Below are positions 1 to 64,000 of a stretch of DNA of 64,000 nt, piece by piece. Source of the stretch: a phage. The notes under the pieces were generated by a model. That model worked only from the letters and a program-made list of their open reading frames with translations, did no database searches and was not told the origin of the DNA. A program made the position numbers and the translations under genes. The stretch lies in the NCBI GenBank assembly GCA_011911785.1, contig GCA_011911785.1_4084.1, one strand, 5' to 3'. How positions within the stretch are numbered: the first letter of the stretch is position 1; each line of letters opens with the position of its first letter.

Positions 1-20
1 GTATACGGCAAAATCTGATA

Positions 21-365
21 ATGGACAAAGATATTATGCAATACGATCAAGAGAACTTACGATTATTGGATAGGCATCTTGCTATTCTTATCGACCTTGT
101 GATGAAAAGTGATGTAAAAATTTTTGAAAGTAGATTTCTTGAGGATTATAAAACACAATTACAAGAACTGTACAAAGGTAAAAAAGTATTACTTAGTACT
201 GGTGACTATGGTAAAATTGAGTACGTGTATTATGAATGGAAAAAGGTTATATATTTTATAAAAACCAAAATAAAATACCAAAATAAAACAAGAACCTATA
301 AAGCATATTACGATTCAAATGAGATAGAGATTATATATGACCAACACGTTAATAACAAAAAGTGA
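21..365 (+). CDS. hypothetical protein
   Basis: 114-aa ORF in a tightly packed co-directional array; no recognisable motif. Confidence 0.4.
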   Translation: MDKDIMQYDQENLRLLDRHLAILIDLVMKSDVKIFESRFLEDYKTQLQELYKGKKVLLSTGDYGKIEYVYYEWKKVIYFIKTKIKYQNKTRTYKAYYDSNEIEIIYDQHVNNKK

Positions 366-660
366 ATTAGATTATTTGAATTATATAAACAGATACTTTC
401 TGATTCTATATAATATACTTCTTGAAGAACAATGCACTAAATCAAACCATCAGTTATATAACTATATTAACTGTATAATTAGTGAAATATATGAATCATT
501 GGAAAAGAGATTTAAGTACAGAACTATTAAGTGCGAAGATGATATTGTATATATTCATGGTGTTTTTGGTACAGGATATGGAATATTCGTTGATTATAAA
601 ATACACCCATTTGATCCGTACATAGAAAATAGTATGTACATAGAAGAGATTGAACTATGA
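337..660 (+). CDS. hypothetical small protein (possible paralog of 657..974)
   Basis: 107-aa ORF; C-terminal 'GTGYGIFVDY' resembles 'GTDYGLMIDC' in the next ORF. Confidence 0.4.
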   Translation: MTNTLITKSELDYLNYINRYFLILYNILLEEQCTKSNHQLYNYINCIISEIYESLEKRFKYRTIKCEDDIVYIHGVFGTGYGIFVDYKIHPFDPYIENSMYIEEIEL

Positions 661-974
661 CACAAGAAGAATATAATAAATTAATAATGTACGAGAATCA
701 TTTTAATTATTGTCTGAAATGGTTATTGTACATTGATAACGTTGAGATGGATATGTACAGAAAAGAGGTGAATAAACGTGTTAAAGATTTCTATTACGAA
801 TTGACTGATCTTTTTTATAATAATGTAGTATATGAAGCAAATACCAGTCGTGATTATGACCTTTATATCAAGCAAATATGGGGTACTGACTACGGTCTGA
901 TGATTGATTGCAGTACTGGTCCTAATATAGACAGACCCAGTACTACATTGTATCTGGATGAGATTTTCATATGA
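657..974 (+). CDS. hypothetical small protein
   Basis: 105-aa ORF, ATGA-type overlap with upstream ORF. Confidence 0.4.
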   Translation: MTQEEYNKLIMYENHFNYCLKWLLYIDNVEMDMYRKEVNKRVKDFYYELTDLFYNNVVYEANTSRDYDLYIKQIWGTDYGLMIDCSTGPNIDRPSTTLYLDEIFI

Positions 975-1273
975 ATGAACTATTACTTTGTCATAAAACA
1001 TACATTATGCTATTCAGAACGTGCCATGATATGCGAATTGAAGGTATACTAGACTACCCAACTATGATGATTAACTTCAGGGTGTTAATGGATTCATATT
1101 CACAATCTGTCATTGATGCATTTGAAGGTAGAGAAATAAAGTTCAAAAATGCCAGGACAAATAATGAGCTATGTGATACAATTAAATCAGTGGGGATTTC
1201 GGTTCCAAATGTGTACGTAATCCCATTGATGTACGGAAAAGTAGTATCCACTAACGAAATTATTAGTATATGA
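971..1273 (+). CDS. hypothetical protein
   Basis: 100-aa ORF, overlapping stop/start with neighbours. Confidence 0.4.
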   Translation: MNELLLCHKTYIMLFRTCHDMRIEGILDYPTMMINFRVLMDSYSQSVIDAFEGREIKFKNARTNNELCDTIKSVGISVPNVYVIPLMYGKVVSTNEIISI

Positions 1274-1569
1274 TTAAAACATTATATGAAGCAGAAGAAA
1301 CATATAAACTTCTGTGGGAAACTTTTATTTTTGACAAATACTATAATAGAACTGAATGGTTAGAGGTAAGTAAAATATATCTTCAAATTTTAAATGATTA
1401 TTTTTGTCCGTTAGTTGCTGAATGTAAAAATAATCCAATTGAAGAAATTAATATAATCGAAATAGTAGATGGGTTTGGTGCGTGGTTGATATACCAAGAC
1501 AACTATCACTTTTCTAATTATATCGAAGATATCGGTAAAATAACTGTAATTAAAGGAGTCATACTATGA
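1270..1569 (+). CDS. hypothetical protein
   Basis: 99-aa ORF in operon-like array. Confidence 0.4.
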   Translation: MIKTLYEAEETYKLLWETFIFDKYYNRTEWLEVSKIYLQILNDYFCPLVAECKNNPIEEINIIEIVDGFGAWLIYQDNYHFSNYIEDIGKITVIKGVIL

Positions 1570-2180
1570 TTTATGCACTATACGTACTATACGTACTTGG
1601 TCTGGTTATTGGTTGGTTTTTGGCAAAATCTTACAACCGTAATGCACTGGCATACACAGTATTTGGTATTATTTTTACGCCAGTACTAGAACTAGGTTTA
1701 CTCATTATTATGGGTCGCCGTGACATGACACCAGTCATTGACGATAATCGTGATAAAGCAGTACATGATGTACCAGTTTTTGAAGGATATACGCCAACTT
1801 TAACAGTTGATGACGTTTACATTGATGGTGCTGAAGAAGTTAAATCAGTTCAGGAAGAAGTTGAAGAAGTTCCAGTAAAAGAAGAACCACAACCAAAAGC
1901 ATCAACAACTAAAACAAAAGCAAAAACTTCTAAGAAAACAAAAGGTCGCAAGACTAGCACTAAAAATACCAAAAAAACCAGTACAACTCGCAAAAGCACT
2001 AAAACTGATAAGGAAGCATCTTCCAGTACTACCAGTACTGATGATGGTACAAGCACTGTTCTACTGACAGCAGCAACAACTGCCGCAATTATCAGTACTT
2101 CATCCTATAGCGACTCATCTTCCTCTTATGACAGTGGCTCTTGTGATAGTTCAAGCTCAAGTTCAGGAAGCTGTGATTAA
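1566..2180 (+). CDS. membrane protein with low-complexity K/T/S-rich tail
   Basis: Two N-terminal hydrophobic segments (LYVLYVLGLVIGWFLA, VFGIIFTPVLELGLLIIMG) followed by a K/T-rich basic stretch and an S-rich acidic C-terminus. Confidence 0.45.
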   Translation: MIYALYVLYVLGLVIGWFLAKSYNRNALAYTVFGIIFTPVLELGLLIIMGRRDMTPVIDDNRDKAVHDVPVFEGYTPTLTVDDVYIDGAEEVKSVQEEVEEVPVKEEPQPKASTTKTKAKTSKKTKGRKTSTKNTKKTSTTRKSTKTDKEASSSTTSTDDGTSTVLLTAATTAAIISTSSYSDSSSSYDSGSCDSSSSSSGSCD

Positions 2181-2524
2181 TGGTTCCGTTATCATCTGAA
2201 CTAAGGTACTTCGAATCTCTCCTTGATCTTCAATCAGAATTCGTTAGTACCTTAAAAAATAAATTAATAGGCAAAAAAGTAAAATTCACTCAAGAGTATA
2301 TTGACCACATCAATAAGGCTAAGGAGGATGAAGTAGATTCTGACTGGATTTATTGTGATGATGAAGCTTCTCATATCAACGAAAATACAGTTATGTTTAT
2401 TACTTTGTTGCGAGTAAAGAATTCATCAATCTATGTTGATGTTGAATATGAAAATCCAAAAAGTTCTGAATGGTACGGATTCACTTACCGTTTAGATCGT
2501 TTAGAACTAATAGAAGAGGAATAA
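2180..2524 (+). CDS. hypothetical protein
   Basis: 114-aa ORF. Confidence 0.4.
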   Translation: MVPLSSELRYFESLLDLQSEFVSTLKNKLIGKKVKFTQEYIDHINKAKEDEVDSDWIYCDDEASHINENTVMFITLLRVKNSSIYVDVEYENPKSSEWYGFTYRLDRLELIEEE

Positions 2525-2767
2525 ATGATTTTATTTTTTGCTTTGTATGGTGTAGGAGTACTGAGTACATTTATCAGTACTTTTCTTATCATCAATTGGG
2601 GTTCTTTTAAAGATACCCCTACCACAATGATTAATATTAGTACCTGCTCTATGTTATCAGTACTGTGGCCTGTGTCGTTGGTGTATCTTTTCATTTCAAT
2701 CTGTAAAGATTTTTACGATACACTAACAAAATTCAAGAAGAAGAAACATGACAAAGACGGAAATTGA
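2525..2767 (+). CDS. small membrane protein
   Basis: 80-aa ORF with two hydrophobic helices. Confidence 0.4.
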   Translation: MILFFALYGVGVLSTFISTFLIINWGSFKDTPTTMINISTCSMLSVLWPVSLVYLFISICKDFYDTLTKFKKKKHDKDGN

Positions 2768-3002
2768 ACAGTTAAAGATGTTACAATCGTTATCTGATGA
2801 TTTTGTCCAACGTGCTAAGCACAAATATATTGGTCAAGAAATTCTTCTTAAACACTCCAGAGGTTGGCAAAAAATATGCATAAGAGATATGGGAACATAT
2901 TATGGTGATGTGCGATATTACGTAGATTGCTATGTTAATGACCAAATTGCCAATACTCAAGTTGTCACCTATGATAAAATTATATGGATTAAAGAACAAT
3001 GA
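2748..3002 (+). CDS. hypothetical protein
   Basis: 84-aa ORF; start uncertain (overlaps previous ORF by 20 nt). Confidence 0.35.
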   Translation: MTKTEIEQLKMLQSLSDDFVQRAKHKYIGQEILLKHSRGWQKICIRDMGTYYGDVRYYVDCYVNDQIANTQVVTYDKIIWIKEQ

Positions 3003-3742
3003 AACATTTCTTAGAAGTAACAGTTCCTGATGAAAAAGATTTGTATATAGTAGGAGACATTCACGGTAATGCAAAACTATGGGAACATACCAAGAAAGAA
3101 TTTGGTATTACTCCTGAAGATTATGTATTCAGTTTAGGCGATTTAATTGACAGAGGTGAGCAAAGTGCTCACCTTTTGTTTGAGTTTTTATTCGCTGAGA
3201 ATCGATATATGATCATGGGCAATCATGAATCGATGTGTGTTGATTCTGCAACTCATCGTGACTGGTATCATTGCTGGACACAGAATGGGGGCGATAAGTT
3301 CCTGGAAGAAGTTGGTGTATCAGGAGTGGAATTCTTCCGTCAGTACTTGAACCAGCTACCTATGATTATCCAAATCAATCACAGAGGACTCAAGATTGGC
3401 CTCGTACATGCAAGTGTAGACCTTAAGCACACTGACTGGAATAAGTTCATTACTGGGACAAAATCAATGTCCAATGATACAATTGAGTCATGCCTATGGG
3501 ACAGAAAGACATTTGATTTCTGTAAAGCCAACAACGTCTTTAATGCATCACGTATTACCAACGTAGATTATGTACTTAGTGGGCATACTGCCGTGTTTGA
3601 TCCCCTCATTTATGGTAACCGTATCTGGATTGACAGTCAGTTTCTTACTGGTGATTTGACTATTGCTACCCCACAAGGTGGTAAGATGCGTTATTTGCGT
3701 AAAGAAAAAGACGAATATTCATTTAGTCGATTCAAAAGGTAA
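2999..3742 (+). CDS. Ser/Thr protein phosphatase (PPP-family metallophosphatase)
   Basis: Metallophosphatase motifs GDIHGN, GDLIDRG, GNHE in canonical order. Confidence 0.8.
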   Translation: MKHFLEVTVPDEKDLYIVGDIHGNAKLWEHTKKEFGITPEDYVFSLGDLIDRGEQSAHLLFEFLFAENRYMIMGNHESMCVDSATHRDWYHCWTQNGGDKFLEEVGVSGVEFFRQYLNQLPMIIQINHRGLKIGLVHASVDLKHTDWNKFITGTKSMSNDTIESCLWDRKTFDFCKANNVFNASRITNVDYVLSGHTAVFDPLIYGNRIWIDSQFLTGDLTIATPQGGKMRYLRKEKDEYSFSRFKR

Positions 3743-3747
3743 TTATT

Positions 3748-4026
3748 ATGCATGACATGATTGATAGTGCATTAACCGAATTTAACTTTTTTAAAAAATC
3801 ACTCGATACAATAATCAATGATACCAACCAACAAATGAAAGACCATTTAAGTGATAAATTGGTTGGTCGTTGGGTTGAGCTACCATATATAGATGGAACT
3901 ACTGTTGGTGTGATTCATAGAATTGTAACAATTCATGAAGTGAAGGTGTATGTTGAAATTCTGGTTGACAATGAAACTAACAAATGTTTTGTACAATTAA
4001 GCACTGAAGATTTAACTTTTTTATAA
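3748..4026 (+). CDS. hypothetical protein
   Basis: 92-aa ORF. Confidence 0.4.
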   Translation: MHDMIDSALTEFNFFKKSLDTIINDTNQQMKDHLSDKLVGRWVELPYIDGTTVGVIHRIVTIHEVKVYVEILVDNETNKCFVQLSTEDLTFL

Positions 4027-4035
4027 GGATATAAA

Positions 4036-4263
4036 ATGAAAGTAATTTATGTTCAGGTTGAAAAATATCAAACTGAAGATGGTCGCATTTTTGATTCAGC
4101 TAAACAAGCTGAGCATCATGAACGTATTATTTCTGGTGTTCGTCGCATTTGTCCTAAATGTAACGGAACACAACAAGTTCCCGATGAAGAATTTCGTCGC
4201 TATTATGCATGTCCAGATTGTGATGGTAAAGGATATGTAGAAAAACAAGAGGTATGGAAGTGA
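4036..4263 (+). CDS. small zinc-ribbon protein (DnaJ-type CxxCxGxG repeats)
   Basis: CPKCNGTQ ... CPDCDGKG, two CxxCxGxG elements; RBS 'aagga' upstream. Confidence 0.45.
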   Translation: MKVIYVQVEKYQTEDGRIFDSAKQAEHHERIISGVRRICPKCNGTQQVPDEEFRRYYACPDCDGKGYVEKQEVWK

Positions 4264-4673
4264 AACTATATTGCTTAACAAACATGTACTGTCAGGGTGT
4301 TCAGGCTGGCATTCAGGCATTTCATGCTGGTATTAAACTCGTCAAAGATTATGAAGGTTCAGTATTCAGTACTCTAATCGATGAATGGTATAATGAGCAC
4401 GAAACTATTGTAATTCTCAATGCTGGCAACCAAGATAAATTAACCACTCATTACGAGAATCTATCCAAACAGGGCAAGGTTCCATTTGCTAAATTCAATG
4501 AACCAGGTTTGAACGATACCCTCACTAGTGTAGCAGTACTATGCACTGAAGAAATGATTGATGACATGGCACTGATGCGTACTAACGACCCAATGACTGA
4601 TTTACAGCTATGTCACAAATACGGTCATATGTACGAAACACTAAAAGCTATGAGTACAATGAGGACTATTTGA
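4254..4673 (+). CDS. hypothetical protein
   Basis: 139-aa ORF. Confidence 0.4.
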   Translation: MEVKLYCLTNMYCQGVQAGIQAFHAGIKLVKDYEGSVFSTLIDEWYNEHETIVILNAGNQDKLTTHYENLSKQGKVPFAKFNEPGLNDTLTSVAVLCTEEMIDDMALMRTNDPMTDLQLCHKYGHMYETLKAMSTMRTI

Positions 4674-5869
4674 TGAATTTTCCTGAAAAGATTTTCGTCG
4701 CAAGACGTTTTGTTAGTGGGGATCAGGTTGACGGATATATTATCGACGCAACTAAAATGCACACTAAAGCATTTGAAACCAAGAAAGAACGTGTTGAGTA
4801 CTGGGCAAGAACCAATAATATGCCGTCACTTATACTCGACAATGAACCGAAAAAAGGTTTTGCTATTGTTCAAAAATTGATTCACAGTGGGCGTGATACC
4901 TATTTTGTTTGTCGTCACCCAGAAGGATTTGAGTTCAATATCACCGCAAACAATATGCTGGACTTAATCACACACAATGATATCGTTAATGGTGTATTCC
5001 AAGATGCTATGTTCTTTAATAATAATCTTGAACTCATCAATGGTAATACAAAAACATTTGCTAAGATGCAAGAGAAGCAAGAAAAAGCTGAAGAACGTAA
5101 AAGCGTTGTTGGTGAGTTGAAAGTTGGTGATGGATTCCTTTATAACAAAAAAGAGTACTACTATTGTGGTCGAGTTCATGCTCTTTGTTTGAAGAAAACT
5201 AAAGAATTCTCTTTACCTAACAAAAGTTCTTTCTATCATATGGTGTATTGTATCGCTGATGGTACATATGGTGTATGTGCAAGCCTTGACCGTTACGAAT
5301 TAACACCCAGAGCACTCCATAACGTTAAAACGACAATGGAAGCTGAAATTGTTAAAGCAAATGCGTATTTCAATACGTACCGAATGCGAACTGAGAACGC
5401 ATTAGGTGAATGCAATAGACCAGTACTGATCAGTACTAAATCATTTAAAAGTACTGATATGAAAGTAAAATACACTGAAATCACTAAAGACGTTCTTGTT
5501 AATGGTCGTTTCAATGAAAACGTATTATTCATGACTGAACAGAATGGTCAAAAATATCGTGTATTCTTTGGTATTTCAGATAACAACAGCAGAAATTCCT
5601 ATGGATATTATCGCCATGATTATTCTATAGCGTACAAGGGTGATTTTGAAAAATACTGCGGATACCCAGTGGAAGTTGATGCGAATGGTGTAATGTCAAT
5701 GGATGTTGATATCGATAAACATACATCTTTCAATACATGGCGTGGTTATAATTCACCTTTCTATCCACCGACCAAACGATATAGTAATAATTCATCAGAA
5801 TCTAATAAAAAAACTATGGTTCATATTAGCACTGACTGTCCTATTTTTTATGGAACCTATTATCTATAA
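4673..5869 (+). CDS. hypothetical protein
   Basis: Start moved to in-frame ATG at 4673, which forms an ATGA overlap with the upstream stop; no motif recognised. Confidence 0.45.
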   Translation: MNFPEKIFVARRFVSGDQVDGYIIDATKMHTKAFETKKERVEYWARTNNMPSLILDNEPKKGFAIVQKLIHSGRDTYFVCRHPEGFEFNITANNMLDLITHNDIVNGVFQDAMFFNNNLELINGNTKTFAKMQEKQEKAEERKSVVGELKVGDGFLYNKKEYYYCGRVHALCLKKTKEFSLPNKSSFYHMVYCIADGTYGVCASLDRYELTPRALHNVKTTMEAEIVKANAYFNTYRMRTENALGECNRPVLISTKSFKSTDMKVKYTEITKDVLVNGRFNENVLFMTEQNGQKYRVFFGISDNNSRNSYGYYRHDYSIAYKGDFEKYCGYPVEVDANGVMSMDVDIDKHTSFNTWRGYNSPFYPPTKRYSNNSSESNKKTMVHISTDCPIFYGTYYL

Positions 5870-5878
5870 GGGAATATA

Positions 5879-7297
5879 ATGAGCATTTTAGCAATTCTGG
5901 AACAAATCAAAAAGACTTCAAGTACACTTGGTAAGAAAGCAATCCTTGAAGAAAACAAAAACAATGAAACACTCAAAAAAGTACTGAAATATACGCTAGA
6001 CCCTACTATCGTAAGTGGCTATAAGAAGCTACCAGACGCTGCTGACGTGTATCAACATATGACGTTAGATGAAGCTATTGATAAGCTAGAATGCATCTAT
6101 AAGCGTGGTGTGACGGGTAATACGGGGCGTGATTTCATTGCTTCAGTACTGGGTTCCGTATCTGAAGATGATCAGGAAGTTCTCCGTAAAATGCTCACGA
6201 AGAACCTTGATTGTGGTATTCAGGAAAAGAACTGTAATGATGTATTCGGTAAAGGCTTTATTAAAGATGAACCTTATATGCGTTGTTCATTGATTGACAA
6301 GAAAACTGCTAAGAACATCAACTTCAAAGATTATGGTTATGCCGTTGCTGAAGTTAAGATGGATGGTCAGTACTTGAACCACGTTGTTATCAATGCATCA
6401 TTAACATCCACTTCCCGTAATGGTAAGATTTATGACTTCCTCGGTTGTCGTGATGCTGAAATGGCTGGACTTGCTCATCATATTCAAAGTACAGATGAAC
6501 GTTTCAGTAGTGGTGTAGTCTTTATGGGCGAGGGTTTAGTACTGGATACTGATGGGGAAACTATTCTTCCACGTACAACTGGTAACGGCATCATTCAGAA
6601 AGCAGGTAAAGATACTATCACCCAAAACGAAGCAATGCGTACAGTATTCGTTCTCTGGGATGTAGTGCCATATGATGCTTATTGTGCTGGTATCTGGGAT
6701 GTGAAACGTAAGGAACGTCGCGAGATTCTTGAAGGTGCAATCAATGCATTAGGTAGTGAATTCGTGCGTATGGTTGGATATCGTAAGGTGAAGGATCTCA
6801 AAGAAGCCTTTGCTTACAACTCTGAACTCATGAGTTCAGGTGAAGAAGGTTCAGTACTGAAATGTGAAGATGGTATCTGGAAATCTCATACTTCTCCTAA
6901 GCAGTTGAAAATGAAATTGAAAATGCAACTGGACTTGCGTATTGTTGGTTTCAATGAAGGTGAAGGTAAGCGTAAAGGTATGCTTGGTTCTTTACAACTG
7001 GAAAGTGCTTGTGGTACACTAAAAGTAAGCGTAGGAACAGGCATTAAAGAGAAAGATGCTGAATGGACATTTAAAACCATTTGGGAAAGAATGCAAGAAC
7101 TCATTGGTAAAGTTGTTACAATTGAGTGCAATGACGTAGTATATGATAAGCGTACTGGTGAACCGTCACTATTCTTACCAGTGTTTATTGAATTTAGATT
7201 TGACAAAAACACTTGTGACGATTATACTCGTATCTTAGAAATTCGCGATAGTGCAGTTGAGGTCTTCTCAAACAGTATTATTGAATCACTTGGCTAA
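5879..7297 (+). CDS. lig: ATP-dependent DNA ligase (T4 gp30-like)
   Basis: KxDG adenylation motif (EVKMDGQ), EGLVLD, EGSVLK, DLRIVGF; N-terminus MSILAILEQIKK..AILEENKNNE matches my recollection of T4 DNA ligase. Confidence 0.9.
   Translation: MSILAILEQIKKTSSTLGKKAILEENKNNETLKKVLKYTLDPTIVSGYKKLPDAADVYQHMTLDEAIDKLECIYKRGVTGNTGRDFIASVLGSVSEDDQEVLRKMLTKNLDCGIQEKNCNDVFGKGFIKDEPYMRCSLIDKKTAKNINFKDYGYAVAEVKMDGQYLNHVVINASLTSTSRNGKIYDFLGCRDAEMAGLAHHIQSTDERFSSGVVFMGEGLVLDTDGETILPRTTGNGIIQKAGKDTITQNEAMRTVFVLWDVVPYDAYCAGIWDVKRKERREILEGAINALGSEFVRMVGYRKVKDLKEAFAYNSELMSSGEEGSVLKCEDGIWKSHTSPKQLKMKLKMQLDLRIVGFNEGEGKRKGMLGSLQLESACGTLKVSVGTGIKEKDAEWTFKTIWERMQELIGKVVTIECNDVVYDKRTGEPSLFLPVFIEFRFDKNTCDDYTRILEIRDSAVEVFSNSIIESLG
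6850..6861. repeat. 12-bp palindrome TTCAGTACTGAA
   Basis: Exact 12-mer, inside the ligase CDS; same word at 40883, 42123, 59188 and within 62365..62378. Confidence 0.6.
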
Positions 7298-7316
7298 ACA
7301 TTTATTGGAGGTAATT

Positions 7317-8108
7317 ATGAAATTTGTCGTAACATCTGATGTGCACGGTGGCACTGATTACCTCCACAGTGGTGATTACAGTGATACAGTACTGATCATT
7401 GCAGGGGATTTCGATGAAGTTAAACGCAGCCGTTATCGTACTGGTATCGAATCACTGTGTAAGCAGTTCAAGAATGTAGTACTGGTTCCTGGCAACCACG
7501 AGTACTACGGTTCGAACATTTACAAAACGCATCAAGTACTGTCCGATATGCAAGATGAGTTTCCTAATTTCATCTTTTTGCAAAACAAATTTGTATGGCT
7601 GGATGGTGTTTTGCTCGTTGGTAGTACTCTGTGGACAGACTTTGACAAAGGTAATTCCATGACGAAGTTTGATGCTCGTCAGAAGATGAACGATTACAAA
7701 CACATCCGTCATGGAACAACATCCGAGCCTTGGCGTAAGAAACTGACACCAGAAGATACTGAGTTCATGCATCACAAAGATAAACAATTTATCAAAAATT
7801 CAGTTGACACAGTACGCTTAATGCAGGATAATGATTTCAAGGTCATCGTGATTACCCATCACGCACCGAGTTTTCAAAGTGTTTCACCAAAATATAAAAA
7901 CGATTCACTGAATGGTTGTTACTGTTCAGACATGGATCAGTACATTGAAGATTTGGGTGCTGATGTTTGGATTCATGGTCATGTTCATAGTAGCTTTGAT
8001 TACCACATCGGTAAGACACGTATCATTTGTAATCCAAGAGGTTACGAATCTTATAGTGGAGCTTGTGAGAATTTCGATTACAATCCTAAATTGGTATTCG
8101 AAATCTAA
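7317..8108 (+). CDS. calcineurin-like metallophosphoesterase
   Basis: Motifs TSDVHGG, GDFDE, GNHEYY, ITHHAP, HGHVHS; start set to ATG 7317 preceded by 'ggag'. Confidence 0.7.
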   Translation: MKFVVTSDVHGGTDYLHSGDYSDTVLIIAGDFDEVKRSRYRTGIESLCKQFKNVVLVPGNHEYYGSNIYKTHQVLSDMQDEFPNFIFLQNKFVWLDGVLLVGSTLWTDFDKGNSMTKFDARQKMNDYKHIRHGTTSEPWRKKLTPEDTEFMHHKDKQFIKNSVDTVRLMQDNDFKVIVITHHAPSFQSVSPKYKNDSLNGCYCSDMDQYIEDLGADVWIHGHVHSSFDYHIGKTRIICNPRGYESYSGACENFDYNPKLVFEI

Positions 8109-8117
8109 GGGATTACT

Positions 8118-8513
8118 ATGATATATACATTGCATACAAAAGACAAAATGATCGTAATCAATGGAAGTACTCGTATGTTCCAAAGATATGGTATGCGTCT
8201 GGTGACATATTGTGATAAAGTTCAATTCTATGATGATAAGAAAGGAATCAACTCAGTACTGAAAGATAGGTATCACTATAGTCGTGATATCCAGAGAGCA
8301 GATGATTTGGATTCTTTTAGTGGTAAAGTGTACGTTGTTGTTTGTGATGATAGTAAAGGTGATGTGTTACCTTTCAGTACTTTTGCATGTAATATGTTCT
8401 TTAGAAATGAACTCCCTGATTCATTAAGAATGATTGAGGTTGATTTTGATACCATACCATGTGGAATTCGTTTAGAATTTCTTAACGCACTGGTATCAAT
8501 TAGGGAGTACTGA
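8118..8513 (+). CDS. hypothetical protein
   Basis: 131-aa ORF. Confidence 0.4.
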   Translation: MIYTLHTKDKMIVINGSTRMFQRYGMRLVTYCDKVQFYDDKKGINSVLKDRYHYSRDIQRADDLDSFSGKVYVVVCDDSKGDVLPFSTFACNMFFRNELPDSLRMIEVDFDTIPCGIRLEFLNALVSIREY

Positions 8514-8896
8514 TGAAAATTATTACTGTGTACACAATTGTATATAATAACGAAATCAAGTACGTGTTAAATGCAAACTTACACCACACTAGAGGTGAAA
8601 CAAAGTTACAACAGAACAGTACAGAAATCTCTCACTACTGGCTGGATGATGATTCAGTTGAAGTGTATATTGATGGTCGTGCTGAATACTATGATGCAGT
8701 TTTCTTTGAAGATTTAGATAAATCGAACGAATTCTTCATTTATGTCAGTACTGACCAATATTATACGCATTCTTTGTTTGACATTACCAACACTTCTGTG
8801 TATGATACAGGTATGGTTAGGTTACTGAAGATAGACCCAACTCTGTACAACAAAGAAACAATTTACGGTTTACTAGATTTTACAAGAAAATTGTAG
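8513..8896 (+). CDS. hypothetical protein
   Basis: 127-aa ORF. Confidence 0.4.
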   Translation: MKIITVYTIVYNNEIKYVLNANLHHTRGETKLQQNSTEISHYWLDDDSVEVYIDGRAEYYDAVFFEDLDKSNEFFIYVSTDQYYTHSLFDITNTSVYDTGMVRLLKIDPTLYNKETIYGLLDFTRKL

Positions 8897-8921
8897 ACAA
8901 ATACGAACACTGTGATATAAT
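8894..8921 (+). promoter_or_regulatory. sigma70-like promoter (TAGACA-16 nt-TATAAT)
   Basis: -35-like TAGACA at 8894..8899 and perfect -10 TATAAT at 8916..8921, about 35 nt upstream of the clpP-like start. Confidence 0.4.
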
Positions 8922-8956
8922 ACTCACATCAATGAAACAATAGAGGAAAATATACA

Positions 8957-9652
8957 ATGACTCAACAATTTATGTTTGGTGGTTATGCGAATGGTGAAAC
9001 AACTAACATTTCAATTCCATATGTAGTTGAAAAAGTTAATGGCAACGAACGTACTTATGATCTAGCATCTCGTATGATGCAAGACCGTATCATTTTCCTT
9101 GATACTGATTTCAACGACCAGATGGCACATATCATCAAGCAACAATTGGTGTGGTTGGATTCTCAAGGTTCTGAACCAATTACTCTTTATATTTCCTCGC
9201 CGGGTGGTAGTGTTCATGCAGGTTTGGGTATTTCTGATATTGCTAAATCTTGTGTATCACCAATCCGCACAGTAGTGATGGGTTATGCAGCATCAATGGG
9301 TTGCTACACACAATCAGTAGTGGGTACTAAAGGTTATCGTCTTGGTGGTAAACGCTCGTACTTTATGTGTCACCAAGTAAGTTCTGGTACACAAGGTCTG
9401 ATCACTGATCAGAAAATTGCACTAAAACACTCTGATGCATTGAACACATTGCTGACGAAAGAAATCGCTGAAGCTGTAGGTGTTTCTCATGAAAAACTAC
9501 TAGAAGATGCGGACCGCGATTTGTGGTTGAGTGCAGATGAAGCACTTGAGTATGGTGAACTTGGATTTATCGATGGTATTATCCTTGGTCCACGTAATGA
9601 AAAAGGTCAATACCTAGTTAAACGTCGCGGTGGCGTGGAAGAGTGGGTATAA
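8957..9652 (+). CDS. clpP: ClpP-family serine protease
   Basis: ISSPGGSVHAGLGISD and MGYAASMG match ClpP signatures (INSPGG / GQAASMG), followed by a His-containing HQVSSG segment. Confidence 0.75.
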   Translation: MTQQFMFGGYANGETTNISIPYVVEKVNGNERTYDLASRMMQDRIIFLDTDFNDQMAHIIKQQLVWLDSQGSEPITLYISSPGGSVHAGLGISDIAKSCVSPIRTVVMGYAASMGCYTQSVVGTKGYRLGGKRSYFMCHQVSSGTQGLITDQKIALKHSDALNTLLTKEIAEAVGVSHEKLLEDADRDLWLSADEALEYGELGFIDGIILGPRNEKGQYLVKRRGGVEEWV

Positions 9653-9681
9653 TTCAGTACTAAAAACTTAAAATATATTAT

Positions 9682-9704
9682 GCCTCACTATGTGGGGCAT
9701 TTTC
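9682..9704 (+). terminator. rho-independent terminator
   Basis: Hairpin gcctcac-tat-gtggggc followed by attttc; shares a 15-nt core (cctcactatgtgggg) with the terminator at 60744. Confidence 0.55.
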
Positions 9705-9716
9705 TAAGGAGTTAAA

Positions 9717-10010
9717 ATGTCAAAGAAACTTGTACGAAACTCTAGCACTGAAGAAGTTGAAATTCTTGATGATTCGGAATTCATCAGTACTGCACTAGAG
9801 CAGATCAGTACTCAAGCGTTAGCACTAAAAGACATTAATGAATCAGAAGACCTACTGGTTGGTATGGCTGAAATTCTTGAATTGATGCAAGAAGTTCTTA
9901 TGAAGAACAATATTAAACCAATTGATGCAGTGCAATATGCTGCAAATTTGCGAGCCGAACACGGTTCATTCAACGAGAAAAAAGCTGTCAGCACAGAAGA
10001 TAAGGAATAA
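9717..10010 (+). CDS. hypothetical acidic protein
   Basis: 97-aa ORF with 'aagga' RBS. Confidence 0.4.
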   Translation: MSKKLVRNSSTEEVEILDDSEFISTALEQISTQALALKDINESEDLLVGMAEILELMQEVLMKNNIKPIDAVQYAANLRAEHGSFNEKKAVSTEDKE

Positions 10011-10014
10011 TACA

Positions 10015-10461
10015 ATGGCTAATGAACAACACAAAGAAGGTTATGACGCGTTTAAAAACAAAGTAGTTTTTAACAATGAACAGCTAAAATCACAGCACCC
10101 ACTATTCCGTCAAGGCTATCGTGCTGCACAAGCTGACGCAATGAAGAAAAACAATGTAACCTTCCCAACTACATTGTTTGATATTCCTAAACGTCCTGAA
10201 GTGTTTAAGGCTGATTGGACTGATATTATGGCAGCAACTAAACGACCACGTTTTGCAAAACTACATACCGACGAAGGTAAATGGCTGCTAATGGGTATCA
10301 TGAAAGCTGTTGAAAAACGTGCACATACTATTGTCCGTTATCGTGATGTTGTTACTATGGTAGATGAAGCATTTGATATTGTACTTCAGTACGGCTACGA
10401 TGAAGGTGTATTAACTGTTGAAGATTGTCAACAATATAACTATACACCGACCGAAAAGTGA
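10015..10461 (+). CDS. hypothetical protein
   Basis: Start set to ATG 10015 (MANEQHKEG) with 'aagga' RBS, immediately after the upstream stop. Confidence 0.4.
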   Translation: MANEQHKEGYDAFKNKVVFNNEQLKSQHPLFRQGYRAAQADAMKKNNVTFPTTLFDIPKRPEVFKADWTDIMAATKRPRFAKLHTDEGKWLLMGIMKAVEKRAHTIVRYRDVVTMVDEAFDIVLQYGYDEGVLTVEDCQQYNYTPTEK

Positions 10462-10510
10462 TTAAATAAATGGGAGTCATTGTACTCCCTTTTCGCATAG
10501 GTAAATTTAT

Positions 10511-10864
10511 ATGAGTAAAGTTTACATTTCTGTTGATATGGATTATTCATCTGATCCTATATGGACTTCTAAAACAGGAGACTATTGGATTAATGATGAT
10601 CTTGATGGATACAAAAAACTTTTTAGTGCAGGTTTAATGCATAGCTTGTATGTTTACCAGCAAATTTGGGAGGCATCCAATTGGAGTTCATATCTGTCAC
10701 CATCGGATATGATAAATGTGGAAGCACCTGGGATGTTTATGATCCAACAAGCATCACATATATTAAGTCAAGCTTGTGCAGTACAAATAAAGAAGGAGTT
10801 TCCTGACTGGCACGTCTTTTATTGGTGCGACGCAAGTAACACTAGGAAGGAGGTAATACTTTAA
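10511..10864 (+). CDS. hypothetical protein
   Basis: 117-aa ORF. Confidence 0.4.
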   Translation: MSKVYISVDMDYSSDPIWTSKTGDYWINDDLDGYKKLFSAGLMHSLYVYQQIWEASNWSSYLSPSDMINVEAPGMFMIQQASHILSQACAVQIKKEFPDWHVFYWCDASNTRKEVIL

Positions 10865-11373
10865 TGATCTTTAAAATCACTAAAGAAAGCAGTATTGAGT
10901 TCTCAAAAAATATGTTTTTAATAAATGAGTACGCAAAAAATATCAGTACTGAAGCAATAGAAATAACCAAGAAATGGTACGATAATTATTTGAATACAAG
11001 AAAATGGTATCATAAAATTAATGATTACCAGTGGTTTCTTACTACTATAACTGAGGGAGATGGACTAGTATTAAGATATAATTGTATGAATTTTAATTAC
11101 ATTGGACTTGATTTCAATTCAACAATTGTTGGTATGGATATTAAAAAAATTAGAAAATTAACATCAATCAATACTAAGGAAATATATGAAGAATCGGGTA
11201 AAGTTTGGGAAGCTGTAACATTTATGATTAAGCACTCGTCATTTATGTATAGAAATTATGATATTAGTATGGATTTACAAGGTCGTAATATCCCATATAC
11301 TTTAGATGAAAAACAATATCATCACATGAAAATGTGTGAAGAGATGGTTGAATCTTTAAAATTAAAGGAGTGA
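10864..11373 (+). CDS. hypothetical protein
   Basis: 169-aa ORF. Confidence 0.4.
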   Translation: MIFKITKESSIEFSKNMFLINEYAKNISTEAIEITKKWYDNYLNTRKWYHKINDYQWFLTTITEGDGLVLRYNCMNFNYIGLDFNSTIVGMDIKKIRKLTSINTKEIYEESGKVWEAVTFMIKHSSFMYRNYDISMDLQGRNIPYTLDEKQYHHMKMCEEMVESLKLKE

Positions 11374-11374
11374 T

Positions 11375-11896
11375 ATGAACTATAATCAATTATCACAAGA
11401 AGATACTGATATTTGGCTAAAGAACGTAAACAATACGTTGGAACTTGTGCGACAATGTATTTCGGAAGCTGACCGTGTATCAGACGAAGCTAAAGAAAAA
11501 ACATACAAACACTTTCACCGTAATATCTTCATGAAAATTTATGCACTTACTATGTATAATATGTACAAACCATCTGATATTTTTATTGGGTTGTATAGTG
11601 GGGCGATGTTCACATTAGGTGGGATTTTTTCAGATACTGGTCGCACATTAGAACAAAACGAAAAAGATGTTATCGTGGCAGTTGATAAGATTATGAATAA
11701 GGAAGTAGATTTCATTCTGGAAATCGTTCGTTGCTGGAATGTTTATAGCTCAAAACCATTTGACATTACACAGAAAGATATAGTAGACTATATGCGTATT
11801 TTACGTACACATCAGATCTGTAAAGAACTATTAACCAATTTAGGGACATATGATGAAACATACAACGTGGTTGAAGATAGCCAGTGTCGTTGCTGA
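11375..11896 (+). CDS. hypothetical protein
   Basis: 173-aa ORF. Confidence 0.4.
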   Translation: MNYNQLSQEDTDIWLKNVNNTLELVRQCISEADRVSDEAKEKTYKHFHRNIFMKIYALTMYNMYKPSDIFIGLYSGAMFTLGGIFSDTGRTLEQNEKDVIVAVDKIMNKEVDFILEIVRCWNVYSSKPFDITQKDIVDYMRILRTHQICKELLTNLGTYDETYNVVEDSQCRC

Positions 11897-12332
11897 GGAA
11901 AGTAAGTGTCTTTCCCAGAAAGTAGGTTGTGTTATTGTAAAGAATAACCGAGTATTGAGTACTGGATATAACGGTACACCATCAAAGCAACCTAACTGTT
12001 GTGATGTTAATAAACATCTCGTAAACAATGGTCAGTTTCAGGATTGGATTGATGAAGATGCAAAACACTTACATCACGAGTGGAGCAACATTCATGAGAT
12101 CCATGCGGAAATGAATGCATTACTATATAGTTCACCACAAGAACGTCAGGGTGCAACACTTTACACCACACTCCAACCGTGCTATACTTGTTCTAAGTTA
12201 ATCGCTGGTAGTGGTATTTCTCGTGTAATTTACGAAAAATCGTATCCTCGCACTCCACCAGAAGCTATTAAAGTACTGGAAGATGCTGGGATTATTGTAA
12301 ATTGTATCTATGATAATGGACTCAATAAATGA
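11850..12332 (+). CDS. cd: dCMP deaminase
   Basis: Zinc-deaminase motifs HAEMNA and PCYTCS; N-terminus VGCVIVKNNRVLSTGYNGTP matches my recollection of T4 cd. Confidence 0.9.
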   Translation: MMKHTTWLKIASVVAEESKCLSQKVGCVIVKNNRVLSTGYNGTPSKQPNCCDVNKHLVNNGQFQDWIDEDAKHLHHEWSNIHEIHAEMNALLYSSPQERQGATLYTTLQPCYTCSKLIAGSGISRVIYEKSYPRTPPEAIKVLEDAGIIVNCIYDNGLNK

Positions 12333-12589
12333 CAATGGTATATTTGTTTCTAGGTTGTATTGTTATATTTGTATTGTTTGCTATCTATTGTTTAGTTGAT
12401 ACTGATTATTCAATGCGTGGTAATAAGAATTATCAAGTACGTTTTTCCCCGCATAATAACAAGTACTACATTGTGAATGTTATCCACACTACTGGTCGTG
12501 AAATGAAAGTAACTGGTAGATTTGGCTTTACAATTTACTATGATAACCAAATTGATGTTGATTATGTTGTTGAAAAGTTAAATAAATGA
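12329..12589 (+). CDS. small membrane protein
   Basis: 86-aa ORF with N-terminal hydrophobic helix. Confidence 0.4.
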   Translation: MTMVYLFLGCIVIFVLFAIYCLVDTDYSMRGNKNYQVRFSPHNNKYYIVNVIHTTGREMKVTGRFGFTIYYDNQIDVDYVVEKLNK

Positions 12590-12594
12590 GAAAA

Positions 12595-12616
12595 GGAGCC
12601 TATGGCTCCTTTTTTA
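12595..12616. terminator. bidirectional rho-independent terminator
   Basis: Hairpin ggagcc-tat-ggctcc flanked by A-run and T-run, between convergent genes. Confidence 0.6.
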
Positions 12617-13030
12617 TTATGCTTTTTTACGTAGGATGTATTGTCCATTATGTAATTTAATTTTGTGAATCATGTACATAGTGCAAAACCCTTCAATACC
12701 TGCTTCTTCATCTTTCAATTTAATGAAGAAAGTATTATCTCTTAGGCTTTCTACAAGGCTTTCATCTGAATCTTCGAAATTCATGATATATGAATCTTTA
12801 TTTCTATACACCATCTGAACATATTCATAAACCTTACCGCTTTCATCGATTAGATCATAAGTATGTGCTGAACGTTGTTTTAAAATATATAGTTTACCAA
12901 GAATAGCTGCTCCATTAATTTTAGCACCAGTAATTTCGATACCATTAATAGAAAAAGGAAGTCTTCCGGTTAATGCAATTGGTTTACCCATTATTATACT
13001 TCTCCAAGTAAAGTGCATGAAAATTATCAT
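12617..13030 (-). CDS. stand-alone paralog of the N-terminal module of the large Ig-like proteins
   Basis: 137-aa protein; LPFSINGIEITGAKINGAA..YILKQRSAHTYDLIDE resembles the N-termini of the 13049..15475 and 21833..27478 products. Confidence 0.45.
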   Translation of the reverse strand: MIIFMHFTWRSIIMGKPIALTGRLPFSINGIEITGAKINGAAILGKLYILKQRSAHTYDLIDESGKVYEYVQMVYRNKDSYIMNFEDSDESLVESLRDNTFFIKLKDEEAGIEGFCTMYMIHKIKLHNGQYILRKKA

Positions 13031-13048
13031 GCACTATATTATTAAAAA

Positions 13049-15475
13049 TTAAGCACTGATTGTTACAGTTGCAGTATCAGTTTTATTGCCATTCGCAGTA
13101 GTCACTGTAATGACTACAGTACCTTCTTCTAGAGCAGTTACTAATCCATCATCACTAATAGATACTTTAGTAGGTTCATCTGCACTATAAGTTACTGATT
13201 TGTTAGTTGCGTTAGCTGGAAGAACTTCTGGAACTAGTTGAACTGTTTTAGTACCTGATAGTGAAAGATCAGTGGCTTTAGGTGTTAAACCAACGCTGGA
13301 TACTGGTACTGGAATATTAACAGTTACAGCACATTTTGCAGTTTTTGCACCATCAGTAGTTTTTACAGTGATATCAGCAGTACCGTTTGCAACAGCAGTG
13401 ATTAAACCACTTGCACTAACAGTTGCGACACCAGCAGCAGAAGTACTATAAGTTACTGCTTTGTTAGTTGCATTAGCTGGTAGTACAGTTGGTGTTAGTT
13501 GTTGAGTTGCACCAACAGATGTTAAAGTTGCTGTTGTTGGAGAAACAGAAACACTAGCTACAGGAACTGGGATTGACACAGTAATGACACCTTGACCTGT
13601 TTTACCACTTCCATCAGCGGCAGTTGCGATAATGTTTGCAGTACCGTTAGTTAACGCAGTTACAACACCAGTACTAGCATCAACTTTCGCTACAGCAGGT
13701 GCACTAGAAGACCATGTTACAGCTTTATTAGTTGCGTTAGCTGGAAGAACTTCAGCAGCCATTGCTTGAGTTGCGTTAACAGCAGTCAATGTTTTAGTTG
13801 CTGGTGTAACATTAATAGTTGTTACTGGAACTGGAATTGCTACAGTTACTGCACAAACCGCAGTTTTTGCACCATCAGCGGTTGTTACGGTGATGTTAGC
13901 AGTGCCATTTGCTACAGCAGTTATCAATCCTGAAGTGCTAACAGTTGCTACACCCGCATTAGAAGTACTATAAGTTACTGCTTTATTGGTTGCATTAGTT
14001 GGTGCAACCGATGGTGTTAGTTGTTGTGTTGCACCAACAGATTTTAAAGTTGCTGTTGTTGGAGAAACAGAAACACCAGTTACTGGTACTGGAATATTAA
14101 CAGTTACAGCACAAACTTTACTAAAGCCACCATCAGCAGTAGTAGCCGTGATATTAGCAGTGCCATTCGCTACCGCAGTGATTAAACCACTTGTACTAAC
14201 GGTTGCAACACCAGCAGCAGAAGTTGCGTATGTTACTGCTTTGTTACGAGCATTAGCTGGTAGAACAGTTGCAGTTAATTGCTGTGTTGCACCAACAGAA
14301 GTTAATGAAGCGGTTGCAGGTGTTAGGTTAATACCAGTTACTGGGATCGTCACATCAATAATTGATTGTGCGGTTTTTTCACCATCAATAGTTGTTACGG
14401 TAATAGTGGCAGTACCATTATTAACAGAAGTTACTAAACCGTCATCATCAACTTCTGCTACTGTAGGTGCAGAAGATTCATAACGAACTTCCTGATTTGA
14501 TGCAGTTCTTGGTAGTACCGTTGCTGTTAATGGTTCATTTGCACCAATAGTAGTGAATGTATATGTTTCAGGTGTTAACGTAACACCAGTTACTGCTGTT
14601 TGAACTTTAATAGAAGAAGTATCAGTAAATGAACCATCTTCAGATGTTGCAGTAATAGTAACATCACCATTGGATACACCTGTTACCAACCCAGAATCTT
14701 TATCAACTGTTGCAACGGATGGAGCAGATGAAGTCCATGTAACTTTCTTGTCTGTTGCTGAGGCCGGAGTAACTTCAGCTAACAATTGTTGAGTTGCCCC
14801 AACGTTTACAGTTGCAGTTTTAGGAGAAACGGTAACACCAGTAACACCAGTACTGACAACGATAGAACACACATCTGTGAAATCACCATCGTGAGTTGTT
14901 ACGGTTACATCAGCATTGCCATTTGCAAGTGCAGTTGCTAGACCTGTTTGAGCATCAACTTCAACGATTGTAGGAGCAGATGAAGAGTAGGTTACGGTCT
15001 TGTCTTTTGCATTAGATGGAACTACTTGGGCTGATAGTTGTTTTGTTGCACCAACTTTAAGAGATGCATCTTTGGGTGTAATTACAACACCAGTTACGGG
15101 GATATCAGCATTAACATAATCGCGTTTTACGATACGACCATTATTTAATTTAATAACACGACCCATATAAAGCATAGTATATCCCATACTAATACCATCA
15201 TCAACATAGATCATGAATGAATTGTCTTGAACCATATTAATTGCGTCTGCTGGCTCAACAGAATTTGGAATGTCGATACCACGAGTATCATACCAACGCA
15301 TGGAAACTTTGTAATAGATATCACCATTATCATTGATGAGATCATACACGTTACCGGAACGTTGACGGTTAATATATAAAGTTTCGGTTAACACCTTACC
15401 ATCGATTTTAGCGACAGAAACTTTAATACCACCAATACCAAAAGGCAATTTACCTTCACTAGATATTGCTTTCAT
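13049..15475 (-). CDS. Ig-like (Big_2-type) repeat virion-surface protein, putative adhesin or decoration protein
   Basis: 808 aa; shared N-terminal module then about 8 tandem ~85-aa repeats of Big_2 character (VTGVxVSP..ATQQL..V.P.NAT.K.VTY.SS...VATV...GL.TAV..G.A.IT). Confidence 0.6.
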   Translation of the reverse strand: MKAISSEGKLPFGIGGIKVSVAKIDGKVLTETLYINRQRSGNVYDLINDNGDIYYKVSMRWYDTRGIDIPNSVEPADAINMVQDNSFMIYVDDGISMGYTMLYMGRVIKLNNGRIVKRDYVNADIPVTGVVITPKDASLKVGATKQLSAQVVPSNAKDKTVTYSSSAPTIVEVDAQTGLATALANGNADVTVTTHDGDFTDVCSIVVSTGVTGVTVSPKTATVNVGATQQLLAEVTPASATDKKVTWTSSAPSVATVDKDSGLVTGVSNGDVTITATSEDGSFTDTSSIKVQTAVTGVTLTPETYTFTTIGANEPLTATVLPRTASNQEVRYESSAPTVAEVDDDGLVTSVNNGTATITVTTIDGEKTAQSIIDVTIPVTGINLTPATASLTSVGATQQLTATVLPANARNKAVTYATSAAGVATVSTSGLITAVANGTANITATTADGGFSKVCAVTVNIPVPVTGVSVSPTTATLKSVGATQQLTPSVAPTNATNKAVTYSTSNAGVATVSTSGLITAVANGTANITVTTADGAKTAVCAVTVAIPVPVTTINVTPATKTLTAVNATQAMAAEVLPANATNKAVTWSSSAPAVAKVDASTGVVTALTNGTANIIATAADGSGKTGQGVITVSIPVPVASVSVSPTTATLTSVGATQQLTPTVLPANATNKAVTYSTSAAGVATVSASGLITAVANGTADITVKTTDGAKTAKCAVTVNIPVPVSSVGLTPKATDLSLSGTKTVQLVPEVLPANATNKSVTYSADEPTKVSISDDGLVTALEEGTVVITVTTANGNKTDTATVTISA
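13250..14330. repeat. intragenic tandem DNA repeats (~250 bp units) encoding near-identical Ig-like domains
   Basis: Identical 31-mer ctggtactggaatattaacagttacagcaca at 13313..13343 and 14084..14114; flanking sequence also closely similar. Confidence 0.6.
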
Positions 15476-15511
15476 ATACTTTCCTTTATAAATTGTATTG
15501 TAGTGTTATAT

Positions 15512-15519
15512 TATTTATA
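15512..15519 (-). promoter_or_regulatory. T4-type late promoter element (TATAAATA on minus strand)
   Basis: Plus-strand tatttata at 15512..15519, about 40 nt upstream of the minus-strand gene start at 15475. Confidence 0.35.
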
Positions 15520-15543
15520 TTATACCAAAAGTATTTTAGGATT

Positions 15544-15566
15544 AAAAAAAGGAGTCCGAAGACTCC
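15544..15566 (-). terminator. rho-independent terminator (minus strand)
   Basis: Hairpin ggagtc-cgaa-gactcc; on the minus strand it is followed by a 7-nt U-tract; lies just downstream of gene 15580..17283. Confidence 0.55.
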
Positions 15567-15579
15567 TTAAAATATAAAG

Positions 15580-17283
15580 TTATTGGAAACGAGCATACGG
15601 TGGAAATCTGGTTTGGTCAGGTTCATCTTGTTGGATTACACCGAATACAACAGGAACAGCAATAAATTTCTCATCTGGACAAATAACTTCAATTAATTGA
15701 CCACGCATTTTTACAAAATTATCAGTCATTATTGGAATTGTATAGTCGTATACACAGTCAACTGGTGTATAATTAACTGTAACATAACGTCTTTCATTAG
15801 GCGACATATCTGAAACTTTTGCAGGGTCTAACGAAATACCAGTCATTGGAGTACTAGTACAATTAATTATTAGTACATCTGAGTTAAAGTTTGCTGCTGA
15901 TGTAGGTGGACATACATACGACACAGTGACTGGAGAATATGGTTTAGTTGTACCAAAAAACTTCAATGTTAAATCTGTATTAGATGAACCATTGTGTTTT
16001 GCCACATCCGATGATGATTGCCAATGACCATCAGGAAGATATGAATATTCTGGAATTAACACATAATCAAATTTTACATTATTTTTGTTATACGATGATG
16101 TTGAAATATCCCCTTGTACTTTAATAGTATGTTTTTGGTCTGGGAATTTCAATCCAGTTGCTTTTGGTAATATACCAGATGCACGAACAGTGTTAGAAGA
16201 TACTTTTCCATCCAGAGATACCGCAGTAACCATGATTGAAGGTTGTGTTGGATTGTATGATGGTCCATCCCCAACTGGCTTAGTTTTAAAATATGCTCTT
16301 TCTGGAGTACTTTTATCTGCTAGATATACTAGATTCGGTGCATCATTGAACTTACAACCGTGGAATGTATTATCTGGAACATATGAGATATCAACATAAA
16401 ATTCATCACCAAAATTTAAAGTTCCAGGAACTGGATTTGATAGATTTATTATTTGAACTGATGGATAAGTTGTGTGGCATGTAAATGAAGCAGATGAACT
16501 ACCATCACTTGTGTGCCATGTAGAAACGACAGGAGTACTGGATTCTTCAATTACTGTAAAATGTGCACGGTATGGAGTACTGTCTGTTTCAAGACTCAAT
16601 ACATCTTTTGGGAAATCCCAATAACCACTTTCATTACCTAAGTATGGGTCATATAATATATCCACATAAAAATCAGTACCTTTTGGAGAAGACACTATTG
16701 ATGGATTAATTTTAACTTTAACATCAGGTTTGATAATATTACAGGTAACACCATCATAATCACCACCAACGTTACACACTAGTGTTTTAGGTTCACTATC
16801 TTTAGGTAAGACTAACGCTTTGAAATGAGCACGAGTGTCAGTACTGTCATTAATTTTCTCAAAATAAGTTGTATCAAATACCCAAGATGGATATCCTTTA
16901 TTCTTATCATATTCAACATCAATAAAGAAGTCATCCCCGACAATTACAGTAACATTCTTAGGTGTTAACTTAATTGGAACTGGTGCATCAGGATCAACAA
17001 CTGTAACATTACAAATTAGAGTTTGTGTTTTATCATAGGTTGGTACATATGAAACTGGAAATTTACCCGCTTTAATTGCAGTAAGGATTATCAGTGTTGG
17101 TGTTTCAGTGGTTGCAATTAAGCTTTTTTTATCATAATTCCAGTCCCCGACTTTCTGGTTATCAGGTGTATCAGAACTGAAATCTGCGAAAATTTGTTTA
17201 GTGTCACCAATTTTCATTTCCAAATGGGATGGATTTAATGTAACTGAAAACAAATTCTCTATATTTTTTACTTTCTTAGACAT
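15580..17283 (-). CDS. Ig-like repeat protein (second repeat class)
   Basis: 567 aa; several ~90-aa repeats with consensus GDxFxIDIxYxPDxAxHxGxW.YD...STxxRAHFKxxK and a conserved Cys. Confidence 0.5.
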   Translation of the reverse strand: MSKKVKNIENLFSVTLNPSHLEMKIGDTKQIFADFSSDTPDNQKVGDWNYDKKSLIATTETPTLIILTAIKAGKFPVSYVPTYDKTQTLICNVTVVDPDAPVPIKLTPKNVTVIVGDDFFIDVEYDKNKGYPSWVFDTTYFEKINDSTDTRAHFKALVLPKDSEPKTLVCNVGGDYDGVTCNIIKPDVKVKINPSIVSSPKGTDFYVDILYDPYLGNESGYWDFPKDVLSLETDSTPYRAHFTVIEESSTPVVSTWHTSDGSSSASFTCHTTYPSVQIINLSNPVPGTLNFGDEFYVDISYVPDNTFHGCKFNDAPNLVYLADKSTPERAYFKTKPVGDGPSYNPTQPSIMVTAVSLDGKVSSNTVRASGILPKATGLKFPDQKHTIKVQGDISTSSYNKNNVKFDYVLIPEYSYLPDGHWQSSSDVAKHNGSSNTDLTLKFFGTTKPYSPVTVSYVCPPTSAANFNSDVLIINCTSTPMTGISLDPAKVSDMSPNERRYVTVNYTPVDCVYDYTIPIMTDNFVKMRGQLIEVICPDEKFIAVPVVFGVIQQDEPDQTRFPPYARFQ

Positions 17284-17295
17284 AATAGTTTTACC

Positions 17296-19185
17296 TCATC
17301 TATTATTGATTGTTAATATACAAGCATCTACTTTTGAATTTAACGTAATATACGTAATAGGTGTAGTAGTATCACCTGTAGATTTTAATGTTCTGAACTT
17401 TGCCTTATTAATTATACTACCATCATCTAGTCTCTCAACTAATGTATCATCGAACACCCATCTCCCTGCTGGATTTGCATCACTAGGTGTAAATGTTGCA
17501 ATAACATTAAACTCTTGATACAAATCTTTTGTTAGAGATTTTGGTGTTACAGCTACTGCTGTTGGTGACGGTTGTGCTTTAATAAGACAATATGCATCTG
17601 CACTTTTACCCTCCGAATTGTAAGTTATTTGTTGAAATTGATCTGATTCTTTTAGTGCTGTAAAATATCCAACGTCAGAGGTACTAATATCTTCTTTTTG
17701 GATGTAATTAGAATCATATGTCCAAGTTCCGCTATGGGCAGCAGTATCTGGTATATAATCTATGTTTATTGCAAATGTGGATGAAACAGTTACTGCTTGT
17801 GTTTGTGGTGAAAGTTTAATACTATCCAAGGGTTTATAGGGTGATATTCTACATATATTAGAATCATTTACGGATGCAGATGTATTTGATATAAATGTAA
17901 TAGTCATAGGGTCTGTATTATATTTCAATACTGTAAAAACACCACAATCATCAGTACTGGAATCGCTTAATTCAAATGTTTCTTTATCATATATCCATAT
18001 ACCACCATGAATGGAATAATCCGGTGTATAATTTACATTAATTTTAAAAGTATCACCTACATATACAGATTCAGTTTTCGGACTTAATGAAACACTACTT
18101 GGTGGTGTACTTGAATCGATTTTACATGTATTATACCCAATTCTATTAAGGGTTGAATATGATATTTGTAATGGTGTTGGAGTTTCATCTAAAACGAAGA
18201 ATCTTACATATTGACCAGCATTTGATTTATCTACCATACGAAGCTTTGTTGCATCATATAGCCATGTACCTAATGGATATGTACCAGGTGGATCGTATTC
18301 AACATTTATTGTGAAGTAGTCACCTTTTTTAACTTCTTCGGTTCCTGGTGAAAGTGTAATAGATTTAAGTTTTTGAATGTGGCATTTATTTTTAGCAGAT
18401 ACATTTCCAGAAACAAAGTAAGTTAAATCTATTCCTTCTGGTGGTGTTTCTTCTATTGCTTTAAAATGTGCTCTTACTGTTGAGTCAGTATCATTAATCA
18501 AAGATACTTTTGTTTGGTCATAGTTCCATATACCATTCTTTTCAGCATTACTTGGAACATATGTTATGTCAATATAAAAATCTTCATCTTCCGATACTAT
18601 TTCACTACTTGGGGATAGTATAACTTCTGACGCTTCTGTACTGGAAATATGACATTGGTTAGTGTCCTTAATATCATTGTATGAAAAAGATATTAATGTA
18701 GTTTGTTGTTCTGATGATATTACTTCAAATGTACCAACATCCATATCATCATTAATTAGTTTAAGCACTGCATGATCATATGTCCATTCACCAACATGTG
18801 GTGCATCATTTGGTGTGTAAGTCACATTTACATCAAATGTATCACCAAATGAAACAACTTCATTCTTAGGAGATAGCGTGATTTTTTCAAGTGGTGTTGT
18901 ATTAATATTCACATAGCAAACCCCTGATAGTAATGGATTTGTGTCTGGAATATAAGTTATTTTTGTTGATCCTTGTTTGAGTGCAGTGAATGAAAATGTA
19001 GTCGATGTAATATCAGGTGAATCACTACTAATAAATTCTGAATCATAAACCCACTTTCCTTTTTTATATGGATAGTTGACTGGATTGAAAACAACTTCTA
19101 ATACATCAGATTCTTGTATATCTATGTTTTCATACCTAGGTATAATTCTAACACTTATTAAAGTGTCGCTATTTTGATTAGTCAT
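17296..19185 (-). CDS. Ig-like repeat protein (second repeat class)
   Basis: 629 aa; about 7 repeats of the same ~90-aa unit. Confidence 0.5.
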   Translation of the reverse strand: MTNQNSDTLISVRIIPRYENIDIQESDVLEVVFNPVNYPYKKGKWVYDSEFISSDSPDITSTTFSFTALKQGSTKITYIPDTNPLLSGVCYVNINTTPLEKITLSPKNEVVSFGDTFDVNVTYTPNDAPHVGEWTYDHAVLKLINDDMDVGTFEVISSEQQTTLISFSYNDIKDTNQCHISSTEASEVILSPSSEIVSEDEDFYIDITYVPSNAEKNGIWNYDQTKVSLINDTDSTVRAHFKAIEETPPEGIDLTYFVSGNVSAKNKCHIQKLKSITLSPGTEEVKKGDYFTINVEYDPPGTYPLGTWLYDATKLRMVDKSNAGQYVRFFVLDETPTPLQISYSTLNRIGYNTCKIDSSTPPSSVSLSPKTESVYVGDTFKINVNYTPDYSIHGGIWIYDKETFELSDSSTDDCGVFTVLKYNTDPMTITFISNTSASVNDSNICRISPYKPLDSIKLSPQTQAVTVSSTFAINIDYIPDTAAHSGTWTYDSNYIQKEDISTSDVGYFTALKESDQFQQITYNSEGKSADAYCLIKAQPSPTAVAVTPKSLTKDLYQEFNVIATFTPSDANPAGRWVFDDTLVERLDDGSIINKAKFRTLKSTGDTTTPITYITLNSKVDACILTINNR

Positions 19186-19205
19186 ATAATAACCTCCGGT
19201 ATAAA

Positions 19206-19231
19206 AGATGCCACCGAAATGGCATCTTTTT
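19206..19231. terminator. terminator-like hairpin
   Basis: agatgcca-ccgaaa-tggcatct followed by ttttt on the plus strand; lies between two minus-strand genes, so orientation and function are uncertain. Confidence 0.35.
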
Positions 19232-19243
19232 GTTTATTTGTAA

Positions 19244-21742
19244 TTAACGAATTATGAAACAGGTGGCATATGCTTCAGGTGGGGTTTGGTCAGGATTAAT
19301 TGGAGTACTGACAAATCTCATAGAGGTTGGACCTGTTGGAGCATTATCTTTAACTTTAAAGTGTGCAACATCCATAGTACTATCCTGTTGATATTCCAAT
19401 ATAGTTTCATCGACATACCATGTACCTTTATGTTGTGCACTTTCTGGTTCATATATAACTGTAACATAGAAATCACTTCCACTTGATGTTGGAATGCGGG
19501 ATGGTGTTATAGATACACTATCGGTGTTTGAAAATTCAATTGTACATGTATGCACTGCTTTATTTTTCCCATCACCATAATCATAAGTGATATCAGTATC
19601 CCCTGCCTCAACATTTTTTAAGACATAGAAACCAACTTCATCATGAGGGTAATCACTTGGCAAAAATGCAATCTTATCCATATCATAAGTCCATGTACCT
19701 TTATGTTTAGCATCGTCAGGATCGTAACTAACAACTATATTAATTGCGTCACCTGGTTTCAAGGTAGACTTCGGTGGAATTAATGAGATTGATTCAACGT
19801 CAGGATATTTCACTATACATTTATAATTCACTGGGTCAACACCATCTGGCTGGAATGAAAGAATTACACCATCTTCAGTTGTTGGTTTTAATGCTCTAAA
19901 CACAGTAACATCAGGAGTACATTTTTCTTTAACAAACTCAACGATGTCCGCTGGGTAGTTCCATTGTAGACGACCAGTATGTTGTGCAGTTAGAGGCATG
20001 TAGGTCATATTGATGGTAAATTCTTCACCAACTTCATGTGCACCATTATCGGGGGATATAGCAACACTGTCCAAATATGAATACCCAACTGTAATGTTAA
20101 ATGCAACAGCATTTTCCTCTTTCACACTTTCAGGAATAAAATAGACATTTGTTGATTTTGATGTTGATTTAGAACTCTTAACATACCCAACATCAGCAGT
20201 TGTTCCGGTCCCCATTGCTGCAACATCTTCATCTTCTATTTTCCATGTACCTGCATGTTTTGCTGTTTCTGGATTATAATTCACCTTAACAATACTGATA
20301 TCATCATACGAAATTACATCACTAGGTGGTGTATAGGAATACGATATCAAATCAGAATAATCTATTTTACAAGGATAAGAATACTTAGAATATCCAGAAT
20401 CGAAAGTTAGATTAATTGTATCATTTGGTAATCCTGCGGCAAATGTGGATTTAAGGGAAGAGAATGTATATAGATCATCTTGTGGTGCACCTGAAAGTTT
20501 CACATATTGTTCAACATCTTGTATATCCCAAATACCACTATGTCTAGCAGTGTCTGGATTATATTTCACTTTAACATTGAATACATCTAGTGCTTTGATT
20601 TCTTTTGATGGGGGATCAAATTCTATTGAAATTAAATCCGAATAGTCAGGAACTATATTGATTGCGTTTGATTGAACCCCACCAGATGATTGGAAATATA
20701 TTGGTAATGCTGAATCGAACGGTTTGATAGTACTGAAATATCCACGGGTATCAGTTGATTTAGCAGATTCAAATTTGAAATGCTCTTCATCAAAAACCCA
20801 TTTACCAGTTTTGTTTGCAGACGCTGGTTCGAATACCATATCAATGAAAAAGCCATTTGGTACTTTGACGATCTTATCATCGGATTGTGCTGTAATTGAT
20901 TTAACTGGTGAATAAGTTACAGTAACGTTACATTCAGCTTTTGCTTTATCATTACAAATATAGCTAATAGTACTGGCAGTTTGTGGTGGTGTACTTTTAA
21001 GTGCAATGAAGGTTGCACCATCTAAGCCACTTTTTGTTTCATTAAGACTGAAGACTTCCTCATCATATTTCCAAATTCCCATTTTATCCGCAGTTGTTGG
21101 ATCATATGTTAATGCTAGATAGAATGATTCACCAACTTCACAACTTACTGTTTGTGGGTCAATTGTAACTGAATTGATTGGGTTATTAGTTAAGAAGTAA
21201 TTACATTCTGCACTTACTGAACCTACTGATGCAGTTATTTTACCATTACAAGGGTCGGTTGATATAACATTAAACAATCCAGATTTTCTAGAACTAAGCA
21301 TTGGCACTAACGCAATTTGTGTGTTATCATAATCCCATACTGGTACGTCTATACCATTATCGGGTGAATATTCCACTTCAATGGTGAATTTATTAGGACT
21401 AAGCCCCGATGTCATTAAACTTGGGGTGAGTTTCATTGAACTCACTGATTGGTTTAATACTGTAATTGTACAAGTCGCTGATGATGATTTATTATCATCT
21501 GGTGTAAATGTAATGGTTGCTGTTCCTGTTTTTAGAGCAGTATAATCACATTGTAAACCACTTCTATATCCTATTTTAACAACGTCAGGATTATCACAAT
21601 CCCATTGACCTGCTTTATGTGTCCATGATTGTGGTTCATAGACTACGTTTAATTCAGATGTATCGTTAACATAGACCACTGAAGACCTACCTTCCTTAAA
21701 ATGAACGGAACGCAATGTTTCGAATTGATTTGTATTTTTCAT
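19244..21742 (-). CDS. Ig-like repeat protein (second repeat class)
   Basis: 832 aa; about 9 repeats of the same unit. Confidence 0.5.
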   Translation of the reverse strand: MKNTNQFETLRSVHFKEGRSSVVYVNDTSELNVVYEPQSWTHKAGQWDCDNPDVVKIGYRSGLQCDYTALKTGTATITFTPDDNKSSSATCTITVLNQSVSSMKLTPSLMTSGLSPNKFTIEVEYSPDNGIDVPVWDYDNTQIALVPMLSSRKSGLFNVISTDPCNGKITASVGSVSAECNYFLTNNPINSVTIDPQTVSCEVGESFYLALTYDPTTADKMGIWKYDEEVFSLNETKSGLDGATFIALKSTPPQTASTISYICNDKAKAECNVTVTYSPVKSITAQSDDKIVKVPNGFFIDMVFEPASANKTGKWVFDEEHFKFESAKSTDTRGYFSTIKPFDSALPIYFQSSGGVQSNAINIVPDYSDLISIEFDPPSKEIKALDVFNVKVKYNPDTARHSGIWDIQDVEQYVKLSGAPQDDLYTFSSLKSTFAAGLPNDTINLTFDSGYSKYSYPCKIDYSDLISYSYTPPSDVISYDDISIVKVNYNPETAKHAGTWKIEDEDVAAMGTGTTADVGYVKSSKSTSKSTNVYFIPESVKEENAVAFNITVGYSYLDSVAISPDNGAHEVGEEFTINMTYMPLTAQHTGRLQWNYPADIVEFVKEKCTPDVTVFRALKPTTEDGVILSFQPDGVDPVNYKCIVKYPDVESISLIPPKSTLKPGDAINIVVSYDPDDAKHKGTWTYDMDKIAFLPSDYPHDEVGFYVLKNVEAGDTDITYDYGDGKNKAVHTCTIEFSNTDSVSITPSRIPTSSGSDFYVTVIYEPESAQHKGTWYVDETILEYQQDSTMDVAHFKVKDNAPTGPTSMRFVSTPINPDQTPPEAYATCFIIR

Positions 21743-21832
21743 TATATAATCTCCTATAAATGAATTTGTATTATGGGGAACTTATAATTAAGCTCCCCGT
21801 CGAACGAGTTTATATTATACACCTCCGATATT

Positions 21833-24800
21833 TTAAAAATCTGCTGTTATGGTTATTGTCTTGGTAATCCCAGCCTCTTTAACTTCATACGTAAGCGTAA
21901 TTGGATTCTCTGGCTTCTTGATTAGATAAAAATGAACTATCGTTTTCATTGGAGGCCAGTTCACTGAAAGATACGTCTCGTCATAAGTTAATGTACCAGT
22001 ATATAACGCATCGTCAGGATGGTTTGTAAGGAATGCAACATACATTTTACCTAATGCTGTGATGTTTACATGATCAGACTTTGTGGTCTTTTCAATAAAA
22101 TCAACTGATACCAAAGGTGACGCAGTTGATACAATATGAACAGAATTAGTTGAATATGCATCATGACCTGTACCTTGGGTGTACTTAAATTTTACATCAA
22201 TCCCTTCTGGTGGAGTTTCTAATATTGTCATTAAGTTATGAGAATCACTAAAAACCTTATAATCATATGGAGGAAGTGCAACAACTGATTCATGTAATCT
22301 ACCATCACCTATTGCATCAGGTGGATTTACGGTCATAACTACATAGTTTCCATATGAGTTTGCTTTTGTTGTAAACGAATCTGGTGTTATGGTGAATGAT
22401 TCAACATATGGTCTTAGTGGAGTTATCTGTGCTGTTGCAGGAGCGTAACCAGGAATTGTATAAACTAAATCAAACGGAGCACCAAGCACTTCAGCAGTTT
22501 TATCCACTGGTATTTCATCCTCGTCAAAATAATCTATACCGTAAACTGGTTGTTGATAATAACTATCACCAACAGATGGATCGTAAGCTGTAACTTTAAA
22601 ATATGCTTCAGTCAATGTACTCTTAGCTGGGATATATTCGCAGTAGTTTAATGCCTCACCACTAAATGTACCAGCAAGTGGTATAACATTAGATGGTTTG
22701 AAAACAATATTAACTTTAAATTCCATACCTTTGTGGTAATCATTTTTACCAGGCAAACCAAGACTTATTGATTGTATAATATCATGAACAACCGTACATT
22801 TGTTTGTTGCAGTTTTACCCGAACTTGTATAAATCAATGAAATTGGATTTGGATCTGATTTCAATGCTTTAAAATGTGCACGGTCAGGGGTACTGTCTGA
22901 AAGTAATTCAAAATACCCAACTGCAACTGACCCATCAGATAAACTATAAGACCAAGAACCTTTATGATCTGCTGTATCAGGTGTATATGTGATATCAATA
23001 TAGAAATCATCACCAGCATCCAACTCTTCTGTAGCTGGAGATAATGAAATAGATTCCAATACACTATAATCAACATAACATATAGTTTTATTCGAAACAA
23101 TGTTACCACAAATAAACTGCAATTCTAACTCATCAACCGTTTTAATAGCTTTAAAGTGTGCACGGTCTGGTGTACTATCACTCTCAAGTGTTAAGTACTG
23201 GTCAAATCCAGATGTATTCCACGTACCAGTATGTTCAGCACTATCTGGTGTATATGTAATATCAATATAGAAATCATCACCAGTCTTCACTTCTATAGTA
23301 CTTGGCGAAATAGTAATTGCAGACAATGCACTATGTTGTATTGTACAAGTAGATGAACTAGATTTACCAGAACTGGTATATGTCAGTGTTATTGGTGAAC
23401 TGCTATATTTTTTAACTTGGAAGTGTGCTTTATCTGGAGTACTATCACTTTCAAGAGATAAGTATTCTTCAAAATCACTGGTATTCCATGTACCAATATG
23501 CTGTGCAGTATCAGGTGTATATGTGATATCAATATAGAAATCATCGCCAATAGCTGGAGTTACCGATTCAGGGGACAATTTAACATCAGTTAATTGTGAA
23601 TAAGGTATAACTGTTACATCAGCACTTTTCTTTGCACTAGTAAATGTTAACTTTTTAGAATCAGGTAGCTGTTTGATTACATCAAAATAAGCTTCACTTT
23701 CAGTACTTCTAGAGGTTAGATATGAGAAATAATCAGTTTCATAACTCCATTTACCAGATTTCAAAGCGGTATCCGGCACATAAGTTATAGTAACATCAAA
23801 CGTATCACCATCATTAACATTAATACTAGGTGGATTTACTGATACAGATTCTAACTTGTCATAAAGAATAGAGCATGTATTTTCTGTGGTTACACCAGCA
23901 CTAGAGAATGATATTTGTTGTGTACTTTCGGTTGATGGTGGCTTTGCAATAACTTCAAATACCCCAACATCGGCGGTGCTTTTTGATGTATCTAACTTAA
24001 GATATGTTTCATCATACGCCCAATCACCTTTATGTTCAGCAGTGCTTGGTTCGTATGTTATAGCAATATCAATAATATCACCAACTGATACGGTTTCATT
24101 ATCAGGTGATAATGTCAATTTAACCAACTTGTCATATTTCGCAGTACATGTATTTTCAGCATATTTTCCATTAGTACTGGTATATTTCAATACAGTTGGT
24201 GTATCTGAACGTTTGAGTACTTGGAATTGCTGCTGTTCATAATTAATTGGTTCAATCAATTTAATCATATCAGTATCATATTCCCATGTACCAATATGCT
24301 GAGCACTATCTGGTGTATAGGATATGTCTATTGTGAATGTATCACCATTCAAAACAGTTTCAGAATCAGGAGTTAAATCCACTGATGTTAATAAATCATA
24401 ACGTGCATCACATGTATTAGTTTTAGTGATTCCTGCACTAGTAAAAGATATTACCAATGGTGTATCAGATTTTTTCAGCACTTTAAATTGTGGTTTATCG
24501 TAATCATCTGGGTTCAATAACTCCAAATGGTCTTTATCATAATCCCATGTACCAATGTGTTGTGCTGTATCAGGTGTATATGTAATATCAATTACAAATG
24601 TTTCACCCAATGGGACAATTTCACTAGCTGGTGTTATTGAGAAATCGGTTAATTTATCATACTTAGCATCGCAAATACTATTACCCTTAACACTACCTTG
24701 TTCAAATGTTATTGTTAATGGAGTATCAGACTTTTTGATTACTGTAAAATTACCTTTCTCGTACTCAACACTTTGAGCCGCATTATATTGTAAGTACTCT

Positions 24801-27478
24801 TTGTCATAAACCCATTCACCAATGTGTTGAGCCGTATCAGGTTCATATTTCACTTCAATATCAAAAGATTCACCCAACGGAACAGTTTCATTTGCAGGTG
24901 ATAAAGTAATCCCAGTAAGTGCATCATAACTTGCAACACATGTGTTTGTTGCGGAGTGTCCAGTTGACTTATATGTTAATGTTAATGGAGTATCTGATTT
25001 CTTAATAACCTTAAATATCCCTTTTTCATATTCTCCATTATTAAGATGTTCCAAATATTCATGGTCGAATAACCAAACACCAAAATGATATGCAGTATCA
25101 GGTTCATATTTTATATCAATAGTGAATGTTGAACCTAATGGGGCAATTTCGGATGTAGGAGAAAGTGAAATCCCAGTTAATACATCATGTGATGAATCAA
25201 CGTTAACATATGCTGGATATGCATTACCATTTTGGTAGCTCATACTAACATTTGGTGATTTCTCAATAATTTTAAAGTGAGCACGTTCAGGTGTACTGTC
25301 ATCTAAATGAGTCAAATAATATTGATTGTAATACCACGCACCAGCATGTTCTGCATTATCAGGTTCATATGTTAAATCAATATAGAAATCAGTTCCGACT
25401 GGTGCAATAATTTTAGAAGGATTTGCTGTTATTATAGTTGGTGTTACAAAAGGAACACTACCATAAATGGTATTACTTGTAATGGAACCAGACTTATAGG
25501 TAAATGCAAGTTTATCTTGTGTATCTTTAATAGCTAAGAATCTTGCATAATTTGGTGCTTCTGGGTCCATTCCTTGATACTCAAAATGTTCTTTGTCATA
25601 TTCCCATGTACCAGTGTGTTCTGCTTCATCAGGTGTATAAGTTAGTTCAATATATGCAAGTTCACCAACAGTTAATATTTGGAATCGTATAGGGTCATAA
25701 GCAGCAATTGTAAGTGATTCCAAATCTTTATAATCAACTTTACACTCATTAGTTGCAGTAACTTTACCTTCTGAGTACACTAAATCAATTTTATCAATAT
25801 GTTTTAATGCTTTAAAGTGTGCTTTATCAGCAGTTGACTTAGTACTATCAAATGTGATATATTCTTTAAACGTATCAGTATTCCATGCACCTTCGTGTTT
25901 AGCGGTGTCTGGTACATAAGATATCTCAATATCAAATTCATCACCAATCTTCACAGTTTCTGATGTAGGATTCAGTACTAGTGAAGTTAAATCAGAATAT
26001 AGGACATTGAAGCTAACTGTTTTAGCATCACCACCACCATCTGGGGTAAATGTTGCAGTTGTGGTTCCTTGCTTCTTGGCTACGTAGTACATTACATCAT
26101 CGGTACTTTTAGTTGTATCTTCTTCAACGATCCCAACTGGTTCAAATGTCCAAGTACCACCTTTTTGTGCATTGTTTGGTGTATAAGTAATGTCAATTTT
26201 ACCAGTACTTTCTGGTTTGATATTGGATACAGTACTAGGTGTTAACACTACACTTTTCAAATCAGCATACTCAACCGTGAAGTTGACTTCTGGTAAATCT
26301 TTAGTATAATCTGCACTTGGTGTAAATGTAGCTTTTGTACTACCATGTTCAAGTAGCTGGTAATCAAATTTAGTATCTGTATGCGAAATACTTTTTACTA
26401 TATTAGTATCATCAATTGACCATGTTCCACCTTGTTTGGCGTTATCAGGGGTATAGATTATTTCAATCGTGCCAGATGAACCCGCTTTGTCATCTACAGA
26501 GGCAGGTTTGAGTTCTACATTGTCCAACGCAGCATAAGTTATGTCAATTGTTGCAGCCGCAGTTTTAGTTTTATCTTCATTTAATGTGAAGAGTACACTG
26601 GTGGTTGGGTGAACATTTTCTTTGACAGCTATTGCTTTAAACGTTATACTATTTTCGTCTTCACTTACAACTTCAAGAACATTTGTGTTGTATCCACTCC
26701 ATACACCACCACGTTTAGCTGGGGCATAATCGACTGGATCATAAACAACAGATACAGTAAATGTATCATTAAGTTTTACATCAATTGGGTTTGGGTTGAG
26801 AGAAACACTAAAGAGGACGTTAGGATCATCATGTAAATGACCGAACGCGGTTGATTTTAAATGAGGTTTGTTTGTGGGAGTGAATGATATTTCTACTGGA
26901 ATATCACCATCAATGACTCCTGCTTGGAGGATAATACTATTTTTATCACTATGTACTTCAGTTAAATGTTCAGTTGGGTATGTCCATGTACCAGATTGGT
27001 CAGGCCAATCTTTCGGAGAGAAGTAAGCAGTGAATTGCATTTTATCATTTGAATAAAGAACAAAATCATCTGGCTTTATTATAACTTTAGACAACGAATT
27101 TGGCTCCACGTTCGTTCTTCTGAAAATTATTTCACCATTATGTAATTTTATTTTATTACTTTGATATTGAATACCAAAACCATACTTATTATTAATAGCA
27201 TCAGCTTCTTTTATGCAAAATGTATTATTTGCTAAAGATTTAGCAATTTCAGCATCGTCATCATCATACAACAATGTTGATTTATCTTTATTTCTACCTG
27301 TGATTTTTATATCTTTGTAAATCTTGAAATTTTCAGATATTAAATCATATGAATCGAATGTTCTTTGTTTTATAACATACAATTCTTTAACAAATACTTG
27401 CCCTTCTATCTTTGCAGCAGTAACCTGCAATCCACCTATAACAAATGGAAATTGATCTAAGCCAGCTATTGGTTTCAT
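21833..27478 (-). CDS. giant Ig-like repeat protein with shared N-terminal module
   Basis: 1881 aa; N-terminus paralogous to 13049..15475 and 12617..13030, then about 18 repeats of the ~90-aa unit. Confidence 0.55.
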   Translation of the reverse strand: MKPIAGLDQFPFVIGGLQVTAAKIEGQVFVKELYVIKQRTFDSYDLISENFKIYKDIKITGRNKDKSTLLYDDDDAEIAKSLANNTFCIKEADAINNKYGFGIQYQSNKIKLHNGEIIFRRTNVEPNSLSKVIIKPDDFVLYSNDKMQFTAYFSPKDWPDQSGTWTYPTEHLTEVHSDKNSIILQAGVIDGDIPVEISFTPTNKPHLKSTAFGHLHDDPNVLFSVSLNPNPIDVKLNDTFTVSVVYDPVDYAPAKRGGVWSGYNTNVLEVVSEDENSITFKAIAVKENVHPTTSVLFTLNEDKTKTAAATIDITYAALDNVELKPASVDDKAGSSGTIEIIYTPDNAKQGGTWSIDDTNIVKSISHTDTKFDYQLLEHGSTKATFTPSADYTKDLPEVNFTVEYADLKSVVLTPSTVSNIKPESTGKIDITYTPNNAQKGGTWTFEPVGIVEEDTTKSTDDVMYYVAKKQGTTTATFTPDGGGDAKTVSFNVLYSDLTSLVLNPTSETVKIGDEFDIEISYVPDTAKHEGAWNTDTFKEYITFDSTKSTADKAHFKALKHIDKIDLVYSEGKVTATNECKVDYKDLESLTIAAYDPIRFQILTVGELAYIELTYTPDEAEHTGTWEYDKEHFEYQGMDPEAPNYARFLAIKDTQDKLAFTYKSGSITSNTIYGSVPFVTPTIITANPSKIIAPVGTDFYIDLTYEPDNAEHAGAWYYNQYYLTHLDDSTPERAHFKIIEKSPNVSMSYQNGNAYPAYVNVDSSHDVLTGISLSPTSEIAPLGSTFTIDIKYEPDTAYHFGVWLFDHEYLEHLNNGEYEKGIFKVIKKSDTPLTLTYKSTGHSATNTCVASYDALTGITLSPANETVPLGESFDIEVKYEPDTAQHIGEWVYDKEYLQYNAAQSVEYEKGNFTVIKKSDTPLTITFEQGSVKGNSICDAKYDKLTDFSITPASEIVPLGETFVIDITYTPDTAQHIGTWDYDKDHLELLNPDDYDKPQFKVLKKSDTPLVISFTSAGITKTNTCDARYDLLTSVDLTPDSETVLNGDTFTIDISYTPDSAQHIGTWEYDTDMIKLIEPINYEQQQFQVLKRSDTPTVLKYTSTNGKYAENTCTAKYDKLVKLTLSPDNETVSVGDIIDIAITYEPSTAEHKGDWAYDETYLKLDTSKSTADVGVFEVIAKPPSTESTQQISFSSAGVTTENTCSILYDKLESVSVNPPSINVNDGDTFDVTITYVPDTALKSGKWSYETDYFSYLTSRSTESEAYFDVIKQLPDSKKLTFTSAKKSADVTVIPYSQLTDVKLSPESVTPAIGDDFYIDITYTPDTAQHIGTWNTSDFEEYLSLESDSTPDKAHFQVKKYSSSPITLTYTSSGKSSSSTCTIQHSALSAITISPSTIEVKTGDDFYIDITYTPDSAEHTGTWNTSGFDQYLTLESDSTPDRAHFKAIKTVDELELQFICGNIVSNKTICYVDYSVLESISLSPATEELDAGDDFYIDITYTPDTADHKGSWSYSLSDGSVAVGYFELLSDSTPDRAHFKALKSDPNPISLIYTSSGKTATNKCTVVHDIIQSISLGLPGKNDYHKGMEFKVNIVFKPSNVIPLAGTFSGEALNYCEYIPAKSTLTEAYFKVTAYDPSVGDSYYQQPVYGIDYFDEDEIPVDKTAEVLGAPFDLVYTIPGYAPATAQITPLRPYVESFTITPDSFTTKANSYGNYVVMTVNPPDAIGDGRLHESVVALPPYDYKVFSDSHNLMTILETPPEGIDVKFKYTQGTGHDAYSTNSVHIVSTASPLVSVDFIEKTTKSDHVNITALGKMYVAFLTNHPDDALYTGTLTYDETYLSVNWPPMKTIVHFYLIKKPENPITLTYEVKEAGITKTITITADF

Positions 27479-27611
27479 AACATCTCCTTACCTTAAAAAT
27501 GGGATTGTAAACTGCCTCCCAATATGATACCATAGTTCAAATGGTCAATTGGTAAATCAATGAACTTAACAAAAACACTTGATACTACAGTCATAATTGT
27601 TCAGTTTTGCA

Positions 27612-27640
27612 CTTGACATAATTGATCAATTATTGTACTA
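27612..27640 (+). promoter_or_regulatory. sigma70-like promoter (TTGACA-17 nt-TACTAT)
   Basis: Perfect -35 TTGACA at 27612..27617, 17-nt spacer, -10-like TACTAT; in the divergent intergenic region upstream of 27677. Confidence 0.45.
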
Positions 27641-27676
27641 TTATTTATGTTCCTTAACTCAAATCCGAGGTAATCA

Positions 27677-28282
27677 ATGAAACGAATCTTGAAAGAGATT
27701 GTACAAACCGTTGTTTTAATCGCTGCATTAAACTTTCCGGCAGCGGCAGAAGTTTCAAAAAAATCATCTGTTTTTCTATTAAATGAACATGTTGTGTCAA
27801 TTGATGGTGAACTAAATGATGAAACTGTACAAGAAGTGAAGAAGTTGTGGAAAGAAACAAGATTTAAAATTTTAACAATTACATCACCTGGTGGAGATTT
27901 TGATGCAGGATTAGATTTGGGATTGTTTGTGGCTGCTAAAAAGTTAACTGTTTATGTCCCAAAGCAATGTAATTCGTCTTGTAGTCTGGTTTTTTTCTCT
28001 GCATCATCTGAACGTAGGGATATGAGTGATACCGCAGTGATGGGTTTACATAACATCTCACTAGTATCTACGAATGGTGCAGATCCAGATACGACATTCG
28101 TTTCAGTTAGACAGTTGATGGAGTTTACACATCAAGTCTCAACTAAAGTTGGGTATCTTTTTACACTGTACGCACATAACGGTATCCCCGCTGAAACACT
28201 CATTGATATCAGTACTAAACATGGTGAGGATATCGTTGTCTTACGAAGATCAGATCTCGTTAAATGGGGAATCATTCAATAA
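27677..28282 (+). CDS. secreted ClpP-like protein
   Basis: N-terminal signal-peptide-like segment (VVLIAALNFPAAAEV); ILTITSPGGDFDAG resembles the ClpP SPGG motif. Confidence 0.4.
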   Translation: MKRILKEIVQTVVLIAALNFPAAAEVSKKSSVFLLNEHVVSIDGELNDETVQEVKKLWKETRFKILTITSPGGDFDAGLDLGLFVAAKKLTVYVPKQCNSSCSLVFFSASSERRDMSDTAVMGLHNISLVSTNGADPDTTFVSVRQLMEFTHQVSTKVGYLFTLYAHNGIPAETLIDISTKHGEDIVVLRRSDLVKWGIIQ

Positions 28283-28409
28283 AAAGTTGTATTTTTTATG
28301 AAGCAATGATATAATCCTAATACTAATTCATGATTTTGGTTAAGGGTGGTGTACTGCCACCCGATTTTAAGATATAATGGTTGTACATTATCAACCAAGG
28401 AAACAAAAA

Positions 28410-28673
28410 ATGACAGAATTATCACATCTTCAAGGCTGGACAGAGTTCATCTTCTATGCTACTATAGTTACATATGGAATCATTGTTCTTTTATCAGTGA
28501 TTATGGCAAGTGATTTCAAGAGTGGTTTTCTTGAAGAAAATGGTGAGTTTTCTTCTAAAACTGAAAAGTACTTTTATTATTTCTTTAAAATTTCGTATAC
28601 AATTTTACTCATAATTTTGGGTTTACTATTGTATTTCATGTACACAATCTTAGATGTAATGCATCTTTTATAA
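28410..28673 (+). CDS. small membrane protein
   Basis: Two hydrophobic helices; start set to ATG 28410 with 'aagga' RBS. Confidence 0.35.
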   Translation: MTELSHLQGWTEFIFYATIVTYGIIVLLSVIMASDFKSGFLEENGEFSSKTEKYFYYFFKISYTILLIILGLLLYFMYTILDVMHLL

Positions 28674-28684
28674 CGGAGATATCA

Positions 28685-29287
28685 ATGACTTGTATTATTG
28701 CTTACACTGATGGTAACACATCTTTTATCGCGGGTGACAAACTGGGTAGTAATGGTTTCACTAAAGCAATTCAAACTGAACCAAAAGTGTTTGAAAAAGA
28801 ATTCATCAAAATCGATGAAAGTGGATTGAATCGCACCAAAGAAGTTATGGCAATGGGATACACGTCGAGCTTCCGCATGGGACAATTGCTGACGTATAAA
28901 CTTGATTTACCTGAACAGCAATCAAACCAAACATTCTCACAGTACTTAGTACTTGAGGTAATCCCACGTATTCGCACACTCTTCAAAGAAGAATGGGGTG
29001 CTCGTGATACAACTCAAGACGTTGGTGGTGGACAGTTTATTATTCTCCACAATCATACAATTTATGAAGTTCAAGAGGATTTTTCAGTACTCCAACCTAA
29101 GACACAAATTACATCTGTTGGTAGTGGTACATATCATGCAATTGCAGCTATGCAAGCATATATTGAAGTTCAAAAAGAAACAGGTGTTAAGATGGTTGAT
29201 CGCACCGATTCTATCTTCAAAATTGTAAGTGATAATGTTACCAGCGTTAGTGCTGAGTATGATTTACTAAGCTATCCTAAGCTGTAA
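28685..29287 (+). CDS. HslV/proteasome-beta-like Ntn hydrolase
   Basis: N-terminus MTCIIAYTDGNTSFIAGDKLG resembles HslV (TTIVSV..NG.VVIAGDGQ) with Thr at position 2; C-terminal SVGSGTYHAIAA resembles the HslV GSGG..A motif. Confidence 0.45.
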   Translation: MTCIIAYTDGNTSFIAGDKLGSNGFTKAIQTEPKVFEKEFIKIDESGLNRTKEVMAMGYTSSFRMGQLLTYKLDLPEQQSNQTFSQYLVLEVIPRIRTLFKEEWGARDTTQDVGGGQFIILHNHTIYEVQEDFSVLQPKTQITSVGSGTYHAIAAMQAYIEVQKETGVKMVDRTDSIFKIVSDNVTSVSAEYDLLSYPKL

Positions 29288-29296
29288 TACAAAAAA

Positions 29297-29321
29297 GGGG
29301 ATTCTTATAATCCCCTATATT
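29297..29321 (+). terminator. rho-independent terminator
   Basis: Hairpin ggggatt-cttat-aatcccc followed by a T-rich tract. Confidence 0.5.
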
Positions 29322-29347
29322 AATTTAATAAGGAGAGTATTATAACT

Positions 29348-29560
29348 ATGATAACTATCAATTACTTTTCACTATGCTTTGTTTATTTTGTTGTTGTATT
29401 TCTAGCAGTTGTAGCGTACAATAATATTAAATGTATATATAAAATTATCAAAAACAAAGAGAAATTCAATGGATGGATGATATATCACATTGTCATCTCG
29501 GTTGTGTGTATCTTATTTGTATACGATTTGAGTTCATTAGGTACAGTAGGTAAGCTATGA
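29348..29560 (+). CDS. small membrane protein
   Basis: 70-aa ORF with two hydrophobic helices. Confidence 0.35.
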   Translation: MITINYFSLCFVYFVVVFLAVVAYNNIKCIYKIIKNKEKFNGWMIYHIVISVVCILFVYDLSSLGTVGKL

Positions 29561-30309
29561 TTTCTGACTCTTTTATAAAAAATAAAGGTAATAAACGTGT
29601 ATTGGTTATTTCCGGTGCAGGTCTATCCGTTGAAAGTGGGATGGAACCGTTTCGCATGGACGATGGCCTATGGGATCAATTTCAAATAAATGATGTATGT
29701 AACATTGCACGTCTTAGTACTAAGTATCATTTAGTACACACTTTCTATAATACATTACGTGTTAAAATGAAAGATTGTGTTCCTAATGATATGCATTATT
29801 ATATCAAATCTCTAGAAGATACATACGGTGATAACTTTTTACATATGACTTCGAATATGGATGATCTCTATACTCGTATTGGTGGCAATGAATTAAAGTT
29901 ACATGGTAATTTAAAAGAAGTTATTGAGAATTTTACAATTGGTGGTGACGATTATAGTATTGTGGATTGTGGTTATGAACCGTACATTCCGAAAGAAGGT
30001 GTCTTTGCGAAACCAAACGTAGTGTTCATTGGTGAATATTATCGTTATGTTGATGGTGAAAAACTCCCAATATACGATGAGCGTAATTTAGTATTGCAAT
30101 CCTTAACAGAAGATGATACAGTTGTAGTCATTGGTAGCAGTGACACAGTACTGAAATGGTCACATCTGGTTGCGTGTTTACCATGCTTTAGTGTTAATAT
30201 CAACATCAGAAAAAATGATAACGATTTCATGTTCAATGAAAAAATTATAAAACCAGCTACAAAAGCGATTCCAGTACTGGAAACTATCATTAAGGATAGA
30301 ATGAAATGA
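29557..30309 (+). CDS. SIR2-family (sirtuin-like) NAD-binding protein, no zinc ribbon
   Basis: GAGLSVESGMEPFR..GLW (sirtuin GAGIS.ESGIP.FR..GLW), TSNMDDLYTRIG (sirtuin TQNID.LH.RAG), catalytic-His context LHGNL; no CxxC pairs. Confidence 0.7.
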   Translation: MISDSFIKNKGNKRVLVISGAGLSVESGMEPFRMDDGLWDQFQINDVCNIARLSTKYHLVHTFYNTLRVKMKDCVPNDMHYYIKSLEDTYGDNFLHMTSNMDDLYTRIGGNELKLHGNLKEVIENFTIGGDDYSIVDCGYEPYIPKEGVFAKPNVVFIGEYYRYVDGEKLPIYDERNLVLQSLTEDDTVVVIGSSDTVLKWSHLVACLPCFSVNINIRKNDNDFMFNEKIIKPATKAIPVLETIIKDRMK

Positions 30310-30854
30310 TTCGAGAAGTACCTCTAGGTGAGTATGGTAAACGAGCAAACTTTGTATTCTGTTACTTCTTTGCTCGAAATTGTAACCCATATAAAGGTTA
30401 TGATTTAAATGATATCCCTGTTGTGAATCTGGTATTACTCCAGCTTCGTTGGGATGGTTTACTGGGTGGTTGTGGTGGAACAGTTGAAGATACCGATGCC
30501 ACCTTAGAAGATGCACTATTCCGTGAAATTCAGGAAGAGATGGATTATAATATTTTCATCGAACAACTGAAACCATTGAAAACTTACGAACTATATCCAG
30601 GAGCACATACTCATAGCTATAGTTATGAAGTTACTTACGAAGAATTGAAAGCGATTCGCGATGGATACAGTACTGCTAAACATGCAAGTGCAGAAGTGGC
30701 TGGTGTTAATTTATGTCACATTTCTCGTTATTCAAAGGGACAAAACCGAGAAGCAGGATATAATAATCTTATGACACAAAACTTCATAGGAACTGCTAAA
30801 ATGGAATTAGAACATCTTGTTCAATCCGAGAATTTACTGATTAGTTACTTATAA
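30306..30854 (+). CDS. hypothetical protein, possible degenerate Nudix hydrolase
   Basis: GGTVEDTDATLEDALFREIQEEMDY contains REIQEE resembling the Nudix box core, but spacing is non-canonical. Confidence 0.35.
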   Translation: MIREVPLGEYGKRANFVFCYFFARNCNPYKGYDLNDIPVVNLVLLQLRWDGLLGGCGGTVEDTDATLEDALFREIQEEMDYNIFIEQLKPLKTYELYPGAHTHSYSYEVTYEELKAIRDGYSTAKHASAEVAGVNLCHISRYSKGQNREAGYNNLMTQNFIGTAKMELEHLVQSENLLISYL

Positions 30855-30865
30855 GGTGAATTATA

Positions 30866-31198
30866 ATGTCTTACTCAATGTTTCTGGATGATATTCGTGA
30901 TCCTGAAAAGTATTATCCAAATCAAAACATGGTTTTATGTCGTGATTATGAAAGTGCATGTGCTTATGTAAATGAACATGGTTTACCACAATTTATTAGC
31001 TTCGATCATGACTTAGGTGATGTTGGGGAGGATGAAAAAACAGGGTATTCATTTGCAAAATTTCTAATTGATTATATGGTCGAAAACAATATCAGTACTG
31101 GATTCGATTATATTATTCATAGCAGTAATCCTGTAGGGAAGGTCAACATTGACACATACTTACAGAATGGTTTTAGATTTTTGAGAGGGGACAATTGA
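30866..31198 (+). CDS. hypothetical protein
   Basis: 110-aa ORF. Confidence 0.4.
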   Translation: MSYSMFLDDIRDPEKYYPNQNMVLCRDYESACAYVNEHGLPQFISFDHDLGDVGEDEKTGYSFAKFLIDYMVENNISTGFDYIIHSSNPVGKVNIDTYLQNGFRFLRGDN

Positions 31199-31494
31199 CA
31201 AAACATCATATACAAAGCTTTATAATCACAAGTGTTATATTTCTTGTTGTGTTTTGGTTCTTCTATCATCAAGATCAAACCAAGCACCGAAATATATACT
31301 ACCGTACTGCTGTTGTTACTGACATAGGGCAGTGTGAAGAAAATACATGTTCATTTACTTATAAGACTGAAGATGGGTCTATTAAGTATGGAGCATCAAG
31401 GAAACCAGTTTCAGTTGGGCAAATTGTTTACAATGAATGCTGGACAGAAAAGGCTCGCGGTCACCGCTGCTACGTTGACTATGAGCCACAATAA
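31195..31494 (+). CDS. hypothetical membrane protein
   Basis: 99-aa ORF with apparent TTG start and N-terminal hydrophobic helix; start uncertain. Confidence 0.35.
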   Translation: MTKHHIQSFIITSVIFLVVFWFFYHQDQTKHRNIYYRTAVVTDIGQCEENTCSFTYKTEDGSIKYGASRKPVSVGQIVYNECWTEKARGHRCYVDYEPQ

Positions 31495-31558
31495 GAAGTG
31501 TCTGAGTCTATAATCTACCGTAGAGCACAAGGATGTGCTCATAACTCAAGGATGTTTT

Positions 31559-32998
31559 ATGAAAAAATACACAATTGACACAAACGTACTACTATCCGAT
31601 CCAAATGCAACCGTAGCATTTGATGGGGCAGCAGTGATTCTACCATTCACTGTTCTTGAAGAACTTGATTCAATCAAGAGCCGTAATGTTGACGTATCAC
31701 GTGATGCACGTTTCGCAATCCGTAACATCGATGCAATTCTGAAAGATGCTACTCATGAAGAAATCAGCAGTACTGGTGTTAATATTGCCAATATCCACAA
31801 AAATATGGATGCATCCAGTAAGCTATTCGTTATGACGAATGAAGAAGCTGAAGCACTTATTCGTATGGGCGGCAGTGAAGATAAAGTAGAAACTCTACTT
31901 AAAAGTACTGTACCAGATGACAAAATCATTCTAGTGGCTTTGGCATCACAATCAGTACTGGTAACTCGCGACATTAACATGCGTATCAAAGCAATGAGCT
32001 ACGGTGTTGAGGTACAAGATTACCGTCATGACGTTGCAATCGAAGATAGTGAGTTGATTCATATTGGTCAGCACCACCTTGATATTGATTTCTGGAAAAC
32101 ATTCAGTGAAGTTAATAATGCTGAAATTAAATCCCAACAAGAAGGTCGCCGTCTATATCACTATATTCCAACCGCATTGATTCAAGATGTTCTACCAGAT
32201 AATCTATGTATTGGTGATTATCTATATGATAATGCTGATGTACTATTCGTATACGAAGGTCAATCTGCTATCGAAGAAGAAGACGGTTCACTAACACCTG
32301 AAGATATTTTGGTATTCCAGGATATTGGTCAAAGTATCGCTCTTCGTGCTAAAGTTTGGGATATTAAAGCAAAGAATATTCAACAGGCACTAGCAATTAA
32401 CAGTATTCTTGACCCTGATGTACATTTGACAGTACTACTCGGTTCAGCAGGTACTGGTAAAACATTGATTACTGTTGCTACTTCACTCGAATTAGTACTA
32501 GAGAAGCGTAAATACGATCGTATAATCTTCTCCAAAACACAAGATTCTCAATTTGAAGAAATTGGTTTCTTGCCTGGTTCTGAAGCTGAGAAGGTCATCC
32601 CATTCTGTGGGGCTGCAATTGATGCACTAGAGTATCTACACAAAGACGATGCTAACCCACAAGGTAGTATTGAAGAGATTCTCAAACGTAACGTAATGCA
32701 GTTTAAAGCATTGAACTTTATTCGTGGTCGTTCTTTTACTAATACAATTCTAATTGTTGATGAATTCCAGAACATCACCCCTGCACAGGCAAAAACTATT
32801 CTTACCCGTGCAGGTCAAAACTGTAAGGTTATCATTATGGGTAACTTAGCACAGATTGATAGTAAGTTTATTAGTCCAGTTAATAGTGGTTTGACATATG
32901 TAACTGAAAAATTCAAAGATTGGGAAGGGTGTCGTATCATTGAATTGGAAGGTGTTGTACGTTCTGCACTTGCAGAGTTTGCAGAAGAAAATATGTAA
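31559..32998 (+). CDS. phoH: PhoH-like ATPase with N-terminal PIN-like domain
   Basis: Walker A GSAGTGKT, Walker B-like VDEFQN; start set to ATG 31559 with 'aagga' RBS. Confidence 0.85.
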   Translation: MKKYTIDTNVLLSDPNATVAFDGAAVILPFTVLEELDSIKSRNVDVSRDARFAIRNIDAILKDATHEEISSTGVNIANIHKNMDASSKLFVMTNEEAEALIRMGGSEDKVETLLKSTVPDDKIILVALASQSVLVTRDINMRIKAMSYGVEVQDYRHDVAIEDSELIHIGQHHLDIDFWKTFSEVNNAEIKSQQEGRRLYHYIPTALIQDVLPDNLCIGDYLYDNADVLFVYEGQSAIEEEDGSLTPEDILVFQDIGQSIALRAKVWDIKAKNIQQALAINSILDPDVHLTVLLGSAGTGKTLITVATSLELVLEKRKYDRIIFSKTQDSQFEEIGFLPGSEAEKVIPFCGAAIDALEYLHKDDANPQGSIEEILKRNVMQFKALNFIRGRSFTNTILIVDEFQNITPAQAKTILTRAGQNCKVIIMGNLAQIDSKFISPVNSGLTYVTEKFKDWEGCRIIELEGVVRSALAEFAEENM

Positions 32999-33005
32999 TC
33001 TATTA

Positions 33006-33034
33006 TTGACATTAAATGTGTTCATTGCTATAAT
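33006..33034 (+). promoter_or_regulatory. consensus sigma70 promoter (TTGACA-17 nt-TATAAT)
   Basis: Perfect -35 at 33006..33011 and perfect -10 at 33029..33034; RBS aaggaag and ATG 33067 downstream. Confidence 0.6.
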
Positions 33035-33066
33035 GAACACACCATTATCGAAGAAGGAAGTAAATC

Positions 33067-33255
33067 ATGGCTAAACAACCTAAGAAAAAAGAACCAGAAG
33101 TTAAAGTTAAAAAAGTGAAAGTTATTCAATCCAAAGAACAACGCACTTATGAGCTACGTAAAGCTGAAACTTTAAGTGGGCTTCAGTCTCTACGTAAGCA
33201 AGGTGTACTAACACGTGCACAATATCGTGAACTGGTTGCACAAAAAGGTTTTTGA
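33067..33255 (+). CDS. small basic protein
   Basis: 62-aa K/R-rich ORF with strong RBS directly downstream of the consensus promoter. Confidence 0.45.
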   Translation: MAKQPKKKEPEVKVKKVKVIQSKEQRTYELRKAETLSGLQSLRKQGVLTRAQYRELVAQKGF

Positions 33256-33271
33256 TTTAACGCGTTTTTTT

Positions 33272-33334
33272 GGAGTTCTTAATAAATACTTTCATAAGAA
33301 TAATAATACTTTTTATGAATTTAAAAAGAACTCC
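33272..33334 (+). repeat. long inverted repeat (nested stem-loop)
   Basis: 9-nt arms ggagttctt / aagaactcc around a 45-nt AT-rich loop that contains a second inverted repeat (ttcataa / ttatgaa). Confidence 0.5.
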
Positions 33335-33358
33335 ATGTGTTATTTCAGTAAGTTTTTC

Positions 33359-33387
33359 ATCCCTGTCAATTGGCAGGGATTTTTTAT
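33359..33387 (+). terminator. rho-independent terminator
   Basis: Hairpin atccctg-tcaattgg-cagggat followed by tttttt. Confidence 0.6.
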
Positions 33388-33399
33388 TGGTGGTAAACT

Positions 33400-34146
33400 A
33401 TGGATCTTGAAAAACAAACCGAAGCAATCATCACCGAACTAATCAAAATTGGTTATAAATGTCCATTCATCTATGGTTCATGGAATACTTTTTGTTTGTA
33501 TAAGTATGATGACAAATTGCCAAATGATATTGATGTTATTAATATAGTACCAGAAGAGTATGAAGAAGGTGAATTCTCTGTAAAATTAGATTGTATTGAT
33601 ATACCTGTCAATATAGAATGTATGACTCTAAATCATCTTCGTGTAGAATTAATGCGTGGGGATGTTAAATACTATACCATTGGTTTTGGTACTATTGTAC
33701 CGAAATGTGCAAATCATCTTTTGATGTACCTTGGTCATATCGGTTCGGTTATGATGACCCGCCGTAACAGTGAGATTCGTAAAATTTGCAGTACTGCATC
33801 AGATAAAGCCTTTAATAAAGGAAAAAAGAAGTTGACAGTACTGGAAGATTACGATAAGATGTTAGGACTAAAGAACATCTGGCATAGCATTCACTTCATC
33901 TATATCATTACGCATTATTACAATCTGTACAGATCTAACACTGAACATGAAATGAATATTGCGTCGATGAAACAAGAGTTTGATGTGCTTGAAATGCTGA
34001 ACATTCGCGACAACATCTATAAGATATATGATGAAACATATGGTGATTATCATGTAAAAGCACAAGCTGTTATTGATTACGCGAAACCGATTCGTAACAA
34101 ACTGATGACTGAATTTAGAAAATTATACCCCAAGGAGGATGTATGA
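33400..34146 (+). CDS. hypothetical protein
   Basis: 248-aa ORF; a weak GS...DxD-like segment (YGSW..NDIDV) is too loose to call. Confidence 0.4.
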   Translation: MDLEKQTEAIITELIKIGYKCPFIYGSWNTFCLYKYDDKLPNDIDVINIVPEEYEEGEFSVKLDCIDIPVNIECMTLNHLRVELMRGDVKYYTIGFGTIVPKCANHLLMYLGHIGSVMMTRRNSEIRKICSTASDKAFNKGKKKLTVLEDYDKMLGLKNIWHSIHFIYIITHYYNLYRSNTEHEMNIASMKQEFDVLEMLNIRDNIYKIYDETYGDYHVKAQAVIDYAKPIRNKLMTEFRKLYPKEDV

Positions 34147-34209
34147 AAGATACTTTCAGAGGTCGCATGACTTTCCATTAAGGAACTTTAACTTAATGGA
34201 GAAAATAAT

Positions 34210-34767
34210 ATGTTCTTTGACCAAACATTTACGTTGTACCATGATTCTGGAAAAGTAGAGATTGTTGATAATCTTCTACAATATATTGCTGACCACGAAG
34301 GGGTTGATCGATTTCACAGCAAAATGAAATTTGATTTATCCGAGTTCAACAAGAAGAATCGTGAATCATTCTGGAAAAATCGTTTCTATTACGAAATGTA
34401 TCCTGAAAAGTTTGTTGGTTATTATCTCTGTACTGAAAAAGGTTTATTAGTATCGCCTGATTTACTTATGGGTGAATACATGGTTCTCTATAATGAGTAC
34501 TGGGAACATAAACGTAAGGCCCGTGACACCGAATGGCGACACAAACGCTCTTACATGTACAAGCATAACCATTCTCGCTACAAACGTCCTAAGACACAAC
34601 AAGAGCGTCGTATGGCGTGTGCAGTACTGAAGGATGATGGTGAACCTGATATTCGTGGAAAACGCAAGATGCGTTCACTACCGACATATTGGGACGATTT
34701 TAGAACAAGACACAGTACTGGCTGGAAATACAGTACTAAGCGTAAAAAACAATACAAAGGGAGCTAA
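34210..34767 (+). CDS. hypothetical protein with basic C-terminus
   Basis: 185-aa ORF. Confidence 0.4.
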   Translation: MFFDQTFTLYHDSGKVEIVDNLLQYIADHEGVDRFHSKMKFDLSEFNKKNRESFWKNRFYYEMYPEKFVGYYLCTEKGLLVSPDLLMGEYMVLYNEYWEHKRKARDTEWRHKRSYMYKHNHSRYKRPKTQQERRMACAVLKDDGEPDIRGKRKMRSLPTYWDDFRTRHSTGWKYSTKRKKQYKGS

Positions 34768-34795
34768 TGCTCCCTATTTTTATAGGTTAAACGTT

Positions 34796-35125
34796 ATGAA
34801 CAAAGTTGATGTTGATGTAGTTATTGGCTATATTGAAATTGAACAGTGTTGTATTGATACATTGATTGACACTCTTAATAAGTACCGTGCAGAGTACAAG
34901 GGACACATTAGTCTTTCACCGGACGGTGGTTACGGCGGTTTCGATGGATACAATGTAATTTGGACACGAGAAGAAACGGATGAAGAATACAATATCCGTT
35001 TGCAGTTAGAATCACAACGTCGCGAAGAAATTGAACGTCAAGAAATGAAACATTTAATGAACAAGAAATCATTATGTGCTGAAGAGAAATCTAAACTTCT
35101 AAAATATATCAAGGATTACATGTAA
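34796..35125 (+). CDS. hypothetical protein
   Basis: Start set to first ATG after the upstream stop (MNKVDVDVV). Confidence 0.4.
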   Translation: MNKVDVDVVIGYIEIEQCCIDTLIDTLNKYRAEYKGHISLSPDGGYGGFDGYNVIWTREETDEEYNIRLQLESQRREEIERQEMKHLMNKKSLCAEEKSKLLKYIKDYM

Positions 35126-35775
35126 TGAAAAATGTAACTCAAGAAAAGATTCTGTATCACGCTAAACATAACGGTTCTTTCAATATTATTAGCCGAGAAT
35201 ACGTTGGTCATATGGCTAAGTTGATTGATAATTTATTGGAATTTGATTTCCTGAATTGGGAAACTAATGTTCTTTGGTATGAATACGCTGGAAAGCAATG
35301 GGAAAGTGATTATGATAATGCAACACATTCATATACTATCACCAAAGCAGGTGAAGTTCGTTTAGCCATTATGCGTTGTGCATATGCTTACAAAAATCAC
35401 AAAGGTGAAGAAAAACATATTCGCAGAAATGAAGAGCTATTGCTTCTCATGGAATCAGCGAAAGTTACAATGTATGATTTGTTCAACCATCCACGTTGGT
35501 ATGAAAATCTAACCAAAGCAGAGTGCAAAGCGTTGCGTTACATTGATGAACAGACCAAAACGCCAATTTTAGTAGATGATGTAAGTGACGGTGAACTAAG
35601 CCTCAAATGTGTATTTGACAATTCCAGTACTGAAAGTATTACAGACATTTCTGTACAGATGGCACTAAAAGCAATGGAACTTTTCAAGACACAATATGAA
35701 GGACACAGTGCCGATGAAATTGAACGTGAGTTCATTACACGCGTACAGATTGCATTAGCTAAGACCAAAACTTAA
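35125..35775 (+). CDS. hypothetical protein
   Basis: 216-aa ORF. Confidence 0.4.
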   Translation: MKNVTQEKILYHAKHNGSFNIISREYVGHMAKLIDNLLEFDFLNWETNVLWYEYAGKQWESDYDNATHSYTITKAGEVRLAIMRCAYAYKNHKGEEKHIRRNEELLLLMESAKVTMYDLFNHPRWYENLTKAECKALRYIDEQTKTPILVDDVSDGELSLKCVFDNSSTESITDISVQMALKAMELFKTQYEGHSADEIEREFITRVQIALAKTKT

Positions 35776-35793
35776 AAACATTGGAAAATAATC

Positions 35794-35979
35794 ATGAAAA
35801 GACTTGCATATGTATTAGTATTAATGTTAATATCATCTTGTTCACTAATGGACTTTAAATACAGTACACAATACTATTCAGTGTTTGAAGAAGCACCAGA
35901 TAACTGTTTACTAGAAAGTAATCAGATGTATGTCATTAATGGTGAAACAAAATTACAATACATTTGCAAAGAGGATTAA
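35794..35979 (+). CDS. small putative lipoprotein
   Basis: N-terminal hydrophobic signal followed by Cys (LISSCS). Confidence 0.35.
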   Translation: MKRLAYVLVLMLISSCSLMDFKYSTQYYSVFEEAPDNCLLESNQMYVINGETKLQYICKED

Positions 35980-35982
35980 TTC

Positions 35983-36216
35983 ATGAAAAAGATTATCATT
36001 TCTTGTTTAGTTGCTGGGTCAACCTTACTCGTAGGCTGTGCACCTAAAGTTAACGAGATGGATGCAGAAATGATCCGTAAGGACTTAACTAAACTGAATC
36101 ATAATGGCACACTCTATGCCTGTCATGAGATGCGTCACGGACAGGATCTAAATCTTATGTGTCGCAAAATTGTTAACCGCAAACGCTTAACAACAGTTCC
36201 AAAGGATGCTCAATGA
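35983..36216 (+). CDS. small putative lipoprotein
   Basis: Signal peptide with lipobox-like LLVGC. Confidence 0.4.
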   Translation: MKKIIISCLVAGSTLLVGCAPKVNEMDAEMIRKDLTKLNHNGTLYACHEMRHGQDLNLMCRKIVNRKRLTTVPKDAQ

Positions 36217-36238
36217 AAGACGTAATGGGATATAAACT

Positions 36239-36598
36239 ATGAGTGATTATGTTGCATTCCTACATCGTTTTGGTAAAGCTGAAGAAAAGCACATCATTCG
36301 TCTACCAGCTTATGGTGAGAAAGACTGGTACAAAAGTACTATCAGCGTAGGTGCATTCCGTGACCGTGAAGCTGAATTCTTTCTCGGTAAGCAACATGAA
36401 CGAGCAGTGCTTTGTTCCCTTTGGCGTTTAGACGAATGGGATGAAGATAATGCAAGAACTGCGGTATCAATGCTTAAAAGTGTTGGCATTGCAAACTATC
36501 AGCACCCATATGATCTATTACCTACGTTTACCCATGCTTCATTGTTTGACTTTTATAAAGCAATCGGGTATGATTATAAAAAGAAACGTTATATCTGA
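36239..36598 (+). CDS. hypothetical protein
   Basis: 119-aa ORF. Confidence 0.4.
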   Translation: MSDYVAFLHRFGKAEEKHIIRLPAYGEKDWYKSTISVGAFRDREAEFFLGKQHERAVLCSLWRLDEWDEDNARTAVSMLKSVGIANYQHPYDLLPTFTHASLFDFYKAIGYDYKKKRYI

Positions 36599-36608
36599 GG
36601 ATCAATCC

Positions 36609-37412
36609 ATGTCGAATCCAATCTGTAAGCATTGTTCAAAAACTAAATTCTACCATGAACCACATACATTGAAATGTCCTAAACCTTCTCGTTCTCTTCT
36701 CGTCACTTATGAAGATGTTAATGTATATGATGAAGTAGTTTCTGAACCAAACGTTTTAGTTATTCCAGAAATCAATCAAACCGTAAGTCCATTACTAGAT
36801 TGGAAAGAACAGATTACCAATGTTGATGATTTTGTTATTCCGTTACATGACAAACAATGGGTTTTTGATACGATTTATAAAAATGCCGATGTTGATTGTG
36901 AAGAAGAAGCAGATGACCTAAAATGTGCATTAAACAATTGTGATGGAACTGTCGTTTTAGGTAAACCGGATACTGCAAATGATGGAACTTATCTAATGTT
37001 TGGTATGAAAACCAATATCGGTGAACTTGAAGATGATTACTGCCTTCTTGATAATATTACATTAATAGAATGGAGTAAGCTTTCTAATTTAGAATTGATT
37101 GAAATTGGCACTTTTGAAAGTCATATGGATATTGATGAAAGTAAGAATAAAGGTATTAATGCCTTTATGTCTGAAGTTATTGGGCGTTCATTGTATAGTC
37201 CCGATTCCGTTGATATCAAAACGACTGCTGATTGTAAAGCATTCCTAAAGCAAGAATATGATGTTGAAAAAGCAAAACGCATTAAAAAAGAAAAATGGGG
37301 TCAAATCGAATACCGCTTATTTGAATCAGATGAAGGTAGACATTACACCTTAGTATCGTATAACGATAAACTAATTTCTCATTACGCTTTTGCATATAAC
37401 GAAGACTACTAA
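36609..37412 (+). CDS. hypothetical protein with N-terminal zinc-ribbon-like motif
   Basis: CKHCSK...CPKP near the N-terminus; start set to ATG 36609 with 'gagga' RBS. Confidence 0.4.
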   Translation: MSNPICKHCSKTKFYHEPHTLKCPKPSRSLLVTYEDVNVYDEVVSEPNVLVIPEINQTVSPLLDWKEQITNVDDFVIPLHDKQWVFDTIYKNADVDCEEEADDLKCALNNCDGTVVLGKPDTANDGTYLMFGMKTNIGELEDDYCLLDNITLIEWSKLSNLELIEIGTFESHMDIDESKNKGINAFMSEVIGRSLYSPDSVDIKTTADCKAFLKQEYDVEKAKRIKKEKWGQIEYRLFESDEGRHYTLVSYNDKLISHYAFAYNEDY

Positions 37413-37456
37413 TAGTTCAGTACTGTCCATGTGGCAGTACTTTTTATGGAGACTAT

Positions 37457-38074
37457 ATGACTACATCACAAAAGTACTGGTGGATTTTGGGACACCCTGA
37501 ATTTATCAATAAAGACTACGTTGATGCTCGCATTGATGTTGAGCCACACGATGTATGTCCTATCACCAATCGTATTGAAGATTATCCGGTACTGAATACA
37601 AAAACACAGTACTGGATCGAAATGCTAACTCCGTTTTTCGATGAAGACGAAGGGAAGTTCGTTCGTGGACATGAGTACGAGTTGGATTGTGGTGGTGATA
37701 CATATGAAGAAGCAATTGATAATTTATACACCAAGATCCTAGAAAAGTACGGTGATTACACACAAGAAGAAGCGGAAGCTAAGTATGATGCTGTACATCA
37801 GCGTGTAGTGACGAAAAGTGCTTTTCCTTCATCAATGTTCCAACCAGAAGAACTTCGTAACACATGGGAGAACTCAAAATTATCTGAAATTGAACTTGAT
37901 TATATTCCAGGTGATATTGAAAACATTAAAGGTACAATAAAAGCCTTGAAAGAATTCCTCAAAACTTGTACAATAGAAGAACAAGAAGAGGCAAACAAAC
38001 ATTTACAATCCGAGGAATGTAAACTATGGGTGCTTGAGGAATCACTTAGAAAAGGCATAGACTACAACATATGA
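37457..38074 (+). CDS. hypothetical acidic protein
   Basis: 205-aa ORF. Confidence 0.4.
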   Translation: MTTSQKYWWILGHPEFINKDYVDARIDVEPHDVCPITNRIEDYPVLNTKTQYWIEMLTPFFDEDEGKFVRGHEYELDCGGDTYEEAIDNLYTKILEKYGDYTQEEAEAKYDAVHQRVVTKSAFPSSMFQPEELRNTWENSKLSEIELDYIPGDIENIKGTIKALKEFLKTCTIEEQEEANKHLQSEECKLWVLEESLRKGIDYNI

Positions 38075-38439
38075 ACCCGAAATTGCTTAAACTGGTAGAA
38101 GAACTCCGTGAGATGCCGCCGATTGAACAAGTTGGCAATTACAAACGGTATAGAGTAATTGCTCGTGCACTGGATAAGAAAGGTCGAGTACTGGCTACTC
38201 GTACCAACTCTTACACACAGACTCACCCTAAGCAGAAAGGCTTTGCAATTCGTGCGGGTCGCCCTCAAGGGGAATTTTTACACGCTGAAATTTCGTGTCT
38301 TCTTGCTGCTCGTGCTGAAGTACATACTCTTCTTATCGCTCGTGTAAGTAAAGATGGAATTCCAGTTCCAGCAAAACCTTGTGAGATTTGTACATTAGCA
38401 ATTCAGGAGTACGGGGTAAAAGAGATTATCCATACATGA
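38071..38439 (+). CDS. CDA-fold zinc-dependent deaminase (TadA / cytidine deaminase-like)
   Basis: HAEISCLLAA and PCEICTL, the H[AC]E ... PCxxC deaminase signature, in a 122-aa protein. Confidence 0.55.
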   Translation: MNPKLLKLVEELREMPPIEQVGNYKRYRVIARALDKKGRVLATRTNSYTQTHPKQKGFAIRAGRPQGEFLHAEISCLLAARAEVHTLLIARVSKDGIPVPAKPCEICTLAIQEYGVKEIIHT

Positions 38440-38657
38440 AAATTGAACGATATCAGCACCATACTGTACTGTTTGGTGAATCAATAATGTACTATTATAT
38501 TTTTGAGCCAAAACATTCGTTACAAATAACTATATACGAAAATGGTAAATTTAAAGATACCAATTTCCCATTACATGAATTGGCATTATATTCCAGTACT
38601 GATCACTTTAAGCATTTAGTATTTGTATATTGTATTCCAAATGAAAACGAGGAATAA
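38436..38657 (+). CDS. hypothetical protein
   Basis: ATGA overlap with upstream stop. Confidence 0.35.
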   Translation: MKIERYQHHTVLFGESIMYYYIFEPKHSLQITIYENGKFKDTNFPLHELALYSSTDHFKHLVFVYCIPNENEE

Positions 38658-38659
38658 CT

Positions 38660-39070
38660 ATGTTAGAAGATGAGTTTCTAAAATTAAGTAGAAAGATATT
38701 TGATATACTAGGTGATGAAACAGATTTCAATCTAAGCGATAAAGATATCCCATTGGAAGATGGTGGTTTCTTTTTCGCATTTGGATCTACGTATAATCTG
38801 GATATTTCAAAGCCTATCAGTGATGATAGTGATTATACTGCAACAACATATTTTGATTTCCAGCTTAATGGACACAAAGAGCGTTTACTAACGTACAGAC
38901 GTAAAGGTAGTTTCAATAGAACCGAGATTACATTAATGGATTTTGAGAAACGCATCGAACTCGCGAAGAAACATCCATTCATCAGTACTCATGCGTTTAA
39001 TAGGCTAATCGATCTATTAGACAGTTATCCAGAGACAATACGAGGGTCATTACGTTTAAATGCAGATTGA
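38660..39070 (+). CDS. hypothetical protein
   Basis: 136-aa ORF. Confidence 0.4.
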   Translation: MLEDEFLKLSRKIFDILGDETDFNLSDKDIPLEDGGFFFAFGSTYNLDISKPISDDSDYTATTYFDFQLNGHKERLLTYRRKGSFNRTEITLMDFEKRIELAKKHPFISTHAFNRLIDLLDSYPETIRGSLRLNAD

Positions 39071-39245
39071 AATTTTAAAAAAAGAATATGATGGTGAAAG
39101 TCTATATGATATCCAAAGAGATGTGCATGAAGCTTTTGATTCAAGATTTAACCCATTAGCTGAACAAATCCCACAAGATGAATATGGCTTCCAACAAGGT
39201 ACATTTACTGTAACTATTACATGGAGTCCAGATAAGACTAATTAA
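39060..39245 (+). CDS. hypothetical small protein
   Basis: 61-aa ORF. Confidence 0.3.
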   Translation: MQIEILKKEYDGESLYDIQRDVHEAFDSRFNPLAEQIPQDEYGFQQGTFTVTITWSPDKTN

Positions 39246-39346
39246 ACTATTCATTGGTTGCAGTGCAATTGCAATTTATATGTTATGCCCAGCACCAATT
39301 AACACTGTTATGCTAATATGGTCAGTTGTTATTTTGTCTATTCTAT

Positions 39347-39372
39347 AAAGCACCCAAGTGGTGCTTTTTGTG
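39347..39372 (+). terminator. rho-independent terminator
   Basis: Hairpin aaagcacc-caagt-ggtgcttt followed by a T-tract. Confidence 0.6.
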
Positions 39373-39503
39373 TTTGTACAGTACTTAATCAATTGCACTT
39401 TTCCTTGATTTAGGTCAAGAGAAAAAGGCCAATATGAGGCTATAATGCTCTTTGTTGAAGTTAAATAAATTCACCCAAACGAATAACATACAAGGAATGT
39501 GAA

Positions 39504-41309
39504 ATGCAAATAGATAAATTATATACGGACGTAACTAACTTCCTCAACCAGAGTAACGCTGATTTAACAAACGAAAATGCAAATAAAGACGCTAAATGTG
39601 TTAATACACATCGTGATTTATTGGCAGGTATTCTTTCTAAACATTATTCCCAAGATGTGATTCCTGATGAATTGATGAAGTGGCATAATGAAGGTTACGG
39701 TCATATTCATGATTTAGACTATTACATTAGCCCATTAACAAACTGTTGTTTAGTTAATTATCCTGATATGCTTGCTAATGGCTTCATGATTGGTTGTGCC
39801 AAGATTGAAGAACCAAAAAGCTTTGGGGTAGCTTGTACAGTACTAACACAGATTGTTCAGGCTGTGGCAAGTTCACAGTACGGTGGTCAGTCGTTGGCTC
39901 ACATTGACACTGGCCTTGCACCATATGTACAAAAGTCATGGGATAAACTTCTAGAAAAACAAAAGAAATACAATCTTAGTACTGAATTCATCGAAGATGA
40001 GTTGCGTAAGGAAGTTTATGACGGTTGTCAAACAATTCTATATCAAACAAACTCAATGATCAGTACTAATGGTCAGGCTGCGTTCATTTCTTTGAGTTTA
40101 GGATTAGGTACATCTAAATTTGAAAAACTAATCACTGAACAATATTTGAAAGTACATGAAAATGGACTAGGTAAAGATAAGATTACTCCAGTATTTCCTA
40201 AAGTAATATTCTTTCTTCAGGATGGAATTAATATGAACAGTACTGATTGTAATTATGACTTAAAACAATTAGCTATGCGTTGTGCAGCTAAACGCATCTA
40301 TCCTGATTTTGTATCAGTACCTTTGAATCAAAAAGTTACTGGAAGCACAACTATTCCTGTTACTCCTATGGGATGCAGAAGTTTCTTAGGGAAATGGGAA
40401 AATACACAAGGAGAAGAAAAATACAATGGTAGATTCAACCTTGGCGTTGTGTCTATCAACTTACCACTAATTGCTCTTGAGAGTGAGTCTGATGGTGATT
40501 TCTTTGATAAGATTGACGAGCACATGAATATTGCTTACAGAGCACAGATGAACCGTGTAGAACGTTTAAAAGGTACAAAGGCAAAACAAAACCCTATACT
40601 TTTCGCTGAAGGTGCGATTGCACGTCTTGATCCTGAAGACACTATTGACCATTTATTTTATAATGGTTATGCTAGTATCAGTATTGGTTATGTTGGGTTA
40701 TCTGAGTGTTCAGAGATCCTCACTGGTTCAATTAGTAAAGAGTTCTGTATGAGTATTTTGAACTACATGAAAGCAAAATGTGATGAATTCAAAAAAGAGA
40801 GTAACATTGCATTTAGTCTTTACGGTACACCAGCAGAATCACTATGTTATAAATTTGCACGTTGTATTGAGGCAAAACATCCTTCAGTACTGAAACGTGA
40901 CTTTATCACTAACTCATTCCATCAACCAGTATGGGTTGAAAGTACACCTTTTGCTAAATGGGATTATGAGGAAAACTTTGCTTATCTAAGCAATGGTGGT
41001 AATATTAGCTATGTCGAAACACCAAATCTAGCTAATAATATACAAGCACTTGAAACATTAATAAATTTTGCTTATACTAAAATTCCATATTTTGGTATTA
41101 ATCAGAAGGTCGATAAGTGTTTTGAATGTGATTTTGAGGGTGAATTTAGTGTAGATAAAAATGGTTTCCATTGTCCGGTATGTGACAACCGCAATGAACG
41201 CACAATGTCGGTTATTCGCAGAGTATCAGGATATCTTAGTGCACCAAATAGTCGCCCGTTCAATAAAGGTAAACAAGCTGAAGTTATTCAACGTATACAA
41301 CACATGTAA
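39504..41309 (+). CDS. nrdD: anaerobic ribonucleoside-triphosphate reductase
   Basis: 601 aa; C-terminal zinc ribbon (CFECDF ... CPVCDN) followed by glycyl-radical motif RRVSGYL; adjacent nrdG. Confidence 0.9.
   Translation: MQIDKLYTDVTNFLNQSNADLTNENANKDAKCVNTHRDLLAGILSKHYSQDVIPDELMKWHNEGYGHIHDLDYYISPLTNCCLVNYPDMLANGFMIGCAKIEEPKSFGVACTVLTQIVQAVASSQYGGQSLAHIDTGLAPYVQKSWDKLLEKQKKYNLSTEFIEDELRKEVYDGCQTILYQTNSMISTNGQAAFISLSLGLGTSKFEKLITEQYLKVHENGLGKDKITPVFPKVIFFLQDGINMNSTDCNYDLKQLAMRCAAKRIYPDFVSVPLNQKVTGSTTIPVTPMGCRSFLGKWENTQGEEKYNGRFNLGVVSINLPLIALESESDGDFFDKIDEHMNIAYRAQMNRVERLKGTKAKQNPILFAEGAIARLDPEDTIDHLFYNGYASISIGYVGLSECSEILTGSISKEFCMSILNYMKAKCDEFKKESNIAFSLYGTPAESLCYKFARCIEAKHPSVLKRDFITNSFHQPVWVESTPFAKWDYEENFAYLSNGGNISYVETPNLANNIQALETLINFAYTKIPYFGINQKVDKCFECDFEGEFSVDKNGFHCPVCDNRNERTMSVIRRVSGYLSAPNSRPFNKGKQAEVIQRIQHM
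40883..40894. repeat. 12-bp palindrome TTCAGTACTGAA
   Basis: Exact 12-mer inside nrdD. Confidence 0.6.
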
Positions 41310-41318
41310 GGAGATATT

Positions 41319-41681
41319 ATGTCAATTCAAGGTAAACAAGTCATGTCTGGTGAGCACCGTGGAACTATCATGCTAATAGAAAATGATATTGCACGTATTA
41401 TTGTATCAAAGACCTTTTCCGAAGATGATGAAGTACTTTTGAGTACTTTTGATGGTGAGGTACTGCGTGATGTGGAAATTCAACACGCACCGAATATTGA
41501 AGGTGGTCAGCACTTGAATGTAAATGTTCTATCTAAAGAACAACTAATTGATGCACAAAATAATCCAGAAAAGTATCCGCAACTTACAATTCGTGTTAGT
41601 GGTTATGCAGTTCGTTTCAATTCACTAACAAAAGAACAACAAGATGATGTAATCAATCGTACTTTTACTAAAGGTCTATGA
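41319..41681 (+). CDS. grcA: autonomous glycyl-radical cofactor (GrcA/YfiD-like)
   Basis: C-terminus [42 protein letters not shown] closely matches my recollection of E. coli GrcA. Confidence 0.85.
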
Positions 41682-42013
41682 TGGACTTAAAACCAATTGT
41701 AGTTAACAAATATAAAGAACCATATGATGTGTATATAGGTCGTGGGTCCAAATGGGGAAATCCATTTACCCACATTAATGACAAACAAACAAAGGCAGAG
41801 TTTATAGTTCCGACACGAGAAGAGTCGATTGAGAAGTTCAGAGAGTATCTTATCCAAAGAATTGAAAATGGTGAGGTTACTATCGAAGAACTACTTGAAT
41901 TGGCTGGGAAGCGTCTTGGGTGCTTTTGTAAGCCAAAATCATGTCATGGTGATGTTCTTGTAGAAATAGTGAGTGCAATATTAGATGAATTACCAGACGA
42001 TAATCAAGGATGA
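41678..42013 (+). CDS. conserved hypothetical protein (DUF4326-like)
   Basis: Motif [10 protein letters not shown] plus C-terminal [11 protein letters not shown]; family assignment is from memory and uncertain. Confidence 0.4.
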
Positions 42014-42464
42014 TTTAGTTAATGGGGAGGGAGTTAGATGCTCCCTTTTTGTTTCAGGGTGTAGCCACGGATGTGAAGAATGCTTCAACGAAAAAGCATG
42101 GGATTATCGCAGTGGTTCAGAATTCAGTACTGAAACAGTTGAAATCATCCTGAATGAACTTAACAAGCCATATGTACAAGGATTATCCCTTTTAGGTGGT
42201 GATCCATTGATGCCAAAGAATATCAGTACTGTTATTGAGTTATGTAAAGTAGTAAAAGAAAAATATCCAAATAAAGATATTTGGTGCTGGAGTGGTTATA
42301 CTTTAGAGGAAATAATAAATAATCATGCCTCCGTAATACTAGAGTACATTGATGTATTAGTTGATGGTAAATTTATTCTTGAAGAAAAGAATTTAGAATT
42401 ACCATTTAGAGGCTCTAATAATCAACGTATTCTTCGTAAAGGAGTAGATTATGCGTTATCTTGA
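41985..42464 (+). CDS. nrdG: anaerobic ribonucleotide reductase activating protein (radical SAM)
   Basis: N-terminus [35 protein letters not shown] matches the NrdG signature. Confidence 0.9.
   Translation: MNYQTIIKDDLVNGEGVRCSLFVSGCSHGCEECFNEKAWDYRSGSEFSTETVEIILNELNKPYVQGLSLLGGDPLMPKNISTVIELCKVVKEKYPNKDIWCWSGYTLEEIINNHASVILEYIDVLVDGKFILEEKNLELPFRGSNNQRILRKGVDYALS
42123..42134. repeat. 12-bp palindrome TTCAGTACTGAA
   Basis: Exact 12-mer inside nrdG, preceded by AA (aattcagtactgaa). Confidence 0.6.
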
Positions 42465-42609
42465 TATTATTTCGGAAAAGATACAGAAACGTGGAAATGA
42501 GTGGGTTGTTACTGACCACACAGGGAAGAAAGTTCTCGGTCGTCACCCAACAAGAAAAGAAGCACTTAAACAATTAAGAGCAGTTGAATTTTCTAAACAC
42601 GGCGGTTAA
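42451..42609 (+). CDS. small hypothetical protein (52 aa)
   Basis: ORF below the track threshold; ATG 42451 overlaps the nrdG 3' end; followed directly by a terminator. Confidence 0.35.
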   Translation: MRYLDIISEKIQKRGNEWVVTDHTGKKVLGRHPTRKEALKQLRAVEFSKHGG

Positions 42610-42616
42610 TATGAAG

Positions 42617-42641
42617 AAGCACCCTTTGGGTGCTTTTTTTA
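42617..42641 (+). terminator. rho-independent terminator
   Basis: Hairpin aagcaccc-ttt-gggtgctt followed by ttttt. Confidence 0.65.
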
Positions 42642-42647
42642 TACTAT

Positions 42648-42655
42648 TATAAATA
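42648..42655 (+). promoter_or_regulatory. T4-type late promoter element TATAAATA
   Basis: Exact tataaata 32 nt upstream of the ATG of the tail-fibre-like gene at 42687. Confidence 0.4.
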
Positions 42656-42686
42656 CACTATGGATATCTAGATAAAAGGGATATAT

Positions 42687-45386
42687 ATGGCAAAGAAAAT
42701 ATATGGTGGCATTGATGTTACACATAATGTAACAGTCAAAGGTAAGAGAAGTGTTCAGAGCATCAATGATAACGTATTTGATGAAAATGGCAATCTCACA
42801 ATAGATGCATATACACAAGATGATATGCTGGAAATGGTTGGTATGTTACCCATTTCTCGTTATGGTACACAAAACTATCTACCTGCTGGTGTCAATGGTA
42901 CAACAGTTGGTTCTTCAGAAAATGCTAGTTCCAGAAATACAAAATTATTTTTGGAAGATGATAACACTTTAGTAATGTTACGTCCGGGTACTAATGGAAG
43001 TTCACAGGGGATTTATTATAGTTATATGACCCAGGCGGTTGGTACAACAAATACAAGTCGTATGGTTAATACTACTCGTGCATATAAACCAAATTATTTT
43101 GGTGCTGGGTATGCAGTTTATTTGTATCCAAGCAGTGATGATATTACTTGTGGTTTGGTGAGAACTGAAAATTCTGATGGTACATATATTGATAGAGTTT
43201 TTGTTTCAGTCAATAATGGTACTATGAATGATACAATGCACACTGGTATTATTCTATCAGACCATACAGCCGTACAACCTTTTGGTGCAATACAATTTGT
43301 TATTCGTGCTGAAGATGGTTCATTATACTTTTTCAGTTTAGATACACCAAGCAATACTCTTAAAATATCCGTTACTAAAGTTACTTTTAGTCCAAGTAAT
43401 AACCCAGGTGGTGGTACTTATAGTACTACTAGAATTACTGGTTGGGCCACAAGAACTTTTTATAATGCAATGGTATATGATGACAATATTGTTCCAACTA
43501 TGAAAATAAATTCAACAAATACCAATGATAATCCATACGTTTTAATTCCAAGTGGTATTATTGGGTTTGGTGTTTATATGACAGATCCAGATTTATATGT
43601 TGCACAGAAATCTGGTACATCCGAATTCAGATTTAGATTATGTGGTGATATGTGGATGACAAATGGACGATATGACACACGCCCACAACACAGTTTTAGT
43701 ATGACTTTTGATGTTGTGACAAAACAATGTAAATTGGATAATATGTTAACGACTACACCAGTTGCTGTTAATGACACGGGTTCAAGTATGAATGTAACGG
43801 GTCAATGCATAACAAAAGATCCATTTTATCTTCACGCGGGTGGTCGTAATATTTTTAGTAATTATTGCTATGTACCATCAACTGGTGATGCATTTTGTTC
43901 ATTCTCACCAAACCTCGCAGAAGCATTGAATTTATCATACGCGAAATATCCACCACAGTCATTGTTTAATTTAATGAATGTTAGAAGTGTATCAGCAACT
44001 AATTTTATTAATGGTGTAGTATCACCAAGATTTGGTTCAGCAGTTGGATCATACCAAGTAGGCGTAGAGTTATTACCAAATAACAGTACTAAACAATATT
44101 CAAGACGTTCTGGTGATGGTCGTTTTTATCCATCCTATGCTGTACATAAAGCTACACCGAACTTCACATTTAAGTCTCTAGACTATGGTACTGTTCCTGG
44201 TTATGAACCAACACCAGACCGAGCGTTTATAACTACACCAGAATCTAGAATTTTTATAAGTTCAATTTCTGGATCAACGGTAACGACTAATGGTGGTGTT
44301 TTGGTGGCTGATAATAGAACATCAACTCCTATTAGTTTTGATTATAAAGGTAATGTACTGAATAATGGTACAATCAGTATGTCTCAAGATATAATGAATG
44401 CTATTCGAAATTCCGAATTTGCTAAAGTTGCTAGTTCATGGAATATATCACCAGAATCAATAAAAACATTATCTGTATTTGTTCCACAACAAACTGATAT
44501 TCCTGTTTTTGGTGTTCTTGCAGCATCTACTACAGCCCGTGGTTTATATGTACGAGTTGTTGAATTGAATGTCAATACAAGAACTGGTGATATTACAACA
44601 TGGTCGTTCAAACGTTTAGTACATGAAAGTGTTCAAGCTGGGGATTACAAAACAGATACCGCATATCATCTTGATAGTGGAAGTATTGGTATTACTATAT
44701 ATGATGCTGGTTCTTTCTACTTCATCGGTGGTGGTATTCCTGGGTTCTTTAATACTGTTGGTAATACAGCTTCACCATTTTTCCGTGCTACAGTAGATAA
44801 AGCAACTGCCCAATTTAATAATTTCCATATAGCGGGTCAGCGTCCGATCTATGCATTAGATGGTCAACCATTCGCTTTACCTAATATTGGGTTTGGTATT
44901 CTTCAAAGTATAGATAATACAAACAAAACAATTTTTAGAACATATGGTACTACATTAGCGGATTATAATGCATGGACTGATAAAGGAAATCCATTTATAT
45001 GTCTTGTTTCCCAAGATGTTGCTCAAGGTTTTATTATATACTTCACCGAAGAGACACCAGTACTGATATCCGGTAAACACTATACATTACCAATATCAAA
45101 TATAGATTTAACAACTGTGAAAGCAAATCCTGCCAATACTACATTTTATGTGTATATTAAATTAGTACAGGGTATTGCAAACTATCATATATCAACAACT
45201 GAATTAGCTGAAACTCATTCAATATTCTGGATTGGTACAGTGAAAACTGATAATTTACAAATAACCGAAATTAATATAGAAAAACGTTCTCGTTTAGACC
45301 TGTTTGGTTCATCATTCAACGCTGCCGGAAGTTCCTTCCCAGTAAGTTCTGGGTTCCCTTCAAGTTCTGGTAATGTGAATTGGTAA
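42687..45386 (+). CDS. putative tail fibre / receptor-binding protein (paralog A)
   Basis: 899 aa, Gly/Ser/Thr/Asn-rich; N-terminal (MLPISRYGTQNYLP) and C-terminal (SSGFPSSSGNVNW) modules shared with 45998..48739. Confidence 0.45.
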   Translation: MAKKIYGGIDVTHNVTVKGKRSVQSINDNVFDENGNLTIDAYTQDDMLEMVGMLPISRYGTQNYLPAGVNGTTVGSSENASSRNTKLFLEDDNTLVMLRPGTNGSSQGIYYSYMTQAVGTTNTSRMVNTTRAYKPNYFGAGYAVYLYPSSDDITCGLVRTENSDGTYIDRVFVSVNNGTMNDTMHTGIILSDHTAVQPFGAIQFVIRAEDGSLYFFSLDTPSNTLKISVTKVTFSPSNNPGGGTYSTTRITGWATRTFYNAMVYDDNIVPTMKINSTNTNDNPYVLIPSGIIGFGVYMTDPDLYVAQKSGTSEFRFRLCGDMWMTNGRYDTRPQHSFSMTFDVVTKQCKLDNMLTTTPVAVNDTGSSMNVTGQCITKDPFYLHAGGRNIFSNYCYVPSTGDAFCSFSPNLAEALNLSYAKYPPQSLFNLMNVRSVSATNFINGVVSPRFGSAVGSYQVGVELLPNNSTKQYSRRSGDGRFYPSYAVHKATPNFTFKSLDYGTVPGYEPTPDRAFITTPESRIFISSISGSTVTTNGGVLVADNRTSTPISFDYKGNVLNNGTISMSQDIMNAIRNSEFAKVASSWNISPESIKTLSVFVPQQTDIPVFGVLAASTTARGLYVRVVELNVNTRTGDITTWSFKRLVHESVQAGDYKTDTAYHLDSGSIGITIYDAGSFYFIGGGIPGFFNTVGNTASPFFRATVDKATAQFNNFHIAGQRPIYALDGQPFALPNIGFGILQSIDNTNKTIFRTYGTTLADYNAWTDKGNPFICLVSQDVAQGFIIYFTEETPVLISGKHYTLPISNIDLTTVKANPANTTFYVYIKLVQGIANYHISTTELAETHSIFWIGTVKTDNLQITEINIEKRSRLDLFGSSFNAAGSSFPVSSGFPSSSGNVNW

Positions 45387-45396
45387 TGGAGATAAT

Positions 45397-45987
45397 ATGG
45401 CTTATAAATTTAGATCTGATGTGGAAGCGTATGCTTCCGTTAAATCACAAGGAAAAAATACTGGGACCACGATAACTGATCGTTCTGGTAATGTGTATCA
45501 AGCTGATGCTAATGGGAATGTTGATGTACCACTCATGAGTACAGATGATGTGAATTACATTACCAGTTCCTTTCCGTTATCACAATTTGGTTCACTTTAC
45601 AGTACTGAACCATTGGGTATTTCTGCTGCTGGTTTCAATTTAACTTTCAGCAAAGAATTACCGTTATTCATGGCGGGAGCGGCGTATACCCTCCCAGCTA
45701 AAACAATAACAGATCCCGGTGTTTCTGGTACTAATATTGAAACACATTATGTATATGTTATATTAGATGTTGGGGTAGCTGACTACCTCATTTCTAAAAC
45801 TCAACGCCCTGAAAGTAGTGTTAATATGTACATAGGACAACTGACAGTTTTCCCAGATGGCATTACAGGGGTCAGTATAAATAAAGTGTCAAGATTTGAC
45901 GACTTCAGAGTAAGTGCTACAAAAATTGGTTCAGCTATCCCTATCAGTTCTGGTACACCAGATGTGAATAGTGGGACAGAATGGTAA
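45397..45987 (+). CDS. short tail-fibre-related protein
   Basis: 196 aa; C-terminus SSGTPDVNSGTEW is paralogous to the C-termini of both flanking large proteins. Confidence 0.4.
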   Translation: MAYKFRSDVEAYASVKSQGKNTGTTITDRSGNVYQADANGNVDVPLMSTDDVNYITSSFPLSQFGSLYSTEPLGISAAGFNLTFSKELPLFMAGAAYTLPAKTITDPGVSGTNIETHYVYVILDVGVADYLISKTQRPESSVNMYIGQLTVFPDGITGVSINKVSRFDDFRVSATKIGSAIPISSGTPDVNSGTEW

Positions 45988-45997
45988 AGGAATATAT

Positions 45998-48739
45998 ATG
46001 GCTTCGAGACGAATTATAGGAAACGCAGAAATACTAGGGAATTTGAAAATTAATGGAAAGTATGCATTACGTTCCTTTAATGGATTCCCTGCTGATTCTG
46101 CTGGTAAAATCACTTACCAATATTATGACAAAGCGGAAGTAGATCAGATGTTTGATATGCTTCCAGTTTCAAGGGTAGGTGATCAAGATTACCTACCGAT
46201 GAGTATTAACGGTACATTTGAAGGTGCTTCTTCCTTTTCATTTGAAAAAATAATGCAACCTTGTATCATTGAAAATGATGGTACTGGTGTAATTTTACGT
46301 GCAGGTACAAATGGAAGTTCTTATGGTTACTATTATGCTTATATTAAAAATATAAGAGATATAGAAACACTAACTCAAGATAATATAATTATAACCAACA
46401 CGATGTATAGACCTTCTGTGCTACCAAGTACTGATTACATTTATGAATTTTATGGGTCAAATGCATATGAATTACTATTTTGGGAATCAACTGATAGAGC
46501 ATCATACTACCTTACATTAACAAATGAAACATTAAATGAATCAGCACACAAACATTGCAGAATTCCAAAAACAGCAATAACAAATAAACCAATCTATGCA
46601 CACATCGTAAATGATTCAGTTTATATATGGTGTATGGATTCAAGTGTATTGAGTAGTGTTCGCGGGTGTGCATTTATCATATACACAGTACCTTTAACTG
46701 CATTTAATACTGGTTCAGTTTCGACAGTAACACAGATTAGTGGTTATTCAGGAAGAACTATAAGAAATGTAACATACACTGCATCTAATAATATTCGTGT
46801 TTATGATAGTTATTCAGTGTTGGGTTCAGGTGGTGATGCACTAATAGCATATGATAATGGTGTTTCCAGAATAGATTATTGGGAAAATAACGCATTTAAT
46901 ACCCAAGCAGTTCTTAGCCCTGATGGTACAAAAATAAGAGTAGCGATATATCCAGGGTTTCGTGTCTTTACCGCAACAAAAACATCTAGTGTATATGCAC
47001 TTGGTATCAGCTTTACATATGATATCAGTACTAAAACAATGACACTTGACGGTTCTGAACGTGGTCCAATCAGAGTATCAGCTAATACATCAACTGGTAG
47101 TATAACAGTGAGTAACCCGTTTTCAATCAATATGGAAAACTTTACAGGGTTTTATGATGGTGCACTTGGTAACTATGGTTCAATCTGTCAAACTTCTGAT
47201 GGTTTTGTTTTCACTACCAAAGCAAGATGGTCATCCATGCCGACCTATGCAGTACAAACATACAAAGTTTCTGGTACACCTTATGATAGTTGGGTTGCTA
47301 AAACACGTACTGGTAGTAATTTAAAACGTGTAGAAGTAATGCCAGTTTATGGCTCCCCTGTCGGTGAAAACTTAATAGGTGTTCGTTTCGTAGATAAACG
47401 TAAGATACTTGTTGCATGTTCTGGTACTGCTGATGGAATTTCTTATGGTTATGATAGTACAGTTTTTACTGAAATAGGTGAGAATCCAACTTATAGTTAT
47501 AAAAACTTGGAACAAAATACCACAATGAATGGTTTTGCACCATCAGGTAATAGACACTATTTAAGTACTGATTACAAATATGCAGGTATGGTAACATTGG
47601 TTGATGCCAATGGAAATGTCAGCACTTATGGATCTTCTTTAATAGAAGGTATCGATAAACCAGCTTATGGAAAATTCGACCCTGTTACAATGGACTTTAA
47701 CAGTGATAGATATGAAATTTCAGGAACTACATTATCAGGTATAGGTTATAATGCCGTTGCTAAAGCTGGATTGACTGGAATAACTGAACATAAAACTGTT
47801 TTTTATTATGTACCTGATACTACATATTCTAAATCTATTGCAGTCACTTCTGCACTAAACGGTACTACCAACGTGTGTTATATTATTTTTTCCGAAATAT
47901 CATGTAGTGCACTGGGTACAAGTGGTACTATAATTTTACGTGGTATTAGTGTTGATACAGCAAGATATACATCAATCACGAATACATTCCAAATTTCACC
48001 AAATGAAATGATCAAACGTTGGGCTGGTATGACTGTTGCTAAGTTTAGTGGTTTTAACTACTTAGGTGTGAACATTTTATATGGCATTGATACCCCAGGT
48101 TGGACTCGTTATCCTAACATGATTGCTAAAGTGAAAAATGGTATTATTTCAAGTCAACGATATATGGAAACAACTTATATTTCAAACGCACAATTTGATA
48201 TAGGTACAATTCCAGGGATTGGGTTTGGATATTACCAAATGAACAAAAACGATTATCAAACTAAATCAGTTTTTGCTGTATGTGGTACTACTGAAGCAGA
48301 TATGGATAAACTAATATCTGGTAATGAAACGATATCACAGTACTTAGTTGTTGCTTCACAGGATGTGGCACAAGGGTTCAACGTGTACTTTTCACAAGAA
48401 GTACCAGTTTTCTTGGGTGGAAAGTTTGCAAAGATACCACCGACTATGATAGACTTATCTACCATAAGTACTACACCAGATAATTCAACATTCTACATAT
48501 ATGCGGTTATGGATAGAGGTACATCTACAGCATCGTATCAGATATCACTATATCAATTATCAGAAACTATGACATCAACCTACATTGGTAAGATAGTAAC
48601 TGATGCTAATGGTATTGCATCAATCGAGTCTGAAAAAGTGTCCAGATTCTTGCTATACCGCCCAAGTACCTACAATCGTGGTTCTGCTATCCCAGCTAGT
48701 TCTGGGTTACCATCACAATCTGGTACTCGTTGGAGTTAA
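45998..48739 (+). CDS. putative tail fibre / receptor-binding protein (paralog B)
   Basis: Start set to ATG 45998 (MASRRIIGN) with aaaggaa RBS; MLPVSRVGDQDYLP and C-terminal SSGLPSQSGTRWS. Confidence 0.45.
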   Translation: MASRRIIGNAEILGNLKINGKYALRSFNGFPADSAGKITYQYYDKAEVDQMFDMLPVSRVGDQDYLPMSINGTFEGASSFSFEKIMQPCIIENDGTGVILRAGTNGSSYGYYYAYIKNIRDIETLTQDNIIITNTMYRPSVLPSTDYIYEFYGSNAYELLFWESTDRASYYLTLTNETLNESAHKHCRIPKTAITNKPIYAHIVNDSVYIWCMDSSVLSSVRGCAFIIYTVPLTAFNTGSVSTVTQISGYSGRTIRNVTYTASNNIRVYDSYSVLGSGGDALIAYDNGVSRIDYWENNAFNTQAVLSPDGTKIRVAIYPGFRVFTATKTSSVYALGISFTYDISTKTMTLDGSERGPIRVSANTSTGSITVSNPFSINMENFTGFYDGALGNYGSICQTSDGFVFTTKARWSSMPTYAVQTYKVSGTPYDSWVAKTRTGSNLKRVEVMPVYGSPVGENLIGVRFVDKRKILVACSGTADGISYGYDSTVFTEIGENPTYSYKNLEQNTTMNGFAPSGNRHYLSTDYKYAGMVTLVDANGNVSTYGSSLIEGIDKPAYGKFDPVTMDFNSDRYEISGTTLSGIGYNAVAKAGLTGITEHKTVFYYVPDTTYSKSIAVTSALNGTTNVCYIIFSEISCSALGTSGTIILRGISVDTARYTSITNTFQISPNEMIKRWAGMTVAKFSGFNYLGVNILYGIDTPGWTRYPNMIAKVKNGIISSQRYMETTYISNAQFDIGTIPGIGFGYYQMNKNDYQTKSVFAVCGTTEADMDKLISGNETISQYLVVASQDVAQGFNVYFSQEVPVFLGGKFAKIPPTMIDLSTISTTPDNSTFYIYAVMDRGTSTASYQISLYQLSETMTSTYIGKIVTDANGIASIESEKVSRFLLYRPSTYNRGSAIPASSGLPSQSGTRWS

Positions 48740-48746
48740 AAAAATT

Positions 48747-48777
48747 AAGCCTGTCTATTGACAGGCTTTTCTTTTAT
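48747..48777 (+). terminator. rho-independent terminator
   Basis: Hairpin aagcctgtc-tatt-gacaggctt followed by a T-tract. Confidence 0.6.
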
Positions 48778-48786
48778 CCGTATAAT
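48758..48786 (+). promoter_or_regulatory. consensus sigma70 promoter (TTGACA-17 nt-TATAAT) overlapping the terminator
   Basis: Perfect -35 at 48758..48763 (inside the terminator 3' arm) and perfect -10 at 48781..48786; RBS aggagg and ATG 48809 downstream. Confidence 0.55.
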
Positions 48787-48808
48787 GCTAAAAAACTAGG
48801 AGGAAACT

Positions 48809-49369
48809 ATGGTACAATCACGTTTTAGACCACCGCTGTCACCAGCACAGTTACAACGTTTAAAAGAAAAAGAGCAGCACTTTCAGAATACCCTAGTAGT
48901 TCGTTTGCTATGCAAAAGTGTAACTCTTAAAGATTTTGTGAAAACCGATAATGAACGTAAATCACTTATCGAACTTAAGTACAAGTTAAGTAAGCATAAA
49001 CTATATGGATTACTAGCAGAATACACCCAAAATCCATTCAGTGATCGTTGGTCTATGGTTCAAAAAAAACTGTGGGGTGGTGATGAAGAATTCACACTAC
49101 GTGATTTAAAAAATGCAATCATGTTTAAGGTCGATTATACACCAGCAGGGATTGAACACAGAACCGAAGAAACTATCATTCAATCAAGAGATTTATCATG
49201 TGTTGTTTCTTCAAACTTCGGTGTTCATTATGATATGCTTGATGACGATGAGTTAATGATCCTGTTCCATGTGATTATTGGTGCTGAAGATATTAAAGAA
49301 AAGTTATCACAAATTGAAGAAGAACAGCGTAAATTCAAAATCCAAAAGAGAATAACTGATTTATATTAA
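48809..49369 (+). CDS. hypothetical protein, tandem paralog family member 1
   Basis: Shares DNERKSLIELKYKLSKHKL and LFHVIIGAEDIKEKLSQIEEEQRKFK with the next two ORFs. Confidence 0.45.
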   Translation: MVQSRFRPPLSPAQLQRLKEKEQHFQNTLVVRLLCKSVTLKDFVKTDNERKSLIELKYKLSKHKLYGLLAEYTQNPFSDRWSMVQKKLWGGDEEFTLRDLKNAIMFKVDYTPAGIEHRTEETIIQSRDLSCVVSSNFGVHYDMLDDDELMILFHVIIGAEDIKEKLSQIEEEQRKFKIQKRITDLY

Positions 49370-49378
49370 GAGGTTACT

Positions 49379-49879
49379 ATGTTTTTCAAAAAGAAAAATA
49401 ATGATCACAAAAGAGAAAATGTAGAGTGGTGTACATTAATTCTTCCAGTACTGATGAAAAGCTATTCTTTAAAAGAAATTATCCGTACTGATGAAGATCG
49501 TAGAACTATACTTAAAATTAAAGAAATGTTAAGTTCTCATTCTCTAATGAAACTAATCACAGACCTAGTTAAAGAACCATACGGTGAACGTTGGTTATAT
49601 GAACCAGTATTCATATATGGTAATCATATCAACCGTGTAAAATTGTTTGATACCGAAACTAAGGTTGATTTTAATGCAGTAACATATTCATCTAAAGATT
49701 ATGATGAAAAACATACATTTGTTTATATTAACGGAGATGCGAATATTCTACCTAAACATGAACAAATGTTTTTGTTTCATTTACTCGTTGCACTTCGTGA
49801 GCTTGAAACAAAGTACAAGAAGTTAGAATACGAGCAGCATAAACTTAATGAATTTAATAAATTAAAAGGATTATACTAA
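49379..49879 (+). CDS. hypothetical protein, tandem paralog family member 2
   Basis: DEDRRTILKIKEMLSSHSL and LFHLLVALRELETKYKKLEYEQHKL. Confidence 0.45.
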   Translation: MFFKKKNNDHKRENVEWCTLILPVLMKSYSLKEIIRTDEDRRTILKIKEMLSSHSLMKLITDLVKEPYGERWLYEPVFIYGNHINRVKLFDTETKVDFNAVTYSSKDYDEKHTFVYINGDANILPKHEQMFLFHLLVALRELETKYKKLEYEQHKLNEFNKLKGLY

Positions 49880-50385
49880 TGTTCTTCGGTAAACATAAAG
49901 TAAAAGATGATGGTATTCTTCAGTACTTAGTTGCGTTGATTTTAAACAAAAGTACTTTATTAGTACCTAATATTAAATCAGACAAAGATCGCAGAGAAAT
50001 TATTCAAAACAAATATCTTCTTTCAAAATGTGATCCTGTTATCTATGCATTTTGTAAGTACTGTTCAAAAAACTTGTTCAGTATTCATGTAGATTTTGAA
50101 AGACAAGAAAGCAGCACACGAAATTCTTGTTTTAAAGTGTATATGATTAATGATTTAAATCGTGGGAATCGAGGGTTCATGTTCTGGATGGACGGACGTG
50201 ATATACGTGTGCGTATTAAAATGTCAGTTGGGTGGAAGGATTTTTCAACTTCTGTATCTGATTTTCTTGTACTTCACGCACTATATAACAGTATTACTAA
50301 CGTGAAAGATATCGACAAGAAAATTCAGGAACAAAAAGAATTGGATGATGCAAAGAACGAATACTTACAACATTACAGGAGTTAA
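49879..50385 (+). CDS. hypothetical protein, tandem paralog family member 3
   Basis: DKDRREIIQNKYLLSKCD and LVLHALYNSITNVKDIDKKIQEQKEL. Confidence 0.45.
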   Translation: MFFGKHKVKDDGILQYLVALILNKSTLLVPNIKSDKDRREIIQNKYLLSKCDPVIYAFCKYCSKNLFSIHVDFERQESSTRNSCFKVYMINDLNRGNRGFMFWMDGRDIRVRIKMSVGWKDFSTSVSDFLVLHALYNSITNVKDIDKKIQEQKELDDAKNEYLQHYRS

Positions 50386-50388
50386 TAT

Positions 50389-50790
50389 ATGGATCTTGAT
50401 GATGTGTATAGCACCATAAGACAGATGGATTCGTATAAAAAAGTATATAGTGGTTACAAGAGTGATAAACAATTTTATGGAATCGGGGAGTATGATGTAA
50501 TATCATTCGAATACGATGATACTGGTGAAAGTTCCATTAATATTGTTTGTCCTCGTGACCGTGAAAATAACTTCATGTACGTTGAAATCAATAATGATGG
50601 TTTACACTTTACTAAAATATTAAATGGTGGCAAACAATCTATTTCTCTGGATTTATCCGAAGAAGAAAAGTTCTTTCAAGAAGATACTATAATCAATCTA
50701 GGTTTTAGTTTATCAGAATACAAAGTTCTTCATAAAGATTTCATGAAGTACTATAATGGGTTTCTTAAGGAGCTAACATTACATCTATGA
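50389..50790 (+). CDS. hypothetical protein
   Basis: 133-aa ORF. Confidence 0.4.
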   Translation: MDLDDVYSTIRQMDSYKKVYSGYKSDKQFYGIGEYDVISFEYDDTGESSINIVCPRDRENNFMYVEINNDGLHFTKILNGGKQSISLDLSEEEKFFQEDTIINLGFSLSEYKVLHKDFMKYYNGFLKELTLHL

Positions 50791-53066
50791 ATAATAACAA
50801 ATTTCTTGAACAAACAATTGTGAAGCACTTAGCAGGTTCACAAGCGTATGGAACCAGTACACCTGAAAGTGATACGGATTATCGTGGTATTTTTCTTGCT
50901 AACAAAGAATTTATCCTTACACCTTTTTATAATGTCAAGGAAGTTTCTGATAAAAAAGAAGAAGATACTAAATTCTATGAACTAAATCAGTACTTAAGAC
51001 TATACACAGAGGCTAACCCAAATATCCTTGAATCACTATGGGTTGATCCTGAACACATCGTAGAAAGTACTGAAATCTATGATTATCTACGTACATTCAA
51101 TCAACAATTACTTAGTTCTAAGATTGCATTCTCTTATACCGGTTATGCATATAATCAGGTTAAACGTATGTCCAATCACCACGGGTGGATGGATAAAGAG
51201 CGTATTGCTGAAAAACGTCTAAATGAAATCTTAGAAGATTTTCCAGTAGATGAAACTTTAGCATGGATGTATGAAAACTTCCCACACTATTTGGTAGAAC
51301 GTTTAGATACTTCTAAACTACATCCATTTAATGCTAAGAAAATAGATTTTGAAAAATACATGCGTGATACTTCATTGCAGTTAGTTTCGACTCATCCGTT
51401 GAAACAGTATCATTTTGTACGTTTAGTACATAATTACAGTACTGATAAAGTACTAGACCGTGATTTCAACTTATTGGATTATAACAATGGGTACGAATTA
51501 ATTCATTACGGTGAAAATATCTTTGGTGTTATTATCAATCCTAATGAAAGTACAATTAACGCTGATGGTTCTTTACGTTATTTCAACAAAGAACGCAGTA
51601 CTGAAGAATTGAAAGTACGACCTGAACTCATTGTCAAATTCAATGAAAAAGAATACAGTGAGAACAGTGAGAACCGTAAAAGTTATCACAAATGGAAAGA
51701 GAATCGTAATGCTAAACGTGCAATTCTTGAATCCAAACACGGCTATGACTGTTATAGTTTTGATACTGAATTCTTAACTAAAGATGGTTGGAAATTGTTT
51801 GATGATATCACTGAAAATGATCTATTAGCAACATTTGATAAAAATCACAAAATAGAATATCAGAAATATACTGAACGTTTTGATAATTTATATAATGGCA
51901 ACCTATATCACTTCACTGGTTATCACCAAGATACTTTAGTGACTGCTAACCATCGAATGTATGTTAAGGATTATGCACGTAATCAGAAAAAAGATATGTC
52001 TGATTGGAAATTTGTGGAAGCTGCACAATTAAAAGAAACATATAAAATTTTGAATACATTATCCCCAATAACAAACGAATACCAAGATAAAAAAAGTCCA
52101 TTTGACTACATGGATATCAAAGTTTATCTTCAACTTATGGGATGGTTTATTTCAGATGGTAGTATAAGTTTCAGAGATGGTAAAGTAAAATCATTATATA
52201 TTTCCCAATCAAAAGCAAGTCCAGGTATGCGTTGTGCTTTAACAAAATACAAACAATCTGGTCAATTGGTTTTCCATGAATACATTGTAGAAAAGAAAGA
52301 TTATCAAGCGAATGATGAATCAAGATTTACATTCCCACGTGAAGTGGCTGAAGCATTATATAATGATTGTGGACATGGTTCATATAATAAACGAATTCCA
52401 AATTGGGTATTTGATTTAACAAAACGCAAAATGGATTTTCTACTGAAAGGTTTGTTACAAGGTGATGGTACAAAACGCAATTTAGTTAATGATAATGATA
52501 CATATGTATATTATACTGCGAATTCATTATTAGCAGATGATGTTCAAAAACTAGCATTACTGTGCGGGTATGAAACATCAAAATGGGGGCCGTACACAAA
52601 CGAGACTAATTTTGGACGTGTTGATATGTATCAAATTCATATCAACATGAAACCGAAATCCGAAAAAATGAACATGAAACAAAATCTTGAAAAAATTCCA
52701 GTTACTAATTACAGAACTGTTTGTTTTTCTGTTCCCAACGGCACACTCGTTACTCGTAGAAATGGTAAAATAGCATTACATGGAAACTGCAAACATGCTA
52801 TGCATACGATCAGACTTTTGAATACAGCCGAAGAAGCATTACAAAGCGGTATTATCCTCGTGAAACGTCCTGATGCTGATATGCTAATGGATATTCGCAA
52901 CGGTAAATGGAAATATGAAGAAGTCATGGATTATTTCAATGAAAAGGTTGACTATATTCGTAATGTAGTGTATCCTAAGTCAGTACTACCAAAGAAACCA
53001 GATATTGCATTAGCAGCGAAAGTACTTTTAGATATTCGTGAAATGCAATGGTATAGTTCAAAATAA
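50787..53066 (+). CDS. Pol-beta-superfamily nucleotidyltransferase-domain protein interrupted by a putative intein
   Basis: N-terminal NTase signature GS-x10-DTD (HLAGSQAYGTSTPESDTDYRG); central ~346-aa insertion with intein-like blocks. Confidence 0.55.
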   Translation: MNNNKFLEQTIVKHLAGSQAYGTSTPESDTDYRGIFLANKEFILTPFYNVKEVSDKKEEDTKFYELNQYLRLYTEANPNILESLWVDPEHIVESTEIYDYLRTFNQQLLSSKIAFSYTGYAYNQVKRMSNHHGWMDKERIAEKRLNEILEDFPVDETLAWMYENFPHYLVERLDTSKLHPFNAKKIDFEKYMRDTSLQLVSTHPLKQYHFVRLVHNYSTDKVLDRDFNLLDYNNGYELIHYGENIFGVIINPNESTINADGSLRYFNKERSTEELKVRPELIVKFNEKEYSENSENRKSYHKWKENRNAKRAILESKHGYDCYSFDTEFLTKDGWKLFDDITENDLLATFDKNHKIEYQKYTERFDNLYNGNLYHFTGYHQDTLVTANHRMYVKDYARNQKKDMSDWKFVEAAQLKETYKILNTLSPITNEYQDKKSPFDYMDIKVYLQLMGWFISDGSISFRDGKVKSLYISQSKASPGMRCALTKYKQSGQLVFHEYIVEKKDYQANDESRFTFPREVAEALYNDCGHGSYNKRIPNWVFDLTKRKMDFLLKGLLQGDGTKRNLVNDNDTYVYYTANSLLADDVQKLALLCGYETSKWGPYTNETNFGRVDMYQIHINMKPKSEKMNMKQNLEKIPVTNYRTVCFSVPNGTLVTRRNGKIALHGNCKHAMHTIRLLNTAEEALQSGIILVKRPDADMLMDIRNGKWKYEEVMDYFNEKVDYIRNVVYPKSVLPKKPDIALAAKVLLDIREMQWYSSK
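51750..52787 (+). mobile_element. putative intein with LAGLIDADG-type homing endonuclease domain
   Basis: Block A CYSFDTEFLT, block B TANH, two LAGLIDADG-like motifs (LMGWFISDGSIS, LLKGLLQGDGTK), C-terminal NGKIALHGN followed by Cys; in frame with the host ORF. Confidence 0.5.
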
Positions 53067-53078
53067 GAGGATATTGAT

Positions 53079-53504
53079 ATGCTGAATTCAAACATTGTTG
53101 AAGCTCTTCGTGTACTGAACCGTGAAGTTAGCCGTATCCATAAAAGTACTGATCGTTATAAAGTAATGCATGAAATTAAACTAGAATTAGAAGCTATCAA
53201 TAAGGGTGAATGGTTCCTTGAACCAGAATACCGTACACGTGGACCAACTGACGTTGAGAAAGCAATTGCAAAATTCATTTCTGGACGTTATGGTGATGTA
53301 TCAGAGGCAGATGTACTGATGAATTTACATTTAACCTCCTTAGAAATTGAAGATAAATTCAAATTTGATTCACTGGACTGGGTAGAAATGATCATGGAAC
53401 TTGAAGATGAATTTAAGGTTGAGATCGAAGATAAGTATGAATCAGGTGATACCAGAATCGTGCATCTCGTTGAACATGTACAAACAATGATCGATAAACG
53501 CTAA
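53079..53504 (+). CDS. hypothetical acidic protein
   Basis: 141-aa ORF. Confidence 0.4.
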   Translation: MLNSNIVEALRVLNREVSRIHKSTDRYKVMHEIKLELEAINKGEWFLEPEYRTRGPTDVEKAIAKFISGRYGDVSEADVLMNLHLTSLEIEDKFKFDSLDWVEMIMELEDEFKVEIEDKYESGDTRIVHLVEHVQTMIDKR

Positions 53505-53549
53505 TTTTAAGCACTCTAAATAATATCATCATCTATAGGAGATATTATT

Positions 53550-53924
53550 ATGAGTGTACTAGATATTATTGTTTCAAAAGTACTGATACCGTTCTGGAAA
53601 CCAATTGCGTTTGTTCTCCTGATGGCATCATGTACTTTTGGAGGCTGGAAGGCTAATACTTTTTATACTGGGTATAAAGAAAGTATTGAATTAAAAATAG
53701 AGAAGAAAGTAGATGCGGCTTTAAGTAAAATTGAAAGCCAAAATACTAAAAACTATGTAGAAACTAAACAGATAATGCAAAATAATGCAAAGGTAATAGA
53801 AACTAAAGTACCAGTTATTATTGAGCGTGAAGTGTATAGAAATGTATGTTTAGATGAAGAAGGGGTAAAACTTTTGAATGATCTAAAACAAAATTCACTT
53901 GCAGCTAGAGAGAAATTTAAATGA
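53550..53924 (+). CDS. putative i-spanin (Rz-like)
   Basis: Single N-terminal TM helix then charged periplasmic region; overlaps the downstream lipoprotein gene. Confidence 0.45.
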   Translation: MSVLDIIVSKVLIPFWKPIAFVLLMASCTFGGWKANTFYTGYKESIELKIEKKVDAALSKIESQNTKNYVETKQIMQNNAKVIETKVPVIIEREVYRNVCLDEEGVKLLNDLKQNSLAAREKFK

Positions 53925-54235
53925 AATACATATTAACATTCTTGATTACTTTTATGCTTATCACTGGGTGTTCTAATAAGGTTCCAGTTCAAGCGTCACC
54001 AATAATCACCCAGGAAATATTATTAGAACGATGCGAAGAAGATACACCAATTCCTAAAAAAATTGTTGTTGACTCACATGGTAATAGAGGATATGCTGGT
54101 GATGAAATTCTTAACGTTCTGACGCGTTGGGATTCCATGTACAATGAATGTGCACTGAGATATGATGCACTAATTGATACAATTCGCAAACTCCAAGACC
54201 AAAATATTCGTGTTAACATAAAAGTTAAGGAATAG
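53921..54235 (+). CDS. putative o-spanin (Rz1-like lipoprotein)
   Basis: Signal peptide with lipobox LITGC; ATGA overlap with the upstream TM protein gene. Confidence 0.5.
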   Translation: MKYILTFLITFMLITGCSNKVPVQASPIITQEILLERCEEDTPIPKKIVVDSHGNRGYAGDEILNVLTRWDSMYNECALRYDALIDTIRKLQDQNIRVNIKVKE

Positions 54236-54236
54236 T

Positions 54237-54848
54237 ATGTCTAAATATCATGTTTATTATGTAACCAAATTGAGTTTACTAGATGAACTCAATCATACTA
54301 GTACCAAAATGAAACGTTATACTTATAATGGTATTACTTTCAGATACTTTCCACAAAAAGTACTAACATTCGTTAAGAATTGTAAGTGCGTTGCTTGTGG
54401 CATCGAGGCTACAGAAGTTCGAATCGAACGTTCCAACTGTAGTGATCCGGTATATGGTAAACCGCATTTAAATGTGTATGCAGTATGTGGTCTTTATGAA
54501 GTTATGATGACTGTAGATCATAATCATCTTGCATCTAAAGGTGGTGCTGATTTGGAGTCAAACTTTAATACAATGTGTGCGAGATGTAATCAGTTGCGTT
54601 CAAATAAAACTGAAACGGTTGATGAATTCCTTGAGAAAGTCAAAAACCGAAATCTACTTGAAGAACATATGAATCGTTATTTCAATAAGATTGAGAAGGA
54701 AAGTAAACGTCCTACACCAGAAATGCTCGAAGAACGTAGATTGCGTCAAGAGCTATGGGATAACGATCATCTGTGGCATGTTCGTGAGTACGGGCGACAC
54801 ATGAAAGCATTAAAAAAGGCACAAAAGCTGTTGGATAAACATGAGTAA
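54237..54848 (+). CDS. HNH homing endonuclease
   Basis: HNH core VDHNHLASKGGADLESNFNTMCARCNQLRSN with upstream Cys pairs. Confidence 0.7.
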   Translation: MSKYHVYYVTKLSLLDELNHTSTKMKRYTYNGITFRYFPQKVLTFVKNCKCVACGIEATEVRIERSNCSDPVYGKPHLNVYAVCGLYEVMMTVDHNHLASKGGADLESNFNTMCARCNQLRSNKTETVDEFLEKVKNRNLLEEHMNRYFNKIEKESKRPTPEMLEERRLRQELWDNDHLWHVREYGRHMKALKKAQKLLDKHE

Positions 54849-54860
54849 TATCTTATAATA

Positions 54861-54888
54861 GGGACTTGAGAAATCAAGTCCTTTTTTA
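54861..54888 (+). terminator. rho-independent terminator
   Basis: Hairpin ggacttga-gaaa-tcaagtcc followed by tttttt. Confidence 0.65.
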
Positions 54889-54901
54889 ATGGAGAAAATA
54901 A

Positions 54902-55258
54902 ATGAAATCAAAAATCTTTTTACCACAGTTAATGTGGCATCTTGCAGAGTTAGATGAAGATGATGTGTATACTGACTATGGTACATGGGATGACAGTACT
55001 GAAACCTTTGGTCCAGATGTGCAGTACAAAATCATTTACAATGAAAGTAAAGGGCATAGACGATTTACTGAAGAATTTGATCTTGTTTTTCTTGACATGA
55101 ACGAGAACAAGTATTATCATTGTACGTATGAACGAGGTTTAACAGAATATCGACCACAACGACCATTCGAGTATGAAACGGATGGTGTTAAGTGCAATGA
55201 AGTTTCTGTTACCAGAGAAGAAATTATCACTTATAGAACTTTGTGGAAATATGTGTAA
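54902..55258 (+). CDS. hypothetical protein
   Basis: 118-aa ORF. Confidence 0.4.
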   Translation: MKSKIFLPQLMWHLAELDEDDVYTDYGTWDDSTETFGPDVQYKIIYNESKGHRRFTEEFDLVFLDMNENKYYHCTYERGLTEYRPQRPFEYETDGVKCNEVSVTREEIITYRTLWKYV

Positions 55259-55656
55259 TGCTTAAAGATTTAGATTTTTCAAACTTAGAAATTGTTAGTG
55301 CTGTGAAAAATATCTCTGACATGGGAGACGAAAAGACAGTACTGTTAACTATTACATTTGTCAAAGAAGAAGATAGTTATTTACATCTTACAGGTATTGA
55401 AGAACTAATTCATAAAACTAATCTACAAGATAATGGGAAGTTTATTAAGCTTCAGGCTTCCTATACGAAAAAAACGTCAAATTTTGTAGACCTAAATAGT
55501 GTAGTCAAGGTGGTATTCAATCACCCTGAACAAAAGTACAGAAATGTGTCACGTAATGAGACAGATGCCAGTACTCTACAGCTTCTTCAGGATATTGAGT
55601 TCATTGAAACAGTATTTGAACGAAGCAGCAAAGAATTGAAAAAAGTTTATATGTAA
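55258..55656 (+). CDS. hypothetical protein
   Basis: Start set to ATG 55258 (TAATG overlap); the track start at 55243 is a GTG. Confidence 0.4.
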   Translation: MLKDLDFSNLEIVSAVKNISDMGDEKTVLLTITFVKEEDSYLHLTGIEELIHKTNLQDNGKFIKLQASYTKKTSNFVDLNSVVKVVFNHPEQKYRNVSRNETDASTLQLLQDIEFIETVFERSSKELKKVYM

Positions 55657-55657
55657 T

Positions 55658-55686
55658 TGGGACAATACTTTATATTGTGCTATAAT
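55658..55686 (+). promoter_or_regulatory. candidate promoter with extended -10 (TGcTATAAT)
   Basis: tgctataat at 55678..55686 with a weak -35 (TGGGAC); points into the ORF-free region. Confidence 0.35.
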
Positions 55687-56232
55687 TATATTGTAATGGA
55701 AAATGTCAGTGGACGTTTTAACAACGGACAAGAAGAACCTACTTCTCTTGAAAATGTAAAGGATAGATGAGCCTTCCCACTGAGGCGATGAGCAAAAGAA
55801 ACCCGTTAGTACCATCCAAGTGCATTCATACAAACGCGAAATAAGACACGGATCACACGGCGACACGGCTCAATAAAGAACTCCGATAAGCATACAGAGA
55901 GTTCCTCGATAGATGTATAAGGATCGCACCTTACCAGATTTGCTAAGGGAGTTTTACTTAAAACCAGCGGTCAATTTTTCTACGGGAAAGTTGCACCCAA
56001 AATTTGAGTAAAACGAGTACTGAATTGATCGAATAGTTCCAGTACTTTAGTGCAGGGGATGAAAATACCTGCGACCGTTGCATATGACTGCGATAGAGAG
56101 AAACAGAGCAACCCGCTTTCGTTCTCCAAAAATTGGACACCCTTGATCCGTCCAAAATATGGAGAAATTCGCAATTCGATAAATTCCGATGCCATCAGCG
56201 TCAAAATCAAGAACCTTCATTGGTTCTTTTTT
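55687..56232 (+). ncRNA. candidate non-coding RNA locus (ORF-free, GC-elevated, highly structured)
   Basis: About 0.7 kb without a credible ORF on either strand, visibly more GC-rich than flanks, with multiple stem-loops and a repeated gggatgaaaat word; bracketed by a promoter-like element and a terminator at 56210..56232. Confidence 0.25.
56210..56232 (+). terminator. rho-independent terminator
   Basis: Hairpin agaacc-ttcatt-ggttct followed by ttttt. Confidence 0.5.
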
Positions 56233-56376
56233 AATATCATTCCCCTGCGGGGGGATGAAAATGTCCTCAACAAATCCCGTCAATCTTTAAAAGTACAATA
56301 TAATATTAATTAACATGAATGAGTGAGTTATCGTAGATAACGAAACGAATTCTTGAGTTACGAGAGAACGAAGTGA

Positions 56377-56793
56377 ATGAGTAACGCAACGAATATTAAA
56401 AATTCATCTGATTTAACCAAAGAATTGTTTAAAAAGTTTTTTGAGTATCAAATCAATGAAGAGCACGGAATTAAACAGAATTACATAAGTACAATAAAAA
56501 CCAATAATATCCGTACTGAAATCTATGATAGTGTAATCGAATTTATTAATGCTTTGAGTACTGAAAGACCTATAGTAGTTTTGTTTTTTAAACGAGATTA
56601 TCCAGTACAAGTCAACAGGAATGTTCATTTCATTACAGAAAATGATTTAAGTACTTACACAACGAGTTCTATTAGGAATTGTATACTGATAGTATGTGAT
56701 GACTCCGAGTATTTTAGTAAAGTTGTATGGGATAGAAGACGTAATTCAGTAATAAGAGATATGAATCCCGAATTTACATTTCTGATCAAATAA
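56377..56793 (+). CDS. hypothetical protein
   Basis: 138-aa ORF. Confidence 0.4.
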   Translation: MSNATNIKNSSDLTKELFKKFFEYQINEEHGIKQNYISTIKTNNIRTEIYDSVIEFINALSTERPIVVLFFKRDYPVQVNRNVHFITENDLSTYTTSSIRNCILIVCDDSEYFSKVVWDRRRNSVIRDMNPEFTFLIK

Positions 56794-56804
56794 ATAGACA
56801 TAGA

Positions 56805-57266
56805 ATGACTCCCTGGAGAGATTTTATGGAAAATATTAACGACTTGCGACATGTTATGGACTTCATTGGCTGTACTGAAGAAGACAGTGCTTATGATGAA
56901 GTACTATTGACATTTATTGAAAACAGCATTATACTACCAGCAATTGCACATAGCTGGCATTTACAAAGTAAACACTACACAAAACATCTACAATTAGATG
57001 AGTTGTATAAAGAGTTACCAGAATATGTCGATGCGTTCATTGAAGGCATTATGAACACTCGTGGTGCTTTACAAATTGGTACTGGACACAGTTATAAGTT
57101 CACACCAATTGAACAGTGTATTCCTATTCTTGAAGAATACTGTGAACAATGTAAGTACGTTCATGCTATGCTTGAAGAAGCTGAAGACTATGGCAGTACT
57201 AATACCCTTGAAGATATAATGAGTTTCATTGAGGGTACTTTATATAAACTTAAGTATCTTGAATAA
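56805..57266 (+). CDS. hypothetical protein
   Basis: 153-aa ORF. Confidence 0.4.
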   Translation: MTPWRDFMENINDLRHVMDFIGCTEEDSAYDEVLLTFIENSIILPAIAHSWHLQSKHYTKHLQLDELYKELPEYVDAFIEGIMNTRGALQIGTGHSYKFTPIEQCIPILEEYCEQCKYVHAMLEEAEDYGSTNTLEDIMSFIEGTLYKLKYLE

Positions 57267-57275
57267 TATAAACAT

Positions 57276-57305
57276 GGAGAGTCATTTTGACTCTCCTTTT
57301 CTTTT
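57276..57305 (+). terminator. rho-independent terminator
   Basis: Hairpin ggagagtc-atttt-gactctcc followed by a T-tract. Confidence 0.65.
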
Positions 57306-57320
57306 ACTATAAAAAAGAGG

Positions 57321-57680
57321 TTGACTATGAGTGATTATCGCATAACAGCAGGTCTTATTGCACGTTTAGTAGATCCAGTACCACGAGAAGATTGGGAATC
57401 TATCACTGACCGTCTGTTTCAAGCAGATGTAAACCTTCATATTTCTTATGATGGTATGCTAGTGTATAGTACTGATAAAGATGTTACAATGTACGAGTTT
57501 GATATTCTCATTGGAGAACCAAGTGACAGTACAGAATTCAGTACTAAATGTGAACGAGAAGGTCTTTGCATTGATACTTCTTCTATTAAGCCTTATGTAT
57601 CTTTATGGTATGATGGTGCTGATAGTCCAATGTCAACTACTGAAATCGGTGATTTCCTGAATGCAAATCAAAAAAATTAA
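57321..57680 (+). CDS. hypothetical protein
   Basis: 119-aa ORF. Confidence 0.4.
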   Translation: MTMSDYRITAGLIARLVDPVPREDWESITDRLFQADVNLHISYDGMLVYSTDKDVTMYEFDILIGEPSDSTEFSTKCEREGLCIDTSSIKPYVSLWYDGADSPMSTTEIGDFLNANQKN

Positions 57681-58053
57681 ATTCCATCAGCATTGCTCAA
57701 TTCATGAATGTGATGACTGTGGTATGTGTATGAGTGATATTTTTACAGTTTCCTGTAAAGGATTCAAATTCACACATGGTGAACCTGCGTATTGTTATGG
57801 TACTGAAGAAGGTGATATTGAAGTAGTACTGAAAGAGTTGTTCCAGTACTTGCAAAGTGCAGGGCATGATGTTACAATGCCCACATATTATGAAGATGAA
57901 TATGACACTCATGTGGAAGAAAACATTTACTATAATCAATTCGTTTATGGTAATGGTTTTATCACATACCTTCACGAGAATGGTATTGAGGTAAAAACTA
58001 AGTACACAAGTGACGATTATGATGATGATAATTCTATGGAGATTGAAGATTGA
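57661..58053 (+). CDS. hypothetical Cys-rich acidic protein
   Basis: 130-aa ORF with CSIHECDDCGMC at the N-terminus. Confidence 0.4.
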   Translation: MQIKKIKFHQHCSIHECDDCGMCMSDIFTVSCKGFKFTHGEPAYCYGTEEGDIEVVLKELFQYLQSAGHDVTMPTYYEDEYDTHVEENIYYNQFVYGNGFITYLHENGIEVKTKYTSDDYDDDNSMEIED

Positions 58054-58619
58054 AAGCAAAAGACTTAGCAGCGTTATTGATGCAAAATCCTGAAATGGAA
58101 GTGTATCATGAGCACATGCACATTGATGATATGTGTGAGGTTTACTATTCTGCTGAAAATGTCACTGGTATTGAAATTACTCCAAGTGGTGTATTCATCA
58201 GTACTGAACGTGTTGATTTCAATTCCCAGCAAGAAATCAAAACTCCACATAATAAACCTCGCATTGGTGCTATTGACCTAGTATTTCATCAGGACCGTTT
58301 GGTAGAATATGATGAAGACGATGGTACTACCAGAACTGATGTTGAGAATGTTGTTTTTCGTTTTTATAATGCATACGAAGACCCAACTACTGGGGAAGAC
58401 TTCTTCCGTGAGCTATTCGAGGATGGTCAAGTTTATGGTCAGGATGGAACAGTTTTTGTTCTGGACCCTAACTATGAGCCAGATCACAATACATGGCAAT
58501 TCTATACACCACAAGATGTAATGGAAGTTAAAGTACTGACTTCTGTTGACGATGCGTGGAATCCAGTATATACTTCAATGACCTTTGAAGAAGCACGTAA
58601 TTTCTTTGTAAACAAATAA
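58050..58619 (+). CDS. hypothetical protein
   Basis: 189-aa ORF. Confidence 0.4.
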   Translation: MKAKDLAALLMQNPEMEVYHEHMHIDDMCEVYYSAENVTGIEITPSGVFISTERVDFNSQQEIKTPHNKPRIGAIDLVFHQDRLVEYDEDDGTTRTDVENVVFRFYNAYEDPTTGEDFFRELFEDGQVYGQDGTVFVLDPNYEPDHNTWQFYTPQDVMEVKVLTSVDDAWNPVYTSMTFEEARNFFVNK

Positions 58620-58634
58620 TAAGGATTCAAATAT

Positions 58635-58916
58635 ATGAAAATTGTTGGCGTAGCATGGATGTTGATGAATGATGGTACTAAAGGCTTTGAAGAATATGCA
58701 ATTCTTGAAAATGTAAATGATTTAAAGCATTTCAAGAAAACCACTGACGATGATACATTCGATATCGTCTATACGTACCAGCTTATCCCTAATGACACAG
58801 ACTACGAAGCATTTGAGTATGATTCTGATTTGTTTAACTCTGTAATTATGGATTCAGCAGAGTCCCTTGATGAAAATGCAGTACTTCTAATGTTGAGTAC
58901 AGTACCAGCAATGTAG
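58635..58916 (+). CDS. hypothetical protein
   Basis: 93-aa ORF. Confidence 0.4.
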   Translation: MKIVGVAWMLMNDGTKGFEEYAILENVNDLKHFKKTTDDDTFDIVYTYQLIPNDTDYEAFEYDSDLFNSVIMDSAESLDENAVLLMLSTVPAM

Positions 58917-58923
58917 AGGTTTT

Positions 58924-59421
58924 ATGTATACAATTATATTATTGCGTAGTTCATATGGTGAATCTGATTGTGCAACTGATGGTATAATGAGTTTTGATTA
59001 CGCACATAGTACATCAGATGCGATTGATACCATTAAAGAGATTGTACGAACTGAACATTACCGTGTACGTTCTGAACCAACGAATGTATTTGCTGATATT
59101 GCAATCACTGCCTTGTATAATGGTAAAGTGTTCAGCACGTATCCACAATATTCTGAAGATATCTATATAGTTGCTGAAGCACCAGAATTCAGTACTGAAG
59201 AAGAAAAGTACATTTTCGATGTTGGTGATATAATGTTATCAGAAAGTAAGAAATTCTCAAAAAATTATGTTTTCTGTGAGCGAATTAAAAACGAAGAAAA
59301 TGTATTAGGTATAAAGTTAAAAACACTATATTCTAATAGCTTACTTGAAGAACAAGAACGTAAACGTCTTACTGAACTAATGGAAAAGTATCCTGATATG
59401 GTGAAAAATTATGGCACTTAG
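58924..59421 (+). CDS. hypothetical protein
   Basis: 165-aa ORF. Confidence 0.4.
   Translation: MYTIILLRSSYGESDCATDGIMSFDYAHSTSDAIDTIKEIVRTEHYRVRSEPTNVFADIAITALYNGKVFSTYPQYSEDIYIVAEAPEFSTEEEKYIFDVGDIMLSESKKFSKNYVFCERIKNEENVLGIKLKTLYSNSLLEEQERKRLTELMEKYPDMVKNYGT
59188..59199. repeat. 12-bp palindrome TTCAGTACTGAA
   Basis: Exact 12-mer inside CDS 58924..59421, preceded by GAA (gaattcagtactgaa). Confidence 0.6.
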
Positions 59422-59743
59422 AGGTAGTAAGAAATATAATGCTTTTGAAACATACGTTTCGAAAGATGGAAAACTACACCGAGATTTAAAGCCTGAGTGT
59501 AAGGTATTACTTGATACAGTGCGTGATGCACCTTATGGCGGGAAACGCCGCAAATTGATTTATGAAATTCTGAAAAGCGGTGCAGAATTACAGGTTAATG
59601 GTAAACATTGTGTCCAAACGAAGAATGATCCTGATATTTTACGTCTTCTTAAAGAAGGTAAGATTGAAATGTTCAATGAAGGTGTTTCTTATTACGGACA
59701 AAGAGTAAAATGTAAACATACTTTTTTGAGAATTAAAAATTGA
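59411..59743 (+). CDS. hypothetical basic protein
   Basis: 110-aa ORF. Confidence 0.4.
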   Translation: MALRGSKKYNAFETYVSKDGKLHRDLKPECKVLLDTVRDAPYGGKRRKLIYEILKSGAELQVNGKHCVQTKNDPDILRLLKEGKIEMFNEGVSYYGQRVKCKHTFLRIKN

Positions 59744-59917
59744 TGAAACAGATATAGAATTACTAATTCGAAATAATCTTAGTGTAGAAATAGAATCAGA
59801 AGATGTAGAACTGTGGAATAGTGATGGTAGTACTTCACCACATAAACGCATTACTGTAAAATTACTATACGGAGGTAGTGTAATTAGTACAACAGAAACA
59901 AGTTTATAAACTAAGGA

Positions 59918-60508
59918 TTGGTTATGGGTAAACTTATTTTCTTTAGTGGGAGTATGTCATCAGGAAAGAGTACACATCTTTTACAGAACGCATATAACCA
60001 CAAGAAGAACGGGATGAAAGTCATCTACTTAACGAGTGCATTAGATGATCGTTATGGTACTGGTAAAATAACATCGAGAATCGGTATAGAATCTGAAGCT
60101 CAAGTTATTCCAAAAGATGACCTAAGCGTTATTCATGACGTAATAAAACTATTACAGGTTGACAATGATTATAATAGTATCTACGTTGATGAATGTCAGT
60201 TTTTAAATCGAAAACAAATTGATTTATTAGCCGATATTGCTGATGAGCATATGGTTGATGTATATTGTTATGGTATTAAAACCGATTTTGAATCAAATAC
60301 ATTTGAAGGTTCTCAAAGGCTATTTGAAATAGCAGATGAGATCCATGAATTAAAGAACGTATGTGAAAATCAAAAGTGCGGAAGAAATGCTATAATGAAT
60401 GCTCGCATCGTAGATAGTACTGATAAAGTGTTTATTGGTGGTGATGAATCATATAAGAGCCTGTGTAGAAAATGTTATAAAAACTATATGAGGAATAAAA
60501 ATGGTTGA
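59918..60508 (+). CDS. tk: thymidine kinase
   Basis: P-loop GSMSSGKST, DECQFL, C-terminal zinc ligands (CENQKCG ... CRKCY); collinear with my recollection of T4 Tk. Confidence 0.9.
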   Translation: MVMGKLIFFSGSMSSGKSTHLLQNAYNHKKNGMKVIYLTSALDDRYGTGKITSRIGIESEAQVIPKDDLSVIHDVIKLLQVDNDYNSIYVDECQFLNRKQIDLLADIADEHMVDVYCYGIKTDFESNTFEGSQRLFEIADEIHELKNVCENQKCGRNAIMNARIVDSTDKVFIGGDESYKSLCRKCYKNYMRNKNG

Positions 60509-60734
60509 TAAACTACTTAAAAATATTGCAGTACGCTTGTTGGATGGTTTTGTTGATACAGTGAAACTACTATTCAGTACTGCAATGAGCATTTTAGTAA
60601 TATTGATGTTCGCATTAGTATTACATTTCGTACCAGTATGGATTGTAATTACTGCAATTGTCGTTCTACTTATCATCATCTCGTATTTCACATATCGTGA
60701 AGAATTGCAAGAGTTGCTTGATAAAGATGACTAA
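60501..60734 (+). CDS. small membrane protein
   Basis: 77-aa ORF with two hydrophobic helices. Confidence 0.4.
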   Translation: MVDKLLKNIAVRLLDGFVDTVKLLFSTAMSILVILMFALVLHFVPVWIVITAIVVLLIIISYFTYREELQELLDKDD

Positions 60735-60743
60735 AACTTTATA

Positions 60744-60769
60744 TTCCTCACTATGTGGGGAATATTTTT
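60744..60769 (+). terminator. rho-independent terminator
   Basis: Hairpin ttcctcac-tat-gtggggaa followed by tattttt; same 15-nt core as the terminator at 9682. Confidence 0.55.
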
Positions 60770-60780
60770 AAGGTAATATT

Positions 60781-61242
60781 ATGATTAATCGTGAAATATT
60801 GCAATGCTTGTATCGTTTGGTTGATGTTTGTAAAGATACTAATCTATTGAAAATGGATTTTTATGAACACAAAGCTAATATATTAGCTGAAATTCTTGGA
60901 TATACAAATCCTCAATTCCGATACTATGACGGTGCGATGTTTAGTGCATTTGATGGTGATTATTCAGTCCAATGCGTAGCACAAGAGTTATTTTATGTGT
61001 GGGATGACACAACGAATTGTCAGGTTATGATCGAAGTTAGATATCCAGATGGGAGTAATACACCAATGGGTGAATATAATAGATTAGATACATTTTATGC
61101 ATTACAACCATCCACACCTACACCTGTTCCATATCCTAATATTGAATCTGAAATTATCCATTATGAGATGATTCAGAAATGTAAATCACTCTCAACTTAT
61201 GATGAGATATATTTTCCATTAGTTTTTATAGGATCTAAATGA
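60781..61242 (+). CDS. hypothetical protein
   Basis: 153-aa ORF. Confidence 0.4.
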   Translation: MINREILQCLYRLVDVCKDTNLLKMDFYEHKANILAEILGYTNPQFRYYDGAMFSAFDGDYSVQCVAQELFYVWDDTTNCQVMIEVRYPDGSNTPMGEYNRLDTFYALQPSTPTPVPYPNIESEIIHYEMIQKCKSLSTYDEIYFPLVFIGSK

Positions 61243-61625
61243 TGAGATGGAAAAAGAGACATACTAAACGATTTACTGAGATCGTCAAAAAGTATTATAA
61301 TTCTAAAGATAGTTTTGCATCTATGTTGTATGAAAGTATTACACCTAGACGTTATCCACAATGCTATGTTAATGTAAGAAACAAAAGTAAGAACCGATAT
61401 ACAGTAGAGTTATATGGGGAAGGTACTACATTTCTTGGGACTCGTATTTCAGTACCTTCTTACCTGTACTCAAGAGTTAAACGCAGTCGTGTTCAGGGTG
61501 TACTAGTCGGATATCAAATGTTGTCCATTGATGAAGTTAATGATAAGCTCACACGAAACTTTTCTTACACAGATTTCGAAATTCATGATATAATCTTAGA
61601 TATCTTATCAGATTTGGGGAATTGA
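61239..61625 (+). CDS. hypothetical protein
   Basis: 128-aa ORF. Confidence 0.4.
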   Translation: MMRWKKRHTKRFTEIVKKYYNSKDSFASMLYESITPRRYPQCYVNVRNKSKNRYTVELYGEGTTFLGTRISVPSYLYSRVKRSRVQGVLVGYQMLSIDEVNDKLTRNFSYTDFEIHDIILDILSDLGN

Positions 61626-61674
61626 CCGTGGTATACGTAGAAGTCTTTATGTTTGATGTTAAAAAAGGAAAAAA

Positions 61675-61809
61675 ATGATGAAAGGATTAAAGAAATTTGG
61701 ATCGGATTTTGTTAAGTGTATTCGCTACACTTATGATGCAAATCCAGAAATGACCGCCATTGTCGGTGTGTTTATTACATTAGTTGTGTTAAGCTTTGTA
61801 GTGGTGTAA
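61675..61809 (+). CDS. small membrane protein (44 aa)
   Basis: Below track threshold; aaggaaaaaa RBS, C-terminal TM helix; ends 4 nt before the next gene. Confidence 0.3.
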   Translation: MMKGLKKFGSDFVKCIRYTYDANPEMTAIVGVFITLVVLSFVVV

Positions 61810-61812
61810 AAT

Positions 61813-62223
61813 ATGATTGAAATGGAAGGAACTCTGGTGTATGATCCAGACCGTGGCACTATGAAAAAGAAGAAGGACTTCTGGTTAGTACTGCAACTTC
61901 CATTACAGTTGGTTAGATACTACCAGTACTTCATCAGAACTGATCTCCACATTGATGTTAAAGACCCACAATGGGGAGCACACGTCAGTATTGTTCGTGG
62001 TGAAGTGCCACCAAATCCAGAGTACTGGAAAAAGTACGATGGTCAAAAAATTAAAATAAAATTCAATCCTGATATTGTTCAAGTGAAAGATAAAAAGAAA
62101 CCAGGCTCGTTCTTTATCATAGAGTTCGATGATGAATTCATTGGACACATTCGCAATGAACTAGGATTACAATCAAAGTACTTACGTTATCACCTCACAG
62201 TAGGGAGAACGTACTACGACTAA
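61813..62223 (+). CDS. 2H-phosphoesterase-like protein (candidate Acb1-like or LigT-like)
   Basis: Two H-x-S/T-x motifs (HVSIV and HLTVG) about 70 residues apart in a 136-aa protein. Confidence 0.45.
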   Translation: MIEMEGTLVYDPDRGTMKKKKDFWLVLQLPLQLVRYYQYFIRTDLHIDVKDPQWGAHVSIVRGEVPPNPEYWKKYDGQKIKIKFNPDIVQVKDKKKPGSFFIIEFDDEFIGHIRNELGLQSKYLRYHLTVGRTYYD

Positions 62224-62364
62224 CCTATAGGTTTGTCATACAATTGGCTAAATAAAATGGGTATTAATATACCCATAATTATAACCAAAAGAAATATCAA
62301 GATTTTACTTGATATGAAATTGAAAGATGCTATACTACTTACATGTACAGAATGAAAGTTACCT

Positions 62365-62378
62365 TTTCAGTACTGAAA
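62365..62378. repeat. 14-bp perfect palindrome TTTCAGTACTGAAA
   Basis: Intergenic, upstream of the lysozyme gene; extended form of the recurrent AGTACT core. Confidence 0.6.
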
Positions 62379-62470
62379 GTATTGTAGAAAGTCCGATGAG
62401 GCTTTTGCAAATGGCCTCATAAGCCCTCTTTGTAATTGCTCATCATAACACGCAAACAAAGGAGGCGTTT

Positions 62471-63397
62471 TTGACAATAGCGATACAAACACCTAAAACT
62501 AAGACAGCTATAGGCTTATTAGTTTCACTTGTTATCATCGCTGCGTTTGGATTTTATGGTTTTTCTCAACATGATCGTGCATCATCATCGGGCGAAAGTC
62601 AGGTGCACAATTTAAAACCGCAAGTTACACAAATTCAAAAGCAGGAATTACCTAAAGGGTATACACCTAAAGTAGTTCCAGGCAGCGAGAAACATTATAC
62701 TGTTGAATACGGTGATAGTTATCATTCGATAGCTAAGAAGTTTAAACCGCATAATGTGTTGTTTGAAGATTACGTTACAGTATTGAAGAATATCAATCTT
62801 AATGCTAAACTTCATACATCGCAGGGTATCTTTATCCCAACAAAAGAGGATTTGAAAGACGTACTGTTACCTGATGTGGTAGTACTTTTCGATTATAATG
62901 ATCCTGAAATAGTAGCACACATCAAAGAAGCTGAAGGTTCAATTGAATTTCAGTCCAAGAACAAAAGACGTTTACTTGGGGGAAAAGTTGGAGTTCCTTT
63001 CTACAATTCAAAATTTCATCCTTATAAGGATATGAAAGGTAATTATACAATAGGTTATGGACATTACTTAGGTAAGAACGAATCTGATGCAATTAAGTAC
63101 AGAAACGGTATTACCAAAGCACAAGCACATAAACTATTACTTCAAGATTTGAAAAGGACATATAATGACTTTACAACTCTAATGAAGAAAAAAAATGCAG
63201 TAAATCTTACAAAAGACCAACAACGTATTCTCTTTGACATGGCTTACACGATGGGTGTTGATAAGTTGGCCTCATTTAATAAACTATGGAGAAGTGCTGA
63301 AGCTGAAAATCATAAGAAGTTTAAAAGAGAAATCAAAAATTCCTTATGGTATAGGCAAGTAACAAACAGAGCGGATACTTTGTTAAGCTCAATCTAA
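62471..63397 (+). CDS. membrane-anchored LysM-domain lysozyme (T4-lysozyme-like)
   Basis: N-terminal TM helix, LysM-like HYTVEYGDSYHSIAKKF, C-terminal YTIGYGHYL and SLWYRQVTNRADTL resembling T4 lysozyme; apparent TTG start 5 nt after aaaggagg. Confidence 0.75.
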   Translation: MTIAIQTPKTKTAIGLLVSLVIIAAFGFYGFSQHDRASSSGESQVHNLKPQVTQIQKQELPKGYTPKVVPGSEKHYTVEYGDSYHSIAKKFKPHNVLFEDYVTVLKNINLNAKLHTSQGIFIPTKEDLKDVLLPDVVVLFDYNDPEIVAHIKEAEGSIEFQSKNKRRLLGGKVGVPFYNSKFHPYKDMKGNYTIGYGHYLGKNESDAIKYRNGITKAQAHKLLLQDLKRTYNDFTTLMKKKNAVNLTKDQQRILFDMAYTMGVDKLASFNKLWRSAEAENHKKFKREIKNSLWYRQVTNRADTLLSSI

Positions 63398-63411
63398 AAG
63401 GAAGGTGAAGT

Positions 63412-63744
63412 ATGCTAAATCTAGTTATTCAAGGTAATGTTGATATTACTCCAGCAATCCATGACGCAATTCATCAAGAAGCAAACACTCTAAATAAATT
63501 TAGTGATTCTTCAGTACTGAATATTGGTGTTCATGTGAAAAAAGAGCATAAGACACAGTACGCAGTAACTTTAACATCAGGTGGTAAGTCTGTTACTGCC
63601 GATGATGCAGATTTATACAAGGCGATTGTCGATTCATTCGAAAAAATGGAAACTGTATTCAGTAAAGACAAAAGCATTAAATTGCACCGCCGAAACCATC
63701 CAGACCGTCCAGTTGTAGTTGATGTAACTGACGAAGAAGAGTAA
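63412..63744 (+). CDS. hpf: ribosome hibernation / translation inhibitor factor (HPF/RaiA family)
   Basis: VDITPAIHDAI ... TLTSGGKSVTADDADLYKAIVDSFEKME and acidic C-terminus match my recollection of E. coli RaiA/HPF (ITPAI, HEDMYTAI). Confidence 0.8.
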   Translation: MLNLVIQGNVDITPAIHDAIHQEANTLNKFSDSSVLNIGVHVKKEHKTQYAVTLTSGGKSVTADDADLYKAIVDSFEKMETVFSKDKSIKLHRRNHPDRPVVVDVTDEEE

Positions 63745-63753
63745 TATAATAAA

Positions 63754-63781
63754 GGGACAGATTGATTCTGTCCCTTTTCTT
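63754..63781 (+). terminator. rho-independent terminator
   Basis: Hairpin gggacag-attgatt-ctgtccc followed by a T-tract. Confidence 0.65.
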
Positions 63782-63795
63782 ATGGAGTTTTAATT

Positions 63796-64000
63796 ATGAA
63801 TTATGCTTGGATGGAAATTGTAAAATCTCTCGTATCAACACATGATGTTGATTTACCAGATAGTCTAGTATTTAATAGATGGTACTATCCATATCCAGAG
63901 GACCGTAGGGTTGGAATTGGATTTTTTATTAATGATAAATCTAATTTGATTGGATTAATTGAAGATATGAAATCCAACGCAGTATCAATCTCTATTGAGT
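63796..64000 (+). CDS. hypothetical protein (3' end beyond window)
   Basis: ATG 63796 after a ggag RBS; ORF runs to the window edge. Confidence 0.3.
   Translation, partial: MNYAWMEIVKSLVSTHDVDLPDSLVFNRWYYPYPEDRRVGIGFFINDKSNLIGLIEDMKSNAVSISIE

Follow-up and report, generated by a model that had tools for sequence, protein, structure and literature searches.

A stand-alone glycyl-radical cofactor in the anaerobic ribonucleotide reductase operon of Escherichia phage A4, behind a predicted FNR-type promoter

Why should a phage whose anaerobic ribonucleotide reductase (NrdD) carries its own glycyl-radical motif also encode a separate protein of the GrcA type, and keep its gene between those of the reductase and of its activase (NrdG)? 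The question is raised by a window of 64,000 nucleotides (the whole stretch of DNA analysed here), which over the region 39504-42464 is 99.5% identical to Escherichia phage A4 (ON286972.1), a 355-kb jumbo phage of the genus Asteriusvirus that infects E. coli. A cluster of nrdD, grcA, a DUF4326-like gene and nrdG had been predicted there beforehand, and all of its coordinates and motifs proved correct, including the overlap of exactly 29 nt (41985-42013) between the DUF4326 gene and nrdG (Table 1). As gene content this is ordinary: phage GrcA proteins were already known from T4 Y06I in 2001, and the exact cluster was already deposited, with all four genes annotated in the A4 record. What is new here is an apparent FNR switch ahead of the operon, a modest regulatory detail.

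Table 1. Features of the nrdD-nrdG region, in positions of the window
Feature	Position	Strand	Description	Basis
Upstream hairpin	39347..39367	+	intrinsic-terminator-like hairpin, AAAGCACCC-AAGTG-GTGCTTT and T-rich tail	terminator scan, sequence inspection
FNR-type box	39405..39418	+	TTGATTTAGGTCAA, TTGAT-N4-GTCAA, 9/10 consensus positions	sequence, conservation
-10 hexamer	39441..39446	+	TATAAT, 22 nt 3′ of the FNR box, no -35 match	sequence, conservation
nrdD	39504..41309	+	class III (anaerobic) ribonucleoside-triphosphate reductase, T4-like, 601 aa	profile matches, motifs
grcA	41319..41681	+	autonomous glycyl-radical cofactor, phage Y06I/vs.6 lineage, 120 aa	PF01228, PHROG 1209, alignments
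DUF4326 gene	41678..42013	+	homologue of T4-type NrdA.1, accessory, 111 aa	PF14216, 88.3 bits (cutoff 25)
nrdG	41985..42464	+	radical-SAM activase of NrdD, 159 aa	TIGR02491, PF13353, motif
orf52	42451..42609	+	last gene of the unit, 14-nt overlap with the nrdG end, 52 aa	PHROG 3684, E 1.4e-17
Downstream terminator	42617..42635	+	intrinsic terminator, AAGCACCC-TTT-GGGTGCTT then TTTTT; end of the unit	terminator scan, sequence

The five genes from nrdD to orf52 follow one another with a gap of 9 nt and then overlaps of 4, 29 and 14 nt; a GGAG ribosome-binding site precedes grcA, which starts 9 nt past the stop of nrdD, and the DUF4326 start codon shares ATGA with the stop of grcA. Hairpins flank the unit on both sides. 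The first, which would close the transcription unit upstream of nrdD, is kept in PBECO4, K64-1 and Munch when these are aligned with A4, and equivalents of the second, hairpin plus T-run, lie 3′ of the unit in PBECO4, K64-1, Munch and BF; the Munch record has terminators annotated on both sides. Because the genes are so tightly packed, terminator hairpins stand at both ends and a single conserved promoter-like element was found, the co-expression suggested in the original prediction is supported, and the five genes would form one transcription unit.

The reductase at the head of the unit is matched by PF13597 (543.6 bits), TIGR02487 (530.6, cutoff 326.35) and PRK09263 (767.9, cutoff 657), and its closest match is T4 NrdD (PDB 1H78; 561.6 bits, E 1.6e-167). 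It has no ATP cone, the PRK09263 match beginning only at profile position 97. A C-terminal zinc ribbon of the form CxxC...CxxC (CFEC...CPVC) stands ahead of RRVSGYLS, the motif that holds the radical glycine, G576. The thiyl loop reads TPMGCRSF, identical to the T4 loop aligned to the same letters; Wei et al., in 2014, reportedly assigned its Met-x-Cys arrangement to formate-type class III reductases, as against the Cys/Glu set of the thioredoxin-dependent types. By homology, NrdD is a class III reductase, probably of the formate type. The T4 and E. coli enzymes of this class use formate, which is made by pyruvate formate-lyase (PFL) (PMC4390871). NrdG is equally clear, with 200.3 bits for TIGR02491 (cutoff 126.1), 177 bits for PF13353 and the cluster motif CSHGCEEC, a CxxxCxxC at C26, C30 and C33.

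GrcA belongs to PHROG 1209 (E 3.6e-51) and matches PF01228 over residues 61-101 (64.2 bits). A proper alignment of the 120-aa protein with E. coli GrcA (6OWR, residues 25-127) and PflB (1H16, residues 669-758) contains the radical glycine on which the original prediction depended: it is G95 in RVSGYAV, in register with PflB G734 and E. coli GrcA G102, and its column is invariant. The RVSGY loop is identical in jumbo-phage NrdD and GrcA, and the PDB chain of T4 NrdD reads RTCAY. The best NCBIfam match of GrcA is TIGR04365, where its 127.8 bits fall below the equivalog cutoff of 170, as do those of RB32 vs.6 (153.3), K64-1 (135.8) and Eps7 (117.8), compared with 233.9 for E. coli GrcA; the phage lineage thus falls outside the cutoff, the experimentally validated T4 Y06I included.

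The C-terminus had been described as very close to bacterial GrcA, and it is: over the last 62 aa, identity is 79% both to E. coli GrcA and to E. coli PflB. The T4 homologue named in the original prediction also exists, as vs.6/Y06I of the T4-type phages; Y06I is activated by the PFL activase (PFL-AE) and biochemically rescues PFL cleaved by O2 (Wagner 2001, via PMC8683613). Only E. coli YfiD and T4 Y06I are known to receive their radical from PFL-AE and to rescue the cleaved enzyme (PMC8683613), and among glycyl-radical enzymes only formate lyases have known spare parts (PMC13450708). A role of the A4 protein as spare radical domain for host PflB is thus supported by homology. The alignment to the host gene that had been proposed as a gauge of recent acquisition did not bear such an event out: grcA is 71.6% identical in DNA to E. 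coli grcA, over only 176 nt, its GC3 is 0.19 vs 0.43 in the host gene, and its N-terminal half is of the phage type. We therefore reject a recent capture from the host, and on these sequence features grcA is a member of an old phage lineage.

The element ahead of nrdD consists of a candidate FNR box and a TATAAT hexamer. The FNR consensus is TTGAT-N4-ATCAA, with activating sites placed by a -41.5 rule (PMC3688515). The A4 box has one mismatch (GTCAA) against the ATCAA half-site, is of FNR rather than CRP type because its first base is T, not G, and is centred at -41.5 from a start site that TATAAT predicts at 39453; box and hexamer without a -35 element make up the layout of a class II activator promoter. 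The half-sites are invariant across A4, PBECO4, K64-1, Munch and BF, which represent at least four genera, in intergenic DNA that otherwise averages 55% column identity, so that the form conserved among jumbo phages is TTGAT-N4-RTCAA; TATAAT is kept in the first four and reads TATTAT in BF. In all eight RaK2-like relatives checked, a box with zero or one mismatch lies 90-103 nt ahead of the nrdD ATG.

FNR-like 14-mers with up to one mismatch are no more frequent in the window than expected (9 vs 9.8). The composite pattern (FNR box, 20-24 nt, TATAAT) is another matter, since it occurs once in the 64-kb window vs 0.02 expected, once in the entire 348-kb PBECO4 genome and, among 178 loci, only upstream of jumbo-phage nrdD, with none in the non-jumbo loci. 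A second exact FNR-like palindrome (52621-52634) was taken as a chance occurrence, having no -10 hexamer and lying apparently inside coding sequence. Upstream of grcA in other phage lineages no FNR boxes above background were found (one site in 38 kb of upstream sequence, a rate below background). A generic sigma-70 scan of the region was uninformative (10 sites vs 17.6 expected), and missed the FNR-type promoter because the latter has no -35. The host genes pflB, yfiD and nrdD are all FNR-activated, mostly from sites near -41.5 (PMC3688515). The unit thus stands behind a predicted class II FNR promoter, which predicts its anaerobic induction by host FNR; the searchable literature contains no report of FNR-dependent phage nrdD promoters.

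These observations, taken together, make it probable, in our view, that the unit is an FNR-controlled anaerobic module for dNTP supply in which GrcA repairs host PflB and so sustains formate for NrdD. Under anoxia, host [4Fe-4S]-FNR would bind the predicted box and recruit host RNA polymerase, so the whole module would presumably be made only at low oxygen. NrdG would then put the G576 radical on NrdD, while host PflA would install the G95 radical on GrcA, in the manner of T4 Y06I. The radical-bearing GrcA could replace the radical domain of host PflB that transient oxygen had cut at G734, and thereby keep the flow from pyruvate to acetyl-CoA plus formate going. Formate being the reductant of class III reductases of the E. 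coli/T4 type, repair of PflB would also secure the electron donor of NrdD.

How far the position of grcA speaks for such a tie depends on its distribution. Homologues of GrcA are found in 1,585 phage records, about 3% of the total, and the gene is linked to nrdD/nrdG only in RaK2-like jumbo phages and, with the genes in another order, in Aeromonas phage 65. Synteny in relatives, which had been set beforehand as the point on which the prediction could fail, extends to several related genera: grcA has nrdD on one side and nrdG on the other in the Asteriusvirus phages A4, ph0011 and UE-S1, the Alcyoneusvirus phages K64-1, RaK2 and Muenster, Salmonella phages of the Munch type and Eneladusvirus BF. 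Of these genes, only NrdD and NrdG appear in the genome paper on RaK2, and the searchable literature holds nothing relevant on jumbo-phage GrcA/nrdDG synteny. PBECO4, of the same genus as A4, has no grcA anywhere in its genome, yet it has the same FNR box and an NrdD and NrdG 89% and 80% identical to the A4 proteins; GrcA is therefore dispensable for the module. A co-variation of the NrdD glycine motif with the presence of grcA was considered and rejected, RVSGY being found in every jumbo-phage NrdD, that of PBECO4 included. The slot between nrdD and nrdG holds grcA plus DUF4326, grcA alone, DUF4326 alone, or, in BF, grcA together with four unrelated ORFs that match nothing in Pfam. Position alone is consequently weak evidence of a functional tie.

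The DUF4326 protein carries RGSKWGNPF, with the conserved GNP, and a C.C....CHGD motif; residues R22, N28, C82, C84, C89, H90, G91 and D92 are invariant across 44 homologues, and its AlphaFold2 model is confident (pLDDT 91.4). Its homology to T4 NrdA.1 prompted the idea of a general tie between DUF4326 and ribonucleotide reductases, which we rejected after a survey of 80 diverse IMG/VR loci, searched at tblastn sensitivity for reductase genes within 6 kb: a single locus had one. This locus is PBECO4-like, and the association is for that reason lineage-specific. Published predictions tie DUF4326 to ADP-ribose/NAD systems (PMC9503650, PMC7824862). The orf52 product is 75% identical in K64-1 and RaK2, where the gene has the same position, and is absent from PBECO4, Munch and BF. 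Both genes appear to be accessory, carried along in a slot whose content differs from one relative to another.

The same could be said of grcA itself. Its adjacency to the reductase genes might be historical only, a mobile accessory gene having settled in a permissive nrdD-nrdG slot from which it repairs PflB with no tie to ribonucleotide reduction or formate. The differing content of the slot, the lack of grcA in PBECO4 and the case of DUF4326, a neighbour in that slot without a general reductase tie, all speak for it, as does the finding that nrdD or nrdG lies within 10 kb of grcA in only 4 of 80 IMG/VR GrcA loci, the other 76 lying away from both. Against this, the linkage arose in two gene orders in unrelated groups, RaK2-like jumbo phages on the one hand and Aeromonas phage 65, a relative of T4, on the other; it persists in four or more jumbo-phage genera, with GrcA proteins that share only 67-75% identity; and within the operon grcA follows the one FNR-type promoter identified in the genome, much as host yfiD, pflB and nrdD are regulated. 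We regard a purely historical adjacency as rather unlikely.

A bolder proposal is that of a self-contained kit for radical repair, in which NrdG, and not host PflA, would radicalise GrcA as well as NrdD; its basis is the RVSGY loop that the two proteins share in jumbo phages, against RTCAY in the T4 NrdD chain. We consider it improbable. If true, one FNR-switched operon would serve nucleotide reduction and also the re-arming of PflB, or even of cleaved NrdD, without a host activase, and it would provide a glycyl-radical activase with cross-specificity, the first of its kind, or the first spare part outside PFL.

The original prediction had offered GrcA as a spare radical domain for oxygen-damaged NrdD or host PflB, and the two halves of this idea fared differently. 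For PflB, the 79% C-terminal identity and the rescue by T4 Y06I are favourable. For NrdD, the proposal would be that GrcA, radicalised by NrdG, docks on a reductase truncated at G576. Three points lend it some appeal: grcA stands between nrdD and nrdG or right after nrdG in two gene orders, RVSGY is shared by GrcA and jumbo-phage NrdD at a site where the T4 PDB chain reads RRTCAY, and tests of spare parts have so far been confined, among glycyl-radical enzymes, to PFL. Beyond RVSGY, however, GrcA shows no similarity to the radical domain of its own NrdD (14/34 identical residues, score 42). It has no cysteine at all, so all four zinc-ribbon cysteines of that domain are missing and the ribbon could not form, which speaks for GrcA as a spare part for PflB, not NrdD. 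Moreover, phage and E. coli GrcA have 47 invariant columns in common, which together with the PflB identity is the constraint expected from fitting into host PflB, and PBECO4 NrdD also reads RVSGY although its genome lacks GrcA. Service to NrdD is, on this evidence, very improbable. Still harder to credit is an anti-host decoy that soaks up PflA, SAM or flavodoxin, or caps PflB, diverting radical capacity or carbon flux, since Y06I of T4 brings PFL activity back and does not inhibit the enzyme, and since a mere decoy would have no need of the radical glycine and the PFL-type contact motifs, all of which are conserved.

To return to the preferred reading, a putative PFL spare part linked to a presumably formate-consuming class III reductase fits phages that protect the host's formate source for dNTP synthesis. 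If the predicted FNR control is true, a lytic-phage operon would be wired to the oxygen sensor of its host, and the PBECO4 lineage, with the same operon but no grcA, offers a natural control for comparing phenotypes.

Among known systems, the nearest to A4 GrcA is T4 Y06I (vs.6), with the same 120 aa, two-part layout and PHROG 1209 membership; the N-terminal halves (KAxQIL.GEH.GTI) are 46% identical and the PFL-type C-terminal halves 80%. T4-type vs.6 differs in lying in the tk-vs-regB-e region, far from nrdD/nrdG, whereas A4 grcA is inside the nrdD-nrdG operon; T5-like grcA, too, lies away from nrdD/nrdG. Over its C-terminal half, RB32 vs.6 matches E. coli GrcA at 60 of 61 positions, as against 79% identity for A4 GrcA, which, like PflB, reads K rather than P in SLTKEQQ. 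E. coli GrcA (YfiD, 6OWR) is likewise a stand-alone glycyl-radical domain, its G102 aligned with G95, but its N-terminal half is only 37% identical to that of A4 and its gene is monocistronic, not part of an operon; the FNR site of host yfiD at -40.5 (PMC3688515) parallels the predicted A4 box.

The nrdDG operons of E. coli and Salmonella resemble the phage unit in that nrdD and nrdG are co-transcribed, with anaerobic activation by FNR (PMC2892513, PMC3688515), the phage promoter being a predicted one; they differ in the N-terminal ATP cone of NrdD, which the phage enzyme lacks, and in having neither grcA nor DUF4326. The A4 DUF4326 protein is 43% identical to NrdA.1 of phage RB18, whose gene lies directly upstream of, and overlaps, the class Ia reductase gene nrdA, while that of A4 sits inside a class III operon. 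Finally, Aeromonas phage 65, T4-related and not a RaK2-like jumbo phage, lacks both DUF4326 and an FNR-type box ahead of nrdD, and the order there is nrdD-nrdG-grcA; in its nrdB-nrdD-nrdG-vs.6-nrdC array, a 120-aa GrcA homologue starts 1 nt past the nrdG stop.

The nrd unit of phage A4 is a compact operon of five genes between two terminator hairpins (see table). The ORF list reproduced exactly the coordinates of the four genes that the original prediction had read from the sequence alone, and every element of that observation was confirmed, including the 29-nt overlap between the DUF4326 gene and nrdG and the presence in NrdD of a glycyl-radical motif of its own (CFEC...CPVC...RRVSGYLS at the C-terminus, with G576 as radical glycine). 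The enzyme is closest to T4 NrdD (561.6 bits) and keeps the TPMGCRSF loop; as its match to PRK09263 begins only at profile position 97, it lacks the ATP cone, like the T4 enzyme. The grcA start, preceded by a GGAG ribosome-binding site, lies 9 nt past the nrdD stop, and the grcA stop shares the sequence ATGA with the start of the DUF4326 gene. This packing of genes between two hairpins, with a 9-nt gap and overlaps of 29 and 14 nt, supports the co-expression that had been suggested for the cluster. In PBECO4, K64-1, Munch and BF the unit likewise stands between equivalent hairpins, and the Munch record carries annotated terminators on either side. K64-1 and RaK2 have the 52-aa ORF in the corresponding place (75% identity), PBECO4 and Munch lack it, and in BF the place is taken by an unrelated ORF of 59 aa.

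Features of the nrd unit of Escherichia phage A4 (window coordinates)
Feature	Coordinates	Length	Matches and remarks
Intrinsic-terminator hairpin	39347-39367		Upstream edge of the unit
FNR-type box TTGATTTAGGTCAA	39405-39418		Upstream of nrdD
TATAAT hexamer	39441-39446		22 nt downstream of the FNR-type box
nrdD	39504-41309	601 aa	PF13597, 543.6 bits; TIGR02487, 530.6 (cutoff 326); PRK09263, 767.9 (cutoff 657)
grcA	41319-41681	120 aa	PF01228, 64.2 bits; TIGR04365, 127.8; PHROG 1209, E 3.6e-51
DUF4326 gene	41678-42013	111 aa	PF14216, 88.3 bits (cutoff 25)
nrdG	41985-42464	159 aa	TIGR02491, 200.3 bits (cutoff 126); CSHGCEEC motif
52-aa ORF	42451-42609	52 aa	PHROG 3684, function unknown; 14-nt overlap with the nrdG end
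Intrinsic-terminator hairpin	42617-42635		Followed by TTTTT; downstream edge of the unit

A first question is which enzyme the phage GrcA would serve. When the protein was aligned to residues 25-127 of E. coli GrcA (PDB 6OWR) and residues 669-758 of PflB, its radical glycine, G95 in RVSGYAV, fell in register with those of both. Its C-terminal 62 residues are 79% identical to E. coli PflB, and likewise to E. coli GrcA, and the 47 columns that are invariant across the phage and E. coli GrcA proteins fit the constraint expected of a part that would have to dock onto host PflB. For the homologue from T4, Y06I (gene vs.6), activation by the PFL-activating enzyme and rescue of O2-cleaved PFL have been shown (Wagner et al. 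2001, summarised in PMC8683613), and the glycyl-radical spare parts known so far belong to formate lyases only (2026 review, PMC13450708). A role as a spare part for PflB is thus supported by homology. The original prediction had proposed a spare radical domain for either NrdD or host PflB, and only the second half of it is supported: the best local alignment of GrcA with its own NrdD, around RVSGY, spans 34 residues with 14 identities, and the protein has no cysteine at all, in contrast to the NrdD radical domain, which has a zinc ribbon of four cysteines as its framework.

The A4 protein falls below the TIGR04365 cutoff of 170, as do GrcA proteins from RB32 (T4-type vs.6, 153.3), K64-1 (135.8) and the T5-like Eps7 (117.8), against 233.9 for E. 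coli GrcA. This cutoff is shaped by the N-terminal half of the bacterial proteins and leaves out the whole phage lineage, including the experimentally validated T4 Y06I. The closeness of the C-terminus to host GrcA had raised the matter of how recently the gene was acquired; the closeness is real, and a recent capture from the host is ruled against by several features. At the DNA level, E. coli and A4 grcA match over 176 nt only, with 71.6% identity; GC3 is 0.19 in the phage gene and 0.43 in the E. coli one (0.25-0.28 in the adjoining phage genes); and the N-terminal 58 residues are of the phage type, with 46% identity to T4-type vs.6 vs 37% to E. coli GrcA. By these sequence comparisons, A4 grcA is an old phage lineage. 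Among T4-like phages, RB32 vs.6 (L004 4007-4369, the RB32 locus) has a phage-type N-terminal half and a C-terminal part identical to E. coli GrcA (L008 402-785, the host locus) at 60 of 61 residues, which points to a fairly recent exchange between phage and host genes in that group.

Of 50,697 phage records, 1,585 contain a GrcA homologue, and most of these come from T4-like, T5-like and related phages with Enterobacterales or Aeromonas as hosts. In T4-type phages vs.6 lies between vs.7 and vs.5, close to regB and e and distant from the nrd genes, and in Eps7 grcA is likewise away from them. The placement of grcA between nrdD and nrdG is conserved in relatives of A4: the order nrdD-grcA-DUF4326-nrdG is found in Asteriusvirus (A4, ph0011, UE-S1) and Alcyoneusvirus (K64-1, RaK2, Muenster), nrdD-grcA-nrdG in Munch-like Salmonella phages, and nrdD, three ORFs, grcA, one 148-aa ORF and nrdG in Serratia phage BF (Eneladusvirus) and also in Erwinia and Yersinia relatives. 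In PBECO4 and about 40 Asteriusvirus records like it the order is nrdD-DUF4326-nrdG, and the PBECO4 proteins are 89% (NrdD), 92% (DUF4326) and 80% (NrdG) identical to those of A4. A tblastn search of the whole PBECO4 genome (348,113 bp) with seven GrcA queries did not find grcA (best E = 0.74), so that the gene is dispensable; as the outgroup genera carry it, parsimony would have it lost in the PBECO4 lineage. Of 80 GrcA loci from IMG/VR, only 4 lie 10 kb or less from nrdD or nrdG, namely RaK2, BF, fHe-Yen9-04 and a contig of 235,229 bp, which is the T4-related Aeromonas phage 65. There, a tight nrdD-nrdG-grcA (vs.6)-nrdC cluster directly follows nrdB (L088 7562-10514, the locus of this phage), and grcA starts 1 nt past the nrdG stop. 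The linkage of grcA to nrdDG is therefore the exception, yet it is seen in phage groups that are not related to one another, and with two different gene orders.

The region upstream of nrdD contains a putative promoter of the FNR type. In an alignment of this region from five genera, with a mean column identity of 55%, an invariant TTGAT...TCAA palindrome is conspicuous, and so is a TATAAT downstream of it (TATTAT in BF). The palindrome corresponds to the FNR consensus, TTGATnnnnATCAA, and if transcription started at the predicted position 39453, assumed to be 7 nt past the hexamer, the box would be centred at -41.5, the class II activating position being about -41.5 (PMC3688515). The host focA-pflB, yfiD (grcA) and nrdD are all FNR-activated (PMC3688515; PMC2892513). 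FNR 14-mers with one mismatch are by themselves not enriched in the window (9 found vs 9.8 expected); the composite of a box, 20-24 nt and TATAAT occurs once, vs 0.02 expected. With TATWAT as hexamer, the composite was found at 9 of the 178 loci collected, all 9 upstream of jumbo-phage nrdD; one of them is the single occurrence in the complete PBECO4 genome. All eight RaK2-like phages examined carry the box, with at most one mismatch, 90-103 nt ahead of the nrdD ATG, and fHe-Yen9-04 has a perfect box with a weak -10 hexamer. No FNR box was found ahead of nrdD in Aeromonas phage 65, or upstream of grcA in the other phage lineages checked, and the searchable literature yielded no report of an FNR-type promoter for jumbo-phage nrdD. 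The conserved promoter is offered as a prediction for FNR binding, start site and oxygen response. An exact consensus palindrome, TTGATATGTATCAA, at 52621-52634 is probably a chance match, as it has no -10 hexamer downstream and apparently lies in coding sequence. The deposited start codon of PBECO4 nrdD is probably too far upstream, since the annotated protein (622 aa) starts within the conserved box and hexamer region (L002 3094-3197, the PBECO4 locus; KC295538.1 about 56726-56789) and similarity to the window protein sets in only 21 codons past that start.

Why a PflB part should sit in a reductase operon can be rationalised through formate, which is the reductant of the E. coli and T4 class III reductases, with PFL as its fermentative source (PMC4390871). 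Oxygen fluctuations would endanger NrdD and PflB alike, and a repair part for PflB within an FNR-switched nrdDG operon would keep formate, acetyl-CoA and ATP available while they last. This supply rationale is plausible. A rival reading is that grcA gains from its position no more than anaerobic timing, or has no benefit from it at all, and several observations speak for this reading: the content of the slot between nrdD and nrdG varies, the PBECO4 lineage does without the gene, and 76 of the 80 IMG/VR loci are unlinked to nrdD or nrdG.

The nrd unit belongs to a nucleotide-metabolism neighbourhood: about 1 kb ahead of the operon the window has a 122-aa gene of the dCMP/cytidine deaminase family (38071-38439; PF00383, 30 bits), K64-1 keeps this gene at the equivalent place, and in BF the nrd cluster is closely preceded by a gene for dCMP deaminase. 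On the other side, the T4-type late-promoter motif TATAAATA (42648-42655) stands 13 nt past the terminator of the operon and about 30 nt ahead of an 899-aa gene (42687-45386). PBECO4, Munch and BF also have its ATAAATA core after the terminator, and K64-1 has diverged at that spot. Given this motif, the fibre-like genes downstream may be late genes, transcribed in the T4 fashion.

The operon is of a well-known kind, and its A4 copy is already publicly annotated. Escherichia phage A4 (ON286972.1), an Asteriusvirus of 355,528 bp isolated on E. coli LF82, matches positions 39504-42464 at 99.5% identity over the full length of the stretch. Its record labels the four genes as anaerobic ribonucleoside-triphosphate reductase, "pyruvate formate-lyase", DUF4326 domain-containing protein and "anaerobic NTP reductase", and the second is an "autonomous glycyl radical cofactor" in Muenster and a "glycyl radical cofactor" in Munch. 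What is added here is the synteny map across relatives with its grcA-less sister lineage, the second linkage with another gene order in Aeromonas phage 65, the evidence against recent host capture, and a conserved, testable FNR-type promoter ahead of the operon.

The DUF4326 gene, a clear PF14216 member with homologues in 2,179 phage records, is treated as an accessory passenger. An AlphaFold2 model built with 44 homologues is confident (pLDDT 91.4, pTM 0.84), and DUF4326 has been predicted to be a rhodanese-phosphatase-like domain in NAD/ADP-ribose-linked systems (PMC9503650, PMC7824862). An association with reductases does not generalise: among 80 diverse IMG/VR DUF4326 loci, a reductase gene lies no more than 6 kb away in just one, the PBECO4-like locus. 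The T4-type homologue NrdA.1 (L010 5004-5291, a T4-type locus; 43% identity to the window gene) lies immediately upstream of nrdA and overlaps its start, which accounts for PHROG labels such as "NrdA-like". Thus, in T4-like phages the DUF4326 gene stands beside a class Ia reductase gene, whereas in A4 it lies inside a class III operon.

What the first reader, a model, noticed from the sequence alone, without database searches (positions are those of the whole stretch)
42687..48739. Paralogous tail-fibre-like proteins with shared N- and C-terminal modules and a short third paralog
The 899-aa and ~914-aa products share an N-terminal module (MLP[IV]SR.G.Q.YLP ... LRPGTNGSS.G.YY.Y) and a C-terminal module ending in SSG.PS.SG..W; the 196-aa ORF between them carries only the C-terminal module. 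A late-promoter TATAAATA lies upstream of the first. This looks like a duplicated receptor-binding-protein cassette whose divergent central regions may give dual host specificity.
Basis: partly seen in the sequence, partly recalled or inferred. Interest (0 to 1): 0.45.

Follow-up and report, generated by a model that had tools for sequence, protein, structure and literature searches.

The report
Jumbo-phage propeller receptor-binding protein operon
Three neighbouring late genes of a giant E. coli phage encode a family of probable host-recognition proteins: a small baseplate-anchor domain split open by a large sugar-binding-type propeller array, plus one "headless" copy, which gives candidate host-range genes for a phage group where they were labelled "hypothetical".

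Summary
The window is an Asteriusvirus jumbo coliphage (96% identical to phage A4). A (899 aa) and C (913 aa, from ATG 45998) are full-length paralogs: 26% identity overall, 22% in the centre. B (196 aa) carries the C-module and also the first ~65 residues of the N-module.

The trio is one late operon (terminator, TATAAATA, three genes, terminator). This layout is conserved in four other phages. It sits exactly where phage RaK2 carries its tail-spike cluster. All three lineages were detected in virion proteomes of relatives (phAPEC6, GAP32).

The trio evolves far faster than its neighbours. A shows imported mosaic segments within the propeller region.

Best reading: baseplate-attached, carbohydrate-directed receptor-binding proteins, plus a conserved headless adaptor. 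Dual host specificity is untested. This is a new variant of a known kind, of moderate interest.

The parts
42617..42642 (+). Intrinsic-terminator-like hairpin (GCACCCTTTGGGTGC) plus T-run. It closes the upstream nrdD-nrdG unit.
   Evidence: Sequence. The scan lists the hairpin. An equivalent hairpin sits at the same place in A4, EJP2, phAPEC6 and CBB.
42648..42655 (+). T4-type late-promoter motif TATAAATA, 31 nt upstream of the ATG of A.
   Evidence: The motif occurs only 3 times in the window against 11.2 +/- 3.1 expected. (T)ATAAATA is conserved at -38 to -42 in A4, EJP2, phAPEC6 and CBB, although the proteins are only 40-53% identical. The CBB paper predicts ATAAATA as the late promoter of Rak2-like phages (PMC5259590).
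42687..45386 (+). Gene A, 899 aa, 98 kDa. Residues 1-70 form the N-half of the anchor, 80-775 the beta-propeller array, 776-866 the beta-sandwich C-half of the anchor, and 867-899 a disordered Gly/Ser/Pro tail ending in Trp.
   Evidence: The ortholog phAPEC6 gp323c was found in the virion by MS.
43092..43301 (+). Mosaic hot spot 1 in A (aa 136-205), within the propeller region.
   Evidence: Against phage A4: 58% aa identity in residues 151-200, a 5-residue length difference (two small gaps), pS 0.53 and pN 0.20. Background pS is 0.01-0.03.
43587..44036 (+). Mosaic hot spot 2 in A (aa 301-450).
   Evidence: pS is 0.39-0.41 against A4, while the N-module and residues 751-899 are identical.
45397..45987 (+). 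Gene B, 196 aa, 'headless'. Residues 1-66 are the N-module (helix 49-57), 70-168 the beta-sandwich, and 170-196 the conserved tail. There are no propellers.
   Evidence: It is orthologous to full-length CBB_148. pN/pS against A4 is 0.06. GGAG ribosome-binding site.
45998..48739 (+). Gene C, 913 aa, 100 kDa. Same architecture as A; the C-module spans aa ~791-912 (48368-48733).
   Evidence: It is orthologous to CBB_149 / GAP32_145, and GAP32_145 was found in GAP32 virion MS.
45876..45883 (+). Second TATAAATA inside B, ~115 nt upstream of C. It is a possible internal late promoter; this was not tested.
48747..48768 (+). Terminator hairpin plus T-run that ends the A-B-C unit.
   Evidence: 9-bp stem, 5 G-C pairs. 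Conserved in A4, EJP2, phAPEC6 and CBB.
48758..48786 (+). Perfect sigma-70 promoter (TTGACA-17-TATAAT) overlapping the terminator. It starts the next, unrelated unit of small paralogs and marks the 3' boundary of the cassette.
   Evidence: 12 of 12 matches. Conserved in related phages.

Best explanation
A-B-C is a single late-transcribed operon of an Asteriusvirus jumbo phage. It encodes virion proteins of one family.

The family's conserved ends are two halves of one small anchor domain, not two separate modules. The anchor has the 'shoulder' fold that lactococcal-phage receptor-binding proteins and T6SS TssK use to trimerise and dock on a baseplate. In B the two halves are contiguous. In A and C they are separated by a ~700-residue beta-propeller array of lectin/glycosidase type.

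Proposed mechanism: A and C oligomerise through the shoulder domain and dock at the baseplate periphery. Their propellers face host surface carbohydrate, LPS being the receptor class shown for the relative EJP2. Host range is retuned by recombinational replacement of propeller segments.

B is the propeller-less ortholog of a third full-length paralog. It is kept under purifying selection as a structural adaptor or co-assembling subunit that fills the third docking position.

Shown here: paralogy, the predicted folds, operon anatomy and its conservation, synteny with the RaK2 spike cluster, fast and mosaic evolution, and virion detection of relatives (from published data).

Inferred: oligomeric state, baseplate location, carbohydrate binding, and the role of B.
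For: - Paralogy and module structure.
- Virion MS: phAPEC6 gp323c, the A ortholog directly after nrdG, gave 4 unique peptides. GAP32_144 and GAP32_145, the B- and C-lineage orthologs, are listed as found by GAP32 MS.
- Synteny: RaK2 has nrdD / nrdG / a small ORF and then its tail-fibre/spike cluster ORF525-534 in the same slot.
- Other contexts: Goslar_00026 lies between Peptidase_S74 fibre genes; RAY gp19/20 lie next to a baseplate gene.
- Fusions: longer family members are fused to PHROG 'tail protein', 'tail fiber protein' and 'virion structural protein' modules, and to a Phage_fiber_2 repeat.
- Late operon: the late-promoter/terminator layout is conserved in four other phages.
- Evolutionary rate: against phAPEC6, the trio is 41-53% identical in aa while nrdD and the nucleotidyltransferase are 87-88%. 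Against A4, differences are confined to two propeller segments with pS 0.4-0.5.
- Conservation among orthologs is highest at both ends and lowest at residues 151-300.
- EJP2 uses LPS outer core/O-antigen as receptor (PMC10213699).
Against: - There is no direct evidence for baseplate location, oligomeric state or ligand.
- MS support is thin. phAPEC6 gp323c had 5.6% coverage. CBB_148/149 were not detected in CBB's own MS. The RAY/Deimos-Minion MS used crude lysates.
- The N-module is modelled at low confidence (pLDDT 26-48 in A residues 1-80, 37-67 in B residues 1-60). The claim that it completes the shoulder fold is therefore an inference from topology and from its contiguity in B.
- Topology differs from every solved shoulder-containing RBP: here the head is inserted within the shoulder rather than following it.
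- The phAPEC6 authors assigned other proteins (gp248, gp256, gp314) as tail fibres.
- The propeller fold alone cannot separate binding from catalysis.
Confidence: 0.6

Rival explanations
1. Enzymatic tail-spike variant. The propeller array is a glycosidase or depolymerase, like phage endosialidases or GH43/GH32/GH130 enzymes. It would cleave O-antigen, capsule or biofilm polysaccharide rather than merely bind it.
Confidence: 0.15
2. Accessory virion decoration. The proteins would be the bases or tips of the 'hairy' whiskers on the tail sheath and capsid of Asteriusvirus and CBB, or a secondary adhesin for reversible binding or entanglement, rather than baseplate primary receptor binders.
For: phAPEC6 and CBB have unexplained whiskers with trimeric-looking bases, and their genes are unassigned. 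The trio lies outside the main structural gene block. MS abundance is low.
Against: The whiskers are ~119 nm thin filaments, which does not fit a 100-kDa globular propeller protein. The neighbouring giant Ig-repeat proteins at 13049-27478 are better candidates. The family also occurs in phages for which no whiskers are reported in the sources consulted here, such as Goslar, EL and Agricanvirus. The best fold matches of the anchor domain are baseplate RBPs and TssK.
Confidence: 0.13
3. Non-structural late proteins, for example secreted or cytoplasmic lectins, or superinfection or lysis-timing factors. On this reading the MS detection in virions is carry-over.
For: MS coverage is low. The locus is embedded among nucleotide-metabolism genes.
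Against: All three lineages were detected in two independent virion proteomes, phAPEC6 and GAP32. The anchor has an RBP-shoulder fold. Relatives are fused to tail-fibre modules. The operon has a late promoter.
Confidence: 0.05
4. B is a decaying remnant (pseudogene) of a deleted paralog and has no function.
For: It lacks the ~720-residue centre present in its ortholog CBB_148.
Against: Short forms of 190-202 aa are intact ORFs in the window phage, A4, EJP2, phAPEC6 and in 17 database clusters, down to 26-48% identity. pN/pS is 0.06. B has its own ribosome-binding site. It models as a compact high-confidence domain. Invariant residues are retained.
Confidence: 0.03

Closest known systems
Shoulder domain of lactococcal phage RBPs (p2 ORF18, PDB 2WZP; phage 1358, 4L92), the stand-alone SPP1 gp22 (2XC8), and T6SS TssK
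   Different: No sequence similarity is detectable. In known RBPs the shoulder is N-terminal and the neck and head follow it. Here the head (~700 aa of propellers) is inserted inside the domain, and a conserved ~30-aa Gly/Ser/Pro tail ending in Trp is added. The hosts here are Gram-negative and the phage is a myovirus. Trimerisation and baseplate docking were not shown.
phiKZ gp131-gp135 paralog set (twelve baseplate fibres; hetero-hexameric fibre base; seven-bladed propeller head; PMC13250141)
   Same: Both are tandem paralogs in a jumbo phage that share an anchoring domain. Some carry a beta-propeller head and others lack it. The fibres are short and baseplate-attached, and are thought to bind the cell surface.
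   Different: HMMs of the A/B/C family find no similarity to gp131-135, gp145 or gp146. The gp131 propeller is C-terminal rather than inserted. Hetero-oligomer formation by A, B and C is only a hypothesis.
RaK2 / Alcyoneusvirus tail-fibre/tail-spike cluster gp525-534
   Same: It occupies the same genomic slot, immediately after nrdD, nrdG and a small ORF. It is virion-associated and variable between related phages.
   Different: The sequences are unrelated. According to the CBB supplementary table, the A/B/C family has no RaK2 homolog. The RaK2 proteins are annotated as podovirus-type spikes/depolymerases, not propeller proteins.
Beta-propeller RBP heads and lectins: staphylococcal phage phi11 Gp45 (5EFV), phage NF5 RBP (9M7X), fungal fucose lectins AAL/AofleA, sialidases
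   Same: The central region has a propeller fold. A carbohydrate receptor (LPS) is known for the relative EJP2.
   Different: Identity is 5-11%. There are no sialidase motifs. The array is far larger: ~13-14 four-stranded units by DSSP, against 5-7 blades.
PHROG families phrog_3573, phrog_26864, phrog_7449 (all annotated 'unknown function')
   Same: A and C match phrog_3573 (E 4e-195 and 8e-207). B matches phrog_26864 (E 8e-44). These are the sequence families the proteins belong to.
   Different: The PHROG entries carry no fold, function or architecture.

Membership tests
phrog_3573 / phrog_26864 (jumbo-phage family, function unknown) | Significant full-length HMM match | tested here: met
   A scores 3.9e-195 and C 7.8e-207 to phrog_3573. 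B scores 8e-44 to phrog_26864. The family has 512 clusters at 50% identity with E <= 1e-3.
RBP/TssK shoulder-domain superfamily | Shoulder beta-sandwich fold | tested here: met
RBP/TssK shoulder-domain superfamily | N-terminal helix packing with the sandwich and forming the trimer axis | tested here: inconclusive
RBP/TssK shoulder-domain superfamily | Homotrimer docking onto a baseplate | not testable with these tools
   No multimer prediction was available. Only indirect support exists: virion MS of relatives and baseplate or fibre gene neighbours in RAY and Goslar.
RBP/TssK shoulder-domain superfamily | Linear order shoulder - neck - head | tested here: not met
   In A and C the ~700-aa head lies between the N-part and the sandwich of the shoulder (alignment A3).
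Classical tail fibres / tailspikes (trimeric beta-helix or fibrous folds, e.g. T4 gp12/gp37, P22 TSP, RaK2 spikes) | Fibrous or beta-helix fold, or Pfam fibre/collar/Peptidase_S74 domains | tested here: not met
   The fold is all-beta globular propeller. A, B and C have no Pfam fibre domain. Only the distant fused member P0166 has a Phage_fiber_2 repeat.
Classical tail fibres / tailspikes | Location in the host-recognition gene slot of the phage lineage | tested here: met
   The position after nrdG is the same as that of the RaK2 ORF525-534 spike cluster.
Sialidase / exo-alpha-sialidase propellers | Asp-box repeats (S-x-D-x-G-x-T-W) and an (F/Y)RIP motif | tested here: not met
   A regex scan finds no Asp-box in A or C. 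A has no RIP, and C has one isolated RIP.
Beta-propeller lectin-like heads | Propeller fold | tested here: met
Beta-propeller lectin-like heads | Carbohydrate binding | not testable with these tools
phiKZ gp131 paralog family | Sequence homology to gp131-135 | tested here: not met
   hmmsearch with the A1 and A2 profiles finds nothing in phiKZ gp130-135, gp145 or gp146, but does find EL ORF115, RAY gp18-20 and Goslar_00026.
T4-type late transcription unit | TATAAATA -10 element upstream, conserved in relatives and avoided elsewhere | tested here: met
   Site at 42648-42655. The motif occurs 3 times against 11.2 expected. It is conserved at -38 to -42 in four other phages.
T4-type late transcription unit | Phage-encoded gp55-like late sigma factor; late timing of the mRNA | not tested
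   The sigma factor was not looked for, since it would most likely lie outside the 64-kb window. No transcriptome was consulted.

The most novel reading that the evidence does not exclude
A, B and C co-assemble through their shared split shoulder domain into one hetero-oligomeric baseplate appendage, analogous to the gp131/133/134/135 hetero-hexamer of phiKZ. Each appendage would then display two different propeller heads (A and C) spaced by the headless B. That would be a built-in dual-specificity receptor-binding organelle, based on a domain-insertion architecture not yet seen in any solved phage RBP.
Probability: 0.15. Interest if true: 0.7.

Novelty: new variant of a known kind. Interest (0 to 1): 0.45.

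Why it matters
Asteriusvirus and Mimasvirus jumbo phages (121Q, PBECO4, phAPEC6, EJP2, GAP32, CBB) are being proposed for therapy and biocontrol. In every GenBank record examined here these three genes are labelled 'hypothetical', 'structural protein', 'minor tail protein' or 'putative membrane protein', and in one record two of them are not annotated at all.

Assigning this conserved, fast-evolving late operon an RBP-type anchor fold and a lectin-like head gives concrete candidates for host-range determinants. It also points to the segments of A (aa 136-205 and 301-450) that differ between two near-identical phages with different isolation hosts.

The inferred architecture is a baseplate-anchor domain split by a large inserted head, with a naturally headless paralog. 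It would add a new way of building receptor-binding proteins, and it links myovirus jumbo phages to the p2-RBP/TssK shoulder lineage. The family is large: 512 clusters at 50% identity, spread across several jumbo-phage genera.

Tried and rejected
- Sequence searches of the PDB found nothing. This covers phmmer with A and C and a profile of 19 sequences at E <= 10, apart from one chance hit at E 0.25.
- Pfam and NCBIfam gave no family. Only DUF5484 (E 0.015, below cut-off) and a spurious SpoVA hit appeared.
- hhalign between three sub-regions of the propeller array found no internal sequence repeats. Model coordinates are not exposed, so the number of propellers could not be fixed.
- Sialidase membership was rejected because no Asp-box or RIP motifs are present.
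- Homology to phiKZ gp131-135, gp145 and gp146 was rejected.
- The CBB 'structural protein' annotation turned out to rest on GAP32 MS, not on CBB's own MS. The RAY MS was on crude lysates. Neither is counted as direct virion evidence for CBB or RAY.
- I looked for further paralogs in the window, and for the A4_503/504 fibre pair. None was found.
- Papers on Sharanji, fEgEco12 and the Alcyoneusvirus adsorption complex contained nothing on these genes.
- GTG 45971 as the start of C was rejected in favour of ATG 45998.
- 'B is a pseudogene' was rejected on conservation grounds.
Full report
**Origin of the window.** Region 42600-48800 is 96.4% identical to Escherichia phage A4 (ON286972, Asteriusvirus, 355 kb) and 92.6% identical to phage ph0011. 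The window is therefore part of a Rak2-like jumbo coliphage. In A4 the three genes are annotated 'hypothetical protein'. In EJP2 the first is called 'minor tail protein'.

**Check of the observation.**
- A (899 aa) and C align end to end at 26% identity, E 2e-45.
- B residues 77-196 match the last ~120 residues of A (36%, E 2e-18) and of C (41%, E 1e-21).
- Taken alone, the central ~700 residues of A and C are only 22% identical (E 1e-3 to 3e-9). The C-module is 42% and the N-module 33% identical.
- No other paralog is detected in the window by BLASTP at E <= 0.01.

Two corrections are needed.
1. B also contains the N-terminal ~66 residues of the family. BLASTP against A gives E 7e-5. An HMM of the N-termini of the large proteins hits B residues 8-66 at E 5e-6 and other short forms at 2e-20 to 1e-4. 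It hits no unrelated ORF of the window at E <= 10. Alignment A3 shows that short forms are the N-module joined to the C-module, and large forms are the same plus a ~700-residue insertion.
2. C almost certainly starts at ATG 45998 (913 aa), not GTG 45971. It has an AGGA ribosome-binding site, the same 10-nt spacing as between A and B, matches the A4 annotation, and its N-terminal alignment begins there.

**Operon anatomy.** The elements, in order, are:
- a G+C-rich hairpin with a T-run (42617-42642), which ends the nrdD-nrdG unit;
- TATAAATA at 42648-42655;
- A, B and C, each with its own ribosome-binding site;
- a 9-bp hairpin terminator at 48747-48768;
- a perfect sigma-70 promoter (TTGACA-17-TATAAT, 48758-48786) overlapping that terminator, which starts the next unit.

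TATAAATA occurs only 3 times in 64 kb against 11.2 +/- 3.1 expected. The other two copies lie 37 nt upstream of a large Ig-repeat gene and inside B, upstream of C.

The same layout is present in A4, EJP2, phAPEC6 and the Mimasvirus CBB. It consists of a hairpin, (T)ATAAATA at -38 to -42, three genes, and a hairpin with an embedded promoter. This holds although the proteins are only 36-53% identical. The CBB authors independently proposed ATAAATA as the late promoter of this phage group (PMC5259590).

**What the proteins are.** Pfam, NCBIfam and sequence searches of the PDB give nothing. PHROGs place A and C in phrog_3573 and B in phrog_26864, both of unknown function.

The family is large. It has 512 clusters at 50% identity with E <= 1e-3, and 207 with E <= 1e-30. 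tblastn finds it in 110 phage records. These include Asteriusvirus, Mimasvirus (GAP32, CBB), Agricanvirus and Goslar. Elvirus EL and several others share only the C-module in that search.

*Model of A.* The AlphaFold2 model from a 19-sequence alignment has mean pLDDT 78.5. Residues 80-775 are confident and all-beta, with about 13-14 four-stranded units. Residues 780-866 are of moderate confidence. Residues 1-77 and 867-899 are disordered.
- Foldseek agrees, and also recovers the propeller-containing receptor-binding proteins of phages phi11 and NF5.
- There is no fibre or beta-helix fold.
- Sialidase signature motifs are absent.

*Model of B.* The model from a 21-sequence alignment has a compact beta-sandwich at residues 70-168 (pLDDT 86-94). 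A helix at 49-57 precedes it and a disordered tail follows.
- Scores then fall to background.
- What these proteins share is the 'shoulder' domain. From established knowledge of p2 ORF18 and TssK, that domain trimerises and docks the protein on a baseplate.

In A and C the propeller array is inserted into it. This step is an inference, because the N-part is modelled at low confidence and no oligomer could be predicted.

**Evidence that the proteins are virion and host-recognition components.**
1. phAPEC6 gp323c is the gene directly after nrdG and the ortholog of A. It is in the published virion proteome with 4 unique peptides and 5.6% coverage (PMC7247149).
2. The B and C orthologs are intact but unannotated in that GenBank record, so they could not have been identified.
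3. GAP32_144 and GAP32_145, the orthologs of CBB_148 and CBB_149, are listed as found by MS in GAP32 virions (CBB paper, supplement S5). They were not found in CBB's own MS.
4. In RaK2 the order nrdD, two small genes, nrdG and a small ORF is followed immediately by the tail-fibre/tail-spike cluster ORF525-534. The family has no RaK2 homolog. The same slot therefore holds alternative adsorption cassettes.
5. In Goslar the single family member lies between two YomR-like fibre genes, one of them annotated with a Peptidase_S74 domain. In RAY, gp19 and gp20 lie next to a baseplate gene, and gp18 carries the C-module.
6. Longer family members are fused to PHROG modules annotated 'virion structural', 'tail protein', 'minor tail protein' and 'tail fiber protein'. 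One carries a Phage_fiber_2 repeat just before the family region.
7. [quoted passage not shown]

**Evolution.**
- *Three ancient lineages exist.* A corresponds to CBB_147 (37% identity in the centre) and C to CBB_149 (33%). B corresponds to CBB_148, which is full-length at 916 aa. The assignment of B rests on its N-module (41% identical to CBB_148, second only to EJP2_B at 44%) and on the 46-49% C-module identity of EJP2_B and phAPEC6_B to CBB_148. The window B's own C-module does not discriminate: it is 37% identical to CBB_148 and 41% to the C lineage. The centre of CBB_148 is 28-29% identical to the C lineage.
- *B is the third paralog without its propellers.* Short forms of 190-202 aa occur in 17 database clusters. 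B has pN/pS 0.06 against A4. It is a maintained protein, not a relic.
- *The trio evolves much faster than its neighbours.* Against phAPEC6, nrdD is 87% and the nucleotidyltransferase 88% identical, but A, B and C are 53, 41 and 50%.
- *A is the only gene here that differs notably from A4.* Neighbouring genes are 94-100% identical, mostly 98-100%. A is 92%. The differences are confined to residues ~136-205 (pS 0.53) and ~301-450 (pS ~0.4), against a background pS of 0.01-0.03. The N-module and residues 751-899 are identical. This is the signature of imported recombinant segments within the propeller region, as expected for a host-range determinant. pN/pS is below 1 throughout, so there is no evidence for point-mutational positive selection.
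- *Among A orthologs,* conservation is highest at both ends (0.70-0.77) and lowest at residues 151-300 (0.48-0.52).

**Mechanism proposed.** Late in infection the operon is transcribed from the TATAAATA promoter. A and C oligomerise through the shoulder domain, dock at the baseplate periphery and present propeller heads to LPS-type carbohydrate. Segmental recombination in the heads changes specificity. B supplies a head-less shoulder unit, acting as an adaptor or co-assembling subunit in the position that a full-length third paralog occupies in Mimasvirus.

The recent phiKZ atlas offers an analogy. Paralogs gp131, gp133, gp134 and gp135 share an N-terminal domain, form a hetero-hexameric fibre base, and gp131 carries a seven-bladed propeller (PMC13250141). 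Those proteins show no sequence relationship to this family.

**Rivals.**
- Enzymatic spike: the fold is compatible but the motifs are absent.
- Whisker or decoration protein: size and shape fit poorly, and the Ig-repeat giants at 13049-27478 fit better.
- Non-structural protein: contradicted by two proteomes and by the fold.
- B as a pseudogene: contradicted by its conservation.

**Comparison with known systems and novelty.** The sequence family was already in databases with unknown function. Its paralogy in CBB was noted in a supplementary table, and individual members had appeared in virion proteomes.

New here:
- the fold assignment;
- the split-shoulder, inserted-propeller architecture;
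- the recognition of B as a conserved headless ortholog;
- the conserved late-operon layout in the RaK2 spike slot;
- the mosaic hot spots in A.

This is a new variant of a known kind (phage receptor-binding proteins), not a new kind of system. Dual host specificity remains a hypothesis.

**Unexplained.**
- The invariant C-terminal Gly/Ser/Pro tail ending in Trp.
- The number of propellers.
- The role of the internal TATAAATA at 45876-45883.

Noticed in passing
50787-53066 (insertion 51751-52788): The RlaP-family nucleotidyltransferase gene carries a ~1-kb in-frame insertion that is absent from phage A4. The insertion has a LAGLIDADG_3 match (aa 552-602) and intein-like junctions (Cys at the N-junction, ...HGN/C at the C-junction). 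It is probably an intein with a homing endonuclease.
   Followed up: partly
junction 53053/53100: Relative to its closest relative A4, the window lacks a 3.6-kb segment. That segment encodes A4_503 ('putative tail fiber', 209 aa) and A4_504 ('tail protein I', 927 aa). A4_504 appears to correspond, by position and size, to the virion-detected tail fibre gp314c of phAPEC6. tblastn finds no copy elsewhere in the window. This is a second difference in adsorption genes between the two phages.
   Followed up: partly
13049-27478, minus strand: Five large genes (808, 567, 629, 832 and 1881 aa), most of them rich in Ig-like domains (Big_2, HYDIN/ASH-type); the 567-aa product has only one weak PHROG hit and no Pfam domain. 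The 808- and 1881-aa proteins share an N-terminal phrog_33171 'virion structural protein' domain. A TATAAATA at 15512-15519 (-) lies 37 nt upstream of the 808-aa gene. These are plausible candidates for the unexplained 'hairy' whiskers of Asteriusvirus and CBB.
   Followed up: no
48758-50385: Three tandem small paralogs (186, 166 and 168 aa; phrog_18641/phrog_7868, unknown function) lie behind a perfect sigma-70 promoter that overlaps the trio's terminator. They are only 33-37% identical to their phAPEC6 counterparts, so they also evolve fast.
   Followed up: partly
L004 (phAPEC6 MK817115) 4397-4981 and 5001-7727: The GenBank record of phAPEC6 leaves the intact orthologs of B and C unannotated, and a 114-nt spurious ORF is annotated instead. 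The published virion proteome therefore could not have detected them.
   Followed up: yes
45876-45883: A third TATAAATA lies inside gene B, ~115 nt upstream of the start of C. It could be an internal late promoter for C.
   Followed up: no
A 867-899, B 170-196, C-terminal ~30 aa of C: The family ends in a conserved ~30-aa Gly/Ser/Pro-rich tail, disordered in the two models made here (A and B). It has invariant G, P, S, G and P positions and an invariant (near-)terminal Trp. Its function is unknown; it may be a docking peptide.
   Followed up: partly
42451-42609: A small 52-aa ORF lies between nrdG and the terminator. A small ORF occupies the same position in A4 (A4_494) and in RaK2 (ORF524). 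It marks the conserved left boundary of the adsorption-gene slot.
   Followed up: no

What the first reader, a model, noticed from the sequence alone, without database searches (positions are those of the whole stretch)
48809..50385. Tandem triplication of a small gene family directly downstream of a consensus promoter
Three adjacent ORFs (186, 166 and 168 aa) share two conserved blocks: [DN][EK]DR[KR].[IL][IL].[LI]K..LS.H.L and LFH..[IV].....I.EK..Q.E.EQ.K. They are driven by a perfect TTGACA-17 nt-TATAAT promoter that overlaps the upstream terminator. Tandem paralog expansion in phage early regions is often linked to host-takeover or anti-defence arms races.
Basis: seen in the sequence. Interest (0 to 1): 0.45.

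Follow-up and report, generated by a model that had tools for sequence, protein, structure and literature searches.

The report
Old paralog family in jumbo phages
Three neighbouring genes of a 350-kb E. coli jumbo phage are real but ancient, deeply diverged copies of one small protein family. The family is found only in this phage group, has its own conserved promoter, and has no known function or known fold.

Summary
ORFs 48809-49369, 49379-49879 and 49879-50385 are true homologues: ORF1/ORF2 BLASTP E 4e-15, and ORF1/2-type against ORF3-type profiles E 1.4e-15 over the full length. A perfect TTGACA-17-TATAAT promoter is embedded in the upstream terminator hairpin.

It is not a recent triplication. 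The window is an Asteriusvirus, 98.5% identical to Escherichia phage A4. The copies share only about 24% identity and are positional orthologues of 121Q gp502-504.

The family is confined to RaK2-like enterobacterial jumbo phages, with 41 clusters among 1.84 billion representatives. Copy number is 2 in RaK2, 3 in Asteriusvirus, 4 in CBB and 5 in a Salmonella-associated phage. It always lies between ~900-aa virion proteins and an RlaP nucleotidyltransferase.

The proteins are absent from the phAPEC6 and CBB virion proteomes and are under purifying selection (dN/dS 0.16-0.22). They diverge faster than their neighbours.

My best guess, which is inferred and not shown, is soluble non-virion host-interaction or counter-defence binding proteins. 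The finding is moderately interesting.

The parts
45998..48739 (+). Upstream ~913-aa fibre-like gene; its stop codon precedes the terminator. The listed ORF begins at a GTG at 45971, and the A4 annotation implies a start at 45998.
   Evidence: phrog_3573, E 7.8e-207. It is a paralogue of the 899-aa ORF at 42687-45386 (26% identity, E 1e-51). The 899-aa ORF corresponds by position and size to phAPEC6 gp323c, which was detected in virions. The CBB counterparts gp148 and gp149 are MS-verified structural proteins.
48747..48768 (+). Intrinsic terminator hairpin (AAGCCTGTC-TATT-GACAGGCTT) followed by a T-run.
   Evidence: minimum free energy -15.4 kcal/mol, z -5.6. The hairpin is 100% paired in six phages from several genera. 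Three pairs change on both sides.
48758..48786 (+). Sigma-70-type promoter TTGACA-17 nt-TATAAT. The -35 hexamer lies in the loop and 3' arm of the terminator, and the terminator's T-run forms the spacer.
   Evidence: The same layout with a 17-nt spacer is conserved in 121Q, JNE01, SD-6, phAPEC6, CBB and two more distant contigs. RaK2 has a separate terminator followed by TTGACA-17-TAAAAT.
48798..48803 (+). Shine-Dalgarno sequence AGGAGG, 5 nt upstream of the ORF1 ATG.
   Evidence: Read directly from the sequence.
48809..49369 (+). Paralogue 1 (186 aa, ORF1/2-type), orthologue of 121Q gp502 and phAPEC6 gp321c.
   Evidence: AlphaFold model pLDDT 92.8. dN/dS 0.16 against L015.
49379..49879 (+). 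Paralogue 2 (166 aa, ORF1/2-type), orthologue of 121Q gp503 and phAPEC6 gp320c.
   Evidence: dN/dS 0.17.
49879..50385 (+). Paralogue 3 (168 aa, ORF3-type), orthologue of 121Q gp504, phAPEC6 gp319c and RaK2 ORF002. Its ATG overlaps the ORF2 stop codon (TAATG).
   Evidence: dN/dS 0.22.
50389..50790 (+). Unrelated, conserved, acidic 133-aa protein (pI 4.6) that directly follows the paralogues.
   Evidence: phrog_22376. It is 60-68% identical across genera and is not a family member. pI.
50787..53066 (+). RlaP-type nucleotidyltransferase, here interrupted by an intein with a LAGLIDADG domain. Its start overlaps the stop of the 133-aa gene.
   Evidence: PF10127 E 1.5e-15 and PF14528. Residues 1-322 and 658-759 align to the 413-aa A4 protein.

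Best explanation
The three ORFs are long-diverged members of one protein family of about 20 kDa. The family is specific to RaK2-like jumbo phages of Enterobacterales.

Shown:
- They are homologues, conserved in position and order, and under purifying selection.
- They are soluble and mildly basic, and were absent from two virion proteomes.
- They are preceded in every lineage examined by a sigma-70-type promoter. In most lineages that promoter is built into the terminator of the upstream virion gene.
- They are tightly packed or overlapping with a conserved acidic 133-aa gene and an RlaP nucleotidyltransferase.

Inferred:
- The promoter lets RNA polymerase (host sigma-70 or the phage's own sigma-70-like factor) transcribe this block separately from the flanking late genes.
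- The products are intracellular, probably non-enzymatic binding proteins acting at the phage-host interface, for example in counter-defence or host-factor capture.
- The better-conserved N-terminal four-helix module (K-S...D..R......KY.LS) would supply a common function. The fast-evolving beta-sheet and C-terminal helix would supply paralogue-specific target recognition.
- Gene birth and loss (2-5 copies) would then track the repertoire of host targets.
For: - Homology.
- Positional orthology and old duplications.
- Restricted distribution: 41 clusters, all single-domain and 115-209 aa, among 1.84e9 representatives. tblastn hits only Asterius-, Alcyoneus-, Mimas- and Eneladus-type phages.
- Copy number of 2 to 5.
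- Not virion components: phAPEC6 gp319c-321c are absent from the MS table although the flanking gp323c and gp314c are present (PMC7247149). CBB_150/153/155/156 are not MS-positive although CBB_148/149 are (PMC5259590).
- Conserved promoter, and terminator with compensatory changes.
- Purifying selection: dN/dS 0.16-0.22.
- Faster divergence than neighbours. The N-terminal domain is more conserved than the middle and C-terminal parts.
- Soluble, with no transmembrane segment; pI 7.8-9.2.
- Neighbours in other lineages are conflict-type genes: Thg1, DUF4326, an N4-cytosine methyltransferase and RlaP. Iyer et al. 2021 (PMC7824862) interpret these as RNA-repair or counter-defence functions.
- Xanthomonas phage XaC1 keeps the Thg1-DUF4326-RlaP synteny and the ~900-aa structural homologue but lacks the family. 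This fits a role tied to enterobacterial hosts.
Against: - There is no functional evidence and no homology to any characterised protein. Pfam, NCBIfam, PADLOC and PDB sequence searches are all empty.
- Expression timing is not measured. These phages encode their own sigma-70-family factor (CBB_513), so a sigma-70-like promoter does not prove early expression.
- Gene-wide dN/dS gives no sign of positive selection.
- The conserved polar residues (K, S, D, R, K, Y, S and the C-terminal Y) could equally mark a catalytic or nucleic-acid-binding site.
- Guilt by association with RNA-repair genes is weak, because in Asteriusvirus the only such neighbour is RlaP.
Confidence: 0.4

Rival explanations
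1. Accessory subunits of the neighbouring RNA-repair enzymes. The basic N-terminal helical domain would bind tRNA or RNA ends and hand substrates to the RlaP nucleotidyltransferase (and to Thg1 where present), with each paralogue specialised for a different damaged RNA.
For: - The family always lies upstream of RlaP, with tight or overlapping gene junctions suggesting co-translation.
- It is interleaved with Thg1 in CBB and in L010.
- The proteins are mildly basic and have conserved K/S/R/K/Y residues.
- RlaP and Thg1 are predicted RNA-repair enzymes (PMC7824862).
Against: - RlaP is widespread (202 phage records) in phages with no detectable family member, such as 4MG, PVP-SE1-like phages and XaC1. 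The family is therefore not an obligate partner.
- No RNA-binding fold was recognised.
- The paralogues evolve far faster than RlaP: about 35% against 89% identity.
Confidence: 0.17
2. Non-virion assembly chaperones for the hypervariable ~900-aa fibre or whisker proteins encoded immediately upstream, with one chaperone type per fibre type.
For: - The genes lie directly downstream of paralogous ~900-aa virion proteins in every lineage. In RaK2 the upstream genes are tail-fibre or depolymerase genes.
- The proteins are absent from virions, as fibre chaperones are.
- Their divergence is about as fast as that of the fibre genes: 41-49% against 33-37%.
Against: - A conserved, covarying terminator and a separate sigma-70-type promoter uncouple them from the fibre gene.
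- XaC1 has the fibre homologue (E 6e-109) but no family member.
- The RaK2 upstream genes are annotated differently, as tail-fibre or tailspike (depolymerase-type) proteins rather than the ~900-aa type, yet RaK2 still has two copies.
- Copy numbers do not match fibre numbers in an obvious way.
- There is no similarity to known tail-fibre chaperones.
Confidence: 0.13
3. Small DNA-binding regulators. The N-terminal helical module would act as a helix-turn-helix-like DNA binder and the long C-terminal helix as a dimerisation stalk, modulating host or phage transcription.
For: - Basic pI.
Against: - Only one member out of 41 gives even a marginal Pfam helix-turn-helix hit (Mga, E 0.1).
- pTM of 0.84 for the monomer implies that the C-terminal helix packs on the body instead of forming a free stalk.
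Confidence: 0.1
4. The similarity is a compositional artefact of AT-rich phage ORFs.
For: ORF2 against ORF3 alone is weak (E 0.008).
Against: - Profile-profile E 1.4e-15 over the full length.
- PHROG cross-hits.
- The adjacent 133-aa and 141-aa ORFs of the same composition score as negatives (probability 0.1-0.3%).
- A 41-member alignment yields an AlphaFold model with pLDDT 92.8.
Confidence: 0.01

Closest known systems
PHROG families phrog_18641 and phrog_7868 ('unknown function')
   Same: ORF1 and ORF2 match phrog_18641 (E 1e-32 and 9e-24), and ORF3 matches phrog_7868 (E 1e-26). These are the same proteins as annotated in 121Q (gp502-504), RaK2 (ORF001/002), CBB (gp150/153/155/156) and GAP32.
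   Different: PHROGs keeps them as two separate families with no function. Here they are shown to be one superfamily with further subgroups in Mimasvirus- and Eneladusvirus-type phages.
Lineage-specific tandem families of small non-structural phage genes behind host-type promoters, such as the early accessory gene clusters of T4-like phages (from general knowledge)
   Same: Small, tandem, tightly packed or overlapping genes with a strong sigma-70-type promoter. They are non-virion, fast-evolving, variable in copy number and narrow in taxonomic range.
   Different: No sequence or fold relationship to any characterised early protein. The block is nested between late virion genes. Timing and function are untested.
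Phage tail-fibre assembly chaperones (Tfa, gp38, gp57 types)
   Same: Small non-virion proteins encoded just downstream of hypervariable fibre genes.
   Different: Separated from the fibre gene by a conserved terminator and their own promoter. No homology. XaC1 has the fibre homologue without them.
Overlapping terminator-promoter elements
   Same: An intrinsic terminator whose 3' arm and U-tract double as the -35 hexamer and spacer of the next promoter.
   Different: Here the arrangement is conserved across several jumbo-phage genera, with compensatory stem changes that include the sixth base of the -35 hexamer (A, G or C paired with U, C or G).

Membership tests
One paralogous family (ORF1, ORF2, ORF3) | Statistically significant full-length sequence homology among the three ORFs | tested here: met
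   BLASTP E 4e-15 and 1e-5. hhalign probability 98.6%, E 1.4e-15, 163 columns. Same-composition neighbouring ORFs are negative.
PHROG 18641 / 7868 | HMM match over the full profile length | tested here: met
   E 1e-32, 8.7e-24 and 1e-26, with reciprocal weaker cross-hits.
Any curated protein family (Pfam-A, NCBIfam) or known defence-system protein family (PADLOC) | HMM match above threshold | tested here: not met
   No hits for the three ORFs. Among 41 family members, only scattered single-member sub-threshold Pfam hits.
Anti-CRISPR or other anti-defence proteins | Homology to a characterised inhibitor, or demonstrated inhibition of a defence system | tested here: inconclusive
Tail-fibre assembly chaperones | Co-transcription and obligate co-occurrence with the cognate fibre gene; homology to Tfa, gp38 or gp57 | tested here: not met
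   A conserved terminator and own promoter lie between the fibre gene and ORF1. XaC1 has the fibre homologue but no family member. No homology.
Virion structural proteins | Detection in purified particles | tested here: not met
   The orthologues gp319c-321c are absent from the phAPEC6 MS table. CBB_150/153/155/156 are not MS-positive. This is literature evidence on orthologues, not on this phage.
Sigma-70-type promoter | -35 TTGACA and -10 TATAAT hexamers with a 17-nt spacer, in an intergenic position upstream of a gene and conserved in relatives | tested here: met
   12/12 match at 48758-48786. Two matches in the window against 0.23 expected. Conserved with a 17-nt spacer in other genera.
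Sigma-70-type promoter | Transcription initiation in vivo, and its timing (early) | not testable with these tools
   No transcriptome of an Asteriusvirus or Alcyoneusvirus was found in the literature searches.
Intrinsic (Rho-independent) terminator | G+C-rich hairpin followed by a U-tract, with the structure conserved by covariation | tested here: met
   (100% of cells paired; 3 of 9 pairs change on both sides; 0 of 500 shuffles reach the covariation score).

The most novel reading that the evidence does not exclude
The family could be a previously unrecognised fold of phage counter-defence proteins specific to enterobacterial jumbo phages. Each paralogue would neutralise a different host immune effector, for example tRNA- or translation-targeting abortive-infection nucleases. 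The family would act together with the co-located RlaP and Thg1 RNA-repair enzymes as a combined 'inhibit and repair' island expressed from a dedicated promoter.
Probability: 0.15. Interest if true: 0.65.

Novelty: new member of a known kind. Interest (0 to 1): 0.35.

Why it matters
More than 80% of genes in jumbo phages of the RaK2/121Q group are unannotated. This work does four things:
- It merges two 'unknown' PHROG families into one superfamily.
- It defines that superfamily's distribution and its copy-number dynamics.
- It shows that the family is non-structural and separately promoted.
- It provides a high-confidence model with no structural neighbour.

Together these give a compact, testable candidate set for host-interaction or counter-defence screens in phages that are being developed for therapy against E. 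coli, Klebsiella and Salmonella. The conserved terminator-embedded promoter is also a tidy example of regulatory-signal overlap maintained by covariation. If the genes turn out to be fibre chaperones or housekeeping factors, the finding is ordinary.

Tried and rejected
- Word-indexed homologue searches returned only 2 to 7 proteins. The exhaustive HMMER search was needed to see the family.
- One hit from that search, P0010 (1157 aa, 14 matched stretches), is a translated tandem repeat and a false positive.
- The first AlphaFold run, with 7 sequences, gave pLDDT 61. Its Foldseek PDB search was meaningless.
- I looked for hidden family members next to the RlaP gene in phage 4MG, which gave a weak BFVD hit, and in Xanthomonas phage XaC1. 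HMM and hhalign searches found none.
- I looked for extra copies elsewhere in the window and found none.
- I looked for other terminator-embedded promoters in the window. Only the one at 48758 has this layout.
- Literature searches for the locus tags, PHROG identifiers and transcriptomes of this phage group found nothing on these genes.
- The MEME-predicted RpoD-like promoter list for CBB does not include the CBB_150 promoter.
- Rfam and tRNA scans of the window were empty.

Full report
**What the window is.** Region 48700-50800 is 98.5% identical to Escherichia phage A4 (ON286972, 355.5 kb, genus Asteriusvirus). At lower identity it matches 44 further Asteriusvirus and Alcyoneusvirus jumbo phages of Escherichia, Salmonella and Klebsiella.

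**Checking the observation.** The three + strand ORFs are present exactly as described: 48809-49369 (186 aa), 49379-49879 (166 aa) and 49879-50385 (168 aa).
- ORF1 has an AGGAGG Shine-Dalgarno sequence 5 nt upstream of its ATG.
- The ORF3 ATG overlaps the ORF2 stop codon.
- A 133-aa ORF (50389-50790) and a nucleotidyltransferase gene (50787-53066) follow with a 3-nt gap and a 4-nt overlap respectively.

**Homology among the three ORFs.** Their homology is real.
- ORF1 vs ORF2: BLASTP E 4e-15 over 161 residues at 24% identity.
- ORF1 vs ORF3: E 1e-5 in the N-terminal third.
- ORF2 vs ORF3: marginal alone, E 0.008.
- ORF1 and ORF2 hit phrog_18641, ORF3 hits phrog_7868, and each also hits the other family.
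- A profile of ORF1/2 orthologues aligned to a profile of ORF3 orthologues gives hhalign probability 98.6%, E 1.4e-15 over 163 columns.
- Neighbouring ORFs of the same composition score as noise.

The blocks they approximate are the family's conserved core: L..KS..L......D.DR+.I...KY.LSK and a C-terminal helix ending in Tyr.

**Promoter and terminator.** The promoter TTGACA-17-TATAAT at 48758-48786 scores 12/12. It overlaps a hairpin with a 9-bp stem at 48747-48768, followed by a T-run. The window has two perfect promoters against 0.23 expected. The hairpin folds at -15.4 kcal/mol, z -5.6.

**Not a recent triplication.** The family occurs in all 45 Asteriusvirus and Alcyoneusvirus records and nowhere else in the phage collection at BLAST sensitivity.
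- In 121Q the three genes are gp502-504, in phAPEC6 gp321c-319c, and JNE01 also has three.
- RaK2 and K64-1 have two, ORF001 and ORF002.
- Best hits are strictly positional: copy 1 with copy 1, copy 2 with copy 2, copy 3 with copy 3. RaK2 ORF001 groups with copies 1 and 2, and ORF002 with copy 3.

An exhaustive profile search of 1.84 billion representative proteins found only 41 clusters, all single-domain proteins of 115-209 aa, plus one repeat artefact. One of these clusters led to a 371-kb phage contig in a Salmonella assembly and to metagenomic contigs. From there it led to Mimasvirus (CBB, GAP32) and Eneladusvirus-type phages (Serratia BF, Erwinia pEa_SNUABM, Yersinia fHe-Yen9). A family HMM finds five copies in the Salmonella-associated phage and four in CBB (gp150, 153, 155, 156). 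It finds no additional copy elsewhere in the window. The family is therefore old, with lineage-specific gain and loss giving 2 to 5 copies.

**Genomic context.** The family sits in the same place in every lineage. Upstream lie large virion proteins, and downstream an RlaP-type (PF10127) nucleotidyltransferase.
- Upstream in the window are two ~900-aa paralogues, 26% identical to each other.
- phAPEC6 gp323c and CBB_148/149 are MS-verified virion proteins.
- RaK2's upstream genes are annotated as tail-fibre and tailspike proteins.

In CBB and the Salmonella-associated phage the copies are interleaved with Thg1, DUF4326 and an N4-cytosine methyltransferase. Iyer et al. (PMC7824862) interpret RlaP and Thg1 as RNA-repair enzymes that counter host attacks on tRNA, and DUF4326 as a conflict-related enzymatic domain.

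The family proteins themselves were not detected in the phAPEC6 or CBB virion proteomes, although their flanking genes were.

**The regulatory element is conserved.**
- 121Q, SD-6 and phAPEC6 carry the same hairpin with TTGACG-17-TATAAT. JNE01 has the same hairpin with TATACT as its -10 hexamer.
- CBB and the Salmonella-type contigs carry TTGACC-17-TACACT/TATAAT inside an equivalent hairpin, plus a second promoter.
- RaK2 has a separate terminator and then TTGACA-17-TAAAAT.

In a six-sequence alignment all 54 stem cells pair, and three of the nine pairs change on both sides. One of these is the pair containing the sixth base of the -35 hexamer (A-U, G-C or C-G). None of 500 shuffles reaches the covariation score. 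Both the terminator and the 17-nt-spaced promoter are therefore under selection.

Whether the promoter is 'early' is inferred. These phages also encode a sigma-70-family factor, and no transcriptome was found.

**Evolutionary rate.** I compared the window with an intermediate metagenomic relative, L015.
- dN/dS is 0.16 for ORF1, 0.17 for ORF2 and 0.22 for ORF3, similar to the neighbouring genes. These are real genes under purifying selection.
- Nucleotide identity jumps from 72-78% in ORF1 and ORF2 to 97% in ORF3 and the 133-aa gene. This indicates a recombination junction at the ORF2/ORF3 boundary.

Against 121Q the paralogues are 33-37% identical. The upstream 196-aa and ~900-aa proteins are 41% and 49% identical, the 133-aa protein 60%, and the nucleotidyltransferase 89%. 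Within the proteins, the N-terminal domain is better conserved (31-49%) than the middle (18-29%) and the C-terminal helix (17-39%).

**The protein.**
- Size about 20-22 kDa, pI 7.8-9.2, no transmembrane segment.
- With the 41-member alignment, AlphaFold2 gives pLDDT 92.8 and pTM 0.84 for ORF1.
- The model has helices at 12-35, 40-43, 47-61 and 66-74, then five strands between 81 and 141, then a 40-residue C-terminal helix at 146-185.
- BFVD returns family members and other uncharacterised phage proteins.
- Pfam, NCBIfam, PADLOC and PDB sequence searches are empty.

**Discriminating among functions.**
- RlaP occurs in 202 phage records. Many of these (4MG, the PVP-SE1 group, XaC1) have no detectable family member near it. 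The family is therefore not an obligate RlaP partner.
- Xanthomonas phage XaC1 keeps the Thg1-DUF4326-RlaP synteny and a clear homologue of the ~900-aa structural protein (E 6e-109) but lacks the family. This argues against an obligate fibre-chaperone role.
- The same observation is consistent with a role tied to enterobacterial hosts.

I therefore favour, at about 0.4, non-virion intracellular binding proteins at the phage-host interface. The rivals are RNA-repair accessory factors (0.17), fibre chaperones (0.13) and DNA-binding regulators (0.10).

**Verdict.**
Paralogy, the promoter and copy-number variation hold. 'Recent triplication' and 'early region' do not.
- The anti-defence idea remains an untested inference.
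- The family is already catalogued, without function, as two PHROGs. What is new is their unification, the distribution, the conserved composite terminator-promoter, and a confident model with no known structural neighbour.
- Interest is moderate.

Noticed in passing
window 50787-53066 (insertion at about 51753-52757): The RlaP nucleotidyltransferase is 759 aa here, against 413 aa in phage A4 and in relative L015. Residues 1-322 and 658-759 align to the A4 protein. The roughly 335-aa insert begins with Cys, ends ...HGN|C and carries a LAGLIDADG domain (PF14528), so it is an intein with a homing endonuclease.
   Followed up: partly
window 53066-53079, compared with L001 15410-18824: Phage A4 has two tail-fibre genes (A4_503 and A4_504, 'tail protein I', 927 aa) between the nucleotidyltransferase and the 141-aa gene. 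The window phage and the metagenomic relative L015 go straight from the nucleotidyltransferase to the 141-aa gene. This is a fibre-gene indel between otherwise near-identical phages.
   Followed up: partly
window about 49879 (ORF2/ORF3 junction), compared with L015: Nucleotide identity to relative L015 jumps from 72-78% (ORF1, ORF2) to 97% (ORF3, 133-aa gene). This suggests a recombination breakpoint inside the paralogue array.
   Followed up: partly
window 50389-50790: An acidic (pI 4.6) 133-aa protein of unknown function (phrog_22376) is 60-68% identical across Asteriusvirus and Alcyoneusvirus. It is far more conserved than the paralogues it follows, and its gene overlaps the nucleotidyltransferase gene.
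   Followed up: partly
window 42687-45386 and 45998-48739: Two paralogous ~900-aa proteins (26% identity, E 1e-51; phrog_3573) are separated by a 196-aa gene. phAPEC6 gp323c, the counterpart of the first by position and size, was detected in virions, as were the CBB counterparts gp148/149. A homologue exists even in Xanthomonas phage XaC1. They are probably the 'hairy' whisker or fibre proteins of this phage group.
   Followed up: partly
window 50098-50150 (ORF3 residues about 74-91): ORF3 is only 94% identical to its A4 orthologue, and the differences cluster in one patch (ERQESSTRNSCFKVYMIN vs ERHESRTDSRINVYIIN). ORF2 is 100% identical and ORF1 98.4%. The cause could be a compensated frameshift or a local exchange.
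   Followed up: no
window 33006-33034: The only other perfect TTGACA-17-TATAAT promoter in the window is intergenic, between ORFs 31535-32998 and 33400-34146. It is not embedded in a hairpin.
   Followed up: no
L014 5332-5463 (CBB); L010 6152-6499: In CBB and the Salmonella-associated jumbo phage, two sigma-70-like promoters lie in tandem upstream of the first family member. The first is embedded in a terminator hairpin in both. The second also overlaps a hairpin in CBB. L010 additionally has a small ORF between the fibre gene and the terminator.
   Followed up: no
L007 (Salmonella phage SD-1_S14), L006 (SD-6_S16), L008 (CMSTMSU): In these records the family genes are split into fragments of 36-172 aa. 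This probably reflects frameshift errors in the assemblies and not pseudogenisation.
   Followed up: no
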